Below are positions 1 to 64,000 of a DNA stretch of 64,000 nucleotides, piece after piece. Source of the DNA: Comamonadaceae bacterium (GTDB lineage: Bacteria; Pseudomonadota; Gammaproteobacteria; Burkholderiales; Burkholderiaceae_C); the NCBI GenBank assembly GCA_027488215.1, contig JAIYCB010000050.1, forward strand, positions 5,543 through 69,542, in the 5' to 3' direction. The notes beneath the pieces were generated by a model. The model did no database searches. It worked only from the letters and a program-made list of their open reading frames with translations, and was not told the origin of the DNA. Numbering within the stretch: position 1 is the stretch's first letter; the number at the start of each line of letters is the position of its first letter. Made by a program: the position numbers and the translations under genes.

Positions 1-1
1 C

Positions 2-547
2 CGGGTGCTGGTGGCGCGTGCGTTGCGTTTGCTGCAGGCTCAGAAGACCGAGAGGGTGATCGACTGGTTTTGCGGATTGGGCAACTTCACCCTGCCCATT
101 GCCACCCAAGCTGCGCAGGTAGTGGGCATCGAGGGGTCTGAAACCCTTGTGGCCCGCTCCCGTGACAACTACGCTCGAAACCAGGCCGCACGGCCTGAAG
201 GTCAGGACCTGGCCCCCACAACATTTGTGGCACGCAACCTCTTTGAGATGACACCCGAAATGCTGGTGGCCGATGGCACGGCAGACAAATGGTTGGTGGA
301 CCCGCCGCGAGAAGGCGCTTTTGCCCTGAGCAAGGCGCTGGCTGAGCTTCACGAAAACCACGAAATGAGACGGGGTTGGACTCCACCGAAACGCATTGTG
401 TATGTCAGTTGCAACCCTGCGACACTGGCCCGAGATGCTGGCATCCTGGTGCACCGTGCGGGTTACCGCTGTGTGAGTGCTGGCGTGGTCAACATGTTTG
501 CACACACCGCGCATGTGGAGAGCATGGCGGTTTTTGAACTGGCTTGA
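2..547 (+). CDS. rlmD: 23S rRNA (uracil-1939-C5)-methyltransferase, 3' part (5' truncated by window edge)
   Basis: SAM motif [32 protein letters not shown] catalytic Cys motif, [11 protein letters not shown]-terminus; frame open from base 2. Confidence 0.93.
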
Positions 548-594
548 CCTGCACAGATCTCGATTTCTGCAATCCATGAAAAGCGAATGACCAC

Positions 595-620
595 AAAAAA
601 GGCTCCCGAGGGAGCCTTTT
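595..620. terminator. Bidirectional intrinsic terminator between convergent rlmD and yccA-like gene
   Basis: AAAAAA-GGCTCC-cgag-GGAGCC-TTTT: 6-bp GC stem flanked by A and T runs. Confidence 0.8.
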
Positions 621-640
621 GACATCGTGGGGCGTACCGA

Positions 641-1333
641 TCACTCGCGATCGCCGCCCATGATGCCCAGCAAAGCCAACAAGCTTTGGAAAATGTTGAA
701 CACGCTCAGGTACAGGGCCAAGGTGGCGCTGATGTAATTGGTTTCGCCGCCGTCCAGGATACGCTTGAGGTCGTAAAGCAGGAAGGCGCTGAAGATGCCA
801 ATGGCCAAGGTGGAGAGGACAAGCATGCCGGTGGTGGAGCCCACAAACACGTTGATGATGCCGCCGACCATCAAGACCATGGCCCCAACGAACAGCCATT
901 TGCCCATGCCTGACAGGTCACGCTTGATGACGCTGGCCAGGCTGGCCATGACAAAGAACACGCCGGCTGTACCCGCAAAAGCGGTCATCACCAGGTCAGA
1001 ACCGTTCTTGAAGCCCAAGACCATGGCGATCATGCGTGACAGCATGAGACCCATGAAGAAAGTGAAGGCCAGCAACACGGGCACGCCTGCTGCCGAGTTT
1101 TTGGTTTTTTCGATGGCAAACATGAAACCGAATGCGCCGCCCAGGAAAACGATCAGACCCATGAAGCCCGTCAGAGATTGGGTGATGCCTGTGCTCACGC
1201 CGACCCAGGCCCCCAGCACGGTGGGCAGCATGCTCAGTGCGAGCAACCAGTAGGTGTTGCGCAGAACGCGGTTGCGGGCCGCCAGGTCCACGTGGCCCCA
1301 GTCGGCTGAATTGAGGGTGCGTAAATCGCTCAT
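641..1333 (-). CDS. yccA: Bax inhibitor-1/YccA family membrane protein
   Basis: About seven hydrophobic segments, RVLRNTYWLL start, LLYDLKRILDGGETNYISATLALYLSVFNIF C-terminal signature. Confidence 0.88.
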   Translation of the reverse strand: MSDLRTLNSADWGHVDLAARNRVLRNTYWLLALSMLPTVLGAWVGVSTGITQSLTGFMGLIVFLGGAFGFMFAIEKTKNSAAGVPVLLAFTFFMGLMLSRMIAMVLGFKNGSDLVMTAFAGTAGVFFVMASLASVIKRDLSGMGKWLFVGAMVLMVGGIINVFVGSTTGMLVLSTLAIGIFSAFLLYDLKRILDGGETNYISATLALYLSVFNIFQSLLALLGIMGGDRE

Positions 1334-1529
1334 GGTTTATCTCCTAAACAAGCCTTGGATCAAGGCCAAGTGACATTCTAGGGGCTAGGCCCCGGCAAGT
1401 CGATGGTGATCGGGATTTCCGTCATGCCATGGGGTTATCCGGGTGAATCTGTTTTGCTTTGAGGTGTGCAATGGGCGGGGCGGGGCCCGTGTATGCTCGC
1501 TGTTTTCAACTTCTGCCTTCTTGAACACC

Positions 1530-1937
1530 ATGAAAACCCAAGCCACTCTGGAACTGTCTGATGTGAAAACCATCGCTGCTGCGGCCGAAGCCGAAGCCCT
1601 GAAAAACAACTGGGCAGTGAGCATCGCCATTGTCGATGGCGGTGGCCATTTGTTGCATTTCGCCCGCATGGATGGCGCACCTCCGGTGTCCTCTCACATC
1701 GCCCCTTCGAAAGCCCATACCGCCGCCTTGGGGCGCCGAGAGTCCAAGATCTATGAAGACGTCATCAATGGCGGGCGCACCTCGTTCCTGTCGGCCCCTT
1801 CCATCCAAGGCATGCTTGAAGGCGGCGTCCCGATCATGAAAGACGGTTTTTGCCTGGGCGCTGTGGGGGTCAGCGGTGTCAAGTCCAACGAAGACGCGCA
1901 GATCGCCAAAGCCGGTATCGCGGCCATTGGCCTGTGA
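1530..1937 (+). CDS. GlcG/HbpS family heme-binding protein
   Basis: VSIAIVDGGGHLLHFARMDGA, KAHTAA, LEGGVPI, GAVGVSGV motifs; start moved from ORF-track 1443 to ATG 1530. Confidence 0.85.
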   Translation: MKTQATLELSDVKTIAAAAEAEALKNNWAVSIAIVDGGGHLLHFARMDGAPPVSSHIAPSKAHTAALGRRESKIYEDVINGGRTSFLSAPSIQGMLEGGVPIMKDGFCLGAVGVSGVKSNEDAQIAKAGIAAIGL

Positions 1938-1989
1938 TCAACGCCTGAAGGGACACCGGGTCGCGATTGCCAGCACCCTCTGGCGCACC

Positions 1990-2018
1990 AAAAAGCCCGC
2001 TGTTCAGCGGGCTTTTTT
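1990..2018. terminator. Bidirectional intrinsic terminator between GlcG-like gene and ilvD
   Basis: AAAAAGCCCGCT-gttc-AGCGGGCTTTTTT inverted repeat. Confidence 0.85.
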
Positions 2019-2036
2019 TCTGTCGTTAGCCTGCGA

Positions 2037-3737
2037 TCAATACAGGTCGAGCACCGCACCTTTGCTGGCGCTTGCAGCATTGAAAGCAAATTTGGCCTGC
2101 ACGCCACGGGTGTAACGCGGTGCAGGGGCCGTCCAGTTTTCGCGGCGTTTGGCAATTTCGGACTCGGGCACATTCAGCTCGAGCAACAATTTGTGCGCGT
2201 CGATGGTGATGCTGTCACCTTCATTCACAAAAGCGATGGTACCGCCGGCTGCTGCTTCGGGGGCAACGTGGCCCACCACCATGCCCCAGGTGCCGCCAGA
2301 AAAACGGCCGTCGGTGATCAGGCCCACGCTTTCGCCCAGACCAGCGCCAATCAAAGCGCCTGTGGGGGCCAGCATTTCGGGCATGCCAGGGCCACCTTTG
2401 GGTCCGAGGTAGCGCAAAACCATCACGTCGCCTGCCTTGATCTTGCCTGCCAAAATGGCTTCGAGCGCCGATTGCTCGTCGTCGAACACGCGGGCTGGGC
2501 CGGTGATGACCGGGTTTTTCAGGCCTGTGATCTTGGCCACGGCGCCTTCGGGCGACAGGTTACCCTTGAGAATAGCCAAGTGGCCCTGCTTGTACATGGC
2601 GTTTTCGATGGAGTGGATGACGCTTTGCTCGGGTGGCGCGTCAGGCACATCCTTCAAAACCTCGGCAATGGTTTGGCCAGTGATGGTGATGCAATCGCCG
2701 TGCAACAAACCGGCGTTCAGCAGGATTTTCATGACCTGCGGGATACCGCCTGCCTTGTGCAAATCGACCGCCAAGGCCTTGCCGCTGGGCTTGAGGTCGC
2801 ACAGCACCGGAGTGCGCTGGCGAATGCGTTCGAAGTCGTCGATGGTCCACTCCACGCCTGCGCAATGGGCAATCGCCAGAAAGTGCAGCACTGCATTGGT
2901 TGAACCACCGGTGGCCATGATCACCGCCACGGCGTTTTCAATGGACTTGCGGGTCACGATGTCGCGCGGCTTGATGTCTTTGCGGATGGCTTCCACCAGA
3001 ACGCGGGCCGACTCCTTGGCCGACTCGACTTTTTCGTCGTGCACGTTGGCCATGGTGGAAGAGTAGGGCAAGGAGATGCCCAGCGCCTCGAAAGCCGAAG
3101 ACATGGTGTTGGCGGTGTACATGCCACCGCAGGAGCCTGTACCGGGAATGGCGCGCTTTTCGATTTCTTTCAGGTCGAAATCGCTGAGTTTGCCAGCAGC
3201 GTTTTCGCCCACGGCTTCAAACACGCTGACGATGTTCAGGTCTTTGCCCTGGTAGCGGCCCGGCAAAATGGTGCCGCCGTAGACATAAATGGCCGGAACG
3301 TTGGCGCGCAACATGCCCATCAGGCCACCGGGCATGTTCTTGTCGCAACCGCCCACCACCAGCACGCCGTCCATCCACTGCCCTTGCACGCAGGTTTCCA
3401 CACAGTCGGCGATCACCTCACGGGATACCAGCGAGTACTTCATGCCTTCGGTGCCCATGGCCATGCCGTCCGAGATGGTGGGCGTGCCAAACACCTGGGC
3501 GTTGCCACCGGCTTCTTCAATGCCCTCGATGGCCGCGTCGGCCAACTTTTGCAGACCGCTGTTGCAGGGGGTGATGGTGCTGTGGCCATTGGCCACGCCC
3601 ACCATGGGTTTGACGAAGTCTCCTTCCTCGTAGCCCATGGCGTAGTACATCGAACGGTTGGGGGCGCGGGATTTGCCCTCGGTGATGTTGGCGCTGCGGC
3701 TGTTGATGGGGGTGATCGGGATGATTTTGTCGCTCAT
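2037..3737 (-). CDS. ilvD: Dihydroxy-acid dehydratase
   Basis: [55 protein letters not shown] motifs; start at MSDKII (3737). Confidence 0.96.
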
Positions 3738-3840
3738 GGTGGTGTCTCGGTAGAAGCCCAAAAGAAGGTCGCCACATTCTAACGGCCGCTTGCCAAGCCT
3801 TTGTGTCCGGTACATGCCATGTCCGGTGCACAATCCGGGC

Positions 3841-4638
3841 ATGCTGATTCATCCTCAAATTGACCCCGTCGCCCTACAGTTGGGCCCCTTGGCTATTCAC
3901 TGGTATGGACTGACTTATTTGGCCGCTTTTGGGCTGTTTTACTGGCTGGGCACGCGGCGTTTGGCGCATTTGCCTTTCAAAAACCTGCCTCAATGGCAAA
4001 AACGCGATGTGGAAGACATCCTGTTTTTGGGCGTCTTGGGCGTGATTCTGGGTGGGCGAGTGGGTTATTGCCTGTTCTACAAACCGGCTTATTACCTGTC
4101 CAATCCGTTGGAAATTTTGGCTATTTGGCAGGGTGGCATGAGTTTCCATGGCGGCTTGCTGGGGGTCATGCTGGCCATGCTCTGGTTTGCCCGCACCCGC
4201 CAGCGCCCTTTTTTGCAGGTCATGGATTTTGTGGCCCCTTGCGTGCCCACGGGCCTTGCGGCTGGACGCATCGGGAACTTCATGAATGGCGAGTTGTGGG
4301 GCCGCGTGGCCGACCCTTCGCTGCCCTGGGGCATGGTGTTTCGCGGTGCGGGCGATTTGCCGCGCCACCCCTCGCAGCTGTACCAAATTGCCTTGGAGGG
4401 CTTGTTGCTGTTTGTGCTGCTTTGGTGGTTCGCCCGCAAAGACAGACCCACCGGCCAGGTTTCGGGTGCCTTCTTGTTGGGTTATGGCTTTTTCCGATTC
4501 GTGGCTGAATTTTTCCGTGAACCCGATGCGCACCTGGGCCTCTTGAGCCTGGGCATGAGCATGGGGCAGTGGTTGTGCGTGCCCATGATGCTGGGTGGTG
4601 TGGTGCTGTGGGTCATGGCGGCGCAAAAGAAATTTTGA
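3841..4638 (+). CDS. lgt: Prolipoprotein diacylglyceryl transferase
   Basis: [43 protein letters not shown] motifs. Confidence 0.96.
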
Positions 4639-4725
4639 CGTTCGCTGGGTGCTGACGCCTTCGGGTCAGCCCGCTGCGCGCAAATCCCTGAGGATGACTT
4701 CTTTTCCACTTTGTAGGATGGGTCC

Positions 4726-6108
4726 ATGACGTTGCCGCGCAGACATTTTTGGCTCCTTGCTTTTTCAACTTTGTTGCTCGGTGCTTGCGCGGGCACATTG
4801 CCCACCCGCGAAGCGTCCCGGCCACCCGTGGTGTTTGTGCATGGCAATGGCGACTCGGCTGCACTCTGGCAAAGCACGCTGTGGCGGTTCGAATCGAATG
4901 GTTGGCCGCGAACGAGCTTGCATGCCATTGATCTGCCTTATCCCTTGGCGCGCGATGCCGACAACAAGCCGCAAGCCGGTCGCACTTCCACGGATGAACA
5001 CATGGCCTTCTTGCGCCAGGAAGTACAAGCTGTTTTGAAGCGCACTGGTGCTCGTCAGGTGGTGCTGGTGGGTAATTCGCGGGGTGGTAATGCCATTCGC
5101 CACTACATCTGCAACGGAGGCGGCCAAGAGATGGTCAGCCATGCGGTACTGGGAGGTACGCCCAACCATGGTGTACAGGCGATTCCGGGCTTGAATGAGG
5201 CCAATGAATTTTCGGGCACGGGCCCCTTTTTGAGTCAACTCAACGCCCCCAAGAACGCGCAGGGCGATGAGGTGTGTGGACCGGCCAAGTGGCTCACGAT
5301 CCGTTCGGACAACAACGACAAATTTGCCCAGCCTGACGGCTTATGGATCGGCATGAAGGGAAAAGCCACCAACGTGAGCTTTGCTGGACCTGAACTCAAA
5401 GGGGCCACAAATGTGGTGATACCCAGAATTGACCACCGTGAAACCTCTTATTCGGCGGCGGCTTTTGAGGCCACTTACCGTTTCATCACTGGGCAAGCAC
5501 CCGTGGCCAGCATCCGCCCTGAAGCTGCTGTGGTGCTGAACGGCAAATTGGTGGGTTTGGGCTTGAACCCGCAGGATCCGAAAAGCGGCAATTACCCGAA
5601 CAACCTGCCCTTGGCGGGGGCGAGCCTGGCGGTGTATGCGGTGGATGCGCTCACCGGTCAGCGCCTGGGCGATGCCGTACACCGCAAGACCGTGGGCGCC
5701 GATGGCCTTTGGGGACCGTTCAAGGGTCAATCCCAAACGGCTTATGAATTCGTCATCGAGGCCCAAGGTTACGCCACCACCCACATTTACCGCAGCCCGT
5801 TTCCTCGTTCCAGTGACATCATTCACATGAAGCCTGAGCGTGTGGCCGAAGCCGATCGATCGGCTTCGGCGCTGGTCAGTTTTGTGCGGCCCCGGGGCTA
5901 CTTTGACCCACCGCGTGACACCATGCGTCTGGACGGCAAGACCACCTTGCCGGGGGTACCTCCTGGCGCGGGCGTCGCCAGTACCAAGCTGAGGCTGGAC
6001 GACAAAACCCAGCGCAGTGTGGCCGCAGAGTTCAATGGCGAGCGGCTGGTGGGCTTGACTTGGCCTTTAGCCGAGGGCCGCACCACGGTGCTGGAGTTGA
6101 CCTATTGA
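4726..6108 (+). CDS. Exported alpha/beta hydrolase (lipase/esterase-like) with twin-arginine and lipobox signal
   Basis: N-terminus MTLPRRHFWLL...LLLGAC; VVFVHGNG oxyanion loop; nucleophile elbow GNSRG; C-terminal beta-rich extension. Confidence 0.75.
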   Translation: MTLPRRHFWLLAFSTLLLGACAGTLPTREASRPPVVFVHGNGDSAALWQSTLWRFESNGWPRTSLHAIDLPYPLARDADNKPQAGRTSTDEHMAFLRQEVQAVLKRTGARQVVLVGNSRGGNAIRHYICNGGGQEMVSHAVLGGTPNHGVQAIPGLNEANEFSGTGPFLSQLNAPKNAQGDEVCGPAKWLTIRSDNNDKFAQPDGLWIGMKGKATNVSFAGPELKGATNVVIPRIDHRETSYSAAAFEATYRFITGQAPVASIRPEAAVVLNGKLVGLGLNPQDPKSGNYPNNLPLAGASLAVYAVDALTGQRLGDAVHRKTVGADGLWGPFKGQSQTAYEFVIEAQGYATTHIYRSPFPRSSDIIHMKPERVAEADRSASALVSFVRPRGYFDPPRDTMRLDGKTTLPGVPPGAGVASTKLRLDDKTQRSVAAEFNGERLVGLTWPLAEGRTTVLELTY

Positions 6109-6118
6109 AGTCAGTCAT

Positions 6119-7579
6119 TCAAGCCAGATGCGGTGGCGGCACAAAGCCGCACCATTCGGTTTCAAGCCAGCGGGCCATGTTCAGACAGAGCGGATCGGCA
6201 AAGGTGTTGCCGATGATTTGCGCGCCGACAGGCAAGCCGCTTGGGCTTTTGCCAATCGGTATGGCGGTGGCAGGCAAGCCCACCACGCCCGGGTAGCCGG
6301 CCCAGAAAAGGCTGTCTGTGTGCGGCTGGTCCTGGCCGTTGACTTGCAACATGCGCTCCCAACGCTCGCCTTGCTGGTTGTGCAAAAAGGCGGGCGATGT
6401 CGCGACCGGGGTGATGAGCAGGTCCACCGACTCGAAATAGCTTTGCCACTGCGCACGCAGTACGGCGCGTTGCTGGTCGAACTCGACCCAGTCGCGGTGC
6501 GTGAGCGTGCTGCCACGCCAGACGCGCTCGCGCATGTTGTCCAGCGCTGGGTCGCTTTGTGCGGCCAGTGTCTGAAAGCGCGCAAAGGTCGCATCGTCCA
6601 GCCAGGCCCCTGTCGCCGAGCGCAGCAGGTGCATATACACGCGGTGCGACTGTGCGCTGTCCACCGGGCGGTGGTCGTCCAGCACGGTCACGCCTTGAGT
6701 GCGTAAAAAGTCGGCCAACGCGTGCAGTCGGTCCTGAATGCTCTGGTCCACCCGCGCTTCGGGGTCGTCGTAGACGATGGCGACGCGGCACTGCCACGGG
6801 GCTTTGTCGGTTTGTCGCCACTGCGCGGGTGTCCAGCCCAGCGGGCCGAACTGTTGCAGGGGCGTGGTCAGCACCTGCATGGCCAGTTGCAAGTCCTGTG
6901 CGCTGCGCGCCAGGGGGCCTGCCACGGCAATGTCCAGGCTGTCGATGCAGCGCACCCCCGGCAGCTGGTGGCCTTGCATGGGCACCAAGCCCCAGGTGGG
7001 CTTATGGCCGTAAACGCCGCAGTAATGCGCCGGGTTGCGGATGGAGGCACCGATGTCGCTGCCCAGTTCCAGCGGTGTCATGTCCGAAGCCAGCGCTGCG
7101 CCGGCCCCGCCTGACGAGCCGCCTGGCGAGCGGCTCAAGTCCCAGGGGTTGTTCGTGGTGCCATAGACCGGATTGAACGACTGCCAGTCGCCCAAAGCCA
7201 CTGGCACATTGGTCTTGCCAAACACCACGGCCCCAGCGTCCAGCAGGCGCTGCACGGCCAAGGCTGGCTGCTGGGCGATGTTGTCTTTGTAATCCGGAAA
7301 GCCCCAGCAGGTGGGCGTGCCTGGTAAATCAAACGATTCCTTCACAGTCATGGGCAGACCGTGTAGCGGACCCCAGTCCTCGCCACGGGCTCGCGCCGCA
7401 TCGGCTTGGGCTGCGCGTGTGCGGGCAGCCTCGAAGCTGCGCACCACCACCGCATTGATCGGGCCGTCCCGCTGCCCCACACGGGCGATGTACTGCTCCA
7501 GCAGCAGGGTGCTGGTGACTTCGCCAGAGCGCAGGCGGGCCATCAGATCGGTGGCGGTGCTGTAAGTGAAATCGGTCAT
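6119..7579 (-). CDS. Amidase-signature family amidase
   Basis: GLPMTVKES (Lys), PGGSSGG, GSDIGASIRNPAHYCG (Ser-cisSer-Lys triad); start MTDFTYS at 7579. Confidence 0.92.
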   Translation of the reverse strand: MTDFTYSTATDLMARLRSGEVTSTLLLEQYIARVGQRDGPINAVVVRSFEAARTRAAQADAARARGEDWGPLHGLPMTVKESFDLPGTPTCWGFPDYKDNIAQQPALAVQRLLDAGAVVFGKTNVPVALGDWQSFNPVYGTTNNPWDLSRSPGGSSGGAGAALASDMTPLELGSDIGASIRNPAHYCGVYGHKPTWGLVPMQGHQLPGVRCIDSLDIAVAGPLARSAQDLQLAMQVLTTPLQQFGPLGWTPAQWRQTDKAPWQCRVAIVYDDPEARVDQSIQDRLHALADFLRTQGVTVLDDHRPVDSAQSHRVYMHLLRSATGAWLDDATFARFQTLAAQSDPALDNMRERVWRGSTLTHRDWVEFDQQRAVLRAQWQSYFESVDLLITPVATSPAFLHNQQGERWERMLQVNGQDQPHTDSLFWAGYPGVVGLPATAIPIGKSPSGLPVGAQIIGNTFADPLCLNMARWLETEWCGFVPPPHLA

Positions 7580-7752
7580 AAGGGACTCAAGTGGCTGGAA
7601 TGAAAAATCGGCATGGCCAGTGGTGTGAGCATGTTTCGGGCGCCCATACCAGCACGGTGGCCATGATCGAAGGTACTTGGTTCTGGGTGGATGTGCGTGT
7701 TGGCCATCGCCTGTGTCATTTTCAGAGTCTGAACAAGACACCCCTCTCTGGG

Positions 7753-7790
7753 TATCGAAAACTTGCAAAACTTGGCATGGGTTTTCCCGA
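7753..7790 (-). promoter_or_regulatory. Putative AraC/XylS-type operator upstream of the amidase
   Basis: Minus strand TCGGGAAAACCC-N11-TGCA-N6-CGATA; same layout and spacing as the 8897-8934 site. Confidence 0.55.
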
Positions 7791-7870
7791 TGCGGGGAGT
7801 GGTTCTCGAGAGGCAGGCATGGCCGCGACCATGGTCAGGAGGGCGGTGAGTTAGGCCTGGTGTGCGGTGC

Positions 7871-8830
7871 TCATCGTTTGTGCAGCGTGTCAGAAGGCAG
7901 TTCGCCAAAAAGGTGACGGTAGTCTTGCGCGAATTGGCTCAGGTGCCAAAAGCCCCAGTGCGAGGCAATGTCCTGGATGGTCACGCCGGGCGCGGCTTGG
8001 CGCAGGGCGCGGCGCACGCTGTTCAGGCGCAGCGAGCGCAGGTACTTGATGGGCGTGGTGCCCAGCACGTCTTGAAAGCAGTAGTTGAGCTTGCGGCGGC
8101 TGGTGCCCACACGGCTGCACACCTCGAGGATGGACAGGGGCTCGTCGGCATGGCCCAGCATCAGCTCGCAGGCGCGGTCCACCAGTTTTTTTCGCCGCTC
8201 CAGGTTGGGCAGTTCAGATGTGTCCACTTGCGGGGGGAGGGCTTCGAGCCATTCCATCAGGATTTCGTCGCGCAACTGGCGAAGGGCCTGAGGGTCGTGC
8301 TGGCGGTGCGCCAGCGCGCTGGCCTGGTCGAGCACGGTGAGCTGCAGGTCTCGCAGGCTCTGCGCTTTGATATCAGTGGTTTGCAACACCAACTGCTTTT
8401 CAAGCCAATGCGCCAAGGGCTTTTGGTACATGCGCTCCCAAAGCGGGTTGAGCAGACTGCGTTCGACCACCACCGCGATCAGCGTGAAATGGGGCGGGGT
8501 GGTCAGGTCCACCTCGTCGCCCTTGCCACACATGATGGCGTGGGCGGGCACCCGTTGGCCGTTGAAAAACAGGTCGGGTGAGTCCTGCAGCGCCATGGCA
8601 AAGCCATAAACGCTCTCATGAAGCCGACCGCGCTGGCGCAGCCCGATGCTGGTGTCCTCGCGCAACATAGTCACTTCCGGCAGCTGCACTTGGTGGATGC
8701 GCCCCTTGAACTGACCGGGTGAGAGCTGCTCGTACTGCAGCGACCAGCCTTGCTGGGCCAGGGCGTGCTGGTCCATGTCCTGGTTGTCCAGCACCTGGAC
8801 CCATGGTGTAACGGGGACGGACGAGCTCAT
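7871..8830 (-). CDS. AraC family transcriptional regulator, EutR-like
   Basis: N-terminal YEQLSPGQFKG cupin-like region; C-terminal HTH SRRKLNYCFQDVLGTTP and WGFWHLSQFAQDYRHLFGELPS; start taken at MSSSVP. Confidence 0.88.
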   Translation of the reverse strand: MSSSVPVTPWVQVLDNQDMDQHALAQQGWSLQYEQLSPGQFKGRIHQVQLPEVTMLREDTSIGLRQRGRLHESVYGFAMALQDSPDLFFNGQRVPAHAIMCGKGDEVDLTTPPHFTLIAVVVERSLLNPLWERMYQKPLAHWLEKQLVLQTTDIKAQSLRDLQLTVLDQASALAHRQHDPQALRQLRDEILMEWLEALPPQVDTSELPNLERRKKLVDRACELMLGHADEPLSILEVCSRVGTSRRKLNYCFQDVLGTTPIKYLRSLRLNSVRRALRQAAPGVTIQDIASHWGFWHLSQFAQDYRHLFGELPSDTLHKR

Positions 8831-8896
8831 CAGAGAAAGAAAATGCGGCGCAAATGCATGTCCCTGAGTGTGCCTGCTTCCGGAGCACAGGTTTTT

Positions 8897-8934
8897 TCGT
8901 GAAAACCCGGGGTCCTCGGTGCCCAAACTTGATA
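8897..8934 (+). promoter_or_regulatory. Putative AraC/XylS-type operator upstream of the GATase-P450 operon
   Basis: TCGTGAAAACCC-N11-TGCC-N6-TGATA, ending 51 bp before ATG 8986; resembles the XylS-type TGCA-N6-GGNTA half site. Confidence 0.55.
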
Positions 8935-8985
8935 GCGCTCCGTACGCCTTGTGCATAGCATGGACAACAGCTTGAAAGAGACCTG

Positions 8986-9714
8986 ATGAAACGATGCATT
9001 GCCGTTTTACTGACCAACAACGACACTTCGCCGTTTGCAGCGCACTTCCCGAACGACGGTCAAAAGGTGGTGCTGCTGCTGCAGCCTTTGCGGCCCGATT
9101 GGACTTATGAGGTCGTGTCGGTCAAGGACGGGGTGTTGCCCGCGAGCCCCGAGGCCTATGACGGCTACGTCATCACCGGCAGCCCGGCCTCGGTCAACGA
9201 CGACCGCCTGCCTTGGGTGGGGCCGCTGCTGGATTTCATCCGGGCCGTGCACGCCGCACGCCAGCCGCTGATCGGCCTGTGCTTTGGCCACCAGGCGGTA
9301 GCCCGGGCTCTGGGCGGGCAGGTGGCGCGCAACGCCGCGGGCTGGGGTCTGGGCACTGCGCCCACGCACTGGCATGCCACACGCCCTTGGATGCAGCCCG
9401 CGCAAAGCACCACCACCTTGATGGCTGCGCACAACGAGCAGGTCACCCGCATGCCCGAAGGCGCGGTCTGTCTGGGCGGCAGTGACTTTTGCCCCATCGG
9501 CTCGATGCAGATCGGCCAGCACATCTGGACCACTCAGTTCCACCCCGAGATGCCGCTGGTGTTCATGCAGGCCTTGTTGGGCTTCCTGGCCGACAAGCTC
9601 GATGCCGAAACGATGGCTCGCGCCCACGCCAGTCTGACCAACGCCGCCGATGTGCCGCTGTTTGGGCACTGGATGGCGCAATTTTTTGAACACGCAAGGA
9701 AAAACAAGCAATGA
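8986..9714 (+). CDS. Class I glutamine amidotransferase-like protein (putative gamma-glutamyl hydrolase)
   Basis: YVITGSPASV, GLCFGHQ (Cys nucleophile), TQFHPE (His-Glu); stop overlaps P450 start (ATGA). Confidence 0.9.
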   Translation: MKRCIAVLLTNNDTSPFAAHFPNDGQKVVLLLQPLRPDWTYEVVSVKDGVLPASPEAYDGYVITGSPASVNDDRLPWVGPLLDFIRAVHAARQPLIGLCFGHQAVARALGGQVARNAAGWGLGTAPTHWHATRPWMQPAQSTTTLMAAHNEQVTRMPEGAVCLGGSDFCPIGSMQIGQHIWTTQFHPEMPLVFMQALLGFLADKLDAETMARAHASLTNAADVPLFGHWMAQFFEHARKNKQ

Positions 9715-10976
9715 CCGTCTGGCATCCCAACGACGATGGCCACGCCGACATCTCCAGACACGACAGCTATCTGAACGGCACGCCGCACAACACCTTCAAG
9801 CGTTTGCGCGACGAAGACCCCATGGCCTGGTGCGACTGGGCTGAGGGCAAGGGCTTCTGGTCGGTCACGCGCCATGCCGATATTTTGGAGCTCAACCGCA
9901 ACCACCAGCGCCTCAGTTCTGCACAGGGCATCCGCATGGAAGACCAGTCGCACGAGGAGTACATGGCGCGGCGGACTTTTCAAGAGACCGACCCGCCCGA
10001 ACACACCCGCACCCGCATGCTGGTGGCCAAGGCCTTTTCCAAGCCCATGATGGCGCTGTACGAAGACCAGATCCGCGAGCTGTGTGTGGGCATCCTCGAT
10101 CAGGCCCTGGCGCTGGGCGAGTTTGACGCCACGCACCAGATCGCCCGCCAGCTGCCCATGCGCATGCTCGGGCGCATCGCGGGCCTGCCTGAGGAGGACC
10201 TGGATTGGCTGGTGGACAAGGGCGATGCACTCATGGCCAACACCGACAGCGACTTCACCAGCCATGTGGTCGACAAAATGGACACCGAGGCCTACCGCTT
10301 CATGCCCTTTCGCTCGCCCGCCGGGGCCGACCTGTTCGACTACGCGGCCCAGCTGATGGAACGCAAGCGCAGCGCGGGCGACACCAGCGGCGTGCTGCAC
10401 CTGATCACCCAGCCCGATGCCCAGGGCCATGTGATCAGCGACACCGAGTTCCGCAACTTCTTTTGTCTGCTGGTGGCCGCGGGCAACGACACCACACGCT
10501 ATTCGATCGCCGCCGCCTTGCATGCGCTGGCCAACCAGCCGGGGCTGATGCAGCAACTCAAGGCGGTGCAGGGCGAAGCGGCTTGGGAGGGCGTGGCCGA
10601 CGAGTTCATCCGCTGGGCTTCACCCGCCACACACTTTCGCCGCACCGCGACCGAAGACTTTGAGTACCACGGCAAACATGTCAAAGCGGGCGACAAGGTG
10701 CTGCTCTGGTTCATCTCTGGCAACCGCGACGAGCGGGCTTTTGACCGGCCGTTCACCGTTGATCTGAGCCGGGGCGTGAACCGCCACCTGGCGTTTGGGC
10801 AGGGCGGGGCGCATGCCTGCTTGGGCATGTGGCTGGCGCGGCTGGAGTTGCGCGTGTTGATGCAAGAGCTGATCAAGCGCGTCGAGCGCATCGAGCAAAC
10901 GGGCGAGCACGCCTTTTTGCGATCCAACTTTGTCTCGGGCATCAAACGTTTGCCCGTGCGCATGCACCTGATCTGA
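9711..10976 (+). CDS. Cytochrome P450
   Basis: I-helix AAGNDTT, ExxR (EFIR), heme ligand FGQGGAHACLG. Confidence 0.96.
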   Translation: MTVWHPNDDGHADISRHDSYLNGTPHNTFKRLRDEDPMAWCDWAEGKGFWSVTRHADILELNRNHQRLSSAQGIRMEDQSHEEYMARRTFQETDPPEHTRTRMLVAKAFSKPMMALYEDQIRELCVGILDQALALGEFDATHQIARQLPMRMLGRIAGLPEEDLDWLVDKGDALMANTDSDFTSHVVDKMDTEAYRFMPFRSPAGADLFDYAAQLMERKRSAGDTSGVLHLITQPDAQGHVISDTEFRNFFCLLVAAGNDTTRYSIAAALHALANQPGLMQQLKAVQGEAAWEGVADEFIRWASPATHFRRTATEDFEYHGKHVKAGDKVLLWFISGNRDERAFDRPFTVDLSRGVNRHLAFGQGGAHACLGMWLARLELRVLMQELIKRVERIEQTGEHAFLRSNFVSGIKRLPVRMHLI

Positions 10977-10987
10977 AAGGAACCACC

Positions 10988-12280
10988 ATGTCGAATGTTC
11001 AAGAACGCCTGCGGGTGCTGTTTTGTGACCACCTGGCCATTGCGCGTGGCAAATACGTCACGCTCCAACCCGGGCAGGGCGGCGGTGCCCGTTTTTGCCG
11101 GGGCACTTTTGGCGTCACTTACGAAAAAGAGCTGATCCCAGCTCCGGGCGCGATGGTCATGGAAGGCCTGCCCGACATGGAGGCCGTCTACACCCCCGAG
11201 GACATCCGCCCCGGCTGGCAGCCGTTCACCCAGGTCGCGGTGGGTGACCTCAAGGCCAACGACGGCACCCCTCTGCCCATGTGCGGGCGCAGTGCCTTGA
11301 AGCGCGCCGTGGCCGACTGGCAAGCCACGGGCTACGACCCGATGGTGGGCATTGAGCTCGAAGCCTTTGCCTTCCAGATCGAGCCCGACGGCTCTCTCAA
11401 ACCTTACGACACGCCTGCAGCCCATGTGTATTCAACCGGTCCATTCTCCGACCCCCGGGGCTTCACCGACGCCCTGTGGGAAAAAGCCACGGCCGCGGGC
11501 TTTCGCATCGACAGCATGAACACCGAATACGACGCGCCGCAGTTCGAGTTCACGCTCACCTACGACCGCGCCGTCAAGGCGGTGGACGACATTTTTTTGT
11601 TCCGTCTGCTGGCGCGTGAGGTGGCTTTTCAGCACGGCATCGTGTTGACCTTCATGCCCAAACCGATCCTCACGGTGGGCGGCAGCGGCGTGCACATCAA
11701 TTTCAGCCTGCGCGACGACCAAGGCCACAACGCGATCTCGGGCGGGCACGACGCCAGCCAGTTCAACGCCTTGACGCTGGGCTGCACCGCCGGGCTGATG
11801 CACCACCACCAGGCGCTGGCGGGTTTATTGGCTCCGTGCGCCAATTCTTACCAACGCCTGCAACCGGCCAGCCTATCGGGTTTCTGGCAAAACTGGGCGG
11901 TGGACCACCGGGGCGTCACGGTGCGCCTGTCGGCCGAAAGCGGCCCCGGCGCGCGCATCGAGCACCGCATGGGCGACGCGGCGGCCAACCCCTACACCCA
12001 CACCGCCGCCGTGCTGCAGGCCGCCCGTCTGGGCGTGGCCAACGCCTATTCACTGCAGCCCATCGAGACCGGCGATTGCCTGGAAAACAAGGACGCCACC
12101 CAAAGCGTGCCGGGCACCTTGGCGGGTGCCTTAGACGCGCTCGAAGCCGACACGGCGCTCACGCAAGCGCTGGGCGAAGGCTTGGTGGCCAACCATGTGG
12201 GCATCAAGCGCCACGAGATCGAACGCACCGCAGGCCTCGAAGGCGACGCGCTGCGCGATCACTACATCCGATTTATCTGA
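10988..12280 (+). CDS. Glutamine synthetase-like protein (putative gamma-glutamyl-amine ligase)
   Basis: GIELEAF, EYDAPQFE, TFMPKP...GSGVHINFSL, RIEHRMGDAAANPY; start MSNVQE after AAGGA RBS. Confidence 0.9.
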   Translation: MSNVQERLRVLFCDHLAIARGKYVTLQPGQGGGARFCRGTFGVTYEKELIPAPGAMVMEGLPDMEAVYTPEDIRPGWQPFTQVAVGDLKANDGTPLPMCGRSALKRAVADWQATGYDPMVGIELEAFAFQIEPDGSLKPYDTPAAHVYSTGPFSDPRGFTDALWEKATAAGFRIDSMNTEYDAPQFEFTLTYDRAVKAVDDIFLFRLLAREVAFQHGIVLTFMPKPILTVGGSGVHINFSLRDDQGHNAISGGHDASQFNALTLGCTAGLMHHHQALAGLLAPCANSYQRLQPASLSGFWQNWAVDHRGVTVRLSAESGPGARIEHRMGDAAANPYTHTAAVLQAARLGVANAYSLQPIETGDCLENKDATQSVPGTLAGALDALEADTALTQALGEGLVANHVGIKRHEIERTAGLEGDALRDHYIRFI

Positions 12281-12298
12281 TCTGAAAGAACCCACCCC

Positions 12299-12613
12299 AT
12301 GCCCCAAGTGCACTGGATCATGAGCAACGGCGAGCGCGTGAGCGATGACGTGAACGACGGCACCAACCTGATGGACGCCGCGCAGATGAACGGCATCCCC
12401 GGCGTGGCGGGCGAATGTGGCGGCTGCCTGTCGTGCGCCACCTGCCATGTGTATGTCGATGAAGCCTGGCTGGTCGCCTGCCCACCGATGGACGAGGTGG
12501 AAAACGCCATGCTGGACATCGTCATCGCACCCCGCCAGACGGGCAGCCGCCTGAGCTGCCAGCTGATCGCGTCGAATGCGCTCGATGGCATCGTGCTGCA
12601 CGTACCTGACTGA
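12299..12613 (+). CDS. 2Fe-2S ferredoxin, putidaredoxin/adrenodoxin type
   Basis: GECGGCLSCATCHVYV and RLSCQL cysteine pattern. Confidence 0.95.
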   Translation: MPQVHWIMSNGERVSDDVNDGTNLMDAAQMNGIPGVAGECGGCLSCATCHVYVDEAWLVACPPMDEVENAMLDIVIAPRQTGSRLSCQLIASNALDGIVLHVPD

Positions 12614-12622
12614 AAGAGATTG

Positions 12623-14107
12623 ATGAAACAAGAACAGATCGACGCGCTGCGCCACCTGCCTATCTCTGATCAGGGTCTGCTGATCGATGGGCAATGGACG
12701 GCTGCGGCATCCGGCCAGAACTTGCCTGTGGTTTCACCCATCGACGGACAACAGCTCTGCACCATCGCCGCTGCCGGACAAACGGATGTCGACCGCGCTG
12801 TGCAGGCGGCCCGGCGCACTTTTGAGCAAGGCGTGTGGTCGCGCATGGCGCCTGCCGAGCGCAAGAAGGTGCTGCACCGCATTGCCGATCGCATTGAGGC
12901 CCACCACGCCGAGCTGGCGGTGCTGGGTGTGCGCGACAACGGCACCGAAATTGCCATGGCCTGGAAGGCCGAGCCGGGCAGCGCGGCGGGCACCTTCCGC
13001 TACTACGCCGAGTGCGTGGACAAGATCAATGGCGAGATCGCACCGACCCCCGAGGGCACCTTGGGGCTGATCCACAAGGAGCCGGTGGGCGTGGTCGCGG
13101 CCATCGTGCCGTGGAACTTTCCTTTGATGATCGGCGCCTGGAAGATCGCCCCTGCGCTGGCGGCAGGCAACTCGTTGGTGCTCAAACCCTCCGAAGACGC
13201 GTCGCTTTCTTTGTTGCGTCTCGCACAGCTGTGTTTGGATGCGGGCTTGCCACCGGGCGTGCTCCATGTGGTCACGGGCACGGGCGCAGAGGCAGGTGAA
13301 GCGTTGGCGCGGCACATGGACGTGGACATCCTCACTTTCACTGGCTCCGGCCCGGTGGGGCGCCTGTTGCTCAAGGCTTCGGCTGAATCCAACCTCAAGC
13401 GGGTGTATCTGGAGCTGGGGGGCAAGTCGCCCAACATCGTTTTTGATGATGCGCCCGATCTGGCGCAGGCCGCCAAAGTCTCGGCCATGGGCATCTTCCG
13501 CAACAGCGGGCAGGTGTGTGTGGCGGGCTCGCGCTTGCTGGTGCAGCGCTCGGTGCATGACGAATTTGTGGAGCGTCTGCACAAGATCGCGGCCAACCTG
13601 CGCGTGGGTGACCCGCTGGATGTGACGACCGAGATCGGTGCGGTGAGCAGCGCCCGGCAATTGGCCAAAAATTTGGCTGCGGTGCAGACCGCGCAGCACC
13701 AGGGCGCTCGCCTGCGCGTGGGCGGCGGGGTTTTGCAACCCGTGGCGGGCGGAAGTTACATGGCACCTGCTTTGTTTGACCGTGTGACGCCCGACATGAC
13801 CTTGGCACGCGAAGAAGTCTTTGGCCCGGTGCTGGCGGTCTTGCCCTTTGACGACGAGGCCGAGGCGGTGCGCCTGGCCAACGATTCGACCTATGGCCTG
13901 GCGTCTGCCGTGTGGACCGGCAGCCTCTCGCGTGCGCATCGCATGGTGCGCGCCATCAAGGCTGGGGTGGTGCACGTCAACACCTACGGCGGCCCTGATG
14001 TGACGGTGCCGCTGGGCGGCGTGCGGCAGTCGGGCAATGGGCACGACAAATCGATGCACGCCATGGACAAATACCTGGACCTGAAGACCGCCTGGATTCA
14101 GCTCTGA
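12623..14107 (+). CDS. Aldehyde dehydrogenase, PuuC-like
   Basis: IVPWNFPL, FTGSGPVG, LELGGKSP, NSGQVCVAG (catalytic Cys), EEVFGPV. Confidence 0.93.
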   Translation: MKQEQIDALRHLPISDQGLLIDGQWTAAASGQNLPVVSPIDGQQLCTIAAAGQTDVDRAVQAARRTFEQGVWSRMAPAERKKVLHRIADRIEAHHAELAVLGVRDNGTEIAMAWKAEPGSAAGTFRYYAECVDKINGEIAPTPEGTLGLIHKEPVGVVAAIVPWNFPLMIGAWKIAPALAAGNSLVLKPSEDASLSLLRLAQLCLDAGLPPGVLHVVTGTGAEAGEALARHMDVDILTFTGSGPVGRLLLKASAESNLKRVYLELGGKSPNIVFDDAPDLAQAAKVSAMGIFRNSGQVCVAGSRLLVQRSVHDEFVERLHKIAANLRVGDPLDVTTEIGAVSSARQLAKNLAAVQTAQHQGARLRVGGGVLQPVAGGSYMAPALFDRVTPDMTLAREEVFGPVLAVLPFDDEAEAVRLANDSTYGLASAVWTGSLSRAHRMVRAIKAGVVHVNTYGGPDVTVPLGGVRQSGNGHDKSMHAMDKYLDLKTAWIQL

Positions 14108-14124
14108 AAAACCAAGAGAACACC

Positions 14125-15489
14125 ATGAACAACGACCAACTCAAGGCCGACAATGCCCAATACCTGTGGCACCCCATGGCCCACCCGGGGGCGATGAAAA
14201 AATCCACGCCCGACATCATCGCCAAGGGCGAAGGCTGCTGGATCTGGGACGTGGACGGCCACAAGATGCTCGATGGCGTGGGGGGCCTGTGGGCCTGTAA
14301 TCTGGGTCACAGCAACAAGCCGGTGCGCGACGCCATCGTGGCGCAGATGGACGAGCTGCCCTTTTACAACGTGTTTCGCGGCACCACCCATGTGCGGGCG
14401 ATCGAATTGTCCAAGCGATTGGTCCAATTGATGCAGCCCGAGGTCGTGGCCACGGTGATGTTTTCTACTGGCGGCTCTGACGCGGTGGAAGGTGCGCTGA
14501 AAGTGGCGCGCCAGTACTGGAAGCTCAAGGGCCAGGCAGACCGCTTCAAGTTCATCAGCCTGCGCCAGGGCTACCACGGCGTGCACTTTGGCGGCATGAG
14601 CGTGAACGGCAACACCAACTTCCGCCGCGCCTACGAGCCCTTGCTGCCCGGGTGCTTTCACATCGACACGCCCTGGGCTTATCACAACCCCTACACAGAT
14701 GACCCGATCCGCTTGGGCGAAATCTGCGCCGAGCTGCTGGAGCGCGAAATCGTGTTCCAGGGGCCGGACACGGTGGCAGCCTTCATCGCCGAGCCGGTGC
14801 AGGGTGCGGGCGGCGTGATCGTGCCGCCCCCCAACTACTGGCCGCTGGTGCGCCAGATTTGCGACAAGTACGGCGTGCTGCTGATTGCCGACGAGGTGGT
14901 GACCGGTTTTGGCCGCAGTGGCGAGCTGTTCGGCACGCGCCTGTGGGGCGTGAATGCTGACATGTGGTGCCTGGCCAAGGGCATTTCTTCGGGCTACATC
15001 CCCTTGGGGGCCACGGCCATCAACCGCCGCATTGCCGAGGTGTTTGACGCAGACACCACAGGCACGGCCTCGGTCTCGCACGGCTACACCTACAGCGCCC
15101 ACCCGATCGCAGCCGCTGCGGCGCTGGCCACACTCGACCAGATCGAGGCGCTGGACATTCCGGGCAACGCCGCCCGCGTGGGTGCGCACCTTCAGACCCG
15201 CTTGCGCAAACTGGTGGATACCTGCAGCTTTGTGGGCGACGTGCGGGGCGTGGGCCTGATGCTGGGCATCGAGATGGTGAGCGACAAGGCTAAACGCACG
15301 CCCATGGCCCGCAGCAGCGACATCCCGGCGCGGGTGGCCAAGGCAGCCTACAAGGCGGGCCTGATGGTGCGCATTTCCGGGCCCAACCTGATCCTGTCAC
15401 CGCCGCTGGTCATCACCCGTGAGGAGGTGGACTTCATGTGCGATGTGCTCGAAGGTGCGTTTGCCGCGGTGCAGGAGGGCCGGGCATGA
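14125..15489 (+). CDS. Class III (omega-amine) PLP aminotransferase
   Basis: GGLWACNLGH, GYHGVHFG, FIAEPVQGAGG, DEVVTGFGRSG, LAKGI (PLP Lys), HGYTYSAHP. Confidence 0.94.
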   Translation: MNNDQLKADNAQYLWHPMAHPGAMKKSTPDIIAKGEGCWIWDVDGHKMLDGVGGLWACNLGHSNKPVRDAIVAQMDELPFYNVFRGTTHVRAIELSKRLVQLMQPEVVATVMFSTGGSDAVEGALKVARQYWKLKGQADRFKFISLRQGYHGVHFGGMSVNGNTNFRRAYEPLLPGCFHIDTPWAYHNPYTDDPIRLGEICAELLEREIVFQGPDTVAAFIAEPVQGAGGVIVPPPNYWPLVRQICDKYGVLLIADEVVTGFGRSGELFGTRLWGVNADMWCLAKGISSGYIPLGATAINRRIAEVFDADTTGTASVSHGYTYSAHPIAAAAALATLDQIEALDIPGNAARVGAHLQTRLRKLVDTCSFVGDVRGVGLMLGIEMVSDKAKRTPMARSSDIPARVAKAAYKAGLMVRISGPNLILSPPLVITREEVDFMCDVLEGAFAAVQEGRA

Positions 15490-16745
15490 CGAGCCCTGTC
15501 ATCTTGATCGTGGGCACCGTCGACACCAAGAGCGACGAGATCGGCTTCATGCGCGAGCAGGTGCAAGCCGCAGGCGGGCAGGCGCTGATCATGGACGTGG
15601 GGGTGCTGGCCAAAGGGCAGGTGACGCCCGATGTGGCCAACACCGATGTGGCCCAAGCCGCAGGCGTAACGCTGCAGCAGGTGATGGACAGCGGCGACGA
15701 AAACAGCGCCATGGCCTTGATGGCCCAAGGTGCCAGCGTTCTGGCCGCCGAGATGCACCGGGAAGGGCAGATCGACGGCTTGCTGGTGCTGGGCGGCACC
15801 ATGGGCACCGACCTGGCGCTCGACGTGGCCAGCAGCTTGCCGCTGGGCGTGCCCAAGGTGGTGTTGTCCACGGTGGCGTTTTCGCCCCTGTTGCCGCCCG
15901 AGCGCATGCCGCCCGATTTGATGATGGTGCTGTGGGCAGGCGGTCTGTACGGCCTCAACAGCCTGTGCCAGTCTGCCTTGGCGCAAGCCGCAGGGGCAGT
16001 GGTGGGGGCTTGCCGCGTGGCGCGCGTGCCGCGCTTTGAACGGCCGGTGGTGGGCATGACCTCATTGGGTTCGAGCTGTCTGAAATACATGGTGCAACTC
16101 AAACCCGAACTCGATCAACGTGGTTTTGATTTGGCGGTCTTCCACACCACAGGCATGGGGGGCCGGGCTTTTGAATCGCTGGCCGCGCAAGGCCAGTTCG
16201 CCTGCGTGATGGACTTCAGCCTGCAGGAGCTGGTCAACCAGATGGGCGGCTCGGTGGTGAGTGCCGGGCCTGACCGTTTGATGGGTGCTGGCCTGAAAGG
16301 CGTACCTATGATCGTCGCCCCCGGGGCCACCGATCTGGTGGACTACCCAGCCTGGGGCGATATGCCCAGCCGCTTTGCCGGGCGGCCCTCGCATGACCAC
16401 AACCGTTTGATCGCCTCGGTGGGCATCGACGCCGACATGCGCCGCGAATTCGCTCGCGAGATGGCCAGCCGCTTGCGCAAGGCCAAAGGCCCGGTGCACC
16501 TGGTGCTGCCTTTGCAAGGCATCGAAGAGTGGGACCGACCCGGTGCGCCGATGCACGATGCCGAAGGCCTGGCTGCACTCATGGACGAATGCGGCCAATG
16601 CGATTGGGGCGCGGCCGAGGTCTCGCGCATCGACGCCCACATCAACGACGCGGCGTTTGTGCAGCAGGTGCTTTCGGTGTTCGACGATTGGCTGGCCAAA
16701 GGGCTGGTGGTGTCTGCTGCGGGCATGAAAGTGACCCATGTCTGA
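15486..16745 (+). CDS. Tm-1-like ATP-binding domain protein (UPF0261)
   Basis: IVGTVDTKSDE N-terminal motif, GGTMGT, LPLGVPKVVLST, FHTTGMGGRAFE, IDAHIND; ATG overlaps aminotransferase stop. Confidence 0.85.
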   Translation: MTSPVILIVGTVDTKSDEIGFMREQVQAAGGQALIMDVGVLAKGQVTPDVANTDVAQAAGVTLQQVMDSGDENSAMALMAQGASVLAAEMHREGQIDGLLVLGGTMGTDLALDVASSLPLGVPKVVLSTVAFSPLLPPERMPPDLMMVLWAGGLYGLNSLCQSALAQAAGAVVGACRVARVPRFERPVVGMTSLGSSCLKYMVQLKPELDQRGFDLAVFHTTGMGGRAFESLAAQGQFACVMDFSLQELVNQMGGSVVSAGPDRLMGAGLKGVPMIVAPGATDLVDYPAWGDMPSRFAGRPSHDHNRLIASVGIDADMRREFAREMASRLRKAKGPVHLVLPLQGIEEWDRPGAPMHDAEGLAALMDECGQCDWGAAEVSRIDAHINDAAFVQQVLSVFDDWLAKGLVVSAAGMKVTHV

Positions 16746-17406
16746 TGCGTTGCGGCCCGAAGACAAGGCCCTGATTCTGGACTTTGGCGGCGTCATCAGC
16801 CGCACCCTGTTTGAAACCCATGCCTTGAGCGAGACCGCTTTGGGCTTGGCTGCCGGAACGCTGACCTGGCAAGGCCCGTTTGCGCCTGACACCGATGCGC
16901 TGTGGCAAGCCATGCAGGCCGATCAGATCAGTGAACGCGATTACTGGATGCAGCGCACCCGCGAGGTCGGACGTTTGTTGGGTGAAGACTGGACCGAGAT
17001 GCAAACCTTTGTGCAGCGCGCTCGGGGGGCTGATGTTGCGGCTGTGATCCGGCCTGAGGCGGTGGCGGCCATTCACCAGGCCAAGGCGCTGGGCTACAAG
17101 TTGGGCATTTTGTCCAACGAGCTGGATCTGTTTTATGGCGCGGATTTTCGCGAGCGTTTGCCCTTGCTCCAACAGTTTGACGTGATCGTGGACGCCACCT
17201 ACACTCAGATCCTCAAACCTGATCCACGCGCTTACCAAGCTTGTTTGCAAGCCTTGGGGGTGCGGGCCGAGCATGCGACTTTTGTTGACGACCAACTGCG
17301 TAACGTGGCGGGGGCACAGCGCTGCGGCCTGCCGGTGGTGCATTTGGATGTTTGCCAACCCGGTGTCGGTTTTGCAAAAGCCCTGCAGATGCTGGCGGGG
17401 TTGTGA
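16738..17406 (+). CDS. HAD-IA family hydrolase/phosphatase
   Basis: ILDFGGV (motif I variant), LSNE (II), KPDPRAY (III), FVDD (IV). Confidence 0.85.
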   Translation: MSDALRPEDKALILDFGGVISRTLFETHALSETALGLAAGTLTWQGPFAPDTDALWQAMQADQISERDYWMQRTREVGRLLGEDWTEMQTFVQRARGADVAAVIRPEAVAAIHQAKALGYKLGILSNELDLFYGADFRERLPLLQQFDVIVDATYTQILKPDPRAYQACLQALGVRAEHATFVDDQLRNVAGAQRCGLPVVHLDVCQPGVGFAKALQMLAGL

Positions 17407-17486
17407 TGCTCTGCGCCCAGCAGTGGCCAAAGGCAAGGCAGGGCATGAACGGGGTGGCTTGACTCAGGAAGACATTATTGGGGTCG

Positions 17487-17509
17487 GGGCTGGGGGGACA
17501 CCCCAGCCC
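17487..17509. other. GC hairpin at the right end of the P450 cluster
   Basis: GGGCTGGGG-ggaca-CCCCAGCCC, perfect 9-bp inverted repeat, no poly-T tail. Confidence 0.5.
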
Positions 17510-17569
17510 ACGCCCGTATTTGCAAAAACTTTATGATGCCGTTTTCCAAACAAAACCAGGAGACACGAC

Positions 17570-18565
17570 ATGAACGATTGGAACCCATCGGGCCAACGCC
17601 GCGATTTTTTGAAGGCCATGGCCGCCGTGACGGCTACCTTGCCCCTCTGGGTACAAGCCCAAAGCAACTGGCCCTCCAAATCGGTGACCATGGTCGTGCC
17701 TTTCCCTGCTGGTGGCGGTACCGATGCGTTTGCAAGGCCATTGTCTGCCCAGTTTGCCAAGCTGACGGGCAAACAACTCATCATTGACAACCGGGGAGGC
17801 GCGGGCGGCACTTTAGGCGCTGGCGTGGCCGCCAAATCGGCGCCCGATGGCTACAACTTGTTCATGGGCGCGGTACACCACACCATTGCGCCCAGCATGT
17901 ACCCCAAGCTCGATTACGACCTGGAGCGTGACCTGACTCCCCTGATTTTGGTAGCCAATGTGCCCCAAGTGCTGGTGGTCAACCCGAGGAAAGTGCAGGT
18001 GGCGGACTTCAAGGCTTTCCTGGAAATGGTCAAGAAGAACCCTGGGCGCCTGAATTACGGTTCAGCAGGCGGTGGCACTTCTCATCATTTGGCAGGAGAA
18101 TTGTTCAAGCTGCAGACCCAAACCTTCATTACCCATATCCCCTACCGCGGCGCTGGCCCAGCCCTTCAAGATCTGATTGCCGGCAATGTGGACATGATGT
18201 TCGATGGCTTGGGTTCCTCAGCTGCGCACATCAAAGGTGGTCGCATCAAGGCCCTCATGGTTTCAGGCGCTAAACGCAACGCGGCTTTCCCGGATGTGCC
18301 GTGTTCTGCCGAGTTGGGTTTGCCCGATTACACCGTGTCCACTTGGTATGGCGTTTGGGCACCTAAAGGCACGCCCGCTGACGCCCAGACTCGGGCCATC
18401 GAAGAGATTCGCCGTGCCTGCCAGACCGATGAGGCCAAAGCCGTCTGGGCCAACCAAGGAGCGGAATTCCCCAACCTCACCACCTCCCAATTTGAAGCTT
18501 TCATCAAGAAAGAACTGGCCAAGTGGTCACAAGTGGTCAAGGCCTCGGGGGCCAAGCTCGACTGA
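17570..18565 (+). CDS. Bug/TctC tripartite tricarboxylate transporter substrate-binding protein
   Basis: Tat-like RRDFLK signal, VVPFPAGGGTD, DNRGGAGG, IPYRGAGPALQDL. Confidence 0.92.
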   Translation: MNDWNPSGQRRDFLKAMAAVTATLPLWVQAQSNWPSKSVTMVVPFPAGGGTDAFARPLSAQFAKLTGKQLIIDNRGGAGGTLGAGVAAKSAPDGYNLFMGAVHHTIAPSMYPKLDYDLERDLTPLILVANVPQVLVVNPRKVQVADFKAFLEMVKKNPGRLNYGSAGGGTSHHLAGELFKLQTQTFITHIPYRGAGPALQDLIAGNVDMMFDGLGSSAAHIKGGRIKALMVSGAKRNAAFPDVPCSAELGLPDYTVSTWYGVWAPKGTPADAQTRAIEEIRRACQTDEAKAVWANQGAEFPNLTTSQFEAFIKKELAKWSQVVKASGAKLD

Positions 18566-18584
18566 TTTTGGCACTGCATGCATC

Positions 18585-18607
18585 GGGCCTGTGCGCAGGC
18601 CCTTTTT
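18585..18607 (+). terminator. Intrinsic terminator-like hairpin between Bug gene and matB
   Basis: GGGCCTG-tgcg-CAGGCCC-TTTTT. Confidence 0.65.
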
Positions 18608-18627
18608 CACGCTTTCAATTTGAAACC

Positions 18628-20187
18628 ATGACCCACTCCAACTTGTTTTCCGCGCTTCGTGCGGCCTTTCCTGCCGATCTGAGCTCCATAGCCGTCGAAA
18701 CCGATGAAGGCCTGTTGTACAGCTGGCAGGACCTGGACCGCGCCACGGCCATGATGGCCAATTTGCTGCAGTCGCTGGATTTGCCTGAAGGCAGTCGGGT
18801 GGCGGTACAGGTCGAAAAATCGGTCGAAGCGATGATGCTGTACTTGGCCACACTCCGTGCTGGCTATGTCTTTTTGCCGCTGAACACCGCTTACCAAAGC
18901 GCTGAGATCGAGTACTTCATTGGCAATGCCGAGCCTGCTGTGGTGGTGTGCAGCCCTGCCAATTTTGGCTGGGTCAGCAAGATCGCTTTCAAGGCCGGCA
19001 CGCAGCATGTGTTTACCTTGGGCGATGACCGCACGGGCAGCTTGCTCGAGCGAGCCGCCCACCACAGTGACCAACACAAGCCCGTGCCGTGCCAAGCCGA
19101 TGACCTGGCCGCCATTTTGTACACCAGTGGTACTACGGGGCGCAGCAAGGGGGCCATGCTCACGCACGGCAACATGCTGAGCAATGCTGTCACGCTCAAG
19201 GATTACTGGGGCTGGACGGCGACCGGAGGGCCTACAGGCCAGGGCGATGTGCTCATCCATGCCTTGCCCATCTTTCATGTGCACGGTTTGTTTGTGGCCA
19301 TCCATGGCGCGTTGATCAACGGCAGCAAGATGATCTGGATGGCCAAGTTCGAGCCTAAGCGAGCCATTGCGCACATGAGTCGTGCCACCGTTTTCATGGG
19401 GGTGCCTACGCTGTATGTGCGCATGCTGGCAGAACCGACGCTGAACAAAGAGGCTGTCAAGAACATGCGCTTGTTCATCGCTGGGTCAGCCCCCTTGCTG
19501 ATCGAGACCTTCACCGAATGGCAGCAGCGCACCGGGCACACCATTTTGGAGCGCTATGGGATGAGCGAGACCGCCATGTTGACCTCCAACCCCTATGCAG
19601 CGGACAAGCGCTATGCGAAGCAGTCCGAGCGTCGTGGTGGCACGGTGGGTTTTCCCTTGCCGGGCGTGTCTTTGCGGGTGCGTGGGGACGATGGGCAAGA
19701 CATGCCCCTGGGCGAGATTGGCGGTATTCAGGTCAAGGGTCCGAATGTCTTCAAAGGCTACTGGCGCATGCCCGAGAAAACGGCTGAAGAATTCACGGCT
19801 GACGGCTTTTTCAAGACGGGCGATGTGGGCAAGGTCGATGAACGCGGCTACGTGACCATCGTGGGTCGCAGCAAAGACCTCATCATCAGCGGCGGCTACA
19901 ACGTCTATCCTGCAGAGATCGAAGGCTATATCAACGAGATGCCTGGCGTGACCGAAAGCGCTGTGATTGGTGTGCCCCATCCCGACTTTGGCGAGGTGGG
20001 CGTGGCAGTGGTCATTGCCAAACCAGGCGCCAACCTGAAGCCAGAAGCCATCCTGGCCGATCTCAAAGCCAAGCTGGCCAACTTCAAAATTCCAAAGCGT
20101 TGTTTTGTCGTGGCCGAGTTGCCGCGCAACACCATGGGCAAAGTGCAGAAAAACCTGCTGCGCGAGCAATACAAAAACCTGTTTTAG
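18628..20187 (+). CDS. matB: Malonyl-CoA synthetase (MatB-like acyl-CoA ligase)
   Basis: YLATLRAGYVFLPLNTAY, YTSGTTGRSKGAMLTH, HALPIFHVHGLFVA, ILERYGMSET, LPRNTMGKVQK. Confidence 0.85.
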   Translation: MTHSNLFSALRAAFPADLSSIAVETDEGLLYSWQDLDRATAMMANLLQSLDLPEGSRVAVQVEKSVEAMMLYLATLRAGYVFLPLNTAYQSAEIEYFIGNAEPAVVVCSPANFGWVSKIAFKAGTQHVFTLGDDRTGSLLERAAHHSDQHKPVPCQADDLAAILYTSGTTGRSKGAMLTHGNMLSNAVTLKDYWGWTATGGPTGQGDVLIHALPIFHVHGLFVAIHGALINGSKMIWMAKFEPKRAIAHMSRATVFMGVPTLYVRMLAEPTLNKEAVKNMRLFIAGSAPLLIETFTEWQQRTGHTILERYGMSETAMLTSNPYAADKRYAKQSERRGGTVGFPLPGVSLRVRGDDGQDMPLGEIGGIQVKGPNVFKGYWRMPEKTAEEFTADGFFKTGDVGKVDERGYVTIVGRSKDLIISGGYNVYPAEIEGYINEMPGVTESAVIGVPHPDFGEVGVAVVIAKPGANLKPEAILADLKAKLANFKIPKRCFVVAELPRNTMGKVQKNLLREQYKNLF

Positions 20188-20456
20188 CCTGTTGCAGACG
20201 AAGAGTCATCGTCCGGGTAGGCCCGAATGCCCCCTCAGCGGCAAGTCGGGGCAAAGCGTTACTTGAGGTACGCAATGTTCTTGTGCACGCTTTGGACGTG
20301 CCGGGCCATCTGCTGCGGTCAGTGTGTCGGTGAGAAGCTGTGCGAAATCAGCGGTGCCCAGCCAGCCAGGCGATGAACTTCAGTGCGGCGGCCTGGTTCG
20401 GACTGGTTTTGTTTGCCGAATACCTTGCACCGCGAGCCATGACCAGAGCAGGGTGG

Positions 20457-20900
20457 TCAGCGCAAGACCAGCACTGGAATGTGTGAGTGCGTCAGCACTT
20501 GCTGGGTCTCGCTGCCTAACAGCAGTCGTTTGATGCCTTTGCGGCCATGCGAAGCCATCACGATCAGGTCGGCCTTGTGTTTTTTGGCTGCGGCAATGAT
20601 GGCGTCAGAGACCACATCGGATTTGACGGTGATGGCCTTGATGCTGACCGAGTGGGTCTTGGCTGACTTTTCGACAGCGGCCAACTGTGCCTGGGCTGAA
20701 TCGGTCCATTGCTTTTCCACGCGCGAAATCTCTTCGGCCGAAAGCGGAATGCTGCCCTCAAAATAAGCCTGAGGGTAGCGCGGTACCACCTTCATAGCGA
20801 TCAACTCTGCGTTGCAGGTGGCCGCCAGCTCTATGGCGCTGCTCACGGCTTTTTTGGACAAGTTGGAACCATCGGTGGCGACGAGAATGCGTTGGTACAT
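20457..20900 (-). CDS. Universal stress protein (UspA family)
   Basis: ILVATDGS, LIVMASHGRKG..RLLLGSETQQVL. Confidence 0.93.
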   Translation of the reverse strand: MYQRILVATDGSNLSKKAVSSAIELAATCNAELIAMKVVPRYPQAYFEGSIPLSAEEISRVEKQWTDSAQAQLAAVEKSAKTHSVSIKAITVKSDVVSDAIIAAAKKHKADLIVMASHGRKGIKRLLLGSETQQVLTHSHIPVLVLR

Positions 20901-20958
20901 GTTGCGCTCCTGCTTGAAGTGGAAAACTTCAGCATAAAAGGCCTGTCGGCATCATCAA

Positions 20959-20972
20959 TTGATGCAGGTCAA
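20959..20972. promoter_or_regulatory. FNR box between divergent usp and ccoI
   Basis: TTGAT-gcag-GTCAA, 9/10 match to TTGAT-N4-ATCAA. Confidence 0.75.
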
Positions 20973-20988
20973 GCTTTGAGCTGTCCAT

Positions 20989-23388
20989 GTGACGTATCTT
21001 CAAAACATGATCCAAGTCAATGTTTTGCCAGTTGCGCCCAATCACTTTCCCAATGCTGCGGCGAGTGGCTCGAAAGGTTCAACGCAAGGCGCAGATCCTT
21101 TGCAGTTGCTCGATGTGCCAGAAGAATGGACTGCCTTCAGTTTGCCCGACAAGGATGCGAAAGGTCGCTGGCGCTCCAGTGTCGTGTTTGAGGGCATGCA
21201 CTGTGCGGCCTGTGCCATCACCCTTGAAGATGCTTTGAGGGCGGTGCCCGGTGTTTTGTCTGTGCAAATCAGCGGAGCCAGCCACCGGGGGCAGATCGTC
21301 TGGTCGTCTGAAGTCACAAGGCCCTCTGATTGGATGCGTTCGGTCGAGCGCCATGGCTACAAGGCCTTACCCGCCAACGATGCCCACTCTCAAGCCTTGC
21401 GGCGCGAGGAATCCCGCCGCATGGTCTGGCGTTGGGCGGTGGCGGCCCTGTGCATGATGCAGGTCATGATGTACGCCACCCCGGCCTACCTGACTCTGCC
21501 CGGGGAGATCTCGGACGAAGCCATGCACCTGCTGCGCTGGGCCTCATGGGTGCTGTCATTGCCGGTGATCCTTTTCTCGTGTGCCCCATTTCTTCGCAAC
21601 GCCTGGCGCGACTTGTGTGAGCGTCAAATCAGCATGGATTTGCCGGTGGCGCTGGGCATGGCGGTGACCTTTGGGGTCAGCACGCTGGGCACCTTCGAGC
21701 CAAAGGGGCCTTTTGGGGCCGAAGTCTTTTTTGACTCGTTCACCATGTTTGTCTTCTTTTTGCTGACGGGTCGTTGGCTGGAGTTGCGCATGCGTGACCG
21801 CACAGCGGGCGCACTGGAGGCAGTGCTTAACCGCTTGCCCGACTGCGTGAGAAAGCGCCAGACCGATGGCAGCTGGACACTGTTGTCGATCCGCCGGCTT
21901 CAGGTGGGGGATGTGATCGAAGTCTTGCCCGGAGAAGCTTTTGCGGGCGATGGCTTGGTGCTGGCAGGGCAGACCCAAGTTGACGAGGCTTTGCTGACCG
22001 GTGAATCGCGACCACTTGCGCGGCGCGCAGGCGATCGCGTGATTGCCGGCAGCCACAACCTGAGTGGCACGCTGCAGGTTCAGATCGAGCAGATTGGCGC
22101 TGCCACGCGTTATGCACAGATCGTGGCGTTGATAGAAAGCGCCTCGGTCTCCAAACCCGCCATGGCTTTGCTGGTCGACCGCTGGGCCAAACCCTTTTTG
22201 GTGACCGTGATGTTGGCCTCACTCGCGTCGGCCATTTATTGGTGGCCAACTGACCCGGCGCATGCGGTGATGGTGGCAGTTGCCGTGTTGATCGTGACTT
22301 GTCCCTGCGCCTTGTCGCTGGCCACACCTGCCGCCATGTTGGCTACAGCCGGTGCGTTGGCTCGCAGCGGGGTGCTGGTGCGCAGGCTCAGTGCTTTGCA
22401 AAATTTGGCACACATTGATACCGTTATTTTCGACAAGACGGGCACCTTGACACGGGATGCTTTTGAGGTCATCCGCATCCACGTGCGAGAGGGCGTGAGT
22501 CAAGCGCAAGTTCTGAACTGGGCTGGCAGTTTGGCGCGTCACTCGCTGCACCCGGTGTCTCGGGCCTTGTGGTCTGAGGCCCGGCGTCGCGCCGACGCTC
22601 CAGGAAGCTTGAGCGCGCTCGAAGCCCTGGCTGCACACAACGTCAGCGAGCGTGCAGGGCTGGGCATGCAAGGCCAACTGCTTGATCCGGGCCGCCCTGA
22701 GATGGATTTGCGCCTGGGCTCGGCGGCTTTTTGTGCTGCACCGGTATTTGCGGGGCATCACTTGCAGGTGAGTTTGGCCGATGCGTCAGGCTGGTTGGCC
22801 TGTTTTGAGCTGGCTGAGCAAGTGCGCCCCGAGGCGGCCCGCGTGGTGCGTCAATTGGCCGAATTGGGTTTGACCTTGCAAATTCTTTCTGGTGATGGCC
22901 AGACCGCGGTGGCCCAGGTGGCCCATGCGGTGGGTATCGATGACGCACAAGGCGGTTGCAGCCCGCAACACAAATTGCAAGTGCTGCAGGGTTTGCAGGC
23001 CCAGGGGCGCAAAGTGGCCATGGTTGGCGATGGCCTGAACGATGGGCCAGTCTTGGCCGGTGCAGATGTGTCTTTTGCGCTGGGGCAGGCCGTGCCTCTG
23101 GCGCAATCGAAATCGGATTTTGTACTGATGGGCGGACAGCTGGATGTGCTGGTCAGCACTGTGCTGCGCAGTCGCCAAACCTTGCGCATCGTCAAGCAGA
23201 ACCTGTTGTGGTCTGCCGTTTACAACGCAGCCTGCGTGCCACTGGCCCTGATGGGCTGGTTGCCAGCCTGGGCCGCAGGTCTGGGCATGGCGCTCAGCTC
23301 TTTGCTGGTCGTGCTCAATGCTATGCGTCTGTCGCAGACCTTGCCCGAGGCTTTGCCACAACAGAATCCGTCCCCCCAATCTGTGTGA
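20989..23388 (+). CDS. ccoI: Cu-translocating P1B ATPase for cbb3 oxidase assembly (start uncertain, may lie further downstream)
   Basis: GMHCAAC, TGES, CPC, DKTGTLT, GDGLND, YN and MALSS TM motifs; adjacent to ccoS/ccoN. Confidence 0.9.
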   Translation: MTYLQNMIQVNVLPVAPNHFPNAAASGSKGSTQGADPLQLLDVPEEWTAFSLPDKDAKGRWRSSVVFEGMHCAACAITLEDALRAVPGVLSVQISGASHRGQIVWSSEVTRPSDWMRSVERHGYKALPANDAHSQALRREESRRMVWRWAVAALCMMQVMMYATPAYLTLPGEISDEAMHLLRWASWVLSLPVILFSCAPFLRNAWRDLCERQISMDLPVALGMAVTFGVSTLGTFEPKGPFGAEVFFDSFTMFVFFLLTGRWLELRMRDRTAGALEAVLNRLPDCVRKRQTDGSWTLLSIRRLQVGDVIEVLPGEAFAGDGLVLAGQTQVDEALLTGESRPLARRAGDRVIAGSHNLSGTLQVQIEQIGAATRYAQIVALIESASVSKPAMALLVDRWAKPFLVTVMLASLASAIYWWPTDPAHAVMVAVAVLIVTCPCALSLATPAAMLATAGALARSGVLVRRLSALQNLAHIDTVIFDKTGTLTRDAFEVIRIHVREGVSQAQVLNWAGSLARHSLHPVSRALWSEARRRADAPGSLSALEALAAHNVSERAGLGMQGQLLDPGRPEMDLRLGSAAFCAAPVFAGHHLQVSLADASGWLACFELAEQVRPEAARVVRQLAELGLTLQILSGDGQTAVAQVAHAVGIDDAQGGCSPQHKLQVLQGLQAQGRKVAMVGDGLNDGPVLAGADVSFALGQAVPLAQSKSDFVLMGGQLDVLVSTVLRSRQTLRIVKQNLLWSAVYNAACVPLALMGWLPAWAAGLGMALSSLLVVLNAMRLSQTLPEALPQQNPSPQSV

Positions 23389-23397
23389 GAAAGCGAC

Positions 23398-23535
23398 ATG
23401 GACATTCTGTATTTGTTGATTCCACTTTCAGTGGCCTTGGTGTTTTTCATACTCGCCGGTCTTTGGTGGGCTATCCATCGCGGGCAATTTGAGGACATTG
23501 AGGTCGAAGGCGAGCGAATTTTGCGTGACGATTGA
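23398..23535 (+). CDS. ccoS: cbb3 oxidase maturation protein (45 aa, absent from ORF track)
   Basis: Hand translation [45 protein letters not shown] with the family WA...GQF(E/D)D motif. Confidence 0.92.
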
Positions 23536-23545
23536 TTTTGATCAA
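23532..23545. promoter_or_regulatory. Perfect FNR box upstream of ccoN, overlapping the ccoS stop codon
   Basis: TTGAT-tttg-ATCAA, 64 bp before the ccoN ATG. Confidence 0.88.
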
Positions 23546-23609
23546 GTGTTCAGGATGTACACCCGGGCAAACTCATTCGGTAGATTTTTTAAAAAAGCAA
23601 GAGGTAAAA

Positions 23610-25049
23610 ATGAAATTTGCCAACATGCAGGCAGGGTCCTACAACGACAAGGTTGTCAGGCAGTTCGCCATCATGACGGTGGTGTGGGGTGTGGTGGGCA
23701 TGCTGGTGGGTGTGATCATTGCGGCCCAACTGACATGGCCAGAACTTAACTTCGGCGTTTCCTGGCTCAGCTATGGCCGCTTGCGGCCCTTGCACACCAA
23801 TGCCGTGATCTTTGCGTTCGGCGGTTGTGGCTTGTTCGCAGCCGCCTATTACGTGGTGCAGCGCACCTGCAATGTGCGACTGATCAGCGATAAGCTGGCG
23901 GCTTTCACGTTTTGGGGTTGGCAATTGGTGATTGTTTTGGCGGCCATCTCTTTGCCATTGGGTTTCACCAGCGGTAAAGAGTATGCCGAGTTGGAGTGGC
24001 CGATTGACATCCTGATCACCTTGGTCTGGGTGGCATTCGCTGTGGTGTTCTTTGGCACCATTGGCACGCGCAAGGTGCGCCACATCTATGTGGCCAACTG
24101 GTTTTTTGGTGCTTTCATCATTGCTGTGGCTTTACTGCACATCGTCAACAGCGCGGCCTTGCCCGTGGGAATGATGAAGTCGTATTCAGCCTATGCCGGT
24201 GTGCAGGACGCCATGGTGCAGTGGTGGTACGGCCACAATGCGGTAGGTTTTTTCTTGACCGCAGGCTTCCTGGGCATGATGTATTATTTCATCCCCAAGC
24301 AAGCCGAGCGCCCTGTGTACTCGTATCGCTTGTCGATCGTGCACTTCTGGGCCCTGATCTTTACCTACATGTGGGCCGGTCCTCACCACCTGCATTACAC
24401 CGCATTGCCTGACTGGACCCAGTCCGTCGGCATGGTTTTCTCCTTGATCCTCTTGGCGCCCAGCTGGGGCGGCATGATCAACGGCATCATGACTTTGTCG
24501 GGCGCATGGCACAAACTGCGTGATGACCCGATCTTGCGCTTTTTGATCGTGTCCCTGTCGTTCTACGGCATGTCCACCTTTGAAGGGCCGATGATGTCCA
24601 TCAAGACCGTCAACGCCCTGAGCCACTACACCGACTGGACCGTGGGCCATGTGCACTCGGGTGCCCTGGGTTGGGTCGGTCTCGTGACCATGGGCTCGAT
24701 GTACTACCTGATTCCTCGTCTGTTTGGCCAAAAACAGATGTACAGCGTCAAAGCCATTGAAGTCCACTTTTGGACCGCCACCATCGGCATCGTGATCTAC
24801 ATCGCTGCCATGTGGATTGCCGGTGTGATGCAAGGTTTGATGTGGCGCGCCATCAATGCCGATGGCACCTTGACCTACACCTTTGTGGAATCGGTCAAAG
24901 CCACTTACCCGTTCTATGTGCTGCGGTTGCTCGGTGGTTTGCTGTATTTCGGGGGCATGGTGATCATGTTGTGGAACACCTTCAAGACCGTCACGCAAGG
25001 TCGTTCGGTGGAAGTCCGCATCCCCATACTCACACCCGCCCACGCCTGA
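23610..25049 (+). CDS. ccoN: cbb3-type cytochrome c oxidase subunit I
   Basis: [45 protein letters not shown]. Confidence 0.97.
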
Positions 25050-25062
25050 GGAGAAAAACAAC

Positions 25063-25689
25063 ATGGCTGAAATTCAAAAAACGGGCGGTCTCTCGCACGA
25101 GAAAGTCGAGACCAACAATTTCCTGATGATCGTGTTGATCTTGGTGGTTCTGTTGGTGGGCGGCATGGTCGAAATCCTGCCGCTGTTCTTCCAGAAATCC
25201 ACCACCGAGCCGGTGCCTGGCCTCAAGCCCTACACCGCTTTGCAAGTGGCTGGGCGTGATGTGTATGTGCGTGAAGGTTGCTACAACTGCCACTCGCAGA
25301 TGATTCGCCCCTTCCGTGCCGAGACCTTGCGCTACGGCGCTTACTCGCTGGCCGGTGAATTCGTTTATGACCGTCCCTTCCAATGGGGAAGCAAGCGCAC
25401 CGGCCCTGATCTGGCCCGCGTAGGTGGTCGCTACAGTGACGAATGGCATCGCATTCACCTGATCAATCCACGTGATCTGGTGCCCGAGTCGAACATGCCC
25501 GCTTACCCCTGGCTGGATAAAACGCCTGCCGATGCAGGCTCCATACAAGCGCACATGAAAGGGTTGCGCACGCTGGGCGCACCGTACAGCGAGGAAGAAA
25601 TCGCCAAGGCCCCGCAAGCGTTGAAAGACAAGTCTGAACTCGATGCCGTCATTGCCTATTTGCAAGTCTTGGGCACACACCGCAAATAA
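25063..25689 (+). CDS. ccoO: cbb3-type cytochrome c oxidase subunit II
   Basis: [34 protein letters not shown]. Confidence 0.97.
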
Positions 25690-25698
25690 GGAACGGCC

Positions 25699-25839
25699 AT
25701 GGACATCAACACATTGAGATCCATCGTGACCTTGCTCGCCTTTGCCGCCTTCATCGGCATTGTGGTGTGGGCCTGGTCGCGCCGTAACCAAGCCAGTTTT
25801 GACGAAGCGGCTCAATTGCCTTTGCGCCAAGACGACTGA
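25699..25839 (+). CDS. ccoQ: cbb3-type oxidase subunit IV (46 aa, absent from ORF track)
   Basis: Hand translation MDINTLRSIVTLLAFAAFIGIVVWAWSRRNQASFDEAAQLPLRQDD; position between ccoO and ccoP. Confidence 0.92.
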   Translation: MDINTLRSIVTLLAFAAFIGIVVWAWSRRNQASFDEAAQLPLRQDD

Positions 25840-25874
25840 GCTGTCCTTCAGAACATAAAAAACAAGGAATCCCC

Positions 25875-26807
25875 ATGAGTGACTTCATCAGCAATTTCTG
25901 GCACTGGTATGTGGCAGGTCTGACGCTGTTCAGCATCATCGCCTGCTTGCTCTTGCTGTGGTTCAGCGGCAAGGCCAAAGCCATGACGGCCAACGACAAC
26001 ACCACGGGCCATGTCTGGGACGGTGACTTGCGTGAAATGAACAACCCGCTGCCACGCTGGTGGGTAGGTTTGTTCATCATCACCATTATTTTTGCCTTCA
26101 TTTACTTGGCGATGTACCCAGGCGCTGGCAGTTTTACTGGCAAATTTGGCTGGTCTGCGGCGGGTCAATACGATGCAGAAGTGGCCAAAGGCAATGCCGA
26201 GGTGGCACCCTTGTACGCCAAGTTCCAGGGGATGCCGCCTGAAGACGTCTCCAAAGATCCTCAGGCCTTGGCCATTGGCGACCGCCTGTTCATGAACAAC
26301 TGTGCCCAGTGCCATGGCTCTGACGCACTCGGCAGCAAAGGCTTCCCCAACTTGGCGGATGCCGACTGGCTCTATGGCGGCACACCCGACGCGATCAAAG
26401 CGACCTTGGTGCAAGGTCGCATGGGCAACATGCCGCCCATGGCGGCGACGGTGGGCACGCCCGAAGACGTACGCAACGTGGCGCACTATGTACTCAGCTT
26501 GTCGGGCAGTCCGCACGACTCCTTGCGTGCCTCCCTGGGTAAATCCAAGTTTGGTGCGTGTGCTGCCTGTCACGGCATGGATGGCAAGGGCAATCACGCC
26601 ATGGGCGCGCCCAACTTGACGGACGACATCTGGTTGCACGGCTGGGGTGAGAACGCCATAGTGAACATCATCAACAACGGCAAGGTCAACCAGATGCCTG
26701 CACAGGCCGCCAAGTTGACGGAAGGCCAGATCCATGTCTTGGCGTCCTACGTCTGGGGTCTCTCGAACAAACCCTTCGCCAGCGCGGCAGTCAGTCCTGT
26801 CAAGTGA
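25875..26807 (+). CDS. ccoP: cbb3-type cytochrome c oxidase subunit III (diheme)
   Basis: TTGHVWDG, NNPLPRWW, CAQCHG and CAACHG heme motifs. Confidence 0.96.
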   Translation: MSDFISNFWHWYVAGLTLFSIIACLLLLWFSGKAKAMTANDNTTGHVWDGDLREMNNPLPRWWVGLFIITIIFAFIYLAMYPGAGSFTGKFGWSAAGQYDAEVAKGNAEVAPLYAKFQGMPPEDVSKDPQALAIGDRLFMNNCAQCHGSDALGSKGFPNLADADWLYGGTPDAIKATLVQGRMGNMPPMAATVGTPEDVRNVAHYVLSLSGSPHDSLRASLGKSKFGACAACHGMDGKGNHAMGAPNLTDDIWLHGWGENAIVNIINNGKVNQMPAQAAKLTEGQIHVLASYVWGLSNKPFASAAVSPVK

Positions 26808-26865
26808 TGCAACGCTTCTTGCGGCAGGTCTGCTTTGCTGCAGGATTTGAATCAAGGCCTGTGTT

Positions 26866-28323
26866 TTGTACACCTCTGAAGATCGTTCTTCGCGCAGCGT
26901 GATCCCAATCACTACAGTACCCGCGGAGGGTGATGTGGAGATGGTGTCGCTTTACCAAGCGCAACAAAAAATCTACCCGCGCAGTGTGCAAGGGGTGTTT
27001 GCCCGTTGGCGTTGGCTCATGGTCGCTATCACCCAGCTGGTCTTTTATGGCTTACCGTGGCTGGAGTGGGGGCAGCGCCAGGCGGTGCTGTTCGACCTGG
27101 GTGCTCGCCGTTTCTACATTTTTGGGTTGGTTCTTTACCCGCAGGATTTCATATACCTGACAGCCTTGCTGGTGATCTCGGCGCTGTCGCTGTTTTTGTT
27201 CACGGCAGTCGCTGGACGTTTGTGGTGTGGCTTTGCTTGTCCGCAAACCGTTTACTCCGAAATTTTCCTGTGGATCGAACGTCAGTTTGAAGGCGACCGA
27301 TCGGCTCGATTGCGACTGGACGCCGCGCGCTTGAGCTTTGACAAGGTCTGGCGAAAAAGTGGCAAGCAAATGTCATGGATCGTGTTGTCGCTCTGGACAG
27401 GTTTCAGCTTTGTAGGCTACTTCACCCCTATCCGCGAGTTGACGGCGTCTGTCTTGTCGCTCGGCTTTGGTCCTTGGGAATTTTTCTGGATTCTGTTCTA
27501 CAGCTTTGCCACTTATGGCAATGCCGGTTTCATGCGCGAGCAGGTGTGCAAATACATGTGTCCCTATGCGCGCTTTCAAAGCGCCATGTTTGACAAGGAC
27601 ACTCTGATCGTAACTTATGACGAGGCTCGTGGAGAGCCAAGGGGGGCCCGCTCCAAGAAGACTAACCCCCAAGCCGCAGGTTTGGGTGCTTGTCTGGATT
27701 GCACCTTGTGCGTACAAGTTTGCCCCACGGGCATCGACATCCGCAAAGGCTTGCAGTACGAATGCATTGGCTGCGGGGCGTGTGTGGATGTGTGCGACAA
27801 AGTGATGGACAAGGTCGGCTATGACCGGGGTTTGATCAAGTTCTCCACGCAAAACGCCATGCAAAAAGGCTGGAGTTGGGCACAAACGGTTCGTCGTATC
27901 TTCCGGCCTCGTGTGCTCGTTTACACCTTTGTGCTGTGGGCCATCATCATTGGAGTTGGCGTGTCCTTGTGGAGCCGAGATCCGTTTAAGGTGGACATCG
28001 AGCGAGACCGCGCCACCATGGCCCGTATCGTGCCCGGCGGCAAGATTGAAAACGTGTATCGCCTGCAAATCATGAATGCCGCGGAGCAGACCCTGAGCTT
28101 TCAGCTGCAAGTCGATGGCTTGTCCGGCCTGAGCCTGGCCACAGAGCCCTTGGTTGAGGTGGGTGCTACTGAGTCGCGTTGGATTTCCGTGCGTTTGCAA
28201 GTGCCCTACGATGCCGCACCTGCGGGATCACACCCGATTCATTTTCGCATCGATTCACGCCGACCCAACGGTGAGTTGGCAGGTCAGTTGAGTGAGAAAT
28301 CCGTGTTCTTGATCCCTCGTTGA
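26866..28323 (+). CDS. ccoG: cbb3 oxidase accessory 4Fe-4S membrane protein (start uncertain)
   Basis: GRLWCGFACPQT, CKYMCPY, CLDCTLCVQVCP, CIGCGACVDVC. Confidence 0.94.
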   Translation: MYTSEDRSSRSVIPITTVPAEGDVEMVSLYQAQQKIYPRSVQGVFARWRWLMVAITQLVFYGLPWLEWGQRQAVLFDLGARRFYIFGLVLYPQDFIYLTALLVISALSLFLFTAVAGRLWCGFACPQTVYSEIFLWIERQFEGDRSARLRLDAARLSFDKVWRKSGKQMSWIVLSLWTGFSFVGYFTPIRELTASVLSLGFGPWEFFWILFYSFATYGNAGFMREQVCKYMCPYARFQSAMFDKDTLIVTYDEARGEPRGARSKKTNPQAAGLGACLDCTLCVQVCPTGIDIRKGLQYECIGCGACVDVCDKVMDKVGYDRGLIKFSTQNAMQKGWSWAQTVRRIFRPRVLVYTFVLWAIIIGVGVSLWSRDPFKVDIERDRATMARIVPGGKIENVYRLQIMNAAEQTLSFQLQVDGLSGLSLATEPLVEVGATESRWISVRLQVPYDAAPAGSHPIHFRIDSRRPNGELAGQLSEKSVFLIPR

Positions 28324-28352
28324 AGGGTGGATCCCTTTTCAGAAAGACAAAC

Positions 28353-28628
28353 ATGAGCAAAGCATTGCACAACCCCAAAGACGCTCAACCATGGTGGCGC
28401 TTCGGCATGGTCTGGATGGTCATCGGTGGCCCAGCCTTGGTGGTGGTGGCCGGATTCGTGACTTATTACATTGCCGTGAGCAACCCCGATCCGGTGCTGC
28501 AGGTCACGCCGCGTAACGCCGTTCAGGAGCGCCAAGGCATCACCCATGCGCCCGCCATGCAAGGGCGCAACCACGCGGCCACAGGCGAGTTGCCACCAGC
28601 AGTCGTTACACCTGCTGCAGTGCCCTGA
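28353..28628 (+). CDS. Short FixH/CcoH-like membrane protein
   Basis: PWWRFGMVWMVIGGPALVVVAGFVTYYIA single TM directly after ccoG. Confidence 0.7.
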   Translation: MSKALHNPKDAQPWWRFGMVWMVIGGPALVVVAGFVTYYIAVSNPDPVLQVTPRNAVQERQGITHAPAMQGRNHAATGELPPAVVTPAAVP

Positions 28629-28634
28629 CTCGGG

Positions 28635-29354
28635 TCAATGGCACTGGTTGTGGTTGACTAAACGTTGCAGGCCGTCGGTGTCCAGAATGCGCACATGGCG
28701 CTGTTTGACTTCCACAGTGCCATCCTCGACGAACTTGGAGAAGGTGCGGCTGACGGTCTCGAGCTTCAGGCCCAGGTAACTGCCGATTTCCTCTCGCGTC
28801 ATGCGCAAAACGAGCTCGGATTGGGAAAACCCCCGCGCGTGCAGACGCTGCACCAAGTTCAGCAAAAAGGCAGCCAGGCGCTCTTCTGCACGCATGCTGC
28901 CCAGCAGCAACATCACGCCGTGCTCGCGCACGATCTCGCGGCTCATGATCTTGTGAACATGGGTTTGCAGGGCCGTGACTTCGCGTGAAATTTCTTCGAT
29001 CCGGTCAAAGGGCATGACGCAGACTTCGGCATCTTCCAAAGCGACTGCATCGCAACTGTGTTGGTCGTTCACGATGCCGTCCAGCCCAATGATTTCGCCC
29101 GCCATCTGAAAGCCCGTGACTTGGTCGCGCCCATCTTCTGTGGCCAAGCAGGTTTTGAAGAAACCGGTGCGGATGGCATAGAGCGAGGTGAATCTGTCGC
29201 CATTGGTGAACAAAGTGGTGCCGCGTTTAACCTTGCGCCGTACGGCGACCAGATCATCGAGGCGATTGAGGTCATGATCGCTCAGGCCCATGGGCATGCA
29301 CAACTCGCGCAAGTTGCAATTGGAGCAGGCGACTTTGATGGCTTGGGGATTCAT
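28635..29354 (-). CDS. fnr: Fumarate/nitrate reduction regulator
   Basis: CSNCNLRELC Fe-S cysteines, GEIIGLDG, HTH REEIGSYLGLKLETVSR. Confidence 0.96.
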   Translation of the reverse strand: MNPQAIKVACSNCNLRELCMPMGLSDHDLNRLDDLVAVRRKVKRGTTLFTNGDRFTSLYAIRTGFFKTCLATEDGRDQVTGFQMAGEIIGLDGIVNDQHSCDAVALEDAEVCVMPFDRIEEISREVTALQTHVHKIMSREIVREHGVMLLLGSMRAEERLAAFLLNLVQRLHARGFSQSELVLRMTREEIGSYLGLKLETVSRTFSKFVEDGTVEVKQRHVRILDTDGLQRLVNHNQCH

Positions 29355-29381
29355 GGTTTATCTCTTGGTTGTGCAATGGAT

Positions 29382-29395
29382 TTGCCTTGGATCAA
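29382..29395. promoter_or_regulatory. FNR-like box 27 bp upstream of the fnr start (possible autorepression site)
   Basis: TTGCC-ttgg-ATCAA, 8/10. Confidence 0.55.
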
Positions 29396-29478
29396 GACTT
29401 GAGCTTATACCGAAAAATCTGCTGAATTTGAGGCAGTACCCTGTCCTTGCCAGAAATCCTTGAAAACCAGTAAAGGGT

Positions 29479-29492
29479 TTGACCTGAGTCAA
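29479..29492. promoter_or_regulatory. FNR-like palindrome upstream of hemN
   Basis: TTGAC-ctga-GTCAA, perfect 5-bp inverted repeat, 69 bp before hemN ATG. Confidence 0.7.
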
Positions 29493-29561
29493 TACATGGG
29501 CAGATGCAAGCGGGCAAAGTGTCGGCTCGTTTTGAACACATTCGAATGAAGGGGCAGACGC

Positions 29562-30944
29562 ATGTCCGTCATCACGCCACAATTGTTGACACGTTTTGAC
29601 GTGCCTGGTCCACGCTACACCTCTTACCCCACTGCCGATCGATTTGTCGAGGCCTTTGCTGAGCCAGATTACGTGCAGGCATTGCAGCAGCGCCAATCGG
29701 GCATGGGGGGTAAGCAGTCACCGCTTTCGCTTTACGTTCACATCCCCTTTTGCGAATCGCTTTGTTATTACTGCGCCTGCAACAAAATCATCGCGAAGCA
29801 CAAAGAGCGTTCAGCCCAATACTTGAACTACCTTGGCAAAGAGCTGGCGCTGCACACCCAACATCTGGGGAGGGGTCAGCCGGTCAGCCAATTGCACCTG
29901 GGTGGGGGTACGCCCACCTTCATGAGCGACGGCGAATTGCGTCAACTCATGGATTTGCTGGGGATGCACTTTGCATTTGCGCCTGGCGGGGAATACTCGG
30001 TTGAAGTCGATCCGCGCACGGTGGATGACAAGCGCCTGGCCGTGTTGGCCGAGTTGGGTTTCAACCGGCTGAGTTTCGGGGTGCAGGACTTTGATCCCGG
30101 GGTGCAAAAAGCCATTCACCGGATCCAGCCAGCGGATCAGGTGTTCAAGCTGGTGGAAGCTTCGCGACGCCTGGGCTTTGAGTCGATCAATATGGACCTG
30201 ATTTACGGCTTGCCCCTGCAAACGCCAGAATCCTTTGAGCGCACGCTCAAGCAAGTCAACAGCCTGCGTCCTGACCGCATTGCGCTCTATGCTTATGCCC
30301 ACTTGCCCGAACGCTTCAAACCGCAGCGCCGCATTCATACCGAAGATCTGCCTTCGGGCGCTGCCAAGGTGGCCATGCTGTCGCGCTCGTTGGACGCGCT
30401 GACCGATGCCGGGTATGTATACATCGGCATGGACCACTTCGCTTTGCCCGACGATGCTTTGGCCGTGGCCAAGCGTCAAGGACGTTTGCACCGCAATTTC
30501 CAAGGCTACAGCACCCAGGCCGACTGCGATCTGATTGCCTTGGGTGTGTCCTCGATCGGGCGAATCGGTACCACCTACAGCCAGAATGCCAAGACCATGG
30601 AGGAGTATTGCGACCTGCTGGATCAGGGACGCTTTCCTGTGGTGCGGGGCTTGGCGCTCAGCCGTGACGACCTGATTCGCCGTTCGGTCATCATGGCGCT
30701 GATGTGCCAAGGGCATTTGCAGTTCGAAGCCATCAACCTGGCTTGGCTGATCAACTTCAAAACGCTGTTTGCCGACGAAATTTCTCAGCTTGAAGACATG
30801 CAGGTGCAAGGCCTGGTTCAGTTGAGCGAGACCGGCATCCAGGTCACCGCCATGGGCTGGTTCTTTGTGCGCGGCGTGGCCATGGTGTTTGACCGCTATG
30901 TCCAGGCCGACCGTAACCGTTCACGATTTTCCAAAATCATTTGA
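29562..30944 (+). CDS. hemN: Oxygen-independent coproporphyrinogen III oxidase
   Basis: GPRYTSYPTA, HIPFCESLCYYCAC radical SAM motif, HLGGGTP, IGMDHFA, RNFQGYST. Confidence 0.96.
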   Translation: MSVITPQLLTRFDVPGPRYTSYPTADRFVEAFAEPDYVQALQQRQSGMGGKQSPLSLYVHIPFCESLCYYCACNKIIAKHKERSAQYLNYLGKELALHTQHLGRGQPVSQLHLGGGTPTFMSDGELRQLMDLLGMHFAFAPGGEYSVEVDPRTVDDKRLAVLAELGFNRLSFGVQDFDPGVQKAIHRIQPADQVFKLVEASRRLGFESINMDLIYGLPLQTPESFERTLKQVNSLRPDRIALYAYAHLPERFKPQRRIHTEDLPSGAAKVAMLSRSLDALTDAGYVYIGMDHFALPDDALAVAKRQGRLHRNFQGYSTQADCDLIALGVSSIGRIGTTYSQNAKTMEEYCDLLDQGRFPVVRGLALSRDDLIRRSVIMALMCQGHLQFEAINLAWLINFKTLFADEISQLEDMQVQGLVQLSETGIQVTAMGWFFVRGVAMVFDRYVQADRNRSRFSKII

Positions 30945-31027
30945 GGCCTACTGACATGGGTTGGGCCGCATCGGGGGGTGTTCTGCATCGCCGACAATGT
31001 AATTCTTGACATTCAAGCGAACAAACC

Positions 31028-31705
31028 ATGCAAAGCTCTTTGGCCATCACGGCCTTGATGATGGGGGTGCTGGGAGGGCCGCATTGCGTGGCCATGTGTG
31101 GTGCGGCCTGCGCGGGTCTGGGGCAGGCTGCGAGTGAGCGGCGGGCGCAGGCTTTGTTGGCGTTTCAGCTGGGCCGCTTGGGCGGATATGCGGTCTTGGG
31201 TGCAGTGGCCGCAGCCAGCGTGCAAGGCCTGGGCTGGCTGACCACGCAGTCGGCTGCCATTCGCCCGGTCTGGACATTGCTGCACTTGTCGGCCCTGGTC
31301 CTGGGCTTGCTGCTCATGCTGCAGGCACGACAACCCGTCTGGCTGGATGCTGCGGCACGCCGACTGTGGGTACGAGTGCGCGCCTTCAATGACCGTTGGG
31401 GACGTGCCGCGCCCTGGATGGTGGGCGGATTGTGGGCCTTCATGCCCTGCGGTTTGCTGTATTCGGCCCTGATGGTGGCGGCCTTGACCAGCCAGCCTGG
31501 GGAGGGTGCGGCCACCATGGCCTTGTTTGCCCTGGGCAGCAGCATCAGCTTGTGGGCCGGACCATGGCTCTTTTTGCGCATCCAGAGATTGGGGGACGGC
31601 GCATGGGGCATGCGCGTCGCGGGGTTGGCCTTGGCGGCTGTGTCGGCCTGGGCTTTATGGATGGGATTGGTGCTTGATCAGGCCCCTTGGTGCGTTACAC
31701 CCTGA
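31028..31705 (+). CDS. TauE/SafE-DsbD_2-like membrane protein typical of cco loci
   Basis: GGPHCVAMCG and FMPCGLLYSAL cysteine motifs, six hydrophobic segments. Confidence 0.82.
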   Translation: MQSSLAITALMMGVLGGPHCVAMCGAACAGLGQAASERRAQALLAFQLGRLGGYAVLGAVAAASVQGLGWLTTQSAAIRPVWTLLHLSALVLGLLLMLQARQPVWLDAAARRLWVRVRAFNDRWGRAAPWMVGGLWAFMPCGLLYSALMVAALTSQPGEGAATMALFALGSSISLWAGPWLFLRIQRLGDGAWGMRVAGLALAAVSAWALWMGLVLDQAPWCVTP

Positions 31706-31802
31706 AACAAAACCGCAGGAACCATGGCGTCTGCAAAAAGCCTGAGAGGGCACAATCAAGGCGATGGGTGCAACTGTTTTTGCACCTTCTACAAAACACC
31801 CC

Positions 31803-32549
31803 ATGAAACTGACTCGAACATCTTCGATGGCTTGGACCCTGATGGCGACGCTGCTCTTGCCTGTCGCATCCGCTCAGGCGCAAAGTGCTTCCAGCGAACC
31901 AGTCCCTCATACGGCACATGCCGCACTGCACCAAGTTCTGCATTTGAGTGCTTCGGCACAGACCGATGTGCCGCAAGACTGGTTGGTGGTCAACCTGGCC
32001 GTTCAAAAAGAGGGCCTGCAAGCCCCTGCGGTTCAAAGGCAGCTCAATGCGGTCCTTTCGTCAGCCTTGGCCTTGGCCACCCCCATGGCCCAGCCCGGGG
32101 GGGTGGAGGTGAGAACGGGCGAGATGAATGTGTCACCGCGTTATGGGCGAGACGGGAAAGTCAACGGTTGGTTTGGCTCTGCGCAACTCGTCTTGCAAGG
32201 CCGCGATGCCGAGCAAATCACAACACTCGCTGCCCGCCTTCCAGAACTAACGGTGTCACAGATCGATTGGCGCTTGAGTCCCGAACAGAAAAGTGCTGCC
32301 CAAGCGCGAATCCAGGCCGAAGCGGTGGAGCGTTTTCAAAACAAAGCGCAATCCTTGACCAGGCAGTTTGGTTTTGCAGGCTACACCCTCCGGGAGGTGC
32401 GCGTCAGTGCTCAGGAGGCCGAAGATGGGGTGGTCATGCCGCGCATGACCATGGCTCAGATGGATGCGCCTTCGCCGATGCCGGTACCTGCGGTGGCCGG
32501 CAAGTCACGCGTGGTGGTGAACGTTTCGGGCAGTATTGTGCTGCGTTGA
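31803..32549 (+). CDS. SIMPL (DUF541) domain periplasmic protein
   Basis: Signal peptide, LHLSASAQTDVPQD, EAVERFQNKA...FGFAGYTLREVRV, C-terminal VVVNVSGSIVL. Confidence 0.8.
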   Translation: MKLTRTSSMAWTLMATLLLPVASAQAQSASSEPVPHTAHAALHQVLHLSASAQTDVPQDWLVVNLAVQKEGLQAPAVQRQLNAVLSSALALATPMAQPGGVEVRTGEMNVSPRYGRDGKVNGWFGSAQLVLQGRDAEQITTLAARLPELTVSQIDWRLSPEQKSAAQARIQAEAVERFQNKAQSLTRQFGFAGYTLREVRVSAQEAEDGVVMPRMTMAQMDAPSPMPVPAVAGKSRVVVNVSGSIVLR

Positions 32550-32618
32550 AGATGCTGGGGTTCCGGCCCCAATCAGTGCATCGGAAAACAAAACGAATTG
32601 ATTGGTAAACCCAAGCAG

Positions 32619-33431
32619 TCAAGCAGCACTCATGCCTTTGTTGAACATGTAGACAGCAAGAAACACCAAGAAGAAAGAAAACACCCTTTTCAATTTCTTA
32701 ACGGGGAGTCGATGTGCAGCTCGCGCACCGAAGGGCGCCGTCAGCACGCTGCAACAGGCAATGACCAACATTCCCGGCAACCAAATATAGCCAAGTGACC
32801 AGGGTGGCAGGTTCTCCAGTTTCATACCGCTGATGACAAAGCCGGTGACATTCGCAAGTGCAATGGGAAATCCTAAAGCAGCGCTTGTGCCAATGGCGTT
32901 GTGTATGGCCACATTGCACCAGGTCATCAAAGGCACACTGACGAAAGCTCCTCCAGCGCCGACCAAACCCGACAGCAACCCGATCAGACCACCCATTCCC
33001 AACTGACCCGCGAAACCCGGCATTTGACGCGATGGCTTTGGTTTTTTATCCAAAAACATTTGAAAGGCAGAAAAAGAGACAAACAGGCCGAACAAAATGG
33101 CCAATGTGGCGCCTTTCACAGCCACAAAAATCCAGAGGCTGGCCATGGCACTTCCCAGCACAATGCCAGGTGCTAAACCTTTGACTAAGTCCCATCGCAC
33201 AGCGCCCAACTTTTGGTGGGTTCTCACGCTAGAGACCGATGTGAACAAAATGGTCGACATGGACGTGACAATGGCCATTTTGATGGACAGATCCTCAGAG
33301 ACGCCCATGTCGCTGAGTAAAAAACTCAGCACCGGAACCATCATCAAGCCACCGCCCAAACCCAACAATCCAGCCATGAAACCAACAACCGTGCCAGTCA
33401 GGGCCAGTTCTAAAAAGACTTGAGCTTCCAT
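32619..33431 (-). CDS. Sulfite exporter TauE/SafE family membrane protein
   Basis: GLLGLGGGLMMVP, GLVGAGGAFVSVP, AIGTSAA; 5 bp downstream of the CoA ligase stop. Confidence 0.88.
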   Translation of the reverse strand: MEAQVFLELALTGTVVGFMAGLLGLGGGLMMVPVLSFLLSDMGVSEDLSIKMAIVTSMSTILFTSVSSVRTHQKLGAVRWDLVKGLAPGIVLGSAMASLWIFVAVKGATLAILFGLFVSFSAFQMFLDKKPKPSRQMPGFAGQLGMGGLIGLLSGLVGAGGAFVSVPLMTWCNVAIHNAIGTSAALGFPIALANVTGFVISGMKLENLPPWSLGYIWLPGMLVIACCSVLTAPFGARAAHRLPVKKLKRVFSFFLVFLAVYMFNKGMSAA

Positions 33432-33436
33432 GAGGC

Positions 33437-34954
33437 TTAGACCAACCCAAGTTTTTGTGCCATGCCAATGCGTTGTAACTTACCGGTAGCCCCTTTGGGA
33501 ATTTCTTCCATCAGCAGAACCTTGCGCGGCACTTTGAAATCGGCCAAACGTGTTGCCGTGTAGTCGCGAAGTTCTTTTTCAGTGGCAGTCATTCCCTCGC
33601 GCAGGACCACGGCAGCGCCAACCTCTTCGCCCAATTTTTCATGGGGGATGCCAAAGCAAACGACCTGTGCCACTGCAGGATGGTCCATCAAGACTTCATC
33701 GACTTCGCGTGGGCTGATTTTTTCACCGCCACGGTTGATGATTTCTTTGAGCCTGCCTGTGATGCTGACATAGCCCTGTGCATCCAAGATCCCTTGGTCA
33801 CCCGTTCTGAACCATCCATTGGTGAAGGCTTCTGCATTGGCTTTATCGTTGTTTTCATAGCCAGGCGTGACGTTGCTGCCGCGGATCACAATTTCGCCTG
33901 TGCTCCCTACGGGCAATAAATCACCTTCTGCACTCATGATGGCAATCTCGGGGCCTGCGGCCAAGCCCACGGTGCCCGGTTTTCTTTGGCCCGGCGGCAG
34001 CGGATTGCAAGCCATTTGGTGAGCTGCTTCGGTCATGCCATAAGCTTCGATCACCGGGGCATTGAAGGTGTCTTCGAGCTCAGCCAAAACCTGCGGCGGT
34101 AACGAAGAGGATGACGAACGAATGAATCGAAGTGGCACCCTTGCTATGACTTCTTTGTTGTTGGCCGATCTGGACAAAATAGCCTGGTGCATGGTGGGCA
34201 CCGCGGTATACCAAGTCGGCTTGACTTCGTCCATTTGGCTGAAGAATTTCAACGCATTGAAGCCACTGGTGCAATAGACTTGCCCGCCTTGAGACAGTGG
34301 CGCCAAGATGCCGGCAATCAAGCCATGAATGTGAAAGAGGGGCATGACATTCAAGCCTCGGTCGGAGCTGCTAAAGCGCGTGCTGTGTGCAATGTTTTGC
34401 GCTGAGGCAGTCACGTTGCGGTGTGTCAAGGGAACAATTTTGGGCCGCGAAGTGGTGCCAGAGGTGTGAAGTACCAAAGCCACGTCGTCAGTCTCGGCTT
34501 GTCCAGGATGCTGCGCGGCTTTTGGCGTCAGGCCGTTCATGTTCAGTGTGAAAGAGCCAGCGCCGATGGAGGGCGTGGGTTCGAGTTCAATGACAGCGAT
34601 GCCCATTTTGGCGGCTACTGCCACGGCAGGACTGCTCGAACCTTTTTCAACCACCAAGGCTTTGGCGTTCAAGTCATTCAGATAAAACTCGAATTCATCA
34701 GCACGATAACTGGGATTCAAGGGCGCTGACGTGCAGCAGCAGGCCACAGTCACAAAACTGGCCGCCATTTCTGCGCTGTTGGGCAAAACAAGCGCAACAC
34801 GATCGTTTCTACCAATTCCGACTTGGTTGAACTTTGTACGTACGTATTCATTCAGTTGACGTAATCCTGAATAGCTCAAAGGCGCACTGTTTGCAGCCGT
34901 CAGACAAACAGACTCAGAATGACCAAAAGCCAAAAGATCAATTAGGGTTTTCAT
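33437..34954 (-). CDS. Acyl-CoA ligase of the AAE3/PCS60 (oxalate-CoA ligase) type
   Basis: LHTSGTTSRPKIVPL, MPLFHIHGL, TWYTAVPTMHQ, LRFIRSSSSSL, EAYGMTEAAHQMACNPLP, INRGGEKISP; closely parallels plant AAE3 as recalled. Confidence 0.78.
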   Translation of the reverse strand: MKTLIDLLAFGHSESVCLTAANSAPLSYSGLRQLNEYVRTKFNQVGIGRNDRVALVLPNSAEMAASFVTVACCCTSAPLNPSYRADEFEFYLNDLNAKALVVEKGSSSPAVAVAAKMGIAVIELEPTPSIGAGSFTLNMNGLTPKAAQHPGQAETDDVALVLHTSGTTSRPKIVPLTHRNVTASAQNIAHSTRFSSSDRGLNVMPLFHIHGLIAGILAPLSQGGQVYCTSGFNALKFFSQMDEVKPTWYTAVPTMHQAILSRSANNKEVIARVPLRFIRSSSSSLPPQVLAELEDTFNAPVIEAYGMTEAAHQMACNPLPPGQRKPGTVGLAAGPEIAIMSAEGDLLPVGSTGEIVIRGSNVTPGYENNDKANAEAFTNGWFRTGDQGILDAQGYVSITGRLKEIINRGGEKISPREVDEVLMDHPAVAQVVCFGIPHEKLGEEVGAAVVLREGMTATEKELRDYTATRLADFKVPRKVLLMEEIPKGATGKLQRIGMAQKLGLV

Positions 34955-35059
34955 GAATGAAAGATGAAAAAGTTTGGTTAAGGGGAATTTTTTCTCGACA
35001 ACATACAGAACATTCTAGTACGATACTCACGAGTTAATTTAATTACCAAGGAGTTTACT

Positions 35060-36070
35060 GTGAAAAATCGTCTCTCGATGTTTATCAAAACAGCTGCCTT
35101 GGTGGCCAGCAGCTCGTTGTGTTTCAACGCTAACGCCCAATCCAAATGGGAACCTACAAAAAATGTTGAGTTCATCGTGCCGGCCGGCACTGGAGGGGGA
35201 GCTGATCAGATGGCGCGGTTTCTCCAGGGGGTGATTACCAAGCACAAACTCATGGCTCAACCCTTGGTGGTGGTCAACAAATCGGGCGGTGCAGGGGCAG
35301 AAGGATTTTTGGATGCCAAAGGCGCTCGTCCTGACGGTCACAAAATCATCATCACGCTGTCAAATTTATTCACAACACCCTTAGCAACAGGTGTGCCCTT
35401 CAATTGGAAAGATTTGACCCCTGTGGCCATGCTGGCGCTTGATGAATTTGTGCTTTGGGTCAATGCCGAGTCACCCTACAAATCGGTTGGCGACTTGACC
35501 AAGGCGATGAAACAAGCTGAATCTGGCAAATTCAAAATGGGTGGAACCGGCTCCAAGCAGGAAGATCAGATCATCACTGTGGCCATTGAAAAAGCCACAG
35601 ACAAAAAAATGACCTACATCCCTTTCAAAGGCGGTGGTGATGTGGCGGTTCAATTGGTGGGCAAACATGTAGATGCCACGGTGAACAACCCGATTGAAGC
35701 GGTGGCCCATTGGAAGGGCGGCACTTTGAGAGCGTTATGTGTATTTGATTCCCAGGTCATGCCTTATCCCAAAAAAATCACCCCCACACAGTCGTGGAAG
35801 GACATTCCCACCTGCAAATCGCAAGGGCTTGATGTGGAGTATTTGATGTTGCGCGGCATTTTCATGCCGCCCAAAGCGACGCCAGCGCAAGTGGCTTACT
35901 TCACCGATGTTTTCCAAAAAGTACGTCAACTCCCTGAGTGGAAAGAATTCATGGAAACGGGCGCTTTCAAGGACACCTACATGAAGGGCCAGGAATTTCA
36001 AGATTGGTTGCTCAAAGCAGAGGTGGAGCATTTCCGTCTGATGCGTGAAGCCGGCTTCTTGGCCAAATAA
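35060..36070 (+). CDS. tctC: Tripartite tricarboxylate transporter substrate-binding protein
   Basis: Signal peptide, IVPAGTGGGAD, VNKSGGAGAEG, IPFKGGG; GTG start after AAGGAG. Confidence 0.9.
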   Translation: MKNRLSMFIKTAALVASSSLCFNANAQSKWEPTKNVEFIVPAGTGGGADQMARFLQGVITKHKLMAQPLVVVNKSGGAGAEGFLDAKGARPDGHKIIITLSNLFTTPLATGVPFNWKDLTPVAMLALDEFVLWVNAESPYKSVGDLTKAMKQAESGKFKMGGTGSKQEDQIITVAIEKATDKKMTYIPFKGGGDVAVQLVGKHVDATVNNPIEAVAHWKGGTLRALCVFDSQVMPYPKKITPTQSWKDIPTCKSQGLDVEYLMLRGIFMPPKATPAQVAYFTDVFQKVRQLPEWKEFMETGAFKDTYMKGQEFQDWLLKAEVEHFRLMREAGFLAK

Positions 36071-36090
36071 AACTTCAGAAGGACCTCATT

Positions 36091-36588
36091 ATGAAATCGG
36101 GTACACACCTGCAAATGCGGTGGATGGAGTTATTGGTGGCTGCTTGCTTTCTGGGTGTGAGCTTACTGGTCATCACAGACAGTATTCGGGTTGGCAAAGC
36201 TTGGGGAGCCGATGGTCCTGAGCCCGGCTACTTTCCGTTCTACATCGGTTGCCTTTTGTTGGGCGGCGCAGCTTGGATCATTTTGCAAACCTTGTGGGCT
36301 TGGAAGCAAGACGATGGGAAAGAAGTGTTTGCCGAAGGGCATGAGTTCAATTTGATGATGTTGATGCTCATCCCTTCAGCGGTTTTTGTGGCAGCCATCT
36401 TTGTGCTGGGAATTTATCTGGCCTCAATGACTTTCGTTGCAGCCTTTATGGTCTGGCAGGGTAAATACAGTTACGTCAAAGCGATCTCAGTCGGTGCGGG
36501 CATCAGTGCGGTCTTGTTTGCCTTGTTTGAAATTTGGTTCAAGTTGCCATTGCCAAAAGGCTTCATTGAAACTTGGTTGGGCTATTGA
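36091..36588 (+). CDS. tctB: Tripartite tricarboxylate transporter small subunit
   Basis: GPEPGYFP motif, four TM segments, LPLPKG C-terminus. Confidence 0.88.
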   Translation: MKSGTHLQMRWMELLVAACFLGVSLLVITDSIRVGKAWGADGPEPGYFPFYIGCLLLGGAAWIILQTLWAWKQDDGKEVFAEGHEFNLMMLMLIPSAVFVAAIFVLGIYLASMTFVAAFMVWQGKYSYVKAISVGAGISAVLFALFEIWFKLPLPKGFIETWLGY

Positions 36589-36590
36589 TC

Positions 36591-38081
36591 ATGGATGAAC
36601 TCAACAACCTGTTTCAGGGCTTTGCTGTTGCGCTGACACTGCCCAACATTGGCTTCATGCTGATTGGTATTTTTTTGGGTGTGCTCATTGGGGTCTTGCC
36701 TGGTTTGGGCGGTGCCAATGGCGTAGCCATTTTGCTGCCTCTCACCTTTGGCATGTCGCCCACATCGGCCATCATCATGCTGTCTTGTATCTATTGGGGG
36801 GCATTGTTTGGCGGCGCCATTACTTCCATTTTGTTCAATATTCCAGGCGAGCCTTGGTCGGTGGCGACTACCTTCGACGGTTACCCCATGGCGCAAAAGG
36901 GCAAGGCCGCGCAGGCCCTGACCGCGGCCTTCACATCGTCATTCGTAGGCGCCTTTGTGGCTGTGCTCATGGTCACATTTTTGGCCCCGCTGGTGGCTAA
37001 ATTTGCGCTCAACTTTGGTCCACCTGAGTTCTTTGCAGTTCAGTTGCTCACCTTTGCAAGTTTCATTGGCATGAGCAAAGAACCTCCCGTTAAAACCTTG
37101 CTGGCCATGATGTTGGGTTTTGCATTGGCAGCTGTGGGTTTGGACAGTGTGACGGGCACATTGCGCATGACCTATGGTCAAGAAAGTTTGCTCAAAGGCT
37201 TTGACTTTTTGATCGCCGTCATTGGCCTCTTTGGCATTGGCGAAATTTTGCTGACCATGGAGGAGGGCCTTGCGTTCAAAGGGCAGAAGGGGCGCATCAG
37301 TCTCAAGGATGTTCTCGAAACCTGGAAAGAGCTGCCCAAGTACTGGGCCACGTCCTTGCGTGCATGTTTGATTGGTTGCTGGATGGGCGTCACACCCGGA
37401 GGCGCAACACCTGCGTCGTTCATGAGTTATGGCACAGCCAAGCGAATTTCAAAGCATCCTGAAAATTTTGGCAAAGGTGCCATTGAGGGGGTGATTGCAC
37501 CTGAAACTGCCGCCCATGCCGCGGGTACCAGCGCCTTGTTACCTATGCTCACGCTGGGTATTCCTGGCTCACCCACAGCAGCTGTTTTGCTGGGCGGTTT
37601 GTTGATTTGGGGTTTGCAACCAGGCCCCTTGTTGTTCACTGAGCAAAAAGATTTTGTCTGGGGTCTGATTGCCTCAATGTACTTGGGCAACATCGTGGGC
37701 TTGATTGTCGTCTTGACCACCGTACCTTGGTGGGCGGCCATCTTGAGAATTCCGTTCTCCATCATTGCACCAGTGATCGTGGTGATTTGTGCGGTGGGTG
37801 CCTACACGGTTCACAACAGCATGCTGGATGTGGTCTTGATGCTGGTCTTTGGCTTGATGGGCTATGCCTTCAAAAAGCTCAAATACCCGTTGGCACCCTT
37901 GGTCTTGGCGCTGGTGCTGGGTGACATGGCTGAAACCAGCTTTAGGCAGTCTATGCTGATTTCCAAGGGTAGTTTGGAGATTTTTGTGAGCACACCCTTG
38001 GCTGGCTCCATCACGGGCTTGGCCCTCATCATGCTTTTGTGGCCAGTTTTTGGCCACTTGAAAAAGCTCAATCGAGACTGA
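36591..38081 (+). CDS. tctA: Tripartite tricarboxylate transporter large permease
   Basis: GVLPGLGG, FNIPGEP..VATTFDGYPM, GVIAPETAAHA, LGIPGSPT. Confidence 0.93.
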   Translation: MDELNNLFQGFAVALTLPNIGFMLIGIFLGVLIGVLPGLGGANGVAILLPLTFGMSPTSAIIMLSCIYWGALFGGAITSILFNIPGEPWSVATTFDGYPMAQKGKAAQALTAAFTSSFVGAFVAVLMVTFLAPLVAKFALNFGPPEFFAVQLLTFASFIGMSKEPPVKTLLAMMLGFALAAVGLDSVTGTLRMTYGQESLLKGFDFLIAVIGLFGIGEILLTMEEGLAFKGQKGRISLKDVLETWKELPKYWATSLRACLIGCWMGVTPGGATPASFMSYGTAKRISKHPENFGKGAIEGVIAPETAAHAAGTSALLPMLTLGIPGSPTAAVLLGGLLIWGLQPGPLLFTEQKDFVWGLIASMYLGNIVGLIVVLTTVPWWAAILRIPFSIIAPVIVVICAVGAYTVHNSMLDVVLMLVFGLMGYAFKKLKYPLAPLVLALVLGDMAETSFRQSMLISKGSLEIFVSTPLAGSITGLALIMLLWPVFGHLKKLNRD

Positions 38082-39072
38082 GGCCTTTGCCTTTGGACAA
38101 CACACTCTGCTCGAGCAAGCGCGTCAGGGCGTAAACCGAGTCGAGTGTGGGTGTGGGCCTGTCGCAGATTCTGCCCAGCTCAATCACGCTGCCCAACAGC
38201 GCCTCCAACTCCAGGGCCTTGCCGTTCTCAATGTCTTGCAACATGGACGTTTTGTGGGCGCCTACAGCTTGTGCGCCTGCAATCCGCTTATCGATGCTGA
38301 TTTTGAATTGAACGCCCAGTTTTTCGCCGACAGTTTGAGCTTCTGCCATCATGCGAGCGGCCAAATTGCGCGTGAGATCAAAATTGCAAATGTCTTCCAA
38401 CGTGGCGTGCGTCAGGGCGGACACCGGGTTGAAGGTGAGGTTGCCCCAAAGCTTGACCCACAGCTCACTGCGAATGTCCGTGGACACGGGCGTCTTGAAT
38501 CCTGCGGCAATCATGGCCTGTGCCAATGCCGTCACACGTTCAGATTTTTCGCCACTGGGTTCGCCCAAAGTAAAGCGATTGCCTTCAATGAGTTTGACCA
38601 CACCCGGTGCGACCAATTCAGCGGCGGGGTAGACCACAGCGCCGATCACCCGCTCTGGGCCAATGTGTTGCCATTGCGCACCACCTGGATCAATGGAAGT
38701 CAATTGGCGGTTTTGATACTCACCGACCAAGTTATAAAAGTACCACCAAGGAACGCCATTTTGCAGTGTGACAACAGCCGTTTTGTCATGACACAGCCGC
38801 CCAATTTGTTCGGCAACCGGGCTGACCTGGTGCGACTTCATTGTTAAAAAAACATAGTCGTGCGGCGTTGCTTCATCGATCGTGCAGGCCTTGACGTGCG
38901 GGGCGTGCAAAGATGTGCCGTCTTCTAAAGTGAGGGTCATGCCATTTGCTTGAATGGCTTTGAGATTTTCCCCACGGGCAATGAAAGTCACGTTGCAGCC
39001 CGACAAGGCCAACTTCACACCAAGGTAGCCCCCAATGGCGCCCGCGCCCACAATGGCAATGTTCAAACTCAT
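38068..39072 (-). CDS. PanE/ApbA-like reductase (candidate oxalyl-CoA reductase)
   Basis: GAGAIGG Rossmann motif, LQNGVPWWYF, WVKLWGNLTFNP, HKTSMLQD; overlaps tctA end by 14 bp. Confidence 0.8.
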   Translation of the reverse strand: MSLNIAIVGAGAIGGYLGVKLALSGCNVTFIARGENLKAIQANGMTLTLEDGTSLHAPHVKACTIDEATPHDYVFLTMKSHQVSPVAEQIGRLCHDKTAVVTLQNGVPWWYFYNLVGEYQNRQLTSIDPGGAQWQHIGPERVIGAVVYPAAELVAPGVVKLIEGNRFTLGEPSGEKSERVTALAQAMIAAGFKTPVSTDIRSELWVKLWGNLTFNPVSALTHATLEDICNFDLTRNLAARMMAEAQTVGEKLGVQFKISIDKRIAGAQAVGAHKTSMLQDIENGKALELEALLGSVIELGRICDRPTPTLDSVYALTRLLEQSVLSKGKGLSLD

Positions 39073-39842
39073 ATTGACGCTTTCATGGTGTTAGAAAGAG
39101 TGCCAATGCCCTCTACGGACACTTCTACAACGGCATCATTTTGCCAAGGCATTGCACCGAGGGAGGTGCCGCAGGAAATGATATCGCCAGGCTCCAAAGT
39201 CATGCCTCTGGAGAGTTTGGCGACCAACTCCTGGGGTGAAAAAAACATGTCACTCACCGGGTAATTTTGGCGCTCTCGCCCGTTGACTTTGGCGGTCACG
39301 ATCGATTGGGTGCAATCCAAGTCGGTTTCGATCCAAGGACCGAAAGGGGTAAAGCCATCGAAATTTTTGGCCCGGGTCCATTGCTCAAAGCTGGTGTCGC
39401 TTCTCAGCAGTTCAATGGCTGTGACGTCGTTCACACAGGTGTATCCAAAAATATGCTGTGCAGCTTCTTCGATCGGTATGTCCCGTCCGCGTCGACCAAT
39501 GACGATGCCCAATTCCGCTTCGTAAACCACCCGTCCTACATCGTGTGGGGGTCGAATCACAGCTTGAAGGTGGTGTGAATACGAATTGGGCGATTTGAGA
39601 AAGTACAGCGGTTCAGAAGGTGCACTCCAACCATTCTTTTCTGCAGCCGTTTTGAAATTGTTCCAAAGAGCCAAAACTTTGGAGGGATGGCAGGGCGCCA
39701 AAATCTCAACGTCCGACACACTCAGTGTATCGCCCGTGGGTTGCGGATCATCAAAAAGAAGACCTTGATGAACATGGATGGTTTCACCCACCAATTGACC
39801 CATGCCAATATGGCCTTGGTGTGAATAGCGCAGCCACCTCAT
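39069..39842 (-). CDS. Fumarylacetoacetate hydrolase family protein
   Basis: YFLKSPNS, YEAELGIVIG, GYTCVNDVT, RAKNFDGFTPFGP, PGDIISCGT; start MRWLRY at 39842. Confidence 0.9.
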   Translation of the reverse strand: MRWLRYSHQGHIGMGQLVGETIHVHQGLLFDDPQPTGDTLSVSDVEILAPCHPSKVLALWNNFKTAAEKNGWSAPSEPLYFLKSPNSYSHHLQAVIRPPHDVGRVVYEAELGIVIGRRGRDIPIEEAAQHIFGYTCVNDVTAIELLRSDTSFEQWTRAKNFDGFTPFGPWIETDLDCTQSIVTAKVNGRERQNYPVSDMFFSPQELVAKLSRGMTLEPGDIISCGTSLGAMPWQNDAVVEVSVEGIGTLSNTMKASI

Positions 39843-39879
39843 GCAATTGTCCCCATTGAATTCAAATGGTGTTAAAGGT

Positions 39880-40050
39880 GTCTGCGAGTGCCACCGGACC
39901 GGCATCCTGAACCGGGGTTCAGGTGGGCGAGGGCAGACTGGCGTTGGGTTCATCTGACGCGAGACGATCACGCTCACCAGCCAATGTACCAAGCCCGGGC
40001 TCTAAGAGCATTGGTTCAAGGAAATATAAAGCCCGGCATGCACCGCAGAC
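39880..40050 (-). ncRNA. ssrS: 6S RNA
   Basis: Ends pair (GTCTGCGGTGC / GCACTCGCAGAC); contains ATATTTCCTTGAACC and CCTGAACC-cc-GGTTCAGG; lies just downstream of zapA as is typical. Confidence 0.9.
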
Positions 40051-40110
40051 CAAGCCATTGTAGGCGTTAACAGCTTTGAACAGCAGTCGCCAGCATCACT
40101 GGCAGGCGCT

Positions 40111-40434
40111 TCAAAGCAGTTGGCCGTCTTGCTCAATCACTCGATCAAGGCGTTCAAGTAACTGCTTGAGCCGAGCCTGTGCATCGGGCGTTACCTCATC
40201 GGCAGCACTGACACTGGTGGGTGCAGGAGGGGGTTCGACTTGTTCAAAGGCCAAGTTCAGCGCAGCGAGCACGGCAATACGGTCGCGCGCCTTGATCTTG
40301 CCCGCGTCGCGGATTTTGCACATGGCTTCGTCCACCTTGCGCACGGCACCGAGCAATCGCTCTTCGCCGCCCTCGGGGCAGCCGAGGATGTAGCTTTGGC
40401 CCATGATCTGAACGTCGATTTGTCGGTTGCTCAT
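40111..40434 (-). CDS. zapA: Cell division protein ZapA
   Basis: IDVQIMGQSYILGCP, DRIAVLAALNLA. Confidence 0.93.
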   Translation of the reverse strand: MSNRQIDVQIMGQSYILGCPEGGEERLLGAVRKVDEAMCKIRDAGKIKARDRIAVLAALNLAFEQVEPPPAPTSVSAADEVTPDAQARLKQLLERLDRVIEQDGQLL

Positions 40435-40679
40435 GCGGAGGCCTCAGGCGATGCGGGGACAGTTGTAGAGGCTGAAGTGGGCAGGCGCTCAATCAGCGCG
40501 TCCACTCGGGCTCTGGCGGCGGCCAGACGCGACTTGAGTTGGTCGCGTTCCAAGCTCAGCGCCTGCACTTGCTGAGCAAGCAATGCGTTGGTTCTTTGAA
40601 GCTCTTCGTGGCGCAGCAGCAAGTGATCCACACGCTCGGCGATTTGATCGATGGTGTCGGAATGGGCCATGGCAGACAT
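40431..40679 (-). CDS. Small coiled-coil protein upstream of zapA (ZapB/DUF904-like)
   Basis: Heptad pattern IDQIAERVDHLLLRHEELQRTNALL; stop overlaps zapA start. Confidence 0.75.
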   Translation of the reverse strand: MSAMAHSDTIDQIAERVDHLLLRHEELQRTNALLAQQVQALSLERDQLKSRLAAARARVDALIERLPTSASTTVPASPEASA

Positions 40680-40768
40680 GAAAAAAGAAGGTCTCCATTG
40701 TAGGGCGTGCGGTACCAAGTCTACTGATTTTGTTTGTTTGCCGACAGCTTTGAGCCTAAAATATGCCG

Positions 40769-40989
40769 TGTTGGTGCTCGCGATGCCGGTTCACGGCGCG
40801 CAGTTCAACGGGAAGCAGGAGGGGGGAGTCACCACGACCGTCCTAACCTGCGCTGCCCCCGCAACGGTAAGCAGACGGGTTCTCAATCCAACGAGAGCCC
40901 CGCTTTCACCTCAAACCACTGGCCGCCCTGAAACAGACAGCCGGGAAGGTGGTGAAGGTCGCCTCTGCCAGCCCGGATACCGGCCAACA
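40769..40989 (+). promoter_or_regulatory. Cobalamin (AdoCbl) riboswitch
   Basis: TGTTGGTGC...AACGGGAA...CTGCCCCCGCAACGGT...CCACTG...GGGAAGG...AGCCCGGATACCGGCCAACA core elements in the right order upstream of btuB. Confidence 0.93.
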
Positions 40990-41069
40990 AGGTGACCTGT
41001 TGCAAGACAGGTTGTAAAGCCCATGCACTGTCGGGGAAGGCGGTGAGGGTGTTTGACTTGTCTGTTTTT

Positions 41070-42938
41070 ATGAAAAACCGTACTTTCCGTGCGCGTCGTT
41101 TTGCGTTGGCTCTTTCCAGCCCTGCGTTTTCCTTGTTGTCCTTGGCCAGCGGCGCTGCGCTGGCGCAAAGCGCGGGGTCTGAAATCGTGGTCACCGCCAA
41201 CCGCACCGAGCAAATTCTGACCGATGTGTTGCCTCACACCACGGTTCTTGGCCGCGATGCCATCGAGCGATCCCAGGTGATGGATTTGCCTACCTTGCTG
41301 TCTCGCGAGGCGGGTTTCCAATTCACCCAAACTGGGGGACGGGGCGGGCAGGCCACGGCCTTCTTGCGTGGTTCGGCTTCCATGCAAGTGCTGGTGCTGG
41401 TCGACGGTGTGCCCGTCACCAAACAAGACACCACGGGTGCCGTGAGCCTGGAGCACATCATGCTCGACCAGGTGGATCGGATTGAAATCGTGCGCGGCAA
41501 CGTTTCAGCCATTCATGGCAGCGGTGCGGTGGGTGGGGTGATCCAGGTGTTCACGCGGCAAGGCCAGGGTCAGCCCATGGTTTATGCCAGCGCCGAGAGA
41601 GGTTCGCAGGGCAGCCAGCGCTGGCATGCAGGCACGCAGGGTGCGGTCGGACCATTGGCTTATACGGTGTCTGTGGGGCGTCTTCACACCGACGGCATCA
41701 ACGCGGCCAACCTTTCGCAAACCCTCAATGCCAACCCCGATGCGGACGGTTACCGCAATGACAACCACGCGCTGAACCTCTCCTACCAACTCAGTCCCGA
41801 GCACAAGCTGGGTCTGCGCTCGACCCACTTCAAGGGCCGCTTTGACTACGACGTAACGGGTAGTTTTTCTGCGCCGACCGACTTGCACCAGGGTCGCACC
41901 CAACTTGACAGCCACAGCCTGTATTGGGCGGGTCGGCTAGGGCCGCAGTGGTCCAGCCGTTTGAATTATTCCGACGCCAAGGAGCGCAATGACACTGCTA
42001 CCGTGGGCGGTTATTCATTCACAACACGGGCCCAAACTCGCACCCGCATGGTGTCGTGGACGCACCAGTGGGACCTTCCTTCGATGGTGTTGACGGCCGG
42101 CTTGGACCATCAGACACAAGGGATCGACACGGCCTTCAACGGGGCATCTGACCTGTTGCGCGAACGCCATGCCCATGCGATCTACGGCGGCATGGTCTAC
42201 AAGCGTGCGGCGCAGAACCTGCAGTTCAACCTGCGGCGCGACCATGTGGAAGACCTTTCTGCCAAGGATTCGGTGTATTTGGGTTACGGCTATGACCTGA
42301 ACGCCGAATGGAAATTGATCGCCAGCCACGCGACGGCTTTTAACGTGCCGCCCTTGGGCTATTTGTTTGATCCCTATTACGGTAATCCCAATTTGCGCCC
42401 CGAAACCGCCAACACCCAAGAGGCGGGTGTGCAATGGGCGCAAGGGCCACACCGCTTGCGTTCAACTTGGTTTTCCACGCTCACCAAAGACCTGCTTTTG
42501 TATGACATGGGAAGTTCCCAGTTCAGCAACGTCAGTCGCGTCAAAAACCGTGGTTTGGAAACCAGCTACAGCGGCCGCTTTCACATGACCGATTTGCGCG
42601 CCAGCTTGTCCTTGCAAGACCCGGTGAATGAGGCCACAGGCCAGCAACTGGTGCGCCGGGCCAAGACCCTGGCCTCGGTGTCGGTCTCGCAATCGCTGGG
42701 CTTGTTGTCATTGGGTGGCAGTGTGCGTTACACCAGCGCACGCCCCGATATCGAAGGCAAGCCTGGCCTGCCCAGCAACACCTTGTTAGATTTGACCGCC
42801 CGCTACAGTTTGGGTCGCGACTGGACACTGTATGGCCGCGTGGAAAACGCCACCAACAGCCGCTATCAGAGCGCGTATGGCTATAACCAGTTACCGCGCA
42901 CCACCACGCTGGGGCTGAGCTGGAAAATGAAATACTGA
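41070..42938 (+). CDS. btuB: TonB-dependent cobalamin receptor
   Basis: TonB box EIVVTANR, plug VLVLVDGVP/IEIVRG, GNPNLRPE, RVENATNSRY; downstream of B12 riboswitch. Confidence 0.88.
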   Translation: MKNRTFRARRFALALSSPAFSLLSLASGAALAQSAGSEIVVTANRTEQILTDVLPHTTVLGRDAIERSQVMDLPTLLSREAGFQFTQTGGRGGQATAFLRGSASMQVLVLVDGVPVTKQDTTGAVSLEHIMLDQVDRIEIVRGNVSAIHGSGAVGGVIQVFTRQGQGQPMVYASAERGSQGSQRWHAGTQGAVGPLAYTVSVGRLHTDGINAANLSQTLNANPDADGYRNDNHALNLSYQLSPEHKLGLRSTHFKGRFDYDVTGSFSAPTDLHQGRTQLDSHSLYWAGRLGPQWSSRLNYSDAKERNDTATVGGYSFTTRAQTRTRMVSWTHQWDLPSMVLTAGLDHQTQGIDTAFNGASDLLRERHAHAIYGGMVYKRAAQNLQFNLRRDHVEDLSAKDSVYLGYGYDLNAEWKLIASHATAFNVPPLGYLFDPYYGNPNLRPETANTQEAGVQWAQGPHRLRSTWFSTLTKDLLLYDMGSSQFSNVSRVKNRGLETSYSGRFHMTDLRASLSLQDPVNEATGQQLVRRAKTLASVSVSQSLGLLSLGGSVRYTSARPDIEGKPGLPSNTLLDLTARYSLGRDWTLYGRVENATNSRYQSAYGYNQLPRTTTLGLSWKMKY

Positions 42939-42951
42939 ACGGACCTGGCCC

Positions 42952-43755
42952 ATGCAACAACTCTTGCCCCAACGCATCGTTTGCCTGACCGAGGAAACAA
43001 CCGAATGGTTGTACCTGCTGGGTCAGGAGGCGCGCATCGTGGGCATTTCGGGCTACACGGTGCGCCCGCGTCGGGCCCGTACGGAAAAACCCAAGGTCAG
43101 TGCGTTCTTGAGCGCCAAGATCGACAAGATTCTGGCGCTCAAGCCCGATTGCGTTTTTGGATTTTCGGATCTGCAGGCCGACATCGCGTCTTTGCTGATC
43201 AAGGCCGGTGTGCAGGTCACCGTGTTCAACCAGCGCAGTGTCGACGAGATTTTTTCGGTGCTCTACCAAGTGGCCGCGATGGTGGGGCAGGCCGAGCAGG
43301 GCTTAGCCCAGTTGTCGCGCATGCGCGCTGAGCTGGACGCCATCACCCAAAAGGCTGCGGGTTTCAAGCGCCGGCCTCGGGTCTATTTTGAGGAATGGGA
43401 CGAACCCCACATGAGCACCATCCGCTGGGTGTCCGAATTGATGGGCATTGCGGGAGGGGACGACATTTTTCCGGAGTTGGCGATGCAATCCATGGGGCGC
43501 GACCGGATCATCGCGAGCGGCCAAACCATCATCGAGCGCGCGCCCGACATCATCATCGGCTCTTTGTGCGGCAAGAAGTTTCGCCCTGAAAAAGTCGCGG
43601 CGCGGCCCGGTTGGCAAGACGTGCCAGCTGTTCGTACTGGGCAGATTTTTGAAATCAAATCGGCCGACATTTTGCAGCCCGGCCCTGCTGCACTCACCGA
43701 TGGCGTGGCGCAGTTGCACCGCATTTTCAGCCAGTGGGAAGCGCTTCATGGCTGA
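42952..43755 (+). CDS. Cobalamin-binding protein (BtuF-like) with no visible signal peptide
   Basis: PQRIVCLTEETTE, VYFEEWDEP, SADILQPGP; no hydrophobic N-terminus. Confidence 0.82.
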   Translation: MQQLLPQRIVCLTEETTEWLYLLGQEARIVGISGYTVRPRRARTEKPKVSAFLSAKIDKILALKPDCVFGFSDLQADIASLLIKAGVQVTVFNQRSVDEIFSVLYQVAAMVGQAEQGLAQLSRMRAELDAITQKAAGFKRRPRVYFEEWDEPHMSTIRWVSELMGIAGGDDIFPELAMQSMGRDRIIASGQTIIERAPDIIIGSLCGKKFRPEKVAARPGWQDVPAVRTGQIFEIKSADILQPGPAALTDGVAQLHRIFSQWEALHG

Positions 43756-44680
43756 GCGTTGGAGATGCTGGCCTCAGACCTTGGCCCTTTGGGGGCTTGC
43801 CGTATTGGCCTGCTTGCAGAGCGCACATGCCGTCACAGTTCTCGACGACCGCCAGCAAAAAGTGCAGATCGCCCAAGCCCCGCAGCGCATCGTGAGTTTG
43901 CTGCCGTCCCTCACCGAAACTGTCTGCGCCTTGAACCAGTGCCACAAACTCGTGGGCCTGGACCGCTATTCCAACTGGCCCGAGTCGGTCAAGTCGGTTC
44001 CGCGCGTGGGTGGCGGGCTGGACCCGAGCATCGAGAGCATCGTCGCGCTCAAGCCCGATTTGGTGTTGGCGGCCGGTTCTACCCGGGGCGCTGACCGCTT
44101 GCAGGCGCTGGGCCTGAATGTGCTGCGCCTGGAGCCGCGCAACCATGCCGACGCGCAAAGGGTATGGCGAAGCGTCGCCCTGGCCTTGCATGTGCCTGCT
44201 GCAGACAGTGATCGGGTGTGGCAAGGCATTGAGGCGGGTGTGCAGGCTGCGGTGCAATCGCTGAGCACTGCGGCGCGCCAACAGCGGGTTTATTTTGAGG
44301 TCAGTCCCACACCTTATGGCGCGAGTGAATCTTCTTTCATGGGTGAGACCCTCACCCGCATGGGCGTCACCAACATCTTGCCCGCATCCATGGGGCCGTT
44401 TCCTCAAGTCAACCCCGAGTCGGTGGTGCAGGCTCAACCCGATGTGATCATGGCAGGCGACAGCAGCCGTGCCAGCATGCTGCAGCGTCCGGGTTGGGGT
44501 CGTTTGCGGGCCATGCAAGGCCAGCGCCTGTGTTTTTTCAAGCAAGATGAGTCGGACATGTTGGTGCGTGCTGGTCCGCGCATGGCCGAAGGTGCACGGC
44601 TGATGGCGCAATGCCTGAACCGCGCAGCGGCCCAAGGGGACGCATCTGCGGGCCAAGTGACCAGAGGATCTTTGCGGTGA
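43748..44680 (+). CDS. btuF: Periplasmic cobalamin ABC substrate-binding protein
   Basis: Signal peptide ending AHA, PQRIVSLLPSLTETVCAL, ALKPDLVL, RAGPRMAEG. Confidence 0.8.
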   Translation: MAERWRCWPQTLALWGLAVLACLQSAHAVTVLDDRQQKVQIAQAPQRIVSLLPSLTETVCALNQCHKLVGLDRYSNWPESVKSVPRVGGGLDPSIESIVALKPDLVLAAGSTRGADRLQALGLNVLRLEPRNHADAQRVWRSVALALHVPAADSDRVWQGIEAGVQAAVQSLSTAARQQRVYFEVSPTPYGASESSFMGETLTRMGVTNILPASMGPFPQVNPESVVQAQPDVIMAGDSSRASMLQRPGWGRLRAMQGQRLCFFKQDESDMLVRAGPRMAEGARLMAQCLNRAAAQGDASAGQVTRGSLR

Positions 44681-45693
44681 CCACTCAGAACAACGCAGCC
44701 CGCATGGCGCTGATACTACTGGCCTTGGGGCTGTCTGCAGTTTTGCTCGGCACTGTCGCAGGCAGCCAGGGCTTGCAGGCTTGGTGGTCGGCAGGCAGCG
44801 ATGGGGTGTCACGCCAGATCGTCTTGGAAATCCGTTTGCCGCGTAGCCTGGGTGCCTGGCTCGGCGGGGCTTTGCTGGGTCTGGCCGGGGCGGTGGCGCA
44901 AGGCCTGTTTCGCAACCCTCTGGCCGATCCTTATTTGCTGGGCAGTGCCTCTGGTGCTTCGCTCGGCGTTGGCATTTATTTGAGTTTGTTTGGTGGGGGG
45001 GCCTGGGCCCTCAGCAGTTGGCTGGGCCTGGGCCTGACGGGGGCAGCTTTTTTGGGCGCGGTTTTGGCGGTGTTGATCACACTGCTGTTGGCCAGGGGCG
45101 TGCAGCAAACGCTGCGCCTGTTGTTGGCGGGTGTGGTCGTGGGTGTGGTGTTGGGTGCAGTGACGTCCCTGATTTCGCTGTTGCAACCGCAGGTTTTGCA
45201 GGCCATGCAAGGTTTCATGTTGGGCTCGACCGCGTTTGTGAGTTGGAGTGCTTGCTTCACCATGTCGATGGTACTGGCGCTGTGCATGGCGCTGGCCTGG
45301 GTATTTGCTCGCGTCTTGGATGCGCTGAGTCTGGGTGAAGCCACTGCGCAGAGTCTGGGCGTGCCGCTGTACTGGGCGCGATTGGTGCTGGTGGGCGTGA
45401 TATCCCTGGCCACGGGAGCTGCCGTGGCGCACATCGGTCTGGTGGCCTTTGTGGGCTTGGCAGCGCCGCATTTGGTGCGTTCGCTGGTGCGCTGTACTTA
45501 TTCCTGGCGATTGTTTTTGTCGGCGCTGATGGGCGGGGCCATGCTCTTGCTGGCGGATGTGATGGCTCGGGTACTTTTTGCCCCACAAGAGTTGCCCGTG
45601 GGCGTGCTCACTGCGGTGTTGGGTGGGGGGTATTTGCTGTGGCGCGTGTACCGCGATGCCGACACCTGCTCGGGCGTCGGAGGACGTGCATGA
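44677..45693 (+). CDS. btuC: FecCD/BtuC ABC permease
   Basis: IRLPR, QGLFRNPLADPYLLG, FVGLAAPHLVR, ELPVGVLTA. Confidence 0.88.
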   Translation: MTTQNNAARMALILLALGLSAVLLGTVAGSQGLQAWWSAGSDGVSRQIVLEIRLPRSLGAWLGGALLGLAGAVAQGLFRNPLADPYLLGSASGASLGVGIYLSLFGGGAWALSSWLGLGLTGAAFLGAVLAVLITLLLARGVQQTLRLLLAGVVVGVVLGAVTSLISLLQPQVLQAMQGFMLGSTAFVSWSACFTMSMVLALCMALAWVFARVLDALSLGEATAQSLGVPLYWARLVLVGVISLATGAAVAHIGLVAFVGLAAPHLVRSLVRCTYSWRLFLSALMGGAMLLLADVMARVLFAPQELPVGVLTAVLGGGYLLWRVYRDADTCSGVGGRA

Positions 45694-46454
45694 TCGCGGC
45701 GCTGGAAACTCGCCAACTGAATGTCCTGCTGGGGGGGCGCCATGTGCTGCGCAACATCGATCTGCAGATCACAGCAGGTCGATGGACTTGCGTGGTCGGA
45801 CCCAACGGCGCGGGCAAATCCAGCCTGCTCAAAGCGCTCGCCGGTTTATTGCCCTGCAGCGGACAAGTGCAGTGGCACGGTCAGCCGCTGGCGACACTCA
45901 CTCGCCAGCAAAGGGCGCTGCAACTGTCGTGGCTGGGGCAGGGAGAAGCCAGCACGCTGGACCTGCGTGTTTGGGACGTGACCATGCTCGGCCGTCTGCC
46001 TCACCAAAGCTGGTTGGGCGCCCCCACGCAACACGATGCGCAGATGGTGGAGGCTGCCTTGAAAGCCACACAAGCCTGGGACTGGCGCGATCGCACCCTG
46101 GGCGAGTTGTCGGGTGGTGAGCGCCAGCGCGTGCTGCTGGCCCGCGCCATGGCGGGCAATGCACCCACCATGCTCATGGATGAACCTTTGTCCAACCTGG
46201 ACCCACCTCACCAAGTGGACTGGCTGGAGCAGGTGCAATGCTTGCTGGCGCAAGGCACCACGGTGGTCAGCGTGCTGCACGAGATTGGCATGGCGTTGCA
46301 CGCCGACGACATCGTCGTCATGCACGAAGGGAAGGTGGTGCACCACGGAGTGAGCAGCCATGCAGCCACTCATGCCGCCATCGAATCTGTATTTGGTCAG
46401 CGTATCCGAATCCTCCAACTCGATGGACAGTGGGTGGTTTTGCCACGTGTTTGA
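45690..46454 (+). CDS. btuD: ABC transporter ATP-binding protein
   Basis: GPNGAGKS, LSGGERQR, LMDEP, SVLHE. Confidence 0.9.
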   Translation: MIAALETRQLNVLLGGRHVLRNIDLQITAGRWTCVVGPNGAGKSSLLKALAGLLPCSGQVQWHGQPLATLTRQQRALQLSWLGQGEASTLDLRVWDVTMLGRLPHQSWLGAPTQHDAQMVEAALKATQAWDWRDRTLGELSGGERQRVLLARAMAGNAPTMLMDEPLSNLDPPHQVDWLEQVQCLLAQGTTVVSVLHEIGMALHADDIVVMHEGKVVHHGVSSHAATHAAIESVFGQRIRILQLDGQWVVLPRV

Positions 46455-46543
46455 TCAAGGATTGAGCGGCTCTTTTGATGAAATCGTGAAAGGAGACCAG
46501 GCATCCCAACCGTGTTGCATTGCTTTGAATGCACAGCTTGTAT

Positions 46544-46885
46544 TCATCGGCCAAAATGACTCGCAGACATGACCCTAGGGGCTGACGCTTTGACCGACTC
46601 CAGGGAGCTCAGGAGCAAGAGCGTGTCCACATATCCCATGAAGCGATGAAGGTAGTCGGGCGAGAGGTCACGCATCAGTTCGATTGAGCGCAGCACCAGC
46701 ATGTGGGAGTTGATGGGTCCGGGGTTTTGCGGGGCTTGGGCGAGGGCTTGGGTGACTTGCTTTTGCACGCTGATTTTGTTCAGTAATTTTCGAAACTGCT
46801 CAATGTGTGGATTGATCACCTGCCTTGCTGCCCCCTTCGCCCGCAGAGCATCCAATTCTGTCAGCGTAGGAGCAACTTTAGTCAT
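46544..46885 (-). pseudogene. Shortened DUF2894 protein (ZorG-like), probably internally deleted
   Basis: QALAQAPQNPGPINSHMLVLRSIELMRDLSPDYLHRFMGYVDTL matches the recalled DUF2894 C-terminus; only 113 aa; ATG overlaps the stop of the upstream OmpA-like remnant. Confidence 0.7.
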
Positions 46886-47184
46886 GGTTTGGCTGCTTCC
46901 TGATTTGGGGTAGCCGCTCTGGGCACTGGGGTCATTTCCACCCGGCGGTTTTGCGCGCGGGCTTGGTCATTTGTGTTGGCCACCAATGGTTGCTCTTGCC
47001 CAAAGGCGGCAGCGAACAAAATCGACTAGTGCATGCCTTCTTTGATCAGGGTGATGCGACCACTGGCCAAAGGAATTGCCAGGGCGTTTTCAAAGGAAAT
47101 CCACTTTTGCTCTTCGACTTGGCGCTTTTGAACCCCTGTTGGGATGGTGAGAATTTGATGGGTTTTAAATACCAAAAAGTTCAT
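46882..47184 (-). pseudogene. OmpA/MotB-like (ZorB-like) remnant with in-frame stop and internal deletion; not in ORF track
   Basis: Hand translation ...FENALAIPLASGRITLIKEGMH*SILFAAAFGQEQPLVANTNDQARAQNRRVEMTPVPR...; TAG at 47028-47026; OmpA core GxTD and LSxxRA motifs missing. Confidence 0.78.
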
Positions 47185-48128
47185 CCCATGCACGATTGGG
47201 TACGCGATTGCGACGGTGCAACAGCCCGCAGACCCTGGTCGTGCAAAAGGTACTTGTCAGACCAAGCGGCCAGGGCCTGCGATAAAAAATTGTCCTGCTT
47301 TGGCTGGATGGGCAAGCCAAGAACTTGCGCCGCCTGTTGGAGCGCTGCCAAGGGGTCAGACAGGTCCAGCGCCAGCGCGCCGTTTTGTTTGCTAAGTTTT
47401 TCTCCGTTCTCGCCAAGCACCACCGCGGTGTGGAGGTACTTTGGGGAGGGGAGGTCAAGGGCCGCTTGCAGCACGATTTGGCGGGCGGTGTTGTCGGCCA
47501 GATCTTGGCCGCGCACCACATGGGTAATGCCTTGGGCCGCATCGTCCACCACCACCGCCAATTGGTAGGCCCACAGGCCATCGGCGCGTCGCAACACAAA
47601 GTCGCCCACTTCGTCACACACATTCTGCTGTTGCGGACCCAAGCGTCGGTCGCTCCAGTGGGTGAGGGTGGGTAAGCCCAATGCGTTTTGCACCGCCTGA
47701 ACATTCAAGCGCCAGGCGCGGGCGGGTTTGCCATTCAGGCCATGGCGGCAGGTGCCCGGGTACACCGCCGCTTGATGTCGAGCCACAGAATGTGCTGCCG
47801 CCAATTCGATGTCTTTGCGTGAACAGCCACAGGGGTAGGCCCAGCCTTTTTCCACCAGGGTTTGCAAGGCTGCGGCATAGTGCTCGTCGCGCTGGCTTTG
47901 CCGCAGCACCGACCCATCGGGCACTAGGCCACAGACGGCCAGTTGCTGCAAGATGGCTTGGTCGGCCCCCGGGACGCAGCGGGGGGTGTCCACATCCTCA
48001 ATGCGCACCTGCCATTGGCCGCCATGGGCGCGGGCATCTAGCCAGCTGGCCAGCGCCGCGACCAGGGAGCCCGCATGCAAAAGGCCGGTTGGCGAAGGCG
48101 CAAACCGGCCTGTGTAGGGAATCCCCAT
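47181..48128 (-). CDS. gluQ: Glutamyl-Q tRNA(Asp) synthetase
   Basis: [50 protein letters not shown]; no anticodon-binding domain. Confidence 0.94.
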
Positions 48129-48134
48129 GGGTGA

Positions 48135-49181
48135 TCAACGTTTTTGAAGTACCGTCAGTGCTAGCTCCAGGCCCGAGACGAACGCGTCTTCGGCCCGGTG
48201 ACCCAGGCACCAGTCGCCGCACAGGCCAATGCCCTGATCCTTGAACCACAGATGGCTTTGGCCCAGCGGTTGTGCAGTTTTGGCGTACAGCCAGCGGTGC
48301 ACTTCGATGTGGGCGGGCGTGGCGCGAATGCCGGTGATCTCGGCAAAGGCTTTGATCAGTTTGCCGGTGATGCGCTCGGGAGAGTCATTGACGTGTTCGG
48401 CCGACCAAGGCGCACTCGCCTGCACGGTCCAACGTTCAATGCGTTCACGGGCGGGTTTGGAGGATTCTCGAGCCATCCATGCGATCCGATGGTGTGTGCT
48501 GCGGGCGGCGTTCCATTGCGGGCCCAAGGTGATCAGACCTGGCTGCACGGCCTGTGGGTAAGCCAGCATCAGGGTCCAGCAGGGGTCGACGCGGACCTCT
48601 TTGAGAGGGCTGGCCAAAGCACTCAGGCTCGAGGCGTTTAACAAGGCGGCCGCTTGCGCAGGAGGTATGGCCAGGATGATTTTGTCGAAACCGGCATAAA
48701 TGCGCTGACCACCGTCCTCGCTTTCGGTTTGCAGCTGCCAGCCGTTCTTCTTCATGGGGTCCGCCATGATTTGTGTGACCCGGGTTTGCAGCTGCACATT
48801 GCCGTCTTCAACCAAGGGTGCGGCCCAAGCTTTGACCAAGCCATTCATGCCGGGAGTGGCTACCCAGTGACGCTCACCGCCGGGCAGACCGGCTTCGATC
48901 ACGCGACCGTTGGGGTCGAGCACGCGCACTGCGTTGGCGCTCCAGGGTTTGCAAACCCCCGGTGCGGTGGCAATCGCCAGTTCAAAACGCGGATCACGCA
49001 CGGTGAAGTACTGGGCGCCATGGTCAAAGCTGCCAAACGCACTGGCGCGTGTGGACATGCGACCACCCAGTCCCCGACTTTTCTCGAACAGGGTGACGTT
49101 GTGTCCGGCTTGGCGCAAGGTGCGTGCGCATGTGACGCCGGCCATGCCGACACCGATGATGGTAATGTTTTGTGTGGTCAT
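48135..49181 (-). CDS. Renalase-like NAD(P)/FAD-dependent oxidoreductase
   Basis: IGVGMAG, FEKSRGLGGRMSTR, FDHGAQYFT, HRWLYA, CGDWC. Confidence 0.88.
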   Translation of the reverse strand: MTTQNITIIGVGMAGVTCARTLRQAGHNVTLFEKSRGLGGRMSTRASAFGSFDHGAQYFTVRDPRFELAIATAPGVCKPWSANAVRVLDPNGRVIEAGLPGGERHWVATPGMNGLVKAWAAPLVEDGNVQLQTRVTQIMADPMKKNGWQLQTESEDGGQRIYAGFDKIILAIPPAQAAALLNASSLSALASPLKEVRVDPCWTLMLAYPQAVQPGLITLGPQWNAARSTHHRIAWMARESSKPARERIERWTVQASAPWSAEHVNDSPERITGKLIKAFAEITGIRATPAHIEVHRWLYAKTAQPLGQSHLWFKDQGIGLCGDWCLGHRAEDAFVSGLELALTVLQKR

Positions 49182-49258
49182 GGGTTCACTTTATCCCAGA
49201 AACGGGGCCAGAGACTGCATGGGTGGGTTATTCCTGATGCCTTGGGGTCTGGGCATGC

Positions 49259-50197
49259 TCACACATGGTGTAGAGGTCGCAACAGGGCCTCCCGGGTGGC
49301 AGCGCTTTCCAGCTGCATGAGCCACCAGCGCAAGGCTTGACCGGCCGGTGTTTGCTTGCTGTCACGCCAAGCATAGTGGCCAATGTTGGTGCGCGGGTTG
49401 AGTACTTGCTTGACGACCAGCATGCCGCTGTTGATGTAGGGTTGAGCCATCGATGCGGGCAGGAAGCCGCCCCCCAGTCCGCGCAGTTGGGCTTCAAGCT
49501 TGCTTTGCATGTCGGGCACGGTGAACACGTCCTGCCCGCTTTGCAGTCCGATCGTCAGCCCCGAGCCCCGACTGACCGAATCGGCCACAGCCACCGCTCT
49601 GTGTTGTGACAGCAGGGCGTCTGACAGTGGCTCAGCGGCCTTGGCCAATGGGTGATGCGATGCCACCGCAAAAACAAAGGGCACCGGCCCCAGGACGGCG
49701 TGCCGGATGTCGTTTTGCAGACCGGTTACTGGCACCACGCCCAAGGCCAGATCGGCCTGACCCGAAGTCAGGGCGGCCAAGGTGCCCGACAGGGTCTCGT
49801 AGCGCAAGCGAAGTCGGGTGGTGGCCCCCAGACTCATAAAGCTGGCGCAAAGGTCCATTACCACACTGCGCGAGACCACGCTGTCCACCGCCAAAGTGAA
49901 CACGGCCTCCCAGCCCGTGGCCACCCGCCTGACGCGGTTGGCGACGGCGTCCATGTCGTCCAGCAGGCGCGTGGCCTCACGCAGCAATTCGCGGCCTGCT
50001 GCGGTTGGCACGGCTTGGCGGGCGCTGCGGTCGAACAGCAATACATCAAGTGCGTCCTCCAGTTGACGCACCCGGTAGGTCAGGGCGCTGGGCACCAAAT
50101 GTAGGGCGCGGGCCGCAGCTGCAAAGCTGCCTTTTTGGTCGATGGTTTGTAGCATCAGCAGGGCTTCGGGTGTCAGCCAGTCGCGAGGTGTTTGCAT
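49259..50197 (-). CDS. LysR family regulator (YhaJ-like)
   Basis: GSFAAAARALHLVPSALTYRVRQLE HTH, GWE motif; divergent from pirin. Confidence 0.9.
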   Translation of the reverse strand: MQTPRDWLTPEALLMLQTIDQKGSFAAAARALHLVPSALTYRVRQLEDALDVLLFDRSARQAVPTAAGRELLREATRLLDDMDAVANRVRRVATGWEAVFTLAVDSVVSRSVVMDLCASFMSLGATTRLRLRYETLSGTLAALTSGQADLALGVVPVTGLQNDIRHAVLGPVPFVFAVASHHPLAKAAEPLSDALLSQHRAVAVADSVSRGSGLTIGLQSGQDVFTVPDMQSKLEAQLRGLGGGFLPASMAQPYINSGMLVVKQVLNPRTNIGHYAWRDSKQTPAGQALRWWLMQLESAATREALLRPLHHV

Positions 50198-50208
50198 GGT
50201 CTTGGTTT

Positions 50209-50233
50209 CATCGTTCAATTTAATTGAATGATG
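50209..50233. promoter_or_regulatory. LysR operator between regulator and pirin
   Basis: CATCGTTCAA-tttaa-TTGAATGATG, 9/10 inverted repeat containing T-N11-A. Confidence 0.7.
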
Positions 50234-50327
50234 CCAGCAAATCAAGTCAACTTTCAAAAGCGTTTACGGGGCTACAGTGAAGCCTATGCCAAGAGGTAAA
50301 ACTTGGACTTATGAAAGGGGACCACCC

Positions 50328-51041
50328 ATGTTGAACTTCCGAAGATCCAGCGAACGCGGCTATGCCGATCACGGCTGGCTCAAATCGTTTCACAGTTTTT
50401 CTTTCGCGAATTATTTTGATCCGGCCCACATGGGGTGGGGCAACCTGCGCGTCATCAACGAAGACCGCATCGCGCCGGGCACGGGTTTTGGCACACACGG
50501 CCACCGCGACATGGAAATCATCAGCTACGTGCTCTCGGGCAACCTTGCACATCAGGACAGCATGGGCAATGTCAAGGGCATTCCACCCGGGGACGTGCAA
50601 CGCATGAGCGCGGGTAGCGGCGTGCGCCACAGTGAGTTCAACCATGCCAAGGGTGAGCAAACGCACTTTCTGCAGATCTGGATCGAACCCAATGTGACGG
50701 GCATCGATCCCGGCTACGAACAAAAAGCGGTGCCCCAAAGTGCCAAGCGAGGACAGCTTGCGTTGTTGGCAGCGCCCACTGTCGAGGCCCAGACTGTGCC
50801 TCACGCCGTCTCAATCCACGCCGATGCACGCATGTACGCGGGCCTGTTCGATGGTTCTGAAAATGCCACGCTACCGCTGGACCCGGCGCGTAAGGCCTAC
50901 GTGTTTTTGGTGCGTGGTGCGTTGCAGGTCAATGGTCAAACCTTGAATGCTGGCGATGCGGCCTTTCTTGAGGCCGAGTCTTCTTTGGCTTTGAACGAAG
51001 GCCGGGACGCTGAAGTCCTCGTGTTCGATCTGGCCCCCTGA
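50328..51041 (+). CDS. Pirin family protein
   Basis: HSFSFANY, GFGTHGHRDMEIISYV, HQDSMGN, MSAGSGVRHSE, QIWIEP. Confidence 0.94.
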   Translation: MLNFRRSSERGYADHGWLKSFHSFSFANYFDPAHMGWGNLRVINEDRIAPGTGFGTHGHRDMEIISYVLSGNLAHQDSMGNVKGIPPGDVQRMSAGSGVRHSEFNHAKGEQTHFLQIWIEPNVTGIDPGYEQKAVPQSAKRGQLALLAAPTVEAQTVPHAVSIHADARMYAGLFDGSENATLPLDPARKAYVFLVRGALQVNGQTLNAGDAAFLEAESSLALNEGRDAEVLVFDLAP

Positions 51042-51081
51042 TTTTTCCCCCCTCTGTCTTGTTCATTGAAGGAGTTTTCTC

Positions 51082-51615
51082 ATGGCTAAAACGGTTGTTA
51101 TTTACCATTCAGGCTACGGCCACACCCAGCGCGTCGCCCAGTTTGTGGGCCAAGGCGCTAACGCTCAGGTGATCGCCATCGACGCCGACGGCAACATCAC
51201 CGAGGCCGACTGGGCCGTGCTGGACGCCGCAGACGCGATCATTTTCGGCTCGCCCACTTACATGGGCATGGCCTCTTGGCAGTTCAAGAAGTTTGCCGAT
51301 GCCACTTCCAAGCGCTGGTTCTCCAGTGCCTGGAAAGACAAGGTCGCTGGCGGCTTTACCATTTCGGCCAGCCCCAGCGGCGACAAGTTGTCCACCATCC
51401 AATACTTCATCACCTTGGCCATGCAGCAAGGCATGGTGTGGGTGGGGCAGCCCGCCATGAACGACGGCACCATCAACCGAATCGGCTCCAACTCCGGCCT
51501 GATGGCTCAGGTCGGCCCAACCAGTCCGGCCGAGGACATCCCTCAGGGTGACCTGGACACGGCCAAAGCCTATGGCGAACGCGTGGCTGCCATGGCGGCC
51601 AAACTGCGCGGCTGA
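51082..51615 (+). CDS. Flavodoxin-fold NAD(P)H oxidoreductase (WrbA-like)
   Basis: YHSGYGHT, IFGSPTYMG, WKDKVAGGFT. Confidence 0.88.
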   Translation: MAKTVVIYHSGYGHTQRVAQFVGQGANAQVIAIDADGNITEADWAVLDAADAIIFGSPTYMGMASWQFKKFADATSKRWFSSAWKDKVAGGFTISASPSGDKLSTIQYFITLAMQQGMVWVGQPAMNDGTINRIGSNSGLMAQVGPTSPAEDIPQGDLDTAKAYGERVAAMAAKLRG

Positions 51616-51727
51616 TCTCCGGGCGAGCGCCCGATCTCAAGCCAGGGTGATCGCCATCCCCTGGCTTTTTTCTTTATCGGTGTTATCCGACACGCAAAAA
51701 GCCCTGGCACTTGCTACGATCAACAGC

Positions 51728-52423
51728 ATGAAAATCATTTCCATGCTGCCCTGGGCCGATTGGCTGGCGCTGATCACTTTCTTTGGTTTGTGGGTGGGTT
51801 ACGCTTGGTTTGCGCGCATTCGGGGCAAACTGGACAAAAGTCTGATTGCGACCACCAACACGTATCGGCAAAGCTGGATGCTGCAAGCCACGGCGCGCGA
51901 TCCGCGCATGCTCGATGGCCTGATCACCCAGAACCTCTCCCAAACGCCGGCATTTTTCTCATCGACCAGCATCATCATCATCGGTGGTTTGTTTGCGCTG
52001 TTGGGCACGACCAATAAAGCGGCGGAGCTGGTGGGCGAAATTCCCTTTGCCGAGCCCACACCCTTGCTGGTGTTTGAGCTGAAAATTTTGGTCCTCGTGG
52101 GCATTTTTGTTTACGCCTTTTTCCGCTTTTCATGGTCCATGCGTCAATACACCTTCGTGGCGCTGGTCATTGGCGGCATGCCACCGCCTGAATCGTTTGC
52201 CAGCGGGGAGCATGACCGCTTGCACTATGCGCAGCGGGCGGGCAATCTGGTCAGTGCCGCCGCAGAGACATTCAACGATGGTCTTCGAGCGTATTACTTT
52301 TCTTTTGCTGCCATGGCCTGGTTTTTCTCTCCGTTGGCGCTGGTTGTGGCCACGGCGCTGGTGGTGCTGATTTTGTACGGACGCGAGTTTCGCTCGGAGG
52401 TGTTGCAGGTTTTACGAGACTGA
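51728..52423 (+). CDS. DUF599 family membrane protein
   Basis: FFSSTSIIIIGG, YAFFRFSWSMRQY, FNDGLRAYYF; family from memory. Confidence 0.7.
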   Translation: MKIISMLPWADWLALITFFGLWVGYAWFARIRGKLDKSLIATTNTYRQSWMLQATARDPRMLDGLITQNLSQTPAFFSSTSIIIIGGLFALLGTTNKAAELVGEIPFAEPTPLLVFELKILVLVGIFVYAFFRFSWSMRQYTFVALVIGGMPPPESFASGEHDRLHYAQRAGNLVSAAAETFNDGLRAYYFSFAAMAWFFSPLALVVATALVVLILYGREFRSEVLQVLRD

Positions 52424-52471
52424 GCGGGGTGCGCCGGGGCTGCAGGGGGCGACCTTCTACAATGGACGGCT

Positions 52472-55400
52472 ATGTTTGTTCACCTGCGCCTTCACACTGA
52501 GTTTTCTGTCGTTGATGCCACTTGCCGTGTCGACGACGTGGTCAAGTTGGCTGCCAAAGACGCGCAGCCCGCTTTGGCCATCACCGACCTGAACAACTTG
52601 TTTGGTGGTGTCAAGTTCTACAAGGAAGGCCGGGGCAAAGGCGTCAAGCCCATTTTGGGGGCGGAAATCAACCTGGAGGGCCTGGGCGGTGATGGTGGGG
52701 CCACCAGCCGTGTGAGCCTGCTGGTGCAAAACCACCAGGGTTACTTGAATATTTGCGAATTGCTGGCGCGCGCGTGGACCAGAAACGCGGCCAAAGGTGT
52801 GGCGGTGGTCAAGCTGGCCTGGCTCAAGGAGTTGGCCGAGGGCCTGATTTTGTTGTCTGGCGCACAGGCCGGACCGGTCGGGCAGGCTCTCGTACAAGGT
52901 GACAAAGACAAAGCCGCTGATGTGGCCTTGCAGTTGGGTTCGATCTTTCCACACCGTTTTTACCTGGAGCTGCAGCGCGCAGGCCGGCCTGAAGACGAGC
53001 CGCAGGTCGCAGGGGCTGTGGCGTTGGCTGCCCGCTTGCATTTGCCCGTTGTTGCCACGCACCCGGTGCAGTTTCTCTCACCCGAAGATTACGAAGCGCA
53101 TGAGGCACGGGTCTGCATTTCCGAAGGTGAAATTCTGGCCAATCCGCGCCGGGTGCGGCGTTTTACCCGTGAGCAGTATTTCAAGTCGGCCGAACAAATG
53201 TGCGCGCTGTTTGCCGACGTGCCCAGTGCGGTTGCCAACACGCTGGAGATCGCCAAGCGCTGCAACCTGACGCTGGTGCTGGGCAAGCCACAGCTGCCCA
53301 ACTTCCCGATCCCTCCCGTCAACGGCGTGGTCATGTCGGTGGATGATTATTTCCGCCACGTCTCCCACGAGGGCCTCAAAGAGCGCCTGATTCATCTCTA
53401 CCCCGACGAAACCAAACGCGAAGCCGAGCGCCAGCGCTATGTGGATCGGCTGGAGTTCGAGCTGGGCACCATTTTGAAGATGGGCTTTCCGGGCTACTTC
53501 CTGATTGTGGGTGACTTCATCCAGTGGGCCAAGGCCAATGGCTGCCCAGTGGGGCCAGGCCGGGGTTCGGGCGCGGGTTCGCTGGTGGCCTATGCGCTCA
53601 TGATCACCGACCTCGATCCGCTGCAATACAGCTTGCTGTTTGAGCGATTTTTGAACCCTGAGCGGGTGTCCATGCCCGACTTCGACATCGACTTTTGCCA
53701 AGGCAACCGCGACCGCGTGATCGACTACGTGAAGGACAAGTACGGCCGCGATGCGGTGTCGCAGATCGCCACCTTCGGCACCATGGCCGCGCGTGCGGCC
53801 ATTCGTGATGTGGGCCGTGTACTGGACATGAGCTACACCTTTTGCGACGGCATCAGCAAACTCATTCCCAACAAGCCGGGCATGTCGGTCACGCTGCAAT
53901 ACCCGCCGGCCACGCCCAAGGAAGGCGACAAGAACAACTACGCGATTGCCATGGAGCCCATGTTGGCCGAGCGCATCGAGCGCGAAGAGGATGTGAGGAC
54001 CTTGATCGAGCTGGCGCAAAAGCTCGAAGGCATGACCCGCAACATCGGCATGCACGCCGGGGGTGTGCTCATCGCCCCAGGCAAGCTGACCGACTTTTGC
54101 CCGCTCTACCAGCAGCCGGGCAGCGAATCGGCGGTGAGCCAATACGACAAGGACGACGTGGAGTCCGCTGGGCTGGTGAAGTTCGACTTTTTGGGCCTGG
54201 CCACGCTCACCATTTTGGAGATCGCCCGCGAGTTCATCATGAAGCGGCACAAGGGCCAGGAAAACTTCGCCTTTGAGAACATCCCGCTCGACGATGCCGC
54301 CACCTACAAGCTGTTCTCGGACGGCAAGACCGAGGCTGTGTTCCAGTTTGAAAGTCGCGGCATGCAGGGCATGCTGCGCGATGCGCGCCCGAGCCGCCTG
54401 GAAGACCTGATTGCCTTGAACGCTTTGTACCGTCCGGGCCCGATGGACCTGATCCCCAGCTTTGTGGCCCGCAAGCACGGGCGCGAAGAGGTGGAGTACC
54501 CGCACCCGGCTGTGGCCGAGATGCTGAGCGAGACCTACGGCATCATGGTGTACCAGGAGCAAGTGATGCAGACCGCGCAGATTCTGGGCGGTTACTCGCT
54601 CGGTGGTGCCGACTTGCTGCGCCGCGCCATGGGCAAAAAGAAGACCGAAGAAATGGCCGAGCACCGGGTGAAGTTTCGCGAGGGTGCTTTCAAAACCCAT
54701 CACATACCCGAGGCAAAAGCGGATGAAATCTTTGATTTGATGGAGCGCTTCGCAGGCTACGGCTTCAACAAGTCTCACGCCGCGGCGTATTCCCTGCTGG
54801 CTTACCACACCGGCTGGCTCAAGGTGCACTACACCGCCGAGTTCTTTTGCGCCAACATGACGGTGGAAATGGACGACACCGACAAACTCAAGGTGCTTTA
54901 CGAAGACGCCCTGAAGTTCGGTATCACCTTTGACCCACCTGACGTGAACCGGGGTACGCACCGCTTCGAGCCCGTCACCGACAAGGTCATCCGTTACGGC
55001 TTGGGGGCCATCAAGGGTACAGGCCAGCAAGCCATCGAAGCCATTGTGGCGGCTCGCAACGAAGGCGGCCCCTTCACCAGCTTGTTCGACTTTGCGGTGC
55101 GTGTGGACCGCACCCGCATCAACAAACGAACGGTCGATGCGCTCATCAAGGCTGGGGCCTTTGACTCACTGCAGATGAACCGTGCTGCGTTGTCGGCCAG
55201 CATCGATAAGGCTTTTGAGTTTGCCAGCGCCTCAGCCGCCAACGCCAACCAAGGCGGTCTGTTTGACATGCTGGGCGATGACTCGCACGGATCGAGTACG
55301 CAAGAGCCCGAATTGGTCGATGTGCTGCCCTGGGGCATTAAAGAGCGTTTGCTGCTCGAAAAAACGGCCATAGGCTTTTACCTTTCAGGCCACTTGTTTG

Positions 55401-55999
55401 ACGCGGTTGAACGCGAAGTCCGCCAGTTTGCACGCCGCAAGATCGACGACCTGATCGACAGCCGAGAGTCCATGGTGTTGGCGGGCATCGTGAGTGATCT
55501 GCGCATCATCAACGGCCAGCGTGGCAAGGTGGCCATCTTCAAGCTCGACGACAAATCGGGGGTGATGGAAGCCACAGCTGACGAAGCAATGATCAACTCT
55601 GCTAAGAATTTACTGAAAGACGATGAACTCATCATCGTCTCGGCCAAGATGCAGACTGACCGCTTCTCAGGGGGCTTTCGCCTCAAGATCGAGCAGATCA
55701 TGGACTTGGGTACCGCCCGCTGCCGCTATGGCAAATACCTGCGTGTGGTCGTGAACGGCCGTGCGCCTGACATCGCCCGCCTGGTGCGCGAATTTCCTGC
55801 GCAACGCGAGCATACCGACCACGGCGACTTGGTCCGCGGCTTGCCTGTGCGCCTGGTCATGGAGCGGCGCAAACAAGACTTGGCTGCCCGCGCCGAGTTG
55901 GCGCTGGGTGAAGCTGCCAAATTTTTCCCGACAGACGCTGCTCTGGCCAGTTGGATGGCGCAGGCCGATCAGGGACAGGCGCGGATTGTCTACGACTGA
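52472..55999 (+). CDS. dnaE: DNA polymerase III alpha subunit
   Basis: HLRLHTEFS PHP, GPGRGSGAGS, MPDFDIDF, KFDFLGL, FAGYGFNKSH. Confidence 0.98.
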   Translation: MFVHLRLHTEFSVVDATCRVDDVVKLAAKDAQPALAITDLNNLFGGVKFYKEGRGKGVKPILGAEINLEGLGGDGGATSRVSLLVQNHQGYLNICELLARAWTRNAAKGVAVVKLAWLKELAEGLILLSGAQAGPVGQALVQGDKDKAADVALQLGSIFPHRFYLELQRAGRPEDEPQVAGAVALAARLHLPVVATHPVQFLSPEDYEAHEARVCISEGEILANPRRVRRFTREQYFKSAEQMCALFADVPSAVANTLEIAKRCNLTLVLGKPQLPNFPIPPVNGVVMSVDDYFRHVSHEGLKERLIHLYPDETKREAERQRYVDRLEFELGTILKMGFPGYFLIVGDFIQWAKANGCPVGPGRGSGAGSLVAYALMITDLDPLQYSLLFERFLNPERVSMPDFDIDFCQGNRDRVIDYVKDKYGRDAVSQIATFGTMAARAAIRDVGRVLDMSYTFCDGISKLIPNKPGMSVTLQYPPATPKEGDKNNYAIAMEPMLAERIEREEDVRTLIELAQKLEGMTRNIGMHAGGVLIAPGKLTDFCPLYQQPGSESAVSQYDKDDVESAGLVKFDFLGLATLTILEIAREFIMKRHKGQENFAFENIPLDDAATYKLFSDGKTEAVFQFESRGMQGMLRDARPSRLEDLIALNALYRPGPMDLIPSFVARKHGREEVEYPHPAVAEMLSETYGIMVYQEQVMQTAQILGGYSLGGADLLRRAMGKKKTEEMAEHRVKFREGAFKTHHIPEAKADEIFDLMERFAGYGFNKSHAAAYSLLAYHTGWLKVHYTAEFFCANMTVEMDDTDKLKVLYEDALKFGITFDPPDVNRGTHRFEPVTDKVIRYGLGAIKGTGQQAIEAIVAARNEGGPFTSLFDFAVRVDRTRINKRTVDALIKAGAFDSLQMNRAALSASIDKAFEFASASAANANQGGLFDMLGDDSHGSSTQEPELVDVLPWGIKERLLLEKTAIGFYLSGHLFDAVEREVRQFARRKIDDLIDSRESMVLAGIVSDLRIINGQRGKVAIFKLDDKSGVMEATADEAMINSAKNLLKDDELIIVSAKMQTDRFSGGFRLKIEQIMDLGTARCRYGKYLRVVVNGRAPDIARLVREFPAQREHTDHGDLVRGLPVRLVMERRKQDLAARAELALGEAAKFFPTDAALASWMAQADQGQARIVYD

Positions 56000-56113
56000 A
56001 GAATCTGATCAGGCTCAGACTGAGCCGCTGGCCGAGTGCAAGGAACCCTCGCGCACGTCAGATTTGGCGATGCTGAGAGACGCTTTGTTGTGCATGCGGA
56101 GTGGCCATGCAGC

Positions 56114-56734
56114 TCAACGTGGGGCCGATGGTCTACCCTGATTGATGGCCGCTGTGCTGCCTTGGCCGATCGATGTGTTGGGTGAATCTGTGACGGTGCT
56201 GCTGGCCGCACTGTTGGCGTTGTTGTTGGCATTGCTCAGGTTGTTGGTGGTTTGGTTCAAGGTGGTATTGCCTGAAATGTTGCCGTAGTTCGCACTGCCA
56301 GAAATCACACCATTGTTGACCATGGGTTTGACAACGGGCGCTCTGGCGGCAGGATTGGTCAGGGTCACGCTGCCGCTTTGACCTTCTTTGCCCGCAGACT
56401 CATAAAGTCGAGCCATCAATTCAGGGTTCCCGGCGATGTTGGCTTCAATGGCGCCTTCCAAAATGGAAGATATGTCGTTCGTCAAAGAGGTGCCCAGCCA
56501 ACCGGGGCTGTTGGCCTGAAGAGAGGCCAGTTGGGCCCTGGTGCAGCTGGGGGCATTCAATTGCAGCCATTTTTCTGCCAAGACTGCTCGCAGCTCTGGA
56601 TTGTGGGTTTTCAATGCCAAAGACTTGAAATGGGCCACAAAACAGCCTGGAGCTTGTGCCCCTTGAGCCAAGGTTTGACCTGAATAAAGACCAAGCCAAG
56701 CAGTGGCAAGCCAGATACCGGCAATTTTCAGCAT
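56114..56734 (-). CDS. Hypothetical secreted protein with N/S/T-rich low-complexity tail
   Basis: Signal-like N-terminus MLKIAGIWLATAWLGL...TLAQ; two Cys; no recognised family. Confidence 0.55.
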   Translation of the reverse strand: MLKIAGIWLATAWLGLYSGQTLAQGAQAPGCFVAHFKSLALKTHNPELRAVLAEKWLQLNAPSCTRAQLASLQANSPGWLGTSLTNDISSILEGAIEANIAGNPELMARLYESAGKEGQSGSVTLTNPAARAPVVKPMVNNGVISGSANYGNISGNTTLNQTTNNLSNANNNANSAASSTVTDSPNTSIGQGSTAAINQGRPSAPR

Positions 56735-56920
56735 GTTGTTTGTCCTGGAACACAAAGAAACTGACCTTTCGGCGAGTCCGATTTTGAATTGACCTGAGTT
56801 GAGCATCGGCAGATCACGACCAAGCTTGACACAACCAGTTCATCATAGTGGAGAAAACCACACACTTATAAAAATCCGATGAGTCAGTGCAACTGATGCA
56901 AACGGATATCCATGATCTTT

Positions 56921-57895
56921 TCAGTCCAGTGGCCTGAACACCAGCTCGATCAACGGTGGTACCCGGCCGTCGGTGTCTTTGGGCAGGATTTCTGTTTTGT
57001 CGACGGCCCGGAGCACGGCATCGTCCCAAGCCTTGTTGCCGCTGGACTGCTTGATGCGCCGGCTGGTGATGGTGCCATCGGGTGCGACGCGGACTTCCAC
57101 TTCGGCGCGTGGGTTACCCGTCACGTCACCCGAGTAAGCGATATTGGGTTTGATACGACCCACCAGGCGACCTGCATAACTGGCCGAGGGGCCTGATGAT
57201 TTGAGCGCAGTGCCTGTGGCGTTCGGGCTGCCTGATGCCCCCGCCATGCCTTGCATCCGCTGAAGATTTTCTTGACGCATGGCTTGTGCGTTGGCTTCGT
57301 CAGCTTTTTCCTGCGCCTCCTGTCGGGCTTTTTCTTGCTGGCGCTTATTCTCTTCGACCTTGGCCTTTTCAGCGGCTTTTTTCTTATCCAGTTCTTTCTT
57401 CTCTTGGGCGACTTTTTCTTGAGCAGCCTTGTCCTTGAGGGCCTTTTCTTTGGCAGCCTTGTCCTTCGCAGCCTTTTCTTCCGCTTCTTTTTTCTTCTTT
57501 TCCAGGGCCTTGCGCTGGCGTTCAGCTGCTTCCTGTTTCTTCTTGTCTTCTTCCTTTTTCTTTTCGAGCGCAATTTGGGCATCGCGCAGGCTGTTGTCAG
57601 GCTCGGGTTCTGGTGTGGGCCGGGGTGTCACGGATTTTGGGGGAGGCTCCGGCTTGGGTTCCGGATCGGGCGGCGGCGGCGGGGGTTCTTGCAGTTTGGG
57701 GGCCGCAGCTTGGGGTACAGCCGACCACAACTCGGCCTCTGCTTGCAGGGTTTGAGGTTGAGTTTTCCAGGCGGTGGCCAGACCCAATGCGATGAACAAC
57801 ACCAAGTGCGCTGCACCCGCCACCAGCCAGGCGCGACCCTCGCCGGGAGAGGCGGGGGGGGCAAACTCCAGGTGGGGGGCAGGCTTGGCGCTCAC
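56921..57895 (-). CDS. tolA: Cell envelope integrity protein TolA
   Basis: Single TM, Pro-rich linker, K/E/A-rich helical repeats, TonB-C-like domain SSGNKAWDDAVLRAV. Confidence 0.9.
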   Translation of the reverse strand: MSAKPAPHLEFAPPASPGEGRAWLVAGAAHLVLFIALGLATAWKTQPQTLQAEAELWSAVPQAAAPKLQEPPPPPPDPEPKPEPPPKSVTPRPTPEPEPDNSLRDAQIALEKKKEEDKKKQEAAERQRKALEKKKKEAEEKAAKDKAAKEKALKDKAAQEKVAQEKKELDKKKAAEKAKVEENKRQQEKARQEAQEKADEANAQAMRQENLQRMQGMAGASGSPNATGTALKSSGPSASYAGRLVGRIKPNIAYSGDVTGNPRAEVEVRVAPDGTITSRRIKQSSGNKAWDDAVLRAVDKTEILPKDTDGRVPPLIELVFRPLD

Positions 57896-57906
57896 AGCAG
57901 GGACTT

Positions 57907-58326
57907 TCAGGGAGCCAGCTGAACGGACAAGCCAACTCGCGCTATCCCAGCACGTTGCAGGCTGTCCATGACCTTGACAACGGTTTCATATTTTACGGAG
58001 CGGTCAGCACTGATGACCACAGCGGTGTTGTCACCGTCGCCCACCAGTCGCTTCACGCTGGCGGCCACGCTTTGCAGCGTAGCACTGTCGGTTTTTCCGT
58101 TGCTCAACAGCTCCAGACGCTCGTCTTTCTGGATCACGACCTGCACCACTTTGTCGGGTTGTTTGGCCGCCTTGCCCACGCTGGGCAGGTCAATCATGCT
58201 TGGCGTGATCATGGGGGCGGTAACCATGAAGATGATCAGAAGGACCAGCATCACGTCGATGAAGGGCACCATGTTGATTTCAGCGATGGTGCGGCGTCCG
58301 CGACCCCGGGATGAAACGGCTGGCAT
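57907..58326 (-). CDS. tolR: TolR/ExbD
   Basis: EINMVPFIDVMLVLLIIFMV, ISADRSVKYETVV. Confidence 0.92.
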   Translation of the reverse strand: MPAVSSRGRGRRTIAEINMVPFIDVMLVLLIIFMVTAPMITPSMIDLPSVGKAAKQPDKVVQVVIQKDERLELLSNGKTDSATLQSVAASVKRLVGDGDNTAVVISADRSVKYETVVKVMDSLQRAGIARVGLSVQLAP

Positions 58327-58337
58327 GGTGAACTCCT

Positions 58338-59042
58338 TCAGTGACCGGAGGCCGAGTTGCTGGCAGAGGCCGTTCCTAGGCTGCGCTGCAGGATGTTGGA
58401 GAATTCTTCGATGAATGTTTCCAGCTTGATGGCAATGCGGTCTACATCGTGCGAGAAACGGTTGTAGGCCAGCACGGCGGGAATGGCCGCAAACAGGCCG
58501 ATGGCCGTGGCCACAAGGGCTTCGGCGATGCCCGGTGCTACGGTGGCCAGAGTCACCTGCTGCAAGTTGGCCAAGCCGGTGAAGGCATGCATGATGCCCC
58601 ACACGGTGCCAAACAAGCCCACATAAGGCGAAATGGATCCGACCGAAGCCAGGAAAGCCAGTTGAGATTCGGCCACATCCATTTCGCGCTGGAAGCTGGC
58701 GCGCATGGCGCGGCGTGCGCCGTCGAGCAAGGTTCCTGCATCGCTGATACGGCGTTCGCGCAGTTTTTGGTATTCGCGCATGCCGCTGGCAAAAATGCGC
58801 TCCATGGGACCGGACATCTTGGCGTTTTGACTGGCCGAGTTGAACAGCTCATTGAGGCTGGTGCCTGACCAAAACACACGCTCAAACTCTTCGTTCAGGG
58901 TTTTGATGCGCTTGATGGCCGAGAGTTTGCGCACGATGGCTGCCCAACTGGACACCGAAATAGCCAACAGCAACAAAACCACAAGCTGCACGACCAAACT
59001 GGCGTTCAGCATCAAGGAGACGATGGACATGTCGTGGGTCAT
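58338..59042 (-). CDS. tolQ: TolQ
   Basis: SISPYVGLFGTVWGIM, VAPGIAEALVATAIGL. Confidence 0.95.
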   Translation of the reverse strand: MTHDMSIVSLMLNASLVVQLVVLLLLAISVSSWAAIVRKLSAIKRIKTLNEEFERVFWSGTSLNELFNSASQNAKMSGPMERIFASGMREYQKLRERRISDAGTLLDGARRAMRASFQREMDVAESQLAFLASVGSISPYVGLFGTVWGIMHAFTGLANLQQVTLATVAPGIAEALVATAIGLFAAIPAVLAYNRFSHDVDRIAIKLETFIEEFSNILQRSLGTASASNSASGH

Positions 59043-59461
59043 AGCAAAGCTTCCAATACGGGGGCCGGAATACGACCCGGTTTCAAGGTGATGCTGTCCA
59101 CCCAGCCAAGGCGGATGGTACCTTCGGCCAACAGCCGATCGGCTTGGCCTTCGGCGCGCAAAAAGGCACGTTGGGCAATCGTCAGGCTGGCTTTGCCGCC
59201 GGTTTGCAACTCTGCCGTGACGAGCAGAGTGTCATCGAGACGGGCGGGCGAGTGGTATTTGACAGTGGTTTCGCTGACGACAAACATGCCACCCAATTCG
59301 TCGCGCAGTAACTGCTGGCCAAAGCCTAAAGCGCGCAGCCACTCGGTGCGCGCGCGCTCAAAGAATTTGAGGTAGTTGGCATAAAACACGATGCCGCCCG
59401 CATCGGTGTCTTCCCAATAGATGCGGATGACGTGTGCAAATGGGATCGAATGGGACATCAT
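59039..59461 (-). CDS. ybgC: Tol-pal associated acyl-CoA thioesterase
   Basis: IYWEDTDAGGIVFYANYLKFFERARTE. Confidence 0.93.
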   Translation of the reverse strand: MMSHSIPFAHVIRIYWEDTDAGGIVFYANYLKFFERARTEWLRALGFGQQLLRDELGGMFVVSETTVKYHSPARLDDTLLVTAELQTGGKASLTIAQRAFLRAEGQADRLLAEGTIRLGWVDSITLKPGRIPAPVLEALL

Positions 59462-60645
59462 GGCTTCAGCCAGGCGCTCAGGCGGGCGATGGCAGTTTGC
59501 AATTCTGCCATCGAGTTGGCAGTGGAGAAGCGCACAAAGCGGGCGGTCTGGTCGGTGCCAAAGTCGCGCCCCGGCGTGATGGCCACATGGGCGTTTTCCA
59601 GCGCTGCAAAGGCGAATTCCCAGCTGTCTTTGAGGCCCAGTTTTTGGCAGGCGGCAGTGCAGTCTGCCCATGCGTAAAAGGCGCCGTCGGGCGGTACGGG
59701 AACGGTCAAGCCCAGATTGTTGAGTGCCGGAATGAAGTAATCACGTCGGGCCTTGAATTCGGCGCGGCGACGCTCGTATTCGGCGAGGCTGTCGGGCTCA
59801 AAACAGGCCAGGGCCGCTTGTTGCGACACGGAGCTGGCACAAATGAACAGGTTTTGCGCCAGGCGCTCCAGCACCGGCACCAAGGCCTCGGGCACCACCA
59901 GCCAGCCCAAGCGCCAGCCGGTCATGTTGAAGTATTTGCTGAAGCTGTTGATGCTGATGACGTCGTCGCCCAAGGCCAGCGCGCTTTGGCCAAAAGCGTC
60001 ATCGTGGCTCAAGCCCAGGTAAATCTCGTCGATCAGGGTGATGCCGCCGTGGCTGCGCACGACTTCAATGATTCGGGCCAGCTCCGCAGGGGCAATCGAC
60101 GTTCCGGTGGGGTTGGAGGGTGAAGCCAGCAAGACGCCACGGGTTCGTGGCCCCCAGGAGGCGGCCACTTTCAGTGCACTCAATTGAAAGCGTTCTTCGG
60201 CGGTGGTCGACACCAAAACGGCAGTGCCCTCAGCCGCGCTCACAAAGTGGCGGTTGCAGGGGTAGCTTGGGTCAGGCATGAGGATTTCGTCGCCCCGGTC
60301 AATCAACGCCAGGCAAGCCAATTGCAAAGCCGCCGATGCACCCGCTGTGACCACGATGCGGCTGGCGGGCACTTGAACGCCAAACCGAGAGGCGTACCAC
60401 TGGCTGATGGCTTGGCGCAGGGCATCCAGGCCAAGCGCAGGGGTGTATTGGGTTTGACCATTTGCAACAGCAGCTTGGGCTGCCTGCTGCACGCGGGGTG
60501 GGGCGGTGAAGTCGGGCTCCCCGATGTTCAGAAACACCACGGGCTGGTCGGTGTGCGCGACCTCGCGGGCTTTTTGTAAGGCGGCCTTTGCCACCTCCAT
60601 GACATAAAACGGCTCAATGCGTTCGGCACGTTTGGAGATGCGCAT
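59458..60645 (-). CDS. PLP-dependent aminotransferase class I/II
   Basis: LNIGEPDF, SPSNPTG, IDEIY, NSFSKYFNMTGWRLG. Confidence 0.92.
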   Translation of the reverse strand: MRISKRAERIEPFYVMEVAKAALQKAREVAHTDQPVVFLNIGEPDFTAPPRVQQAAQAAVANGQTQYTPALGLDALRQAISQWYASRFGVQVPASRIVVTAGASAALQLACLALIDRGDEILMPDPSYPCNRHFVSAAEGTAVLVSTTAEERFQLSALKVAASWGPRTRGVLLASPSNPTGTSIAPAELARIIEVVRSHGGITLIDEIYLGLSHDDAFGQSALALGDDVISINSFSKYFNMTGWRLGWLVVPEALVPVLERLAQNLFICASSVSQQAALACFEPDSLAEYERRRAEFKARRDYFIPALNNLGLTVPVPPDGAFYAWADCTAACQKLGLKDSWEFAFAALENAHVAITPGRDFGTDQTARFVRFSTANSMAELQTAIARLSAWLKP

Positions 60646-60656
60646 GGCCGTCTGGC

Positions 60657-61184
60657 TTATTTGGCGCGACCGGATTGGCGGTCGGCATGCACTTCGGCGC
60701 TGCGCAATTCGGGGGCCAGGCCGTTCAACACGGCGTTCACATATTTGTGACCGTCGGTGCCGCCAAAGTCTTTGGCCAGTTCGATGCATTCGTTGAGCAC
60801 AACGCGCCACGGCACGTCCAGGCAATGCTGCATTTCATAAACGCCAATCCACATGATGGCGTGCTCAATGGGCGAAATTTCGGCAAAGCTGCGGTCCAGC
60901 TTTGGCCCAATCAGGGCGTCTAAGGTTGGCGCCTGTTCGATGCAGCCGTAAAGCAGGCCGTCATAATGGGCCGAGTCGGCCTTGTGAAAGCCCGACAGGT
61001 CACGGGTGAAGACATCGATGTCCGAGGTTTCGTTGCGGCCCACGATGTGCTGGTAAAGCGCCTGCAGCGCAAACTCACGGGATCGGCTGCGGGCAGGTTT
61101 GGCAGACGACTTGCGGGTGCCTGATGCTGCAGGGGGTTTAGTTGTCACTTCTGAGTCTGGCGTGTTGTTCAGATCGTTCATCAC
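60657..61184 (-). CDS. nusB: Transcription antitermination factor NusB
   Basis: [35 protein letters not shown]. Confidence 0.95.
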
Positions 61185-61678
61185 GCGTTCTCTTTGTCGT
61201 CAAACTCTTCGGCCAGATCGGCTGACAAGTCGTCCATGATGCAGGCCATCTCGACCGCCACGCGTGCCGCATCCCGGCCTTTTTCGGTCTGGCGCACGAT
61301 GGCTTGCTCCAGGTTTTCGGTGGTCAAAATCGCGTTGGCGATGGGCAGGTTGTAGTCCAGCGACACGCGGCTGACGCCCGCACCCGACTCGTTGGCCACC
61401 AACTCGAAGTGGTAAGTCTCGCCACGGATGATGCAGCCCAAGGCGATCAGCGCGTCGTATTCGGCCCGCTCGGCCATGGCTTGCAAGGCCACAGGCACTT
61501 CGAGAGCTCCGGGTACCATGACGTGGTCGATGCTGGTCACACCCAGCGCTTCGAGTTCTGCGATGCAGGCTTTGGCCAGGGCGTTGGTGATTTCTTCGTT
61601 GAAACGCGCTTGCACAATGCCAATATGAAGGAATTGCCCATCGAGTTCTTGTTCAATGCCTTTGTTTGCTTCGAGCAT
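61181..61678 (-). CDS. ribH: 6,7-dimethyl-8-ribityllumazine synthase
   Basis: [31 protein letters not shown]. Confidence 0.96.
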
Positions 61679-61680
61679 AT

Positions 61681-62808
61681 TCATTCCTTGGGGATGTAGC
61701 CGGTGATTTCGAGGCCGTAACCGGTCATGCTCGGCATCCGGCGGGGGCGGCCCATGAGTTTCATTTTGTCGACGCCGCATTCGCGCAAAATTTGCGCGCC
61801 TACACCGTAGGTGCGCAGGTCCATCTTGCCGCGCTCGGGGGCTTGGGCTGAGCGGGCGCGTCCTTCAAACTGGGCCAGCAGCTGGTCGGCCGATTCGCCG
61901 CAGTTGAGCAGTACGGCCACCCCGCAGCCTTGTGCGTTGATGAAGCTCAGGCTCGCGTCCAGACTCCAGGAGTGCATGGCGCGGTTGACTTCGAGCGCGT
62001 CGAGCACCGACAGGGGCTCGTGCACGCGCACAGGCACTTCTTGGTCGGCAGACCATTGGCCTTTGACCAGCGCCAGGTGCACGGTCTGGCTGGGTTGGTC
62101 GCGGAATGCATGCGCCGTGAATTCGCCGTGTGCGGTTTGCAGCGTGCGGCTGCCGATGCGCTCGACCAGCGACTCATTGCGGCTGCGGTATTCGATCAGG
62201 TCGGCAATGGTGCCAATCTTCAGGCCATGCTCGGCTGCAAAGATTTGCAGATCGGGCAGGCGGGCCATGGTGCCATCGTCTTTCATGATCTCGCAGATCA
62301 CGGACGAAGCGCTGCAACCGGCCATGGCGGCCAAATCGCAACCGGCTTCGGTGTGGCCGGCACGCATCAGCACGCCGCCGTCCACCGCTTGCAGCGGGAA
62401 GATGTGACCAGGCTGCACCAGGTCGGTGGGCTGGGTGTTCTTGGCCACGGCCACTTGCACAGTCTTGGCGCGGTCGGCGGCCGAGATGCCGGTGGTCACA
62501 CCTTCGGCAGCTTCGATGGACACGGTGAACGCGGTGCTGTACACGGTGCCGTTGCGGGCCGCCATGGGCGGGAGCTTCAGAAATTCGCAGCGCTCGCGGG
62601 TGAGCGTCAGGCAAATCAGGCCACGGCCGAAACGGGCCATGAAGTTGATGGCTTCGGGCGTGACGTGGTCAGACGCCAGCACCAGATCGCCTTCGTTTTC
62701 GCGGTCTTCTTCATCGACCAGGATCACGATGCGACCGGCTTTCATCTCGGCCACGATCTCTTCGACGGGCGAGATCGCCACGGGGATCAGTTTCTCGGGG
62801 GCGTTCAT
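61681..62808 (-). CDS. ribB: DHBP synthase fused to a degenerate GTP cyclohydrolase II-like domain
   Basis: [33 protein letters not shown]; C-domain has RVHE instead of R(L/I)HSEC and lacks the Zn-cysteine set. Confidence 0.92.
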
Positions 62809-63443
62809 GCGGGATCTTTCTGGGTCAGGCCCGCGCTGAGCATGCGCTCAACGTAACGGGCGACGGTGTCGATTTCGAGGTTGACTCGGCTGCCCGCTTG
62901 GAGGCTGCCGAGGGCGGTGTTGTCGACGGTGTGGGGTATCAGGTTGATGCTGATTTCGCAGCCGTCGGCCAGATCGGCCACGCGGTTGACCGTCAAGCTC
63001 ACACCATTGACGGTGATCGAGCCTTTGTAAGCGAGGTACTTGGCCAGGGTGTGTGGTGCCAGGACGCGCAATTCCCAGCTTTCGCCAATTTGCTCGAAAT
63101 GGCTGATATGGCCCACGCCATCGACATGGCCCGACACGATGTGCCCGCCCAGGCGGTCATGGGCACGCAGCGCTTTTTCAAGGTTGACGGTGCCTTCTTG
63201 GTCGAGGCCACTGGTTTTGTCCAGCGATTCGGCCGAGATGTCGATGGTGAATTGACGGCTTTCCGGGCTGAAGGTGGTGACGGTCATGCAAGCGCCATTG
63301 AGGGCGATGCTGTCGCCCAAGCCCACATCGTCAAGGTACCCGGCGGGGGCCTCGATGGTGAGGCGCTTGCCGTGGTGTAAAGAGCGACCCAGGTCGTGGA
63401 TTGCGACGATTCGCCCCACGCCGGTGATGATTCCGGTAAACAT
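62805..63443 (-). CDS. ribE: Riboflavin synthase alpha chain
   Basis: MFTGII start, [31 protein letters not shown]. Confidence 0.96.
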
Positions 63444-63577
63444 AGTGGTGTATTTTCGCAGGTAAAGAGGGTGTATCGGGGGCACTTGCAACAAAAAAGC
63501 ACACATCCTGGTGGCCCAGTCGTCTTTGTGGGCTCAGGGTAAACCAAGGCACCGAGCCTTGGGCTGTGTGCCTAGAA

Positions 63578-63592
63578 TGTTGCATTGCAGCA
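63578..63592. promoter_or_regulatory. Putative PhaR autoregulatory site
   Basis: TGTTGCA-t-TGCAGCA TGC-rich inverted repeat 36 bp upstream of phaR. Confidence 0.55.
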
Positions 63593-63628
63593 GATTATTC
63601 AAATGCAGTGTCCCATGAGGAGTTTTCA

Positions 63629-64000
63629 TTGCCGGTCAAGCCCCTAGTCAAGTCGACCAAGCCAGGCCCTAACGCCAGCGCTGCCGAGCCAACGTCTGTG
63701 CGCACCATTAAAAAGTACCCCAATCGGCGCTTGTATGACACGCAAACCTCCACCTACGTGACGTTGGCCGAGATCAAGAAATTGGTCATGGAGGTCTCCT
63801 CCGTGCGGGTGATGGATGCAAAAACCGGCGAAGACCTGACGCGCTCTATCTTGCTGCAGATTATTTTGGAAGAGGAGTCTGCGGGCGTGCCTATGTTCAG
63901 CGAAGCGGTGTTGTCCAACATCATCCGTTTTTATGGCCATGCCATGCAGGGACACATGGGCTCTTATTTGGAGAGCCACGTCCAATCCTTCATGGATTGG
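63629..64000 (+). CDS. phaR: Polyhydroxyalkanoate synthesis repressor, 3' truncated by window edge; not in ORF track
   Basis: Hand translation RTIKKYPNRRLYDTQTSTYVTL...DAKTGEDLTRSILLQII; TTG start 6 nt after GAGGAG. Confidence 0.93.
   Translation, partial: MPVKPLVKSTKPGPNASAAEPTSVRTIKKYPNRRLYDTQTSTYVTLAEIKKLVMEVSSVRVMDAKTGEDLTRSILLQIILEEESAGVPMFSEAVLSNIIRFYGHAMQGHMGSYLESHVQSFMDW

Follow-up and report, generated by a model that had tools for sequence, protein, structure and literature searches.

A conserved Limnohabitans operon pairing a glutamine synthetase-like ligase with a cytochrome P450 and its possible role in arylethylamine catabolism

Introduction

What is the purpose of an operon in which a glutamine synthetase (GS)-like ligase is encoded next to a cytochrome P450, and which amine would these enzymes act upon? 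This question is raised by the stretch of DNA analyzed here (64 kb, hereafter the window), whose source organism is a freshwater Limnohabitans. A preliminary description of the sequence proposed that an aliphatic or cyclic amine is protected by gamma-glutamylation, oxidized by the P450, and then processed in a linear, Puu-like order. We find that the operon most likely does tag an amine with glutamate and oxidize it with the P450, so this part of the logic fits. The proposed substrate class and the linear order are not favored by comparative genomics, which points to amines of the tyramine/dopamine type instead. The explanation we prefer, which we put at about even confidence, is that the operon, built from two fused modules, serves to catabolize such an arylethylamine.

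Results and Discussion

Organization of the locus

Gene calls from open reading frames, Pfam, and NCBIfam placed all ten genes where they had been described. Eight of these genes lie on the plus strand in the order GATase, P450, GS-like ligase, 2Fe-2S ferredoxin, aldehyde dehydrogenase (ALDH), class III aminotransferase, UPF0261 (Tm-1-like) protein, and HAD hydrolase, and an AraC-type regulator and an amidase are encoded upstream on the minus strand, divergent from the eight, as reported. The successive junctions measure -4, +11, +18, +6, +17, -4, and -8 nt, which confirms the overlaps and gaps under 20 bp of the preliminary description, the longest gap being 18 nt, and ATGA overlaps can be seen directly in the sequence at operon junctions. 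The order of the eight genes was kept in all 19 Limnohabitans-clade loci that had at least 8 kb of flanking sequence, so the arrangement is well above chance. The eight genes form a real operon, and it consists of two fused modules: GATase/P450/GS-like ligase/ferredoxin and ALDH/aminotransferase/UPF0261/HAD. A consensus scan gave no excess of terminator-like sites (15 versus 11.4 expected from shuffled sequence), and its top-scoring site was at 18585, past the next gene.

Module 1: GATase, P450, GS-like ligase, and ferredoxin

The first gene encodes a class I GATase-fold protein (8986-9714; PF00117, 54 bits) with the motifs GLCFGHQ and FHPE and an intact Cys-His-Glu triad, and these residues suggest that it is probably a gamma-glutamyl-amide hydrolase. 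The P450 (9711-10976) carries the heme loop FGQGGAHACLG, the I-helix motif AGNDTT, and EFIR. The comparison with CYP families envisaged in the preliminary description yielded CYP268A2 (217 bits), CYP126 (207), CYP124 (197), and CYP125 (188-190) as the closest natural solved relatives, all within 188-217 bits, while a reconstructed CYP125 ancestor reached 306 bits; these are bit scores, and membership in the same CYP family is by convention set at an identity of at least 40%. These closest solved P450s hydroxylate alkyl and steroid side chains and are not ring hydroxylases, a point against the ring hydroxylation proposed below.

The GS-like ligase (10988-12280; Gln-synt_C, 238 bits), whose ATG is preceded by AAAGGAA, had no Pfam match to Gln-synt_N and scored under the NCBIfam cut-offs for GGputSyn (183 of 650) and GS III (186 of 470). 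It matched the solved structures 8wwu ("Glutamine synthetase"), which we take to be NpaA1, and 4hpp ("Probable glutamine synthetase"), presumably PA5508, at 108 bits, no nearer than true GS. We predict that it is probably a gamma-glutamyl-amine synthetase. The predicted redox partner of the P450 is the 2Fe-2S ferredoxin (12299-12613; PF00111, 33.8 bits). No ferredoxin reductase gene was found in the window, and the genome (90.5% complete) has no Reductase_C domain and hence no putidaredoxin-reductase-type partner; the class I redox chain in the cluster is therefore incomplete.

Relatives of the P450/GS-like pair occur in at least 567 species genomes. The two genes were adjacent in 73 of 78 loci, with the GATase gene beside the P450 in 51 and a ferredoxin gene after the GS-like gene in 46 of the 78; a ferredoxin reductase gene was present in 14 related loci. 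The P450 tree tracks taxonomy, with no long branch between the architectures. This wide co-occurrence of P450, GS-like, and GATase genes, together with the gene order shared by the Limnohabitans clade, agrees with the earlier expectation; the GS-like ligase, the class I P450/ferredoxin system, and a GATase with an intact triad form a conserved unit.

Module 2: ALDH, aminotransferase, UPF0261, and HAD

The NAD(P)-dependent ALDH (12620-14107; Aldedh, 553 bits) had been called PuuC-like, but it falls short of PuuC itself. PuuC is its best NCBIfam match, at 561.6 bits against a cut-off of 850, and StyD (462.5 bits) is likewise under cut-off. In genomes that lack the P450, orthologs at 62-70% identity adjoin hpa genes, and the protein is probably an arylacetaldehyde dehydrogenase. 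The class III aminotransferase (14125-15489) is of the omega-amine:pyruvate type (NF005683, 709 bits; cut-off 575), and among solved structures it comes closest to 5lh9 (513 bits) and 6s54 (504 bits), both of them true omega-transaminases.

The UPF0261 protein (15486-16745) scored over the cut-offs of PF06792 (143.6 bits), PF23189 (202.9 bits), and NF002676 (578 bits; cut-off 556). The MarK/AcvF acetovanillone pathway of Novosphingobium aromaticivorans relies on a UPF0261 kinase to phosphorylate a phenolic hydroxyl and, at a later step, on a phosphatase to take the phosphate off again (PMC12624787). The operon likewise combines UPF0261 with a HAD enzyme, and its protein matched MarK (PDB 9MPY) at 190.8 bits. 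Residues K15, G195, H220, and H305 were invariant in 39 orthologs; K15 corresponds to the ATP-site lysine of MarK, the Gly/His pair to its phenol-oxygen ligands (MarK Gly195 and His219), and the stacking histidine is kept. In contrast, the acetovanillone pocket is not kept: the ketone ligand His348 of MarK is replaced by Trp349, and Ile285 by an invariant Asp286. AcvCDE carboxylase genes were not found near the UPF0261 gene in the window. The conserved residues suggest a probable ATP-dependent kinase whose substrate would be a phenolic amine. The HAD-IA protein (16738-17406; PF00702, 65.5 bits), whose gene accompanies the UPF0261 gene in 34 loci, has motifs DFGGV (I), LSNE (II), LKPD (III), and FVDDQ (IV). 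It is probably a phosphatase, although the second Asp normally seen in motif I is missing, which counts against this role.

Links to hpa and DOPA decarboxylase genes in other genomes

Of 401 Pseudomonadota genomes sampled, 16 had NF002676 over cut-off, and six of these carry the P450. We examined seven of the 11 genomes in which the UPF0261 gene occurs without the P450. In five of the seven, module 2 adjoins hpaD/E/F, in three of these also hpaG/H, and in two a decarboxylase, which matched a solved DOPA decarboxylase at 729.5 bits. The identities there were 49-53% for the aminotransferase, 54-56% for UPF0261, about 64% for HAD, and 62-70% for the ALDH. Because module 2 without the P450 lies beside canonical hpa and DOPA decarboxylase genes, it most likely produces arylacetates from dopamine-type amines.

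Module 1 showed similar associations. In the Dongiaceae, the P450/GS-like/ferredoxin module lies inside an hpa-like ring-cleavage operon that comprises MarR, an HpaE-like ALDH (536 bits), a LigB protein (HpaD_Fe-like), an FAH protein (HpaG-like), an ADC-like protein, and an optional DOPA decarboxylase, followed by the P450, GS-like ligase, ferredoxin, and ferredoxin reductase. Three loci (L063, L076, and L050) hold the P450/GS pair together with module 2 genes, L076 lacking the UPF0261 gene. HpaD and HpaH of L063 scored over cut-off at 412 bits each; homologs of both recur in L076, and an HpaD homolog also in L050. In Roseobacter and Rhizobiales genomes, the two modules are found less than 10 kb apart in varied arrangements.

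At the genome level, E. coli-type HpaD_Fe was over cut-off in nine of 12 Burkholderiales genomes with the operon, and one complete Limnohabitans genome carries the full hpaG-E-D-H-I cluster. Among 151 sampled genera, HpaD_Fe was found in all four other P450 carriers compared with 46 of 151 overall. Several points count against a link to aromatic amines. A predicted anticorrelation with the HpaB-type 4-hydroxyphenylacetate hydroxylase was not borne out (HpaB_N in two P450 carriers; background rate only 20 of 151). Neither type of HpaD is encoded in the source genome (90.5% complete), which also lacks a DOPA decarboxylase and an hpa cluster, and the neighborhood evidence comes mostly from other lineages, with P450 identities of 65-75%. 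Taken together, the position of module 2 beside hpa and DOPA decarboxylase genes and of the Dongiaceae P450/GS pair within a ring-cleavage operon make tyramine/dopamine-type amines the likely substrates.

A proposed route and its alternatives

From gene content, conservation, modularity, neighborhoods, and catalytic motifs we infer each substrate and each reaction of the route. The GS-like ligase would spend ATP to link the amine to the gamma-carboxyl of glutamate, and the P450, fed by the ferredoxin, would hydroxylate the glutamyl amide, in the version we prefer at ring C3, so that gamma-glutamyl-tyramine would become gamma-glutamyl-dopamine. The GATase-fold hydrolase would then remove the tag, the transaminase would convert the free amine to the arylacetaldehyde, and the ALDH would oxidize this to 3,4-dihydroxyphenylacetate (homoprotocatechuate), whose ring would be cleaved elsewhere by hpa genes. 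The UPF0261 kinase and the HAD enzyme probably put a phosphate on a phenolic hydroxyl and later take it off.

An extension of this route, which we offer tentatively, is that one small molecule bears two removable protecting groups, with gamma-glutamyl masking the amine and phosphate masking the phenolic or catechol oxygen. The glutamyl tag would permit ring hydroxylation by the P450 without quinone cyclization, and the phosphate, added by the UPF0261 kinase and removed by the HAD enzyme, would shield the catechol during transamination and oxidation of the toxic aldehyde (DOPAL). If true, this would be the first physiological role for the operon's branch of UPF0261 and would define a route, widespread among bacteria, by which tyramine, dopamine, and L-DOPA are recycled.

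A point against attack at C3 is that dopamine coming directly from DOPA decarboxylase would leave a 3-hydroxylating P450 without a job in the Dongiaceae operon. With the same substrates, the P450 might instead hydroxylate the carbon beside the amide nitrogen, giving a carbinolamide that falls apart into arylacetaldehyde and free glutamine. The ligase and P450 would then act as an ATP-driven oxidative deaminase, as is thought for aniline dioxygenase, with the GATase as merely a safety valve or glutaminase. The Dongiaceae operon, which encodes DOPA decarboxylase, GS-like ligase, and P450 yet lacks a transaminase, an amine oxidase, and a GATase, must still somehow turn dopamine into a ring-cleavage substrate, and such a deaminase would do this. 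The combination of GS-like and GAT-like proteins, oxygenase, and redox partner recalls the aniline/naphthylamine dioxygenases, where the GAT-like protein is dispensable, and a Novosphingobium locus carries the two ALDHs that this route needs. We nevertheless regard oxidative deamination as unlikely. A transaminase ortholog that would make the same aldehyde is present in the operon of the window and in the Alphaproteobacterial type, most Dongiaceae operons have one ALDH where two are needed, and the Dongiaceae LigB, FAH, and ALDH score under the Hpa cut-offs, as expected with an analog of homoprotocatechuate.

A Puu-like route for pyrrolidine, piperidine, or putrescine, with the P450 in the place of PuuB producing a gamma-glutamyl amino-aldehyde and the ALDH, GATase, and transaminase acting as PuuC, PuuD, and PuuE, seems to us improbable. 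The enzyme classes do pair one-to-one with PuuA-E, PuuC is the best NCBIfam match of the ALDH, the closest solved relatives of the P450 are aliphatic hydroxylases, and the source genome is without hpa genes. Set against this, the ligase and ALDH are under the GGputSyn and PuuC cut-offs, there is no C26-type PuuD, and the kinase and HAD enzyme would have no role; moreover, orthologs of all four module 2 proteins adjoin hpa and DOPA decarboxylase genes elsewhere, and P450/GS orthologs lie within ring-cleavage operons. We give very little weight to the idea that the modules are mere neighbors with unrelated substrates or that the cluster makes a gamma-glutamyl or catechol metabolite. The modules are separate in many genomes and have their own regulators in Alphaproteobacteria, but in Burkholderiales they are joined by translational coupling and stay joined in all 19 loci, in Roseobacter and Rhizobiales they recur close together in differing arrangements, and no scaffold genes for biosynthesis were found.

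Comparison with known systems

In Pseudomonas sp. KIE171, isopropylamine is reportedly tagged, oxidized, and untagged by the Ipu pathway, and the operon shares this logic. Clusters of ipu genes are also present on pTC1 and pTC2 of Paenarthrobacter aurescens TC1, and the one on pTC1 comprises ipuC (gamma-glutamylisopropylamide synthetase), P450, ferredoxin, ferredoxin reductase, GATase-type proteins, and ALDHs (PMC1713258), a composition that module 1 matches. The identities to the pTC1 proteins were 27-29% (GS-like ligase versus IpuC 29%, P450 28%, GATase 28%), and the window's ferredoxin gave no match to the small ferredoxin of pTC1; at such identities we reject orthology and consider the systems analogous. 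The ipu precedent drawn on earlier thus holds for composition, GS-like/P450 adjacency, and the GATase triad and fails for orthology and for a complete redox chain. Unlike Ipu, the window lacks a reductase gene and adds a transaminase, UPF0261 kinase, HAD enzyme, and amidase, the kinase (Tm-1-like) and HAD genes indeed being outside the known precedents, and the genomic context of the operon's relatives is aromatic rather than alkylamine.

The aniline and 1-naphthylamine dioxygenase systems (AtdA1-A5, TdnQTA1A2B, and NpaA1-A5) apply a GS-like protein, a GAT-like protein, an oxygenase, and an electron-transfer partner to an aromatic amine, and their GAT-like protein keeps glutamyl amide levels in check (PMC11335346). 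The operon has the same four elements, but their oxygenase is a Rieske dioxygenase attacking the nitrogen-bearing carbon, whereas Pfam found no Rieske protein in the operon, which has a P450 in its place, and the amine handled by the operon probably sits on an ethyl side chain. The Puu system of E. coli (PuuA-E) also combines a ligase, an ALDH, a GATase-type hydrolase, and a class III transaminase. In contrast to Puu, the operon has a P450 and ferredoxin and no PuuB-like oxidase gene, its proteins stay under the PuuA and PuuC cut-offs, and its GATase belongs to PF00117 where PuuD is a C26 peptidase.

The known tyramine/dopamine route is said to depend on an amine oxidase (or dehydrogenase) plus an ALDH, with HpaBC acting on the free acid, and reportedly involves no glutamylation, P450, or kinase. 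The source genome differs further in having no hpa genes. Our proposal shares with this route (2010 work cited in PMC10606097) the proposed substrates and the funneling into homoprotocatechuate and hpa. A glutamate-tag/P450 route for tyramine/dopamine-type amines was not found in the literature searched.

The regulator, the amidase, and a shared motif

The AraC/EutR-like regulator (7871-8830, minus strand; HTH_18, 79.9 bits) has orthologs in 16 of the 19 Limnohabitans-clade loci. Its open reading frame extends to 8956, and a start at 8830 leaves a divergent promoter region of 155 nt. Its N-terminal part is EutR-like, but we rejected a true EutR since it scored 166.7 bits against a cut-off of 319. 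The amidase-signature amidase (6119-7579, minus strand; Pfam Amidase, 310 bits) matched NF004816 at 573 bits (cut-off 503); its open reading frame extends to 7768, yet the NCBIfam alignment begins at residue 65. Among solved structures, ClbL (314 bits) and the urethanases UMG-SP1-3 (284-289 bits) come closest, and an ortholog is present in 10 of the 19 full loci.

The preliminary description had tied the amidase to the operon as an amide-to-amine entry step. A tie is supported by a conserved 12-nt motif upstream of both, and the amidase is probably an accessory gene co-regulated with the operon; the entry step itself is a proposal, in which the amidase may release the amine from an N-acyl conjugate. 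The AraC-type regulator would probably govern both through this motif. The two copies, TCGGGAAAACCC (7779..7790, minus strand, about 200 nt 5' of the amidase start) and TCGTGAAAACCC (8897..8908, plus strand, 78 nt 5' of the GATase start), are the only exact matches in the window. The TCGTGAAAACCC motif had the same spacing from the GATase start in 21 related loci, and 11 related loci have a minus-strand copy about 3.2-5.4 kb 5' of the start of the P450; where the locus has an amidase gene, the copy lies between that gene and the regulator side.

Gene Content, Organization, and Predicted Regulation of the Operon

All genes named in the preliminary description were recovered in the window by ORF listing and family scans. 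Eight plus-strand genes encode, in order, a GATase (8986-9714), a P450 (9711-10976), a GS-like ligase (10988-12280), a 2Fe-2S ferredoxin (12299-12613), an ALDH (12620-14107), a class III aminotransferase (14125-15489), a UPF0261/Tm-1-like protein (15486-16745), and a HAD protein (16738-17406). Their successive junctions are -4, +11, +18, +6, +17, -4, and -8 nt, with overlaps read directly. On inspection, the catalytic motifs of the GATase (GLCFGHQ, FHPE) and the P450 (AGNDTT, EFIR, FGQGGAHACLG) were all intact. An AraC-family regulator (7871-8830; EutR model 166.7 bits, under the cut-off of 319) and an amidase-signature amidase (6119-7579; NF004816, 573 bits, cut-off 503) are encoded on the minus strand. 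Comparison with solved structures showed that the amidase resembles ClbL and urethanases.

The 12-mer TCGKGAAAACCC has exactly two exact matches in the 64-kb window, one on the minus strand before the amidase (7779-7790) and one on the plus strand before the GATase gene (8897-8908). In 21 related loci the plus-strand copy (at most one mismatch) precedes the GATase gene at a constant distance; the minus-strand copy was found in 11 and, where the amidase exists, lies between the amidase gene and the regulator side. The 12-mer is probably the site of the AraC regulator, and its recurrence before both genes supports a predicted single regulon that includes the amidase.

A consensus scan found no excess of terminator-like sites over shuffled sequence, and the strongest site, a good terminator by sequence (18585-18602), lies past the gene that follows the operon. 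A TctC receptor and an AMP-dependent ligase (17570-20187) are encoded downstream. These were ruled out as members of the system because at the same spot in sister Limnohabitans genomes they accompany a GntR regulator and malonyl-CoA decarboxylase; the pair looks like a malonate-utilization unit.

Conservation Across Genomes

The window P450 is 93-97% identical to the P450s of many Limnohabitans isolates and MAGs, which on sequence identity makes the source of the window a freshwater Limnohabitans (Comamonadaceae). The assembled genome has 3.07 Mb and is 90.5% complete. At least 567 species genomes were confirmed to contain a relative of the P450; among the carriers are marine roseobacters, rhizobia, Dongiaceae, and the abundant freshwater Limnohabitans. 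The gene is rare in even samples, being present in 6 of 401 Pseudomonadota genomes and in 5 of 151 sampled genera of the family. Limnohabitans parvus II-B4 (L021) is one carrier of the operon. A Limnohabitans-type operon with a 95% identical P450 also lies on one contig (L023) assigned to an Akkermansia muciniphila MAG, probably through an error of binning or labelling.

The genes co-occur widely in other genomes, a point on which the preliminary description is supported. All eight genes were kept in each of the 19 full Limnohabitans-clade loci (at least 8 kb of flank on each side); the regulator is also kept in 16 of these, the amidase in 10. When genes were called and clustered in 80 related loci, the P450 and GS-like genes were neighbors in 73 of 78, with the ferredoxin next in 46. 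A GATase gene occurs in 51 loci, and 14 have a putidaredoxin-reductase-type reductase.

Three architectures were found. Type A (Burkholderiales, including the window) has the AraC regulator, the order GATase-P450-GS-Fdx-ALDH-AT-UPF0261-HAD, and an upstream amidase/TctC/DUF2817 unit. Type B (Dongiaceae, Rhodospirillales) has a MarR regulator and the order ALDH-LigB-FAH-ADC-like-(decarboxylase)-P450-GS-Fdx-reductase, with an amino-acid permease and a second P450. Type C (Rhizobiales and roseobacters, e.g., the Ruegeria sp. TM1040 megaplasmid) combines GntR with a divergent GATase gene and with P450-GS-Fdx, and nearby are IclR-AT-UPF0261-HAD and TctCBA-ALDH. Because the P450 tree tracks taxonomy and no long branch splits the types, a common substrate class is likely.

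Two Modules and Their Aromatic Context

UPF0261 subfamily NF002676 scored above its cut-off in 16 of the 401 sampled genomes, five of which also carry the P450. We examined 7 of the 11 without it. In all seven, UPF0261 and ALDH orthologues are accompanied by a permease or TctA and by an IclR regulator (six by blast filter); six also have the aminotransferase orthologue and four the HAD orthologue. The homoprotocatechuate ring-cleavage genes hpaD/E/F directly adjoin this set in five of the seven (G/H in three), and two have a DOPA-decarboxylase orthologue there. From these neighbors, ALDH-AT-UPF0261-HAD is best read as a module that would convert a dopamine-type amine to homoprotocatechuate, and the P450/GS/Fdx/GATase unit as a putative add-on that feeds it or runs in parallel. 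A second, unrelated P450 of about 395 aa adjoins the permease or ALDH of the dopamine-type module in loci L054, L059, L062, L063, L070, L121, and L125, even in genomes without the P450/GS pair.

Type B proteins also resemble hpa products, with all scores under the cut-offs (ALDH against HpaE, 536 bits; LigB against HpaD_Fe, 142; FAH against HpaG, 209). The ADC-like protein resembles MppR, and a solved DOPA decarboxylase matches the decarboxylase at 729.5 bits. Plasmid-borne homologues of DOPA decarboxylase were in unrelated contexts. The P450/GS pair itself adjoins hpa genes in three loci (L063, L076, L050), and HpaD and HpaH of L063 each scored 412 bits, above the cut-off.

No canonical HpaD (TIGR02295) was detected in 10 type A genomes, and the E. 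coli-type HpaD_Fe (TIGR02298) scored above cut-off in 9 of 12. A complete Limnohabitans genome (G331) carries a full hpaG-E-D-H-I cluster. Among 151 genomes of the family, one per genus, HpaD_Fe occurs in 46, including all four P450 carriers besides the window's genome, a co-occurrence among kin that are not independent and thus supportive only. The window's own genome, as far as assembled, lacks both HpaD types and any counterpart to the hpa region of G331; either these genes are in the missing 10% or the strain harvests nitrogen only. Its only ring-cleavage genes are those of an intradiol enzyme and of a cluster for protocatechuate 4,5-dioxygenase. The cluster, on contig C17 at about 51600-56200 (L100), has, besides the beta subunit gene (577 bits), genes for a dehydrogenase and a lactone hydrolase-like protein, and is the sole extradiol set found.

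The UPF0261 and HAD Proteins

To our knowledge, MarK, from the acetovanillone pathway of Novosphingobium aromaticivorans, is the only characterized UPF0261 enzyme. In acetovanillone and related aromatic compounds it transfers phosphate to the phenolic hydroxyl, at a rate that the substitution E16K raises about 1600-fold (PMC12624787). The window protein scored 190.8 bits against MarK. Across 39 orthologues, both phenolic-oxygen ligands (Gly and His) and the stacking His are invariant, as in MarK, and the E16K position is always Lys. Unlike in MarK, His348, the ketone ligand, is always Trp and Ile285 is always Asp; such an invariant acidic pocket residue would fit a phenolic amine that carries a positive charge. 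Motifs II-IV are present in the HAD protein, but its motif I (DFGGV), like that of its orthologues, lacks the second Asp, as presumably does that of the phosphatase YihX; the reaction it catalyzes may not be that of a standard phosphatase.

Proposed Pathway and Alternatives

We infer all substrates, and give about an even chance to the following route. Tyramine or a similar arylethylamine would be glutamylated first, the P450 would hydroxylate the tagged amine to the catechol level, and the tag would then be taken off; transamination and aldehyde oxidation would yield homoprotocatechuate, with O-phosphorylation as a transient step. The main rival has the P450 attack the carbon adjoining the nitrogen, giving an aldehyde and releasing glutamine. 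We consider it rather unlikely; it accounts better for the Dongiaceae operon, because that operon lacks both transaminase and GATase, but leaves the transaminase of the window operon redundant. Complementarity between the hydroxylase HpaB and the P450 looked promising in the phylum sample but was not upheld in the family sample, and this lack of anticorrelation does not discriminate between the readings of the P450 chemistry. A scheme in which UPF0261, as an amino-alcohol kinase, would phosphorylate a hydroxylated amine and the class III "transaminase" would be a phospho-lyase was ruled out because the closest structures to the latter (504-513 bits) are true omega-transaminases, which it resembles.

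The GS-like protein is equally distant (108-130 bits) from true GS, glutamate-methylamine ligase, and the solved relatives 4hpp and 8wwu, which we take to be PA5508 and NpaA1. An aliphatic amine degraded in a Puu-like order, along the lines of the preliminary description, seems quite improbable to us, and the window proteins score under the Puu family cut-offs. The ipu precedent that it invoked held for the enzyme classes, which are the same in the cluster on plasmid pTC1 of Paenarthrobacter aurescens TC1 (PMC1713258), but not for sequence closeness (GS-like 29%, P450 28%, and GATase 28% identity). The design of GS-like enzyme, GAT-like enzyme, and oxygenase is also common to the aniline and naphthylamine dioxygenase systems (PMC11335346). 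Opening of a pyrrolidine or piperidine ring, the cyclic-amine version of the earlier proposal, becomes a minor rival because the gene context of related loci is aromatic.

Our literature searches, which also covered glutamylpiperidide and strain KU43P, found no paper on a glutamyl-tyramine or glutamyl-dopamine catabolic route. Algae, plants, and invertebrates release tyramine, dopamine, and L-DOPA, which serve in signalling, as allelochemicals, and as precursors of cuticle; established bacterial routes for them use amine oxidases or dehydrogenases with HpaBC. If the arylethylamine route is correct, a glutamyl-tag/P450 pathway carried by 567 or more species would add an undescribed second way of recycling these compounds, and the logic of protection, oxidation, and deprotection would reach past xenobiotic alkylamines and anilines. 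A large P450 family, a deep GS-like clade, and a branch of UPF0261 kinases would each gain an assayable substrate class, and the enzymes could find use in regioselective arylethylamine hydroxylation.

Candidate Redox Partners

Operon variants with a ferredoxin reductase after the GS-like gene occur in Limnohabitans sp. DM1 (L012), L031, and a Hydrogenophaga MAG (L034); that of DM1 also has an inserted APC-family amino-acid permease. The window operon has neither. A search of its genome for a P450 reductase found only a generic Pyr_redox_2 protein on contig C28, beside a second P450/ferredoxin pair, and this oxidoreductase might serve in trans. The C28 region (about 22100-31200; L102) encodes the second P450 (33% identical), its 2Fe-2S ferredoxin (44%), and the oxidoreductase, along with a flavin monooxygenase-like protein, an SDR, an ADH, and two TctC receptors.

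Follow-up and report, generated by a model that had tools for sequence, protein, structure and literature searches.

The NF002676 branch of the UPF0261 family is a separate orthologous lineage that works without the TIM-barrel partner of its canonical relatives, and the unit to which it belongs is a conserved module of a PuuC-like aldehyde dehydrogenase (ALDH), an NF005683 omega-transaminase, the UPF0261 protein and a HAD hydrolase. One such module lies in the window (the whole stretch of DNA analysed here, 64 kb in length). From the family and fold of the UPF0261 protein, its conserved ATP- and hydroxyl-site residues, an acidic and aromatic pocket specific to the branch, the absence of the partner and the association of the genes, I infer, with confidence about evenly balanced, that the NF002676 protein is a hydroxylated-amine kinase and the HAD protein its matching phosphatase.

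The UPF0261 gene (15486..16745, forward strand) encodes a Tm-1-like ATP-binding protein of 419 aa, a proposed ATP-dependent kinase, and is the single UPF0261 copy of the source assembly. The protein matches PF06792 (143.7 bits; 146 bits in the comparison with canonical UPF0261 genes, which score about 196-218) and PF23189 (203 bits), for both of which the Pfam gathering cut-off is 27, and it passes the NCBIfam equivalog NF002676 (PRK02399.1-4) with 578.3 bits against a cut-off of 556; NF002676 relatives from Mesorhizobium-type loci reach 639 bits. In sequence searches MarK (9MPY) scored 190.8 bits and Tm-1 140. The two Pfam domains, together with a Foldseek match to Tm-1, bear out the preliminary description of a domain of the Tm-1 N-terminal type. 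Coupling to the transaminase, also claimed there, is confirmed by an ATGA overlap in which the UPF0261 ATG (15486-15488) lies on the transaminase TGA (15487-15489), and the claimed overlap with the HAD gene is likewise real and measures 8 bp (UPF0261 stop at 16743-16745, HAD ATG at 16738). The accompanying statement that the family has no assigned bacterial function is outdated, as MarK is an ATP-dependent phenol kinase (PMC12624787).

The preliminary description had further noted that no TIM-barrel gene is present here, and I was unable to find a match to PF09370 (PEP_hydrolase TIM barrel) either in the window or, where a partner encoded elsewhere was sought, in the whole source assembly (3.07 Mb, 53 contigs). 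It had treated this lack as an oddity of the operon; it proved instead to be the rule for the branch. A neighbourhood census of UPF0261 genes with and without the barrel, covering 301 sampled Pseudomonadota genomes and counting as adjacent any TIM-barrel gene within 2 kb, separated two groups: the barrel adjoins 22 of the 24 canonical UPF0261 genes and none of the 11 NF002676 genes. That UPF0261 genes commonly adjoin a TIM barrel is thus true of the canonical genes and untrue of NF002676. Might this be a canonical two-component Tm-1-like system after all, with its barrel encoded in a region missing from the assembly? The source assembly is just 90.5% complete, but the assembly holds no PF09370, and neither do the sampled genomes that carry the NF002676 branch alone, including three listed as 100% complete (G092, in 1 contig; G248, in 2; G176, in 6). 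Moreover, in genomes with both kinds the barrel sits beside the canonical UPF0261 copy and never beside the NF002676 copy, which makes a hidden partner extremely improbable.

The core opens with the PuuC-like NAD(P)-dependent ALDH (12620..14107, forward strand; PF00171, 553 bits), for which PuuC is the top NCBIfam match at 561 bits, a score under the cut-off of that model. It is followed by the class-III omega-transaminase of the amine:pyruvate type (14125..15489, forward strand; PF00202, 330 bits), a member of NF005683 with 709 bits against a cut-off of 575. I considered this adjacent class-III enzyme as a phospho-lyase for the kinase product and dropped it as a candidate: its nearest structures, 5LH9 (513 bits) and 6S54 (504 bits), are both true amine transaminases, and a PRK06148-type lyase is additional where present. 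Downstream of the UPF0261 gene lies the HAD-IA hydrolase, the proposed matching phosphatase (16738..17406, forward strand; PF00702/PF13419, with TIGR01509 HAD-SF-IA-v3 above cut-off). One freshwater library (X19), recorded as metatranscriptomic, has contigs 90-97% alike that span the ALDH/transaminase junction and pieces of UPF0261; being contigs rather than reads, from related strains and possibly DNA, they are a weak hint of expression of the UPF0261 operon.

Across Beta-, Alpha- and Gammaproteobacteria the module takes three gene orders. Some 50 Burkholderiales loci, whether they have the P450 module or lack it, show the order ALDH-transaminase-UPF0261-HAD, and the same four families stand in other orders in Alpha- and Gammaproteobacteria, where the UPF0261 identity is 52-56%. 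ALDH orthologues (60-96% identity) adjoin or neighbour UPF0261 in all full-length loci, and a UPF0261-HAD start/stop overlap of 4 or 8 bp is retained in distant loci. Among the 301 sampled genomes, NF005683 is present in 11 of the 11 with NF002676 and in 4 of the remaining 290. The association has its exceptions: the NF002676 members of loci L068, L069 and L071 are without a nearby HAD gene, and in G092 the transaminase is distant from the NF002676 gene. It had been suggested that the UPF0261 protein may be an ATP-using enzyme or metabolite-handling factor in amine catabolism and that its context could reveal the role of the family. An ATP-using enzyme with ties to amine catabolism is very probably correct, and the context does bear on the role: the link among UPF0261, HAD, transaminase and ALDH persists through three orders down to 52% identity and is stronger than first seen.

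Several relatives' operons also hold an APH kinase and a PRK06148-type lyase-like gene, and in P0121/L064 the NF002676 protein is fused to a domain of the proline-racemase / hydroxyproline-dehydratase family and stands beside RidA. Both arrangements could be taken to mean that the hydroxyl is phosphorylated to become a leaving group, with elimination following as in a phospho-lyase or dehydratase reaction and the HAD protein merely recycling stray phospho-intermediates. The fusion in particular suggests elimination, and pairs of a kinase and a class-III PLP phospho-lyase are reportedly an established route by which amino alcohols and hydroxylysine are degraded. However, the transaminase of the module groups with the true amine:pyruvate transaminases and not with the PRK06148 lyase type, the lyase-type gene comes on top of NF005683 and with an APH kinase of its own, and a HAD gene so tightly coupled and highly conserved is hard to square with a mere safety valve. 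I therefore regard activation for elimination as unlikely, and return to the reading of a kinase and its phosphatase.

An AlphaFold2 model of the UPF0261 protein is confident (mean pLDDT 96.5), and a Foldseek comparison, which the preliminary description had proposed as a check, places Tm-1 and MarK as the closest folds: the best matches are the Tm-1 N-terminal region (3WRW, TM 0.76-0.78) and MarK (9MPY, TM 0.56-0.59), and only Tm-1 and MarK chains match both domains of the model. The protein has a native D13-T14-K15, each residue at least 90% conserved in a 101-sequence alignment, and K15 corresponds to Tm-1 K20 and to position 16 of MarK, that of the ATP-contacting Lys. Wild-type MarK has Glu at this position and the Lys had to be restored (E16K), while its H219 is bonded to the phenolic oxygen (PMC12624787). 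Compared with the acetovanillone pocket of MarK (G195, T196, H219, F283, I285, H304, H348), the window protein keeps G195, H220 (MarK H219) and H305, and replaces T196 by Ser, F283 by Leu, I285 by Asp (Asp286) and H348 by Trp (Trp349), so that the hydroxyl site is retained and the distal pocket altered; MarK S346 and S347 are each Glu here, and Trp290 is additional. Asp286, Trp349 and Trp290 occur in all 24 branch members each, and in 0, 6 and 0, respectively, of 75 other UPF0261 proteins. To judge from these residues, the Asp inside an aromatic pocket in the NF002676 branch would fit a cationic amine ligand.

Such strict conservation within the branch is what would be expected of an enzyme active site, and it argues against a non-catalytic role in which the Tm-1-like protein binds to the transaminase, the ALDH or the HAD protein and regulates or scaffolds it. 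Plant Tm-1 does work by ATP-bridged protein binding (quoted in PMC12624787), and the UPF0261 gene is translationally coupled on both sides, but with MarK the fold is shown to be catalytic in bacteria (PMC12624787), and I consider a purely binding function very unlikely. Complex prediction for the UPF0261 and HAD proteins, based on alignments A1 and A2, lent no support and is counted neither way.

The HAD protein has YihX glucose-1-phosphatase as its closest solved structure, and its motifs I-IV (D15-F-G-G-V, S126, K160, D184-D185) are invariant in 29 orthologues. Motif I has Gly at the Asp+2 position, where the usual general acid is missing; motif I of YihX presumably lacks this Asp as well. 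Going by this motif, hydrolase chemistries other than that of a phosphatase might also apply. Five Arg are invariant (R22, R67, R73, R96, R105), all between motifs I and II in residues 20-105, presumably the cap domain. Since five invariant Arg fit an anionic phospho-acid, the HAD protein would act on such a substrate, and thus after the ALDH.

Upstream of the core, the window carries genes that resemble the isopropylamine (Ipu) pathway. Behind a divergent, weakly EutR-like regulator of the AraC family (7871..8956, reverse strand; PF12833/PF00165; 167 bits on the EutR model, under its cut-off of 319) follow, on the forward strand, a class-I glutamine amidotransferase-like gene, candidate for an IpuF/PuuD-type gamma-glutamyl-amide hydrolase (8986..9714; PF00117), a cytochrome P450 of the CYP125/124/153-like alkyl-hydroxylase type (9711..10976; PF00067; 306 bits to CYP125MRCA and 190-217 bits to CYP268/126/124/153), a glutamine-synthetase-like ligase, candidate gamma-glutamyl-amide synthetase (10988..12280; PF00120, 238 bits; start ATG 10988 with AGGA upstream), which scores under the NCBIfam cut-offs of GS-III and gamma-glutamylputrescine synthetase, and a 2Fe-2S ferredoxin for the P450 (12299..12613; PF00111). 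The window operon has no ferredoxin reductase; a sister locus, L020, has one. These four Ipu-like genes are an optional add-on to the four-gene core. The amidotransferase-like gene is in most Limnohabitans loci and missing from others that retain the core, and the AraC regulator stays upstream of the core both in loci that have the P450 module and in loci that lack it. The gamma-glutamylation/P450 operon does not define the context, as many loci without these genes retain the core. The P450 beside the module is not always of one kind, and in IclR-type loci it resembles GcoA, an aromatic O-demethylase (324 bits). That a presumably hydroxyl-generating P450 recurs beside the module, the CYP125/153-like enzyme being that of the window, counts for the kinase reading, whereas the two P450 types, which indicate differing substrate classes, count against it.

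The amidase and the P450 of the window share a regulatory region, and this, together with a HAD motif I without the Asp+2 typical of phosphomonoesterases, would suit a different chemistry: ATP might activate not a hydroxyl but a lactam oxygen, an enol oxygen, a carboxylate or the like, and the HAD protein hydrolyse the activated intermediate; one possible case is the opening of a cyclic amide that P450 oxidation has made from a cyclic amine. Caprolactam catabolism, in which ATP-dependent opening of the lactam precedes an omega-transaminase, is a precedent. I nevertheless find this quite improbable, as the sole characterised UPF0261 member phosphorylates a hydroxyl, the hydroxyl-contacting His is kept here, and many core loci are without any P450 or amidase.

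Under the preferred reading, phosphorylation of a hydroxyl followed by its reversal, the stand-alone kinase of the Tm-1/MarK family and the overlapping HAD protein would form a phosphorylating and dephosphorylating pair within an amine-oxidation module made up of the NF005683 omega-transaminase and the PuuC-like ALDH. The hydroxyl of an amine-bearing substrate would be O-phosphorylated at the expense of ATP, the amine transaminated to give an aldehyde, the aldehyde oxidised to an acid, and the phosphate finally taken off by the HAD protein; in the window, the Ipu-like genes would make the hydroxylated amine available, starting from an alkyl- or aryl-alkylamine. That the kinase substrate is a hydroxyl-bearing amine is suggested by the company of transaminase, ALDH and HAD in which the gene travels, and both a phenolic amine and an aliphatic amino alcohol are candidates for it. 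Markers of 4-hydroxyphenylacetate, homogentisate and protocatechuate 3,4-cleavage (HpaB, HpaD, HmgA, PcaH) are all without a match over cut-off in the source genome, which has one LigB-family dioxygenase; their absence disfavours tyramine-type carbon catabolism in this organism and so weakens the phenolic-amine reading. The APC permeases of sister loci have no NCBIfam name, and the transporter is thus no clue to the substrate. Because transamination and oxidation chemically need no phosphorylation, one can only conjecture whether the phosphate is there as a handle, for protection or for trapping. A further point against the reading is that the ATP and substrate sites in the MarK crystal are about 25 Å apart, so that any catalytic mechanism put forward for the family is tentative (PMC12624787). 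More tentatively still, and with less than even confidence, I suggest that NF002676 hydroxy-amine kinases and their coupled HAD proteins represent an undescribed strategy of Alpha-, Beta- and Gammaproteobacteria, in which hydroxylated amines, biogenic or xenobiotic, carry an O-phosphate for a time, as handle or protecting group, while transaminase and ALDH convert them to acids. A literature search on Tm-1-like ATP-binding proteins found nothing, and searches on tyramine/octopamine catabolism and gamma-glutamyl-piperidide gave no mention of this cassette by name.

UPF0261 is a large family, present in bacteria, archaea, fungi and plants, with one characterised enzyme. NF002676 offers a second and clean entry point: it is stand-alone, has a recognisable pocket signature, and has fixed neighbours that limit the likely substrates to amines with a hydroxyl, while cultured carriers (Limnohabitans, Mesorhizobium) make genetics and assays straightforward. 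If true, a hydroxy-amine kinase would be the second activity assigned in UPF0261 and the first beyond lignin-derived aromatics, and a phosphate bracket, should it prove real, would be a new motif in amine catabolism and would explain why abundant lake bacteria retain these genes. The division of UPF0261 into partner-dependent and partner-independent lineages also bears on the role of the Tm-1-like TIM-barrel half.

The closest characterised system is MarK (Saro_1862; PDB 9MPY) of Novosphingobium aromaticivorans, described in J Biol Chem 2025 as a stand-alone ATP-dependent phenol kinase, a partner-less homodimer that phosphorylates phenolic hydroxyls and whose operon also needs a phosphatase (PMC12624787). 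The window protein shares with it the two-domain UPF0261 fold, the lack of a TIM barrel, the ATP-site D-T-K, the Gly and His at the hydroxyl, the stacking His, and a place in a catabolic operon that includes a phosphatase (a proposed one in the window). It differs in sequence (about 30% identity in the Foldseek structural alignment), in the changed residues of the distal pocket, and in having a native Lys where wild-type MarK has Glu. MarK also has a biotin-dependent carboxylase as its partner, whereas the UPF0261 gene of the window has transaminase, ALDH and HAD; no biotin carboxylase of the acvCDE type was found among the genes at 6.1-20.2 kb or the annotated genes of related loci. The N-terminal region of Tm-1 (3WRV/3WRW/3WRX/3WRY) is the top structural match and shares the ATP-site Lys, but Tm-1 has a fused TIM-barrel domain, binds a viral replicase and has no known catalytic role, and the identity is 26-27%. 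The canonical UPF0261 and PF09370 pairs have the same Pfam domains and differ in the nearness of the barrel, which NF002676 never shows.

Pairs of an APH amino-alcohol or hydroxylysine kinase and a class-III phospho-lyase resemble the proposed pathway in that phosphorylation of a hydroxyl on an amine precedes both loss of the nitrogen and oxidation of the product by an ALDH, and one such pair shares an operon with the module in some relatives; their kinase has an unrelated fold, however, and the window has a true omega-transaminase (NF005683) and a dedicated HAD protein. The ALDH and transaminase of the window also resemble the PuuC- and PuuE-type steps of the putrescine (Puu) pathway, to which, to my knowledge, no UPF0261 or HAD protein belongs. 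The Ipu pathway of Pseudomonas sp. KIE171 and Arthrobacter aurescens TC1 proceeds through gamma-glutamylation by a GS-like enzyme, hydroxylation by P450 and ferredoxin, and GATase-like release of an amino alcohol, a scheme that the upstream genes of the window match; the text consulted mentions no UPF0261 or HAD protein for the Ipu clusters (PMC6776027). What sets the window apart from both the Ipu and the Puu systems is that its Ipu-like genes are an optional extension of a core formed by ALDH, transaminase, UPF0261 and HAD.

The window's UPF0261 (Tm-1-like) protein is a putative kinase from a branch of the MarK family that has a different pocket and is encoded within a conserved amine-catabolic module. 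Its gene (15486-16745, forward strand) encodes 419 residues, which carry both UPF0261 domains in Pfam (PF06792, 143.7 bits; PF23189, 203 bits) and pass the NCBIfam equivalog NF002676 (578.3 bits against a cut-off of 556). The start codon is shared with the stop of the class-III aminotransferase in the ATGA at 15486-15489, and the HAD gene starts 8 bp ahead of the UPF0261 stop, in ATGTCTGA at 16738-16745. On the same strand lie a GATase-like gene (8986-9714), a P450 (9711-10976), a GS-like ligase (10988-12280, with its true start at the ATG at 10988), a 2Fe-2S ferredoxin, a PuuC-like ALDH and the omega-transaminase (NF005683, 709 bits), with UPF0261 and then HAD at the 3' end. A divergent, weakly EutR-like AraC-family regulator and an amidase lie upstream. 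Downstream of HAD, at 17570-20187, a TctC binding protein is followed by a strong terminator-like hairpin (18585-18602) and a MatB-like malonyl-CoA synthetase; these downstream genes look like separate units. The window is from a freshwater betaproteobacterium of Limnohabitans type. In many sister Limnohabitans (e.g. L009:11978-14199), HAD is separated from TctC by genes for a GntR regulator and a malonyl-CoA decarboxylase, both of which the window lacks.

Searched with profiles, the assembly to which the window belongs (3.07 Mb, 53 contigs, 90.5% complete) yielded a single UPF0261 gene and no match to PF09370, the PEP-hydrolase-like TIM barrel. Together with the two domains, the NF002676 match and the two overlaps, this confirms the preliminary description's observation of a UPF0261 gene coupled to an aminotransferase and a HAD gene with no TIM-barrel partner here. 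Its framing of the gene as an orphan deprived of its usual partner, however, was wrong. The neighbourhood census that it had proposed, run with PF06792, PF09370 and NF002676 on 301 evenly drawn Pseudomonadota genomes, yielded 24 canonical UPF0261 genes (196-218 bits on PF06792) and 11 of the NF002676 class, the window's included (about 141-159 bits). A PF09370 gene lies within 2 kb of 22 of the 24 canonical genes, whereas none of the 11 NF002676 genes adjoins a TIM barrel, and five of the 11 genomes contain no PF09370 at all. Thus, lack of the partner characterizes the lineage as a whole and is nothing special to this operon. A hidden TIM-barrel partner encoded elsewhere, which the preliminary description had named as refuting its inference, finds support neither in the window's own assembly nor in these five genomes, some of which are one- or two-contig assemblies.

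Two of the canonical genes, then, stand apart. One, in L081:8906-11206 (G096:C10), is a 766-residue ORF that joins an ABC-transporter ATPase domain (PF00005, residues 56-197) with a UPF0261 region of canonical type (359-758) and has no TIM-barrel gene alongside; the other, in L082 (G184:C33), is likely the same fusion. Another UPF0261 protein, P0169 (689 residues), matches PF23189 in three stretches (552 bits in total), a pattern that indicates internal domain multiplication.

The preliminary description held that the gene's context could be informative about its role, and it is more so than first thought. By tblastn census of metagenome and genome loci, about 50 species of Burkholderiales have ALDH, transaminase, UPF0261 and HAD in the same order, together with the divergent AraC regulator. 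The GATase-P450-GS-ferredoxin block accompanies them in most Limnohabitans but is missing from many loci that keep the core, including those of Casimicrobium, Steroidobacteraceae, Polaromonas and Rhodoferax. In some sister loci (e.g. L020:3862-7120), the interval from the GS-like gene to ALDH contains a reductase (Pyr_redox_2 and Reductase_C) as well as an APC permease; the window's P450 operon (8986-12613) has a ferredoxin but neither a ferredoxin reductase nor a permease. The four families recur, at 52-56% UPF0261 identity, in two further arrangements: IclR-UPF0261-HAD-transaminase divergent from transporter-P450-ALDH in Alphaproteobacteria (closest named proteins from Mesorhizobium, Shinella and Pelagibacterium), and transaminase-HAD-IclR divergent from TctCBA-ALDH-UPF0261 in an Oceanospirillaceae MAG. 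An APH kinase gene and a lyase-like gene of PRK06148 type are also present in some of them. Wherever UPF0261 and HAD adjoin, their start-stop overlap is kept. All 11 NF002676 genomes in the sample encode an NF005683 transaminase, within about 7 kb in 10 of them, against only 4 of the 290 genomes without NF002676, although the 11 represent six genera only and hence few independent events. I found no description of this module in the literature searched. The ALDH/transaminase junction and segments of UPF0261 are matched at 90-97% by contigs from a freshwater library registered as metatranscriptomic, a weak hint that the module is expressed in related populations. One metagenomic lineage (L006:11949-13202 and L007:1972-3225) has a DAO-family FAD oxidoreductase directly 3' of HAD, with a gamma-glutamyltranspeptidase nearby.

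The window's transaminase is nearest to bona fide amine:pyruvate transaminases (5LH9, 513 bits; 6S54, 504 bits); a phospho-lyase identity was considered and rejected, as it is not close to those enzymes. A second NF005683-type copy (663 bits) lies outside the window at G000:C17:11936-13264 of the same genome. The HAD protein, whose nearest solved relative is the glucose-1-phosphatase YihX, keeps each of the four catalytic motifs unchanged among orthologues (D15, S126, K160, D184-D185) and has Gly as its Asp+2 residue. The stretch that separates motifs I and II (residues 20-105) is highly conserved, with many Arg and Trp, and is taken to be the cap. The P450s that recur beside the module are of two kinds. 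That of the window is a CYP125/124/153-like alkyl hydroxylase type and fits the Ipu pathway (PMC6776027), where hydroxylation of a gamma-glutamyl-alkylamide precedes its hydrolysis to an amino alcohol. Those of the IclR-type loci resemble the aromatic O-demethylase GcoA (324 bits), a likeness that points to aromatic amines of guaiacyl type. One NF002676-type UPF0261 (P0121, L064:896-3193, 575 bits), seen on one Logan contig only, is fused to a proline-racemase/hydroxyproline-epimerase/3-hydroxyproline-dehydratase-family domain; its neighbours are an ALDH with 61% identity to that of the window, a P450, RidA and a binding protein of amino-acid type.

The statement that the domain has no assigned bacterial function is outdated. 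Hall et al. (J Biol Chem 2025, PMC12624787) show that MarK E16K, a laboratory-evolved variant of Saro_1862 (PDB 9MPY), is a UPF0261 enzyme that forms homodimers, has no TIM-barrel partner and phosphorylates acetovanillone and other phenolics at the expense of ATP, in an operon that also requires a carboxylase and a phosphatase. The window protein aligns with MarK over its full length (190.8 bits), and Tm-1 and MarK are the only two-domain structural matches to its confident AlphaFold2 model (pLDDT 96.5), a comparison likewise proposed at the outset. The E16K substitution restores a Lys and raises activity 1600-fold, and the equivalent K20 of Tm-1 contacts an ATP analogue (PMC12624787); the window protein natively has D13-T14-K15, with K15 at this position. 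G195, H220 and H305 are conserved family-wide, H220 corresponding to MarK H219, which hydrogen-bonds the phenolic oxygen, and H305 to the ring-stacking H304. In the distal pocket, MarK F283, I285, S346, S347 and H348 are replaced by L284, D286, E347, E348 and W349. In a 101-sequence alignment, all 24 members of the NF002676 branch have Asp286, Trp290 and Trp349, as against 0, 0 and 6, respectively, of the 75 other UPF0261 proteins. An invariant carboxylate inside an aromatic pocket is what one would expect, judging from these residues, for an ammonium-bearing ligand.

The most economical reading, for which I consider the chances even, is that the UPF0261 kinase would phosphorylate a hydroxyl of an amine-bearing substrate, after which the transaminase would convert the amine to an aldehyde, ALDH would oxidize this to the acid, and the HAD enzyme would remove the phosphate. 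Its rivals are that the kinase activates a leaving group, that the protein activates a group other than a hydroxyl, that it is a non-catalytic binder, or that it works with the hidden TIM-barrel partner discussed above. Two substrate classes are candidates. The MarK precedent, the GcoA-like P450s and the additional kinase/lyase pair of some loci favour phenolic amines; the pair would suit phenethylamines with a beta-hydroxyl group. Three points favour aliphatic amino alcohols in this window: its P450 resembles that of Ipu, a ring-lining position of MarK is taken by an Asp, and HpaB, HpaD, HmgA and PcaH all lack matches over cut-off in the genome (90.5% complete); a single LigB-family extradiol dioxygenase lies at 53146-53976 on the contig of the second NF005683 copy. 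The four-step proposal follows the MarK pathway in that a kinase would act first and a phosphatase later.

What the first reader, a model, noticed from the sequence alone, without database searches (positions are those of the whole stretch)
32619..39842. Candidate oxalate activation and assimilation module without oxc/frc
Seen: an AAE3/PCS60-like ligase (TSRPK, FHIHG, FIRSSS, AAHQM motifs), a PanE-like reductase of the QNGVPWWYF subtype, an FAH-family enzyme, TctCBA and a TauE-type exporter packed together. Spot G+C is low (31/60 at 35101-35160, 26/60 at 38701-38760). Established: AAE3/PCS60 are oxalate-CoA ligases, and a PanE paralogue acts as oxalyl-CoA reductase in Methylobacterium extorquens. 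Inference: ATP-dependent oxalate -> oxalyl-CoA -> glyoxylate assimilation or detoxification, bypassing the classical Frc/Oxc/OxlT route, none of which lies in this window.
Basis: partly seen in the sequence, partly recalled or inferred. Interest (0 to 1): 0.75.

Follow-up and report, generated by a model that had tools for sequence, protein, structure and literature searches.

The report
Oxalate-to-glyoxylate gene cluster without decarboxylase
A lake betaproteobacterium carries genes that most likely import oxalate, activate it with ATP and reduce it to glyoxylate; these enzymes are already known from Methylobacterium, but here they stand alone without the usual oxalate marker genes, with a different transporter and an unexplained extra enzyme.

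Summary
All seven genes, the quoted motifs and the two G+C spot counts are there.

- The ligase scores 432-434 bits against solved plant oxalyl-CoA synthetases, against 208 bits for the next family. It keeps the three oxalate-contacting residues.
- The reductase is 60% identical to a Methylobacterium gene bracketed exactly by the published primers used to clone M. extorquens panE2, the assayed oxalyl-CoA reductase.
- Ligase and reductase are neighbours in about 74 of 80 loci from several phyla.
- Where the TctCBA transporter is missing, an OxlT-type oxalate/formate antiporter often sits in its place, never both.
- The genome (90% complete) has no oxc, frc or gcl above cut-off, but it has malate synthase G as a glyoxylate sink.

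The route itself is not new. Oxs plus PanE2 are known and assayed in M. extorquens, and this scan has reported the pair before in at least 11 other genomes.

What is particular here:
- the module stands alone;
- the likely oxalate importer is a TctCBA system;
- an FAH-family gene of unknown role is translationally coupled to panE2 and tracks it across Burkholderiales;
- the block is low in G+C and absent from a same-genus genome.

Verdict: a variant instance of a known pathway, of moderate interest.

The parts
33437..34954 (-). Oxalate--CoA ligase (AMP-forming; Oxs / AAE3 / Pcs60 type), 505 aa
   Evidence: Pfam AMP-binding plus AMP-binding_C. Best solved relatives are oxalyl-CoA synthetases 6qjz and 5ie0 (434 and 432 bits) and yeast Pcs60 8aff (391), against 208 bits for the next family. 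The AtAAE3 pocket residues V215-H216, C288-S289, A313-M314, H319, K500 correspond to I209-H210, S281-S282, G306-M307, H312, K492 (PMC8905533). 69% identical to the Methylobacterium Leaf123 ligase that lies next to panE2.
38068..39072 (-). PanE2-type NADPH oxalyl-CoA reductase (ApbA/PanE fold), 334 aa
   Evidence: Pfam ApbA plus ApbA_C; NCBIfam NF005089 445 bits, cut-off 223. 60% identical to the Leaf123 gene delimited exactly by the published panE2 primers. Sits in the ligase-linked clade of the tree. It is the only PanE-family gene found in the genome, which also lacks panB, panC and panD.
39069..39842 (-). FAH-family enzyme (Rv2993c-like N domain plus FAA hydrolase domain), 257 aa; its stop overlaps the panE2 start (ATGA)
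   Evidence: Pfam; start and overlap. The nearest solved relatives are HpaG/HpcE-type isomerase/decarboxylases and the oxaloacetate decarboxylases Cg1458 (4dbf) and 8sky. The orthologue is adjacent to or clustered with PanE2 in 24 of 44 hits, and co-occurs with it in 36 of 42 genomes of the order sample.
35060..36070 (+). TctC periplasmic binding protein of a tripartite tricarboxylate-type transporter; proposed oxalate receptor
   Evidence: Pfam TctC. Orthologues 61-71% identical lie in ligase clusters of other genera, while paralogues in the own genome are 30% identical or less. The same orthologue lies inside an frc-oxc operon in G173 (L132).
36091..36588 (+). TctB small membrane subunit
   Evidence: Pfam TctB 69 bits.
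36573..38081 (+). TctA large membrane subunit; its 3' end overlaps the convergent panE2 by 14 bases
   Evidence: Pfam TctA 516 bits; 72-83% identical orthologues in other ligase clusters.
32619..33431 (-). TauE/SafE-family anion permease, 5 bases downstream of the ligase; whether it belongs to the module is uncertain
   Evidence: Pfam TauE 171.6 bits. Lies within 8 kb of the ligase in 10 of 40 loci with full flanks. It shares the low G+C of the block (0.512), but it is retained at the same site in the same-genus genome G380, which lacks the rest of the block.
34955..35059 (.). A+T-rich divergent intergenic region between the ligase and tctC; presumed promoters
   Evidence: Sequence. Weak sigma-70-like matches on both strands, no more than shuffles give. 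No regulator gene lies in the block.

Best explanation
The block encodes a stand-alone oxalate uptake and conversion route made of three transcription units.

1. TctCBA (+ strand) most likely takes up oxalate.
2. The ligase (- strand, followed by TauE) uses ATP and CoA to make oxalyl-CoA.
3. The FAH-panE2 pair (- strand, ATGA-coupled, just downstream of the 6S RNA gene) includes the PanE2-type reductase, which reduces oxalyl-CoA with NADPH to glyoxylate and free CoA.
4. Malate synthase G, encoded elsewhere in the genome, condenses glyoxylate with acetyl-CoA.

The genome has no oxalyl-CoA decarboxylase or formyl-CoA transferase and no glyoxylate carboligase. Oxalate therefore gives little or no net energy: about two ATP equivalents and one NADPH are spent per molecule. 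The route best fits co-assimilation or disposal of oxalate by a lake heterotroph, not growth on oxalate as the only substrate.

What is shown: the identity of the folds, membership of the two enzyme clades by sequence, the conserved gene linkage, and the lack of detectable oxc, frc and gcl. What is inferred: the substrates of the ligase, the reductase and TctC in this organism, the direction of flux, and the physiological role. The role of the FAH enzyme is unknown. My best guesses are a beta-keto-acid (oxaloacetate) decarboxylase that helps to oxidise glyoxylate-derived malate, or a helper of glyoxylate release.
For: Ligase:
- OCS clade by score, 432-434 bits against 208 for the next family.
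- The oxalate-contacting Ser, His and Lys are kept and are invariant in 11 bacterial homologues (PMC8905533).
- JGI already names homologues oxalate--CoA ligase.
- M. extorquens OXS has been assayed, with Km for oxalate 9 uM (PMC7154664).

Reductase:
- The panE2 primers of PMC8411744 Table S2 match, with no mismatch, both ends of the gene directly upstream of the ligase in Methylobacterium sp. Leaf123. The forward primer also matches M. komagatae and M. bullatum.
- The window protein is 60% identical to that gene and shares its clade, SH-aLRT 94.
- PanE2 activity has been measured in vitro (PMC8411744, PMC9485241).
- Deleting the C. necator homologue apbA2 slows growth on oxalate (bioRxiv 10.1101/2020.05.08.083683).

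Linkage:
- Ligase and PanE2 lie together in about 74 of 80 loci from Beta-, Alpha- and Gammaproteobacteria, Planctomycetota, Latescibacterota and Poribacteria, with a median gap of 28 bases.
- In an unbiased order sample, PanE2-type genes lie next to the ligase in 12 cases and next to true frc with or without oxc in 10.

Transporter:
- Of 40 loci with full flanks, 15 have the TctCBA system, 8 have an MFS and none has both.
- The MFS is a TIGR04259 oxalate/formate antiporter at equivalog level, 619-622 bits against a cut-off of 335.
- The same TctCBA orthologue lies within frc-tctCBA-FAH-panE2-oxc-frc in G173.

Genome:
- oxc best hit 244 bits against a cut-off of 739; frc 252 against 504; gcl 333 against 711.
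- Malate synthase G scores 1128 bits against a cut-off of 989.
- No panB, panC or panD was found, so the reductase has no pantothenate pathway to serve.
Against: The genome is only 90.5% complete, so oxc, frc, gcl, panBC or a second panE could lie in the missing part.

The three units are separately transcribed and no regulator ties them together.

NCBIfam files the reductase under a subfamily named 2-dehydropantoate 2-reductase. In other Burkholderiales, members of the same broad clade sit in a housekeeping neighbourhood (miaB-phoH-ybeY-corC-lnt, ubiH, dsbC), so ketopantoate reductase activity in the clade is not excluded.

I could not read Schneider et al. 2012. That OXS is the gene adjacent to panE2 rests on three things: the single AAE3-like hit in the M. 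bullatum record, my memory of that paper's abstract, and earlier notes of this scan.

No tripartite tricarboxylate-type binding protein is known to me to bind oxalate.
Confidence: 0.75

Rival explanations
1. The enzymes are the same but the purpose differs. The module removes oxalate that enters or forms in the cell, as plants use AAE3. Oxalate is a chelator and an inhibitor of enzymes that bind enolpyruvate-like intermediates. Carbon gain would be incidental.
For: There is no energy-yielding branch, as oxc and frc were not found. There is no glycerate pathway. The route costs ATP and NADPH. No dedicated regulator is present.
Against: A high-affinity uptake system (TctCBA, or OxlT-type in other loci) is built into the module. 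That argues for deliberate import rather than disposal. Malate synthase G is present to use the product.
Confidence: 0.15
2. TctCBA imports not oxalate but a larger oxalo-type or 2,4-dioxo acid. The FAH-family enzyme cleaves it and releases oxalate inside the cell, which the ligase and reductase then salvage.
For: FAH-fold enzymes cleave or decarboxylate 1,3-dicarbonyl acids (established knowledge; relatives). The FAH gene is tightly coupled to panE2 and follows it across genomes. Known substrates of this transporter family are mostly larger acids (molecule names).
Against: In other loci the transporter slot is filled by an equivalog-level oxalate/formate antiporter, which points to oxalate itself. 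Many ligase-PanE2 pairs have no FAH gene nearby (25 of 40 loci). FAH-PanE2 pairs also occur without any transporter.
Confidence: 0.07
3. The grouping has no common function. The reductase is the cell's ketopantoate reductase, the ligase activates some other short acid, and the transporter and FAH enzyme serve unrelated pathways.
For: NCBIfam names the subfamily 2-dehydropantoate 2-reductase. It is the only PanE-family gene in the assembly. The genes form three separate transcription units.
Against: The ligase-reductase pairing recurs in about 74 of 80 loci across phyla. No panB, panC or panD is present. The ligase keeps the oxalate pocket. The orthologue in Methylobacterium is the assayed PanE2.
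Confidence: 0.03

Closest known systems
Oxs (OXS) plus PanE2 of Methylobacterium/Methylorubrum extorquens AM1 (Schneider et al. 2012, cited in PMC7154664 and PMC8411744; enzymes assayed in PMC7154664, PMC8411744, PMC9485241)
   Same: The same two enzyme clades: the ligase is 69% and the reductase 60% identical to the Leaf123 orthologues. The genes are adjacent in Methylobacterium. The proposed chemistry is the same: oxalate -> oxalyl-CoA -> glyoxylate.
   Different: Methylobacterium also has oxc and two frc genes for energy (M. bullatum), and it assimilates glyoxylate through the serine cycle (from memory of the 2012 abstract). Its cluster carries an OxlT-type MFS, not TctCBA (L094). In the window the module stands alone, the ligase and reductase lie in separate units 3 kb apart, and the only sink found is malate synthase G.
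Plant and yeast oxalyl-CoA synthetase route (AtAAE3, LsOCS, Pcs60/FAT2)
   Same: The ligase fold, 432-434 bits to the solved plant enzymes, and the same oxalate-contacting Ser, His and Lys.
   Different: In plants oxalyl-CoA goes on to oxalyl-CoA decarboxylase, formyl-CoA and CO2 (PMC8004701 title and abstract; PMC8905533). Here it would be reduced to glyoxylate. No eukaryotic partner genes are involved.
Classical bacterial oxalotrophy: OxlT, Frc, Oxc
   Same: Oxalyl-CoA is the central intermediate. PanE2-type reductases, the FAH gene and even the same TctCBA orthologue occur inside frc-oxc operons of other Burkholderiales (G173, G007, G224).
   Different: Activation is by an ATP-dependent ligase instead of a CoA transferase, and there is no decarboxylation. 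In a sample of 251 genomes of the order, 23 hold the ligase and 43 hold oxc, with no genome holding both.
Engineered yeast route oxaloacetase -> FAT2 (oxalate-CoA ligase) -> PanE2 -> glyoxylate reductase (PMC10127448)
   Same: The same ligase-plus-PanE2 logic for turning oxalate into glyoxylate.
   Different: It is synthetic and assembled from three organisms. The window shows the natural, transporter-linked version.

Membership tests
Oxalate--CoA ligase (EC 6.2.1.8; AAE3 / Pcs60 / OXS) | ANL-superfamily architecture: AMP-binding domain plus C-terminal domain | tested here: met
   PF00501 225 bits and PF13193 68 bits.
Oxalate--CoA ligase (EC 6.2.1.8; AAE3 / Pcs60 / OXS) | Closer to characterised oxalyl-CoA synthetases than to any other acyl-CoA ligase family | tested here: met
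   6qjz 434, 5ie0 432 and 8aff 391 bits, against FadD13 208 and malonyl-CoA synthetase 200.
Oxalate--CoA ligase (EC 6.2.1.8; AAE3 / Pcs60 / OXS) | Oxalate-contacting residues Ser289, His319 and Lys500 of AtAAE3; Ser and His are conserved only among oxalyl-CoA synthetases (PMC8905533) | tested here: met
   They align with S282, H312 and K492, which are invariant in 11 bacterial homologues.
Oxalate--CoA ligase (EC 6.2.1.8; AAE3 / Pcs60 / OXS) | Kinetic preference for oxalate | not testable with these tools
   Needs an enzyme assay. The M. extorquens OXS has Km 9 uM for oxalate (PMC7154664).
PanE2-type oxalyl-CoA reductase (EC 1.2.1.17) | ApbA/PanE two-domain fold | tested here: met
   PF02558 100 bits and PF08546 100 bits.
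PanE2-type oxalyl-CoA reductase (EC 1.2.1.17) | Same clade as the assayed M. extorquens PanE2 | tested here: met
   Published panE2 primers match L045 at 8925 and 9915-9932 with no mismatch. The window protein is 60% identical to that gene. Both lie in the ligase-linked clade, SH-aLRT 94. The M. extorquens sequence itself was not available.
PanE2-type oxalyl-CoA reductase (EC 1.2.1.17) | Genomic linkage to enzymes that form oxalyl-CoA | tested here: met
   Next to the ligase in about 74 of 80 loci. Relatives lie next to true frc and oxc.
PanE2-type oxalyl-CoA reductase (EC 1.2.1.17) | NADPH-dependent reduction of oxalyl-CoA to glyoxylate | not testable with these tools
   Needs an enzyme assay.
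Ketopantoate reductase PanE (EC 1.1.1.169) | Match to a curated PanE model | tested here: inconclusive
   NF005089 (a subfamily, not an equivalog) scores 445 bits against a cut-off of 223, and TIGR00745 scores 189 against 141. These models also cover the PanE2 clade. E. coli PanE gives only 37 bits.
Ketopantoate reductase PanE (EC 1.1.1.169) | A pantothenate pathway (panB, panC) in the same genome for the enzyme to serve | tested here: not met
   No panB (TIGR00222), panC (TIGR00018) or panD was found by HMM or tblastn. The genome is 90.5% complete.
Classical Frc/Oxc oxalate degradation | [quoted passage not shown] | tested here: not met
   TIGR03254 best hit 244 bits against 739; TIGR03253 best hit 252 against 504.
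Tripartite tricarboxylate-type transporter | All three components TctC, TctB and TctA in one unit | tested here: met
   PF03401, PF07331 and PF01970 on consecutive + strand genes.
Fumarylacetoacetate hydrolase (FAH) superfamily | FAA_hydrolase catalytic domain | tested here: met
   PF01557 182 bits plus Rv2993c-like N domain. No NCBIfam equivalog reaches its cut-off, so the reaction is unassigned.

The most novel reading that the evidence does not exclude
Two components would be new biochemistry. (a) This TctCBA is the first tripartite tricarboxylate-type importer for oxalate, a C2 dicarboxylate. (b) The FAH-family enzyme that is translationally coupled to panE2, and that follows it through ligase-type and frc/oxc-type clusters alike, is an undescribed third enzyme of oxalyl-CoA/glyoxylate metabolism. 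It might be a lyase that frees glyoxylate from its CoA hemithioacetal, or an oxaloacetate decarboxylase that closes a malate cycle. Together they would define an oxc/frc-independent oxalate sink in lake bacterioplankton that marker-gene surveys miss.
Probability: 0.35. Interest if true: 0.6.

Novelty: new variant of a known kind. Interest (0 to 1): 0.4.

Why it matters
Environmental surveys of oxalate turnover count oxc, frc, oxdC and oxlT (PMC10192776), and the authors of a review admit that this underestimates oxalotrophy (PMC13409138).

In a sample of 251 Burkholderiales genomes, 23 carried the ligase and 43 carried oxc, and no genome carried both. The ligase-PanE2 route therefore marks a separate set of likely oxalate consumers, including lake bacteria.

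Databases label the reductase as a vitamin B5 gene and the ligase as a generic or fatty-acid CoA ligase, so the pathway is invisible in routine annotation.

The work gives two concrete leads for bench tests: an oxalate-binding TctC and the FAH partner of PanE2.

Tried and rejected
- Schneider et al. 2012 could not be read by DOI or PMC id. I linked PanE2 to the clade through the primer sequences in another paper's supplement instead.
- The supplement of PMC7154664, which should hold the OXS primers, is not held. PMC8411744's supplement has no oxs entry.
- My first ORF picker (longest ORF wins) chose antisense ORFs in high-G+C loci. I replaced it with a GC3-weighted picker.
- My first Frc reference was an antisense ORF. 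I corrected it, and only the corrected results are used.
- PLSDB records for C. metallidurans and M. bullatum carry no annotation, so I searched them directly.
- I considered whether the reductase is simply the housekeeping PanE. I rejected this for this genome because panB, panC and panD are not found. I did not reject it for clade members that sit beside miaB/ubiH/dsbC.
- The ORF 31724-32608 reads as nonsense. The real gene there is a DUF541/SIMPL protein in another frame, unrelated to the finding.
- The promoter and terminator scans gave nothing beyond shuffles.

Full report
**What is there**

The stretch 32619-39842 holds seven genes in three transcription units.
- Minus strand: an AMP-forming ligase (33437-34954), followed 5 bases later by a TauE/SafE permease (32619-33431).
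- Plus strand, divergent across a 105-base A+T-rich spacer: tctC (35060-36070), tctB (36091-36588) and tctA (36573-38081).
- Minus strand, convergent with tctA: an FAH-family gene (39069-39842) whose TGA stop overlaps the ATG of an ApbA/PanE-family reductase (38068-39072).

The genes have 0.49-0.545 G+C, against 0.591 for the genome.

Directly upstream of the FAH gene lie a 6S RNA (39875-40054; Rfam 46.5 bits against a threshold of 46.4) and zapA. This is the usual zapA-ssrS arrangement.

**The ligase**

Against all solved structures, the three best matches are oxalyl-CoA synthetases:
- grass pea 6qjz, 434 bits;
- Arabidopsis AAE3 5ie0, 432 bits;
- yeast Pcs60 8aff, 391 bits.

The next family, FadD13, scores 208 bits.

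PMC8905533 lists the oxalate pocket of AtAAE3 as V215-H216, C288-S289, A313-M314, H319 and K500. S289, H319 and K500 touch oxalate, and S289 and H319 are conserved only in this enzyme class. In the HMMER alignment these positions correspond to I209-H210, S281-S282, G306-M307, H312 and K492. S282, H312 and K492 are invariant in 11 bacterial homologues.

JGI already names many homologues oxalate--CoA ligase. A bacterial member, OXS of M. extorquens, has been assayed with Km 9 uM for oxalate (PMC7154664).

**The reductase**

It passes the NCBIfam subfamily NF005089, named 2-dehydropantoate 2-reductase. That name does not settle the function.

PanE2 of M. extorquens is an assayed NADP-dependent oxalyl-CoA reductase (PMC8411744, PMC9485241). 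Deleting the C. necator homologue apbA2, which lies near frc-oxc, slows growth on oxalate (bioRxiv 10.1101/2020.05.08.083683).

I could not obtain the PanE2 sequence. However, Table S2 of PMC8411744 gives the primers used to clone the gene.
- Their gene-specific parts match Methylobacterium sp. Leaf123 (L045) with no mismatch at 8925 and 9915-9932. These positions are the two ends of the PanE-like gene that sits directly upstream of the ligase at 10001-11512.
- The forward primer also matches the corresponding start in M. komagatae and M. bullatum.

The window's reductase is 60% identical to that gene, and the ligases are 69% identical. The Leaf123 protein is 53% identical to the frc-linked homologue of C. 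metallidurans CH34. That is close to the 51% reported between PanE2 and ApbA2.

**Conserved linkage**

A scan of one genome per species returned 80 loci encoding the ligase. A PanE-like gene lies beside it in about 74 of them. They span Beta-, Alpha- and Gammaproteobacteria, an Isosphaeraceae planctomycete, Latescibacterota and Poribacteria. The median gap is 28 bases.

Among the 40 loci with at least 5 kb on both sides:
- 15 carry the same TctCBA system;
- 8 carry an MFS transporter;
- none carries both;
- 15 carry the FAH gene;
- 10 carry TauE;
- none carries oxc or frc.

The MFS is an oxalate/formate antiporter at equivalog level, TIGR04259 at 619-622 bits against a cut-off of 335. This is independent evidence that oxalate is the substrate, and that TctCBA fills the importer slot.

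The same TctCBA orthologue (TctC 62%, TctA 66% identical) also lies inside a classical operon, frc-tctCBA-FAH-panE2-oxc-frc, in genome G173.

**Survey of the order**

In 251 genomes sampled evenly from the order:
- the ligase (E <= 1e-120) is in 23;
- oxc (E <= 1e-150) is in 43;
- no genome has both.

About four shared genomes would be expected if the two were independent. Because related genomes are not independent, this is only suggestive.

PanE-like proteins at 45% identity or more occur in about 57 genomes. Of the 56 copies I extracted:
- 12 lie next to the ligase;
- 10 lie next to true frc, three of them also next to oxc;
- 34 lie next to neither.

Twelve of those 34 sit in a conserved housekeeping neighbourhood: miaB, phoH, ybeY, corC and lnt on one side, ubiH-like and dsbC on the other.

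In the tree the ligase-linked copies form one clade of 68 rows (SH-aLRT 94). It holds the window, M. bullatum and one oxc-linked copy. The frc/oxc-linked copies are spread over all three main clades. Oxalate contexts therefore bracket the whole group, but I cannot exclude ketopantoate reductase activity in some members.

**The rest of this genome**

The assembly has 3.07 Mb in 53 contigs and is 90.5% complete.
- It has no oxc (best 244 bits against 739), no frc (252 against 504) and no glyoxylate carboligase (333 against 711).
- It has no malate synthase A, but it has malate synthase G (1128 bits against 989).
- The window's reductase is the only PanE-family gene found.
- panB, panC and panD are not found by tblastn or HMM.

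A pantothenate role therefore has no pathway to belong to, subject to the missing 10% of the genome.

**The FAH gene**

Its nearest solved relatives are HpaG/HpcE-type isomerase/decarboxylases, followed by the oxaloacetate decarboxylases Cg1458 (4dbf) and 8sky. No curated equivalog fits.

Its orthologue (42-55% identity) occurs in 42 of the 250 other sampled genomes. Of 44 hits, 24 lie adjacent to or clustered with PanE2. Of the 42 genomes, 36 also hold a PanE2-type gene, where about 10 would be expected by chance.

The gene is therefore a real partner of PanE2, in ligase-type and frc/oxc-type clusters alike. Its reaction is unknown. My guesses are not tested.

**Origin**

The closest loci (89-93% ligase identity; L013-L015, lake MAGs) share the whole arrangement.

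A genome of the same genus, G380, has dsbD2, then the TauE homologue, then the 6S RNA gene directly. It lacks 33437-39842. Within the family, 20 of 150 genera sampled hold the ligase, none above 69% identity.

With the low G+C, this points to gain by transfer, or to loss in G380. I cannot say which.

TauE shares the low G+C but stays behind in G380, so its membership of the module is open.

**Comparison with what is known, and verdict**

The chemistry and both enzymes are known from M. extorquens. This scan has already reported the ligase-PanE2 pair in at least 11 other genomes. Those earlier follow-ups reached the same reading as mine.

The differences here are:
- the module stands alone;
- it has a TctCBA importer;
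- it includes the coupled FAH gene;
- ligase and reductase are split into separate units.

I rate it a variant of a known pathway, with moderate interest. Its main value is as a marker for oxalate use that oxc/frc surveys miss, and as a source of two testable leads.

Noticed in passing
window 39875-40434 (-): zapA (40111-40434) is followed by a 6S RNA gene (39875-40054; Rfam 46.5 bits against a threshold of 46.4). The FAH-panE2 pair starts 32 bases downstream, in the place that ygfA holds in E. coli (from memory). Read-through from the 6S RNA gene is possible.
   Followed up: partly
window 33437-39842, against G380:C10:496551-497419: A genome of the same genus lacks the ligase, tctCBA, panE2 and FAH genes. 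It keeps the TauE homologue between dsbD2 and the 6S RNA gene, so the block is a presence/absence polymorphism at a fixed site.
   Followed up: partly
window 31724-32608: The longest ORF here translates to Arg/Gly/Cys-rich nonsense. The real gene is 31764-32549(+), a DUF541/SIMPL protein (Pfam 88 bits). It is absent from G380 and from the close relative L013.
   Followed up: partly
whole genome G000: No panB, panC or panD and no second PanE-family gene were found in the 90.5%-complete assembly. The organism may depend on outside pantothenate.
   Followed up: partly
window 40755-42938 (+): A cobalamin riboswitch (76.6 bits) lies directly before a BtuB-type TonB-dependent receptor. This is ordinary.
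   Followed up: no
L093 (C. metallidurans CH34 chromid), L120, L125-L127: A third cluster type: FAH-panE2 lies with an OxlT-type MFS, a true frc and a ThDP enzyme only 26% identical to Oxc. That enzyme's best NCBIfam hits are an acetolactate synthase model and 2-hydroxyacyl-CoA lyase, both below cut-off.
   Followed up: partly
G173:C1:1349316-1350074 and G007:C4:22661-23341: In the two genomes where panE2 lies right next to oxc, the FAH match contains one in-frame stop (TAG and TGA respectively). This could be decay or a match that runs past the gene's end. It was not examined.
   Followed up: no
L013, L016, L070: The record titles name Akkermansia muciniphila, Bordetella parapertussis and Chitinophaga pinensis. 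The loci look betaproteobacterial, with 93%, 81% and 66% ligase identity and the same synteny, so the MAG labels look wrong.
   Followed up: no

Follow-up and report, generated by a model that had tools for sequence, protein, structure and literature searches.

A probable relic of a Zorya type III anti-phage operon between gluQ and btuD in a Limnohabitans genome

In a 64,000-nucleotide stretch of a Comamonadaceae genome (assembly GCA_027488215.1, contig JAIYCB010000050.1; hereafter the window), a minus-strand reading frame between gluQ and btuD is interrupted by a stop codon and followed by a short open reading frame. The question raised by this locus is whether it is the remnant of a Zorya type III system, as the initial annotation had proposed, and, if so, how the system was lost. 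Among type III systems, protection against phages is documented only for that of S. nitritireducens, in E. coli (Payne et al., 2021, PMC8565338). According to Hu et al. (2024, PMC11946911), ZorA and ZorB form a proton-driven 5:2 motor (ZorA5B2) that the periplasmic domain of ZorB anchors to peptidoglycan, and soluble effectors are recruited through the long cytoplasmic tail of ZorA; type III has the DUF3348 and DUF2894 proteins as its soluble partners.

The names of these two partners differ among sources. In the text of Payne et al. (2021, PMC8565338) DUF3348 is ZorF and DUF2894 is ZorG, and Mariano et al. (2025) use the same naming. Hu et al. (2024, PMC11946911) give the order zorGABF, which is the opposite naming. 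Thus, the assignment made in the initial annotation (zorF for DUF3348, zorG for DUF2894) agrees with the text of Payne et al. but not with Hu et al. or with PADLOC-DB v2. In PADLOC-DB v2.0.0, the DUF2894 models PDLC00652-655 are labeled ZorF3 and the DUF3348 models PDLC00656-658 are labeled ZorG3, the reverse of PMC8565338, and annotation confusion is possible. We refer to both genes by their domains.

The locus comprises the following features (positions in the window).

47181..48128, minus strand: gluQ (tRNA glutamyl-Q34 synthetase, GluQRS), 315 aa, upstream neighbor (NCBIfam NF004313, 452 bits, cut-off 380)
47135..47246, minus strand: retained part of the ancestral gluQ-zor intergenic region, up to the conserved CAACAGG (alignment with five relatives)
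47125..47143, minus strand: junction of deletion 1 (about 3,272 bp absent relative to the congener G007; microhomology AGG)
47054..47134, minus strand: zorB piece A, codons 51-77 of the 213-codon ZorB3 gene (VQKRQ...ALAIPLASGRI; PDLC00651 profile positions 49-82)
47044..47056, minus strand: junction of deletion 2 (246 bp between direct repeats CACC(C/T)TGA)
46882..47053, minus strand: zorB piece B, codons 160-213 and stop, with TAG at 47026-47028 (PDLC00651 profile positions 161-212, E = 1e-14)
46544..46885, minus strand: 113-aa ORF, the DUF2894 gene minus codons 19-102 (PF11445; alignment to P0002)
46820..46830, minus strand: junction of deletion 3 (252 bp between direct repeats (T/C)AGCAAGG(G)CAG)
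45690..46454, plus strand: btuD-like ABC ATPase gene, convergent, downstream neighbor (BtuCD/FecCDE importer class)

The minus-strand frame 47193..46882 translates as ...ALAIPLASGRITLIKEGMH, a stop and SILFAAAFGQEQPLVAN...QNRRVEM..., the stop being the TAG at 47028-47026. Read from the GTG at 47193 on the minus strand, the ORF runs as ...VQKRQVEEQKWISFENALAIPLASGRITLIKEGMH to this TAG and then as SILFAAAFGQEQPLVANTNDQARAQNRRVEM...AAKP to a TGA. This TGA (46884-46882) and the ATG (46885-46883) of the 113-aa ORF overlap as ATGA. The hidden frame with its internal TAG and the overlap of its stop with the start of a DUF2894-like ORF were thus reproduced as first described, in coordinates and motifs. 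The btuD-like ATPase gene stands after BtuC- and BtuF-like genes with a cobalamin riboswitch ahead (40755-41002, plus strand, 76.6 bits, upstream of the btu transporter genes and present in G007 too), and "btuD" is a fair label because the importer operon sits behind this riboswitch. A 6S RNA gene, also shared with G007, was detected at 39875-40054 on the minus strand (46.5 against a gathering score of 46.4).

To what do the two pieces belong? The 113-aa ORF matched Pfam DUF2894 (PF11445) with E = 9.6e-29 and 101.7 bits (cut-off 25) over profile positions 107-184 of 185, and four PADLOC DUF2894 models matched it with E-values from 1.8e-34 (PDLC00652) to 2.2e-18, in agreement with its proposed identity. 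The closest intact DUF2894 protein is the 197-aa P0002, and the ORF corresponds to its residues 1-18 plus 103-197. It retains the native start, the ATGA coupling to zorB and the C-terminal 42% of the DUF2894 protein; a full DUF2894 component is absent from the locus, residues 19-102 of the closest intact protein being deleted.

The read-through OmpA-like frame matched PDLC00651, the single PADLOC model of ZorB3, with E = 9.1e-25, whereas generic Pfam OmpA gave only E = 0.029 and the best ZorB1 model 1.8e-4. The far stronger ZorB3 score means that the pieces are ZorB3-specific, and the possibility that they align better to unrelated OmpA proteins was not borne out. What they share with the MotB/OmpA-family peptidoglycan-binding proteins is the motif FAAAFGQEQP...NRRVE, the end of the OmpA-like fold (Pfam positions 64-98). 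This genome also encodes true OmpA/MotB paralogs (contigs C3, C29 and C45), which are intact and have no relation to the locus. Piece A shows 76-90% amino acid identity with congeners. A full ZorB3 is likewise absent here: codons 51-77 are fused in frame to codons 160-213 of 213, with the TAG in addition. The resulting stub has no membrane helix and no signal peptide, and its share of the OmpA-like domain is approximately a third (Pfam positions 64-98 of 98).

An intact operon, in the order DUF3348 gene, zorA, zorB and DUF2894 gene, was found directly after gluQ in five congeneric species (G007, G013, G033, G036 and G062). In G007 and G013, lysR and an amine oxidase gene precede gluQ, and the four overlapping genes and convergent btuD, btuC and btuF follow it; this is exactly the neighborhood of the window, with the gluQ-btuD interval filled by genes of 282 aa (DUF3348), 723 aa (zorA), 213 aa (zorB) and 202 aa (DUF2894). 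These four genes matched DUF3348 (3.8e-44), ZorA3 (1.6e-239, with an additional DUF802 match), ZorB3 (8e-103, with an OmpA match) and DUF2894 (6.2e-40), and ZorA is 91-92% identical in amino acid sequence among G007, G033 and G062. The ATGA overlap between zorB and the DUF2894 gene is the same in the window as in these relatives. An intact locus between btuD and gluQ in related strains, as the proposal had anticipated, therefore exists in G007 and G013, and the description of the window locus as a Zorya type III-like fossil is borne out by native order and coupling, by ZorB3 and DUF2894 homology and by the intact operon at the orthologous site.

In these relatives, the leader 5' of the DUF3348 gene is highly conserved (L031:5866-6021 in G007; also in G013, G033, G036 and G062). 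It contains a GAATTC-N9-GAATTC palindrome, a TAAAAT box and a GC-rich hairpin (AGAGCC TTCG GGCTCT), and may represent an operator and structured 5' UTR of the Zorya III operon. An Rfam search gave no match in either the relic locus or this leader.

We asked whether the missing partners reside elsewhere in the window's own genome (3.07 Mb, 53 contigs, 90% complete). In this 90%-complete assembly, ZorA3, a MotA-like channel with a long tail, was found neither by HMM (PDLC00647) nor by tblastn with the 723-aa ZorA of G007, and the DUF3348 gene was found neither by HMM (PF11828) nor by tblastn with the congener protein; the G007 protein (E = 3.8e-44) served as the positive control for the DUF3348 search. 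No second DUF2894 gene was present in it either. The statement that the DUF3348 gene and zorA are gone was therefore upheld within the 90% of the genome that is represented.

Comparison with the relatives resolved the loss into three deletions. A global DNA alignment of the relic with the 5.7-kb intact region yielded tiny scattered blocks, and local and protein alignments were used instead. Deletion 1 was located by aligning the gluQ-zor spacer with that of five relatives: the window keeps the spacer to CAACAGG and then continues with zorB codon 51. Relative to G007, 3,272 bp are absent (L031:5914-9185), with a microhomology of AGG only, comprising the remainder of the leader, the DUF3348 gene, zorA and zorB codons 1-50. 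The lost zorB codons encode the membrane helix with the proton-carrying Asp (SFADLMT). The breakpoint in the relatives lies immediately before the conserved TAAAAT box, which, given its conservation at this position, is likely a promoter -10 box; a scan for sigma-70-like consensus sequences called no promoter in either the relic or the intact G007 leader.

Deletion 2 spans zorB codons 78-159 (246 bp), is in frame and lies between CACC(C/T)TGA repeats; in 10/10 relatives the two blastn pieces overlapped by 6-12 nt in the window. It removes most of the peptidoglycan-binding domain of ZorB, approximately two thirds of the OmpA-like domain being lost. A second copy of the 13-mer at this junction occurs at 60031-60043, inside an aminotransferase gene, and is coincidental. 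Deletion 3 was defined exactly through P0002, which was retrieved in a large protein search and is encoded on the Logan contig L121. This contig carries a full DUF2894 gene, and both flanks of the gap are approximately 90% identical in DNA sequence between it and the window. The deletion comprises 252 bp (84 codons), is in frame and lies between (T/C)AGCAAGG(G)CAG repeats at L121 positions 385 and 636, and the blastn pieces share a 10-nt overlap in the window. Deletions 2 and 3 are slippage-type events between direct repeats of 8-11 nt.

The segment lost in deletion 3 is the conserved helical hairpin at the N-terminus of the DUF2894 protein, including the invariant D23...H28...L52. The AlphaFold model of the closest intact DUF2894 protein was poor overall (pLDDT 61, pTM 0.30), with a pLDDT of 80-87 over residues 20-65. 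As judged from this predicted structure, the lost invariant block would be the only confidently modeled element of the protein.

We propose the following history. The ancestor carried the operon directly after gluQ and just before convergent btuD, as in G007, G013 and G033, and three deletions reduced it from approximately 4.26 kb to 0.59 kb. The first (about 3.27 kb) took the likely -10 box, the DUF3348 gene, the entire ZorA motor subunit and the membrane anchor of ZorB; the second (246 bp), the bulk of the ZorB peptidoglycan-binding domain; and the third (252 bp), the N-terminal hairpin of the DUF2894 protein. A later change from TCG to TAG then broke the zorB remnant in the window's own lineage. 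Very probably, then, the region is a Zorya type III anti-phage operon reduced to a non-functional relic. It shares with the working system specific ZorB3 and DUF2894 homologs in native order, the ATGA overlap and the operon site of its congeners. Unlike that system, it retains only approximately 14% of the operon. ZorA and the DUF3348 gene are absent, ZorB is without its membrane helix and Asp and without most of its peptidoglycan-binding domain, the DUF2894 protein has lost 84 N-terminal core residues, and a stop codon interrupts the ZorB stub. It is therefore a relic of Zorya III and not a potentially working member. We infer from the gene content, with high confidence, that the remnants would have no defense function, because a ZorAB motor is impossible without ZorA and the ZorB membrane anchor. 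Present transcription, if any, would be read-through from gluQ.

Since the genome is a draft of 53 contigs and 90% complete, one may ask whether the short locus is an artefact of assembly or binning and the real genome has an intact operon. Independent assemblies were sought by exact-protein look-ups with the 113-aa ORF, gluQ and btuD. Ten runs, each assembled separately and belonging to three accession series (SRR16126841-43; SRR35819066, 70, 71, 79; SRR31285094), yielded Logan contigs that reproduced the short locus, with the same junctions or the same gene order (gluQ, 52-aa ORF, 113-aa ORF, btuD) as far as each contig extends; wherever the DNA itself was compared, identity with the window over the junctions was 99.9-100%. 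No contig with the exact gluQ or btuD protein of this species contained an intact operon, and every such contig that extended past the gene had the relic adjoining. Further, a 26-nt probe from the retained spacer identified the JGI metagenome contig L108 (1,144 nt), which is diverged from the window (96.6% identical, 31 mismatches) and yet colinear with it over all three junctions, which are identical. An artefact is thus extremely improbable, and we conclude from the separately assembled contigs that the short structure is no assembly error.

L108 also dates the nonsense mutation. At the position of the window's TAG it has TCG (Ser), and Ser is the consensus in intact ZorB genes and present in all intact relatives; both remnants are open in L108, with 103 and 113 aa. 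Because L108 carries all three deletions but retains TCG, the decay is still in progress. The junctions and the state of this codon establish the order of events: the intact L121 lineage split off (approximately 10% divergence), the three deletions occurred, the L108 lineage split off and TCG then changed to TAG in the window. The earlier view of the locus as a snapshot of loss with a shrunken zorB and DUF2894 gene accordingly stands as to the loss, with the qualification that the mode was three separate deletions and a later nonsense mutation, not a single truncation.

Are the remnants still under constraint? Several features run against a dead relic: the 113-aa ORF is open and begins at its native start with an AGGA ahead of it, and neither small deletion shifts the frame. 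The dN/dS of the remnants against distant congeners (G007 clade) was 0.13-0.32, and that of intact gene pairs was 0.07-0.41. Because the values of the remnants are no higher than those of intact genes, most of the divergence arose under constraint, before inactivation; either the decay is recent or the pieces are constrained still. With L121 as outgroup, the changes private to the window comprised 9 non-synonymous (including the stop) and 5 synonymous, compared with 2:2 for those private to L108; in the same window-L108 comparison, gluQ showed 2 non-synonymous and 4 synonymous changes. Residues conserved in at least 95% of sequences had changed at 3/32 columns of the DUF2894 piece and 4/39 columns of the zorB pieces, and most intact genes showed 0-1 such departures. 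These data point to relaxed constraint, although the counts are small and not statistically significant.

The same features could be read as signs that selection keeps the truncated genes as a functional mini-module; the C-terminal half of DUF2894, for instance, might by itself or together with the 103-aa ZorB stub have a regulatory role, serve as a decoy or work with another system. The low dN/dS against congeners, the open state of both ORFs in the 96.6%-identical L108, the ancestral residues that L108 holds at most sites changed in the window, the retained ATGA coupling and native start, and the in-frame nature of both small deletions would fit such selection. However, two in-frame deletions are expected by chance in 1 of 9 cases, and repeats that encode similar peptides favor in-frame loss. 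In the window, the zorB stub has a nonsense codon and the private changes number 9:5; further, the stub is devoid of a membrane helix and signal peptide with approximately one third of the OmpA-like domain, and the invariant N-terminal motif of DUF2894 is missing. Nor is there a family of short forms, the other short DUF2894 proteins being edge calls: those of 86-135 aa in a set of 5.8 billion proteins, considered as candidates for further relics, were internal-Met starts of full-length genes on contigs of about 1 kb. We consider it very unlikely that the truncated genes are under such selection, and give equally little credence to the specific form in which the 113-aa ORF and the 103-aa ZorB stub are a retained unit, co-transcribed with gluQ, with a new role. 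If it were true, the C-terminal half of DUF2894 would be an autonomous functional unit.

A separate pattern was observed at the 3' end of the DUF2894 ORF. Between the window and L108, 10 substitutions and no indel fall in the last 12 codons before the C-terminal GR (46586-46554, codons 100-111), and these ten are among the changes private to the window. The changed patch (46442-46586) runs into the next 100 nt, with 15% divergence and indels, and the upstream 1 kb differs by only approximately 1.5%. This patch may be a recombination tract and not point decay, or else a mutational cluster.

We examined how the operon is distributed in the genus and the order. A full-length DUF2894 gene was present in 25/36 sampled congeners, and the cultured L. 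parvus II-B4 and L. radicicola JUR4 have DUF2894 loci. In ten of the 11 congeners that lack it, gluQ is only 63-68% identical to that of the window, which indicates that these ten form a distant subgroup. Within the nearer subgroup, G034 alone lacks DUF2894, and no zor DNA was found beside its gluQ or btuD. Five congeners without DUF2894 (G001, G006, G016, G029 and G034) contained no ZorB3-like remnant, just distant OmpA paralogs, and DUF2894 was found in 0/24 genomes from other families of the order. The zor operon lies 0.2-4 kb from btuD in 10/10 relatives first examined and also in G033 and G062, and approximately 8 kb from it in G036. Several relatives have an additional ABC ATPase gene, or 4-8 kb of other sequence, between the operon and btuD (L027-L036, L068-L071), and in other congeners the operon is near btuD with gluQ elsewhere on the chromosome. 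The operon, near-core in this subgroup, therefore behaves there as a vertically inherited, positionally fixed locus. Such a stable position is unusual for a defense system.

This distribution suggests another reading, in which the operon of the Limnohabitans ancestor was primarily a motor module associated with the envelope, inherited vertically and serving the cell itself, and the relic records the loss of that role and not of immunity. Its near-core presence in one subgroup of the genus (25/36 sampled congeners), its stable proximity to btuD (up to about 4 kb in the ten relatives and in G033 and G062) and an operon dS that tracks the dS of the flanking genes are consistent with this reading. 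However, the PADLOC type III models give very strong matches to the Limnohabitans proteins, Zorya III of Stenotrophomonas nitritireducens reduced phage plaquing in E. coli (Payne et al., 2021, PMC8565338), and the absence of DUF2894 from all 24 sampled members of other families in the order is the patchiness typical of defense systems. A primarily cellular role is thus unlikely, and the two roles are not mutually exclusive.

As a relic of an anti-phage operon, the locus is a case of ordinary deletional decay of a known system, with the recoverable intermediate stages as a bonus. As in other pseudogenes that decay through deletional bias, stepwise deletions at repeats of 8-11 nt were followed by point mutations, and fragments remain between conserved neighbors; the added feature here is that three stages are public, namely intact (approximately 90% identity), deleted but open (96.6%) and deleted with a nonsense codon (the window). 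Defense-system loss is expected and common, and this relic changes no view of it. It nevertheless provides a clean, datable example of the dismantling of Zorya, by three deletions, two of them at short repeats, and then a nonsense mutation, with the stages preserved in public metagenomes. Defense-system finders that need the full gene set would silently report no Zorya here, and annotation yields a stray "DUF2894 protein". The expectation that standard annotation would miss the relic thus holds for the system but not for the 113-aa ORF, which standard gene callers do call and which is tagged PF11445. Because the subgroup has the operon as a near-core feature, no more than a few kb from btuD in nearly all relatives examined, the lineage of the window is a natural knock-out that could help to test the role of Zorya III in native freshwater hosts.

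The upstream neighbor has also changed. GluQ has 296-298 aa in the relatives, compared with 315 aa in the window. The TGA stop common to five relatives was lost by substitution, with a 3-nt gap beside it (47181-47246, minus strand); gluQ now extends approximately 20 codons into former intergenic DNA, and the stop codon that it now uses overlaps with the start of the zorB stub.
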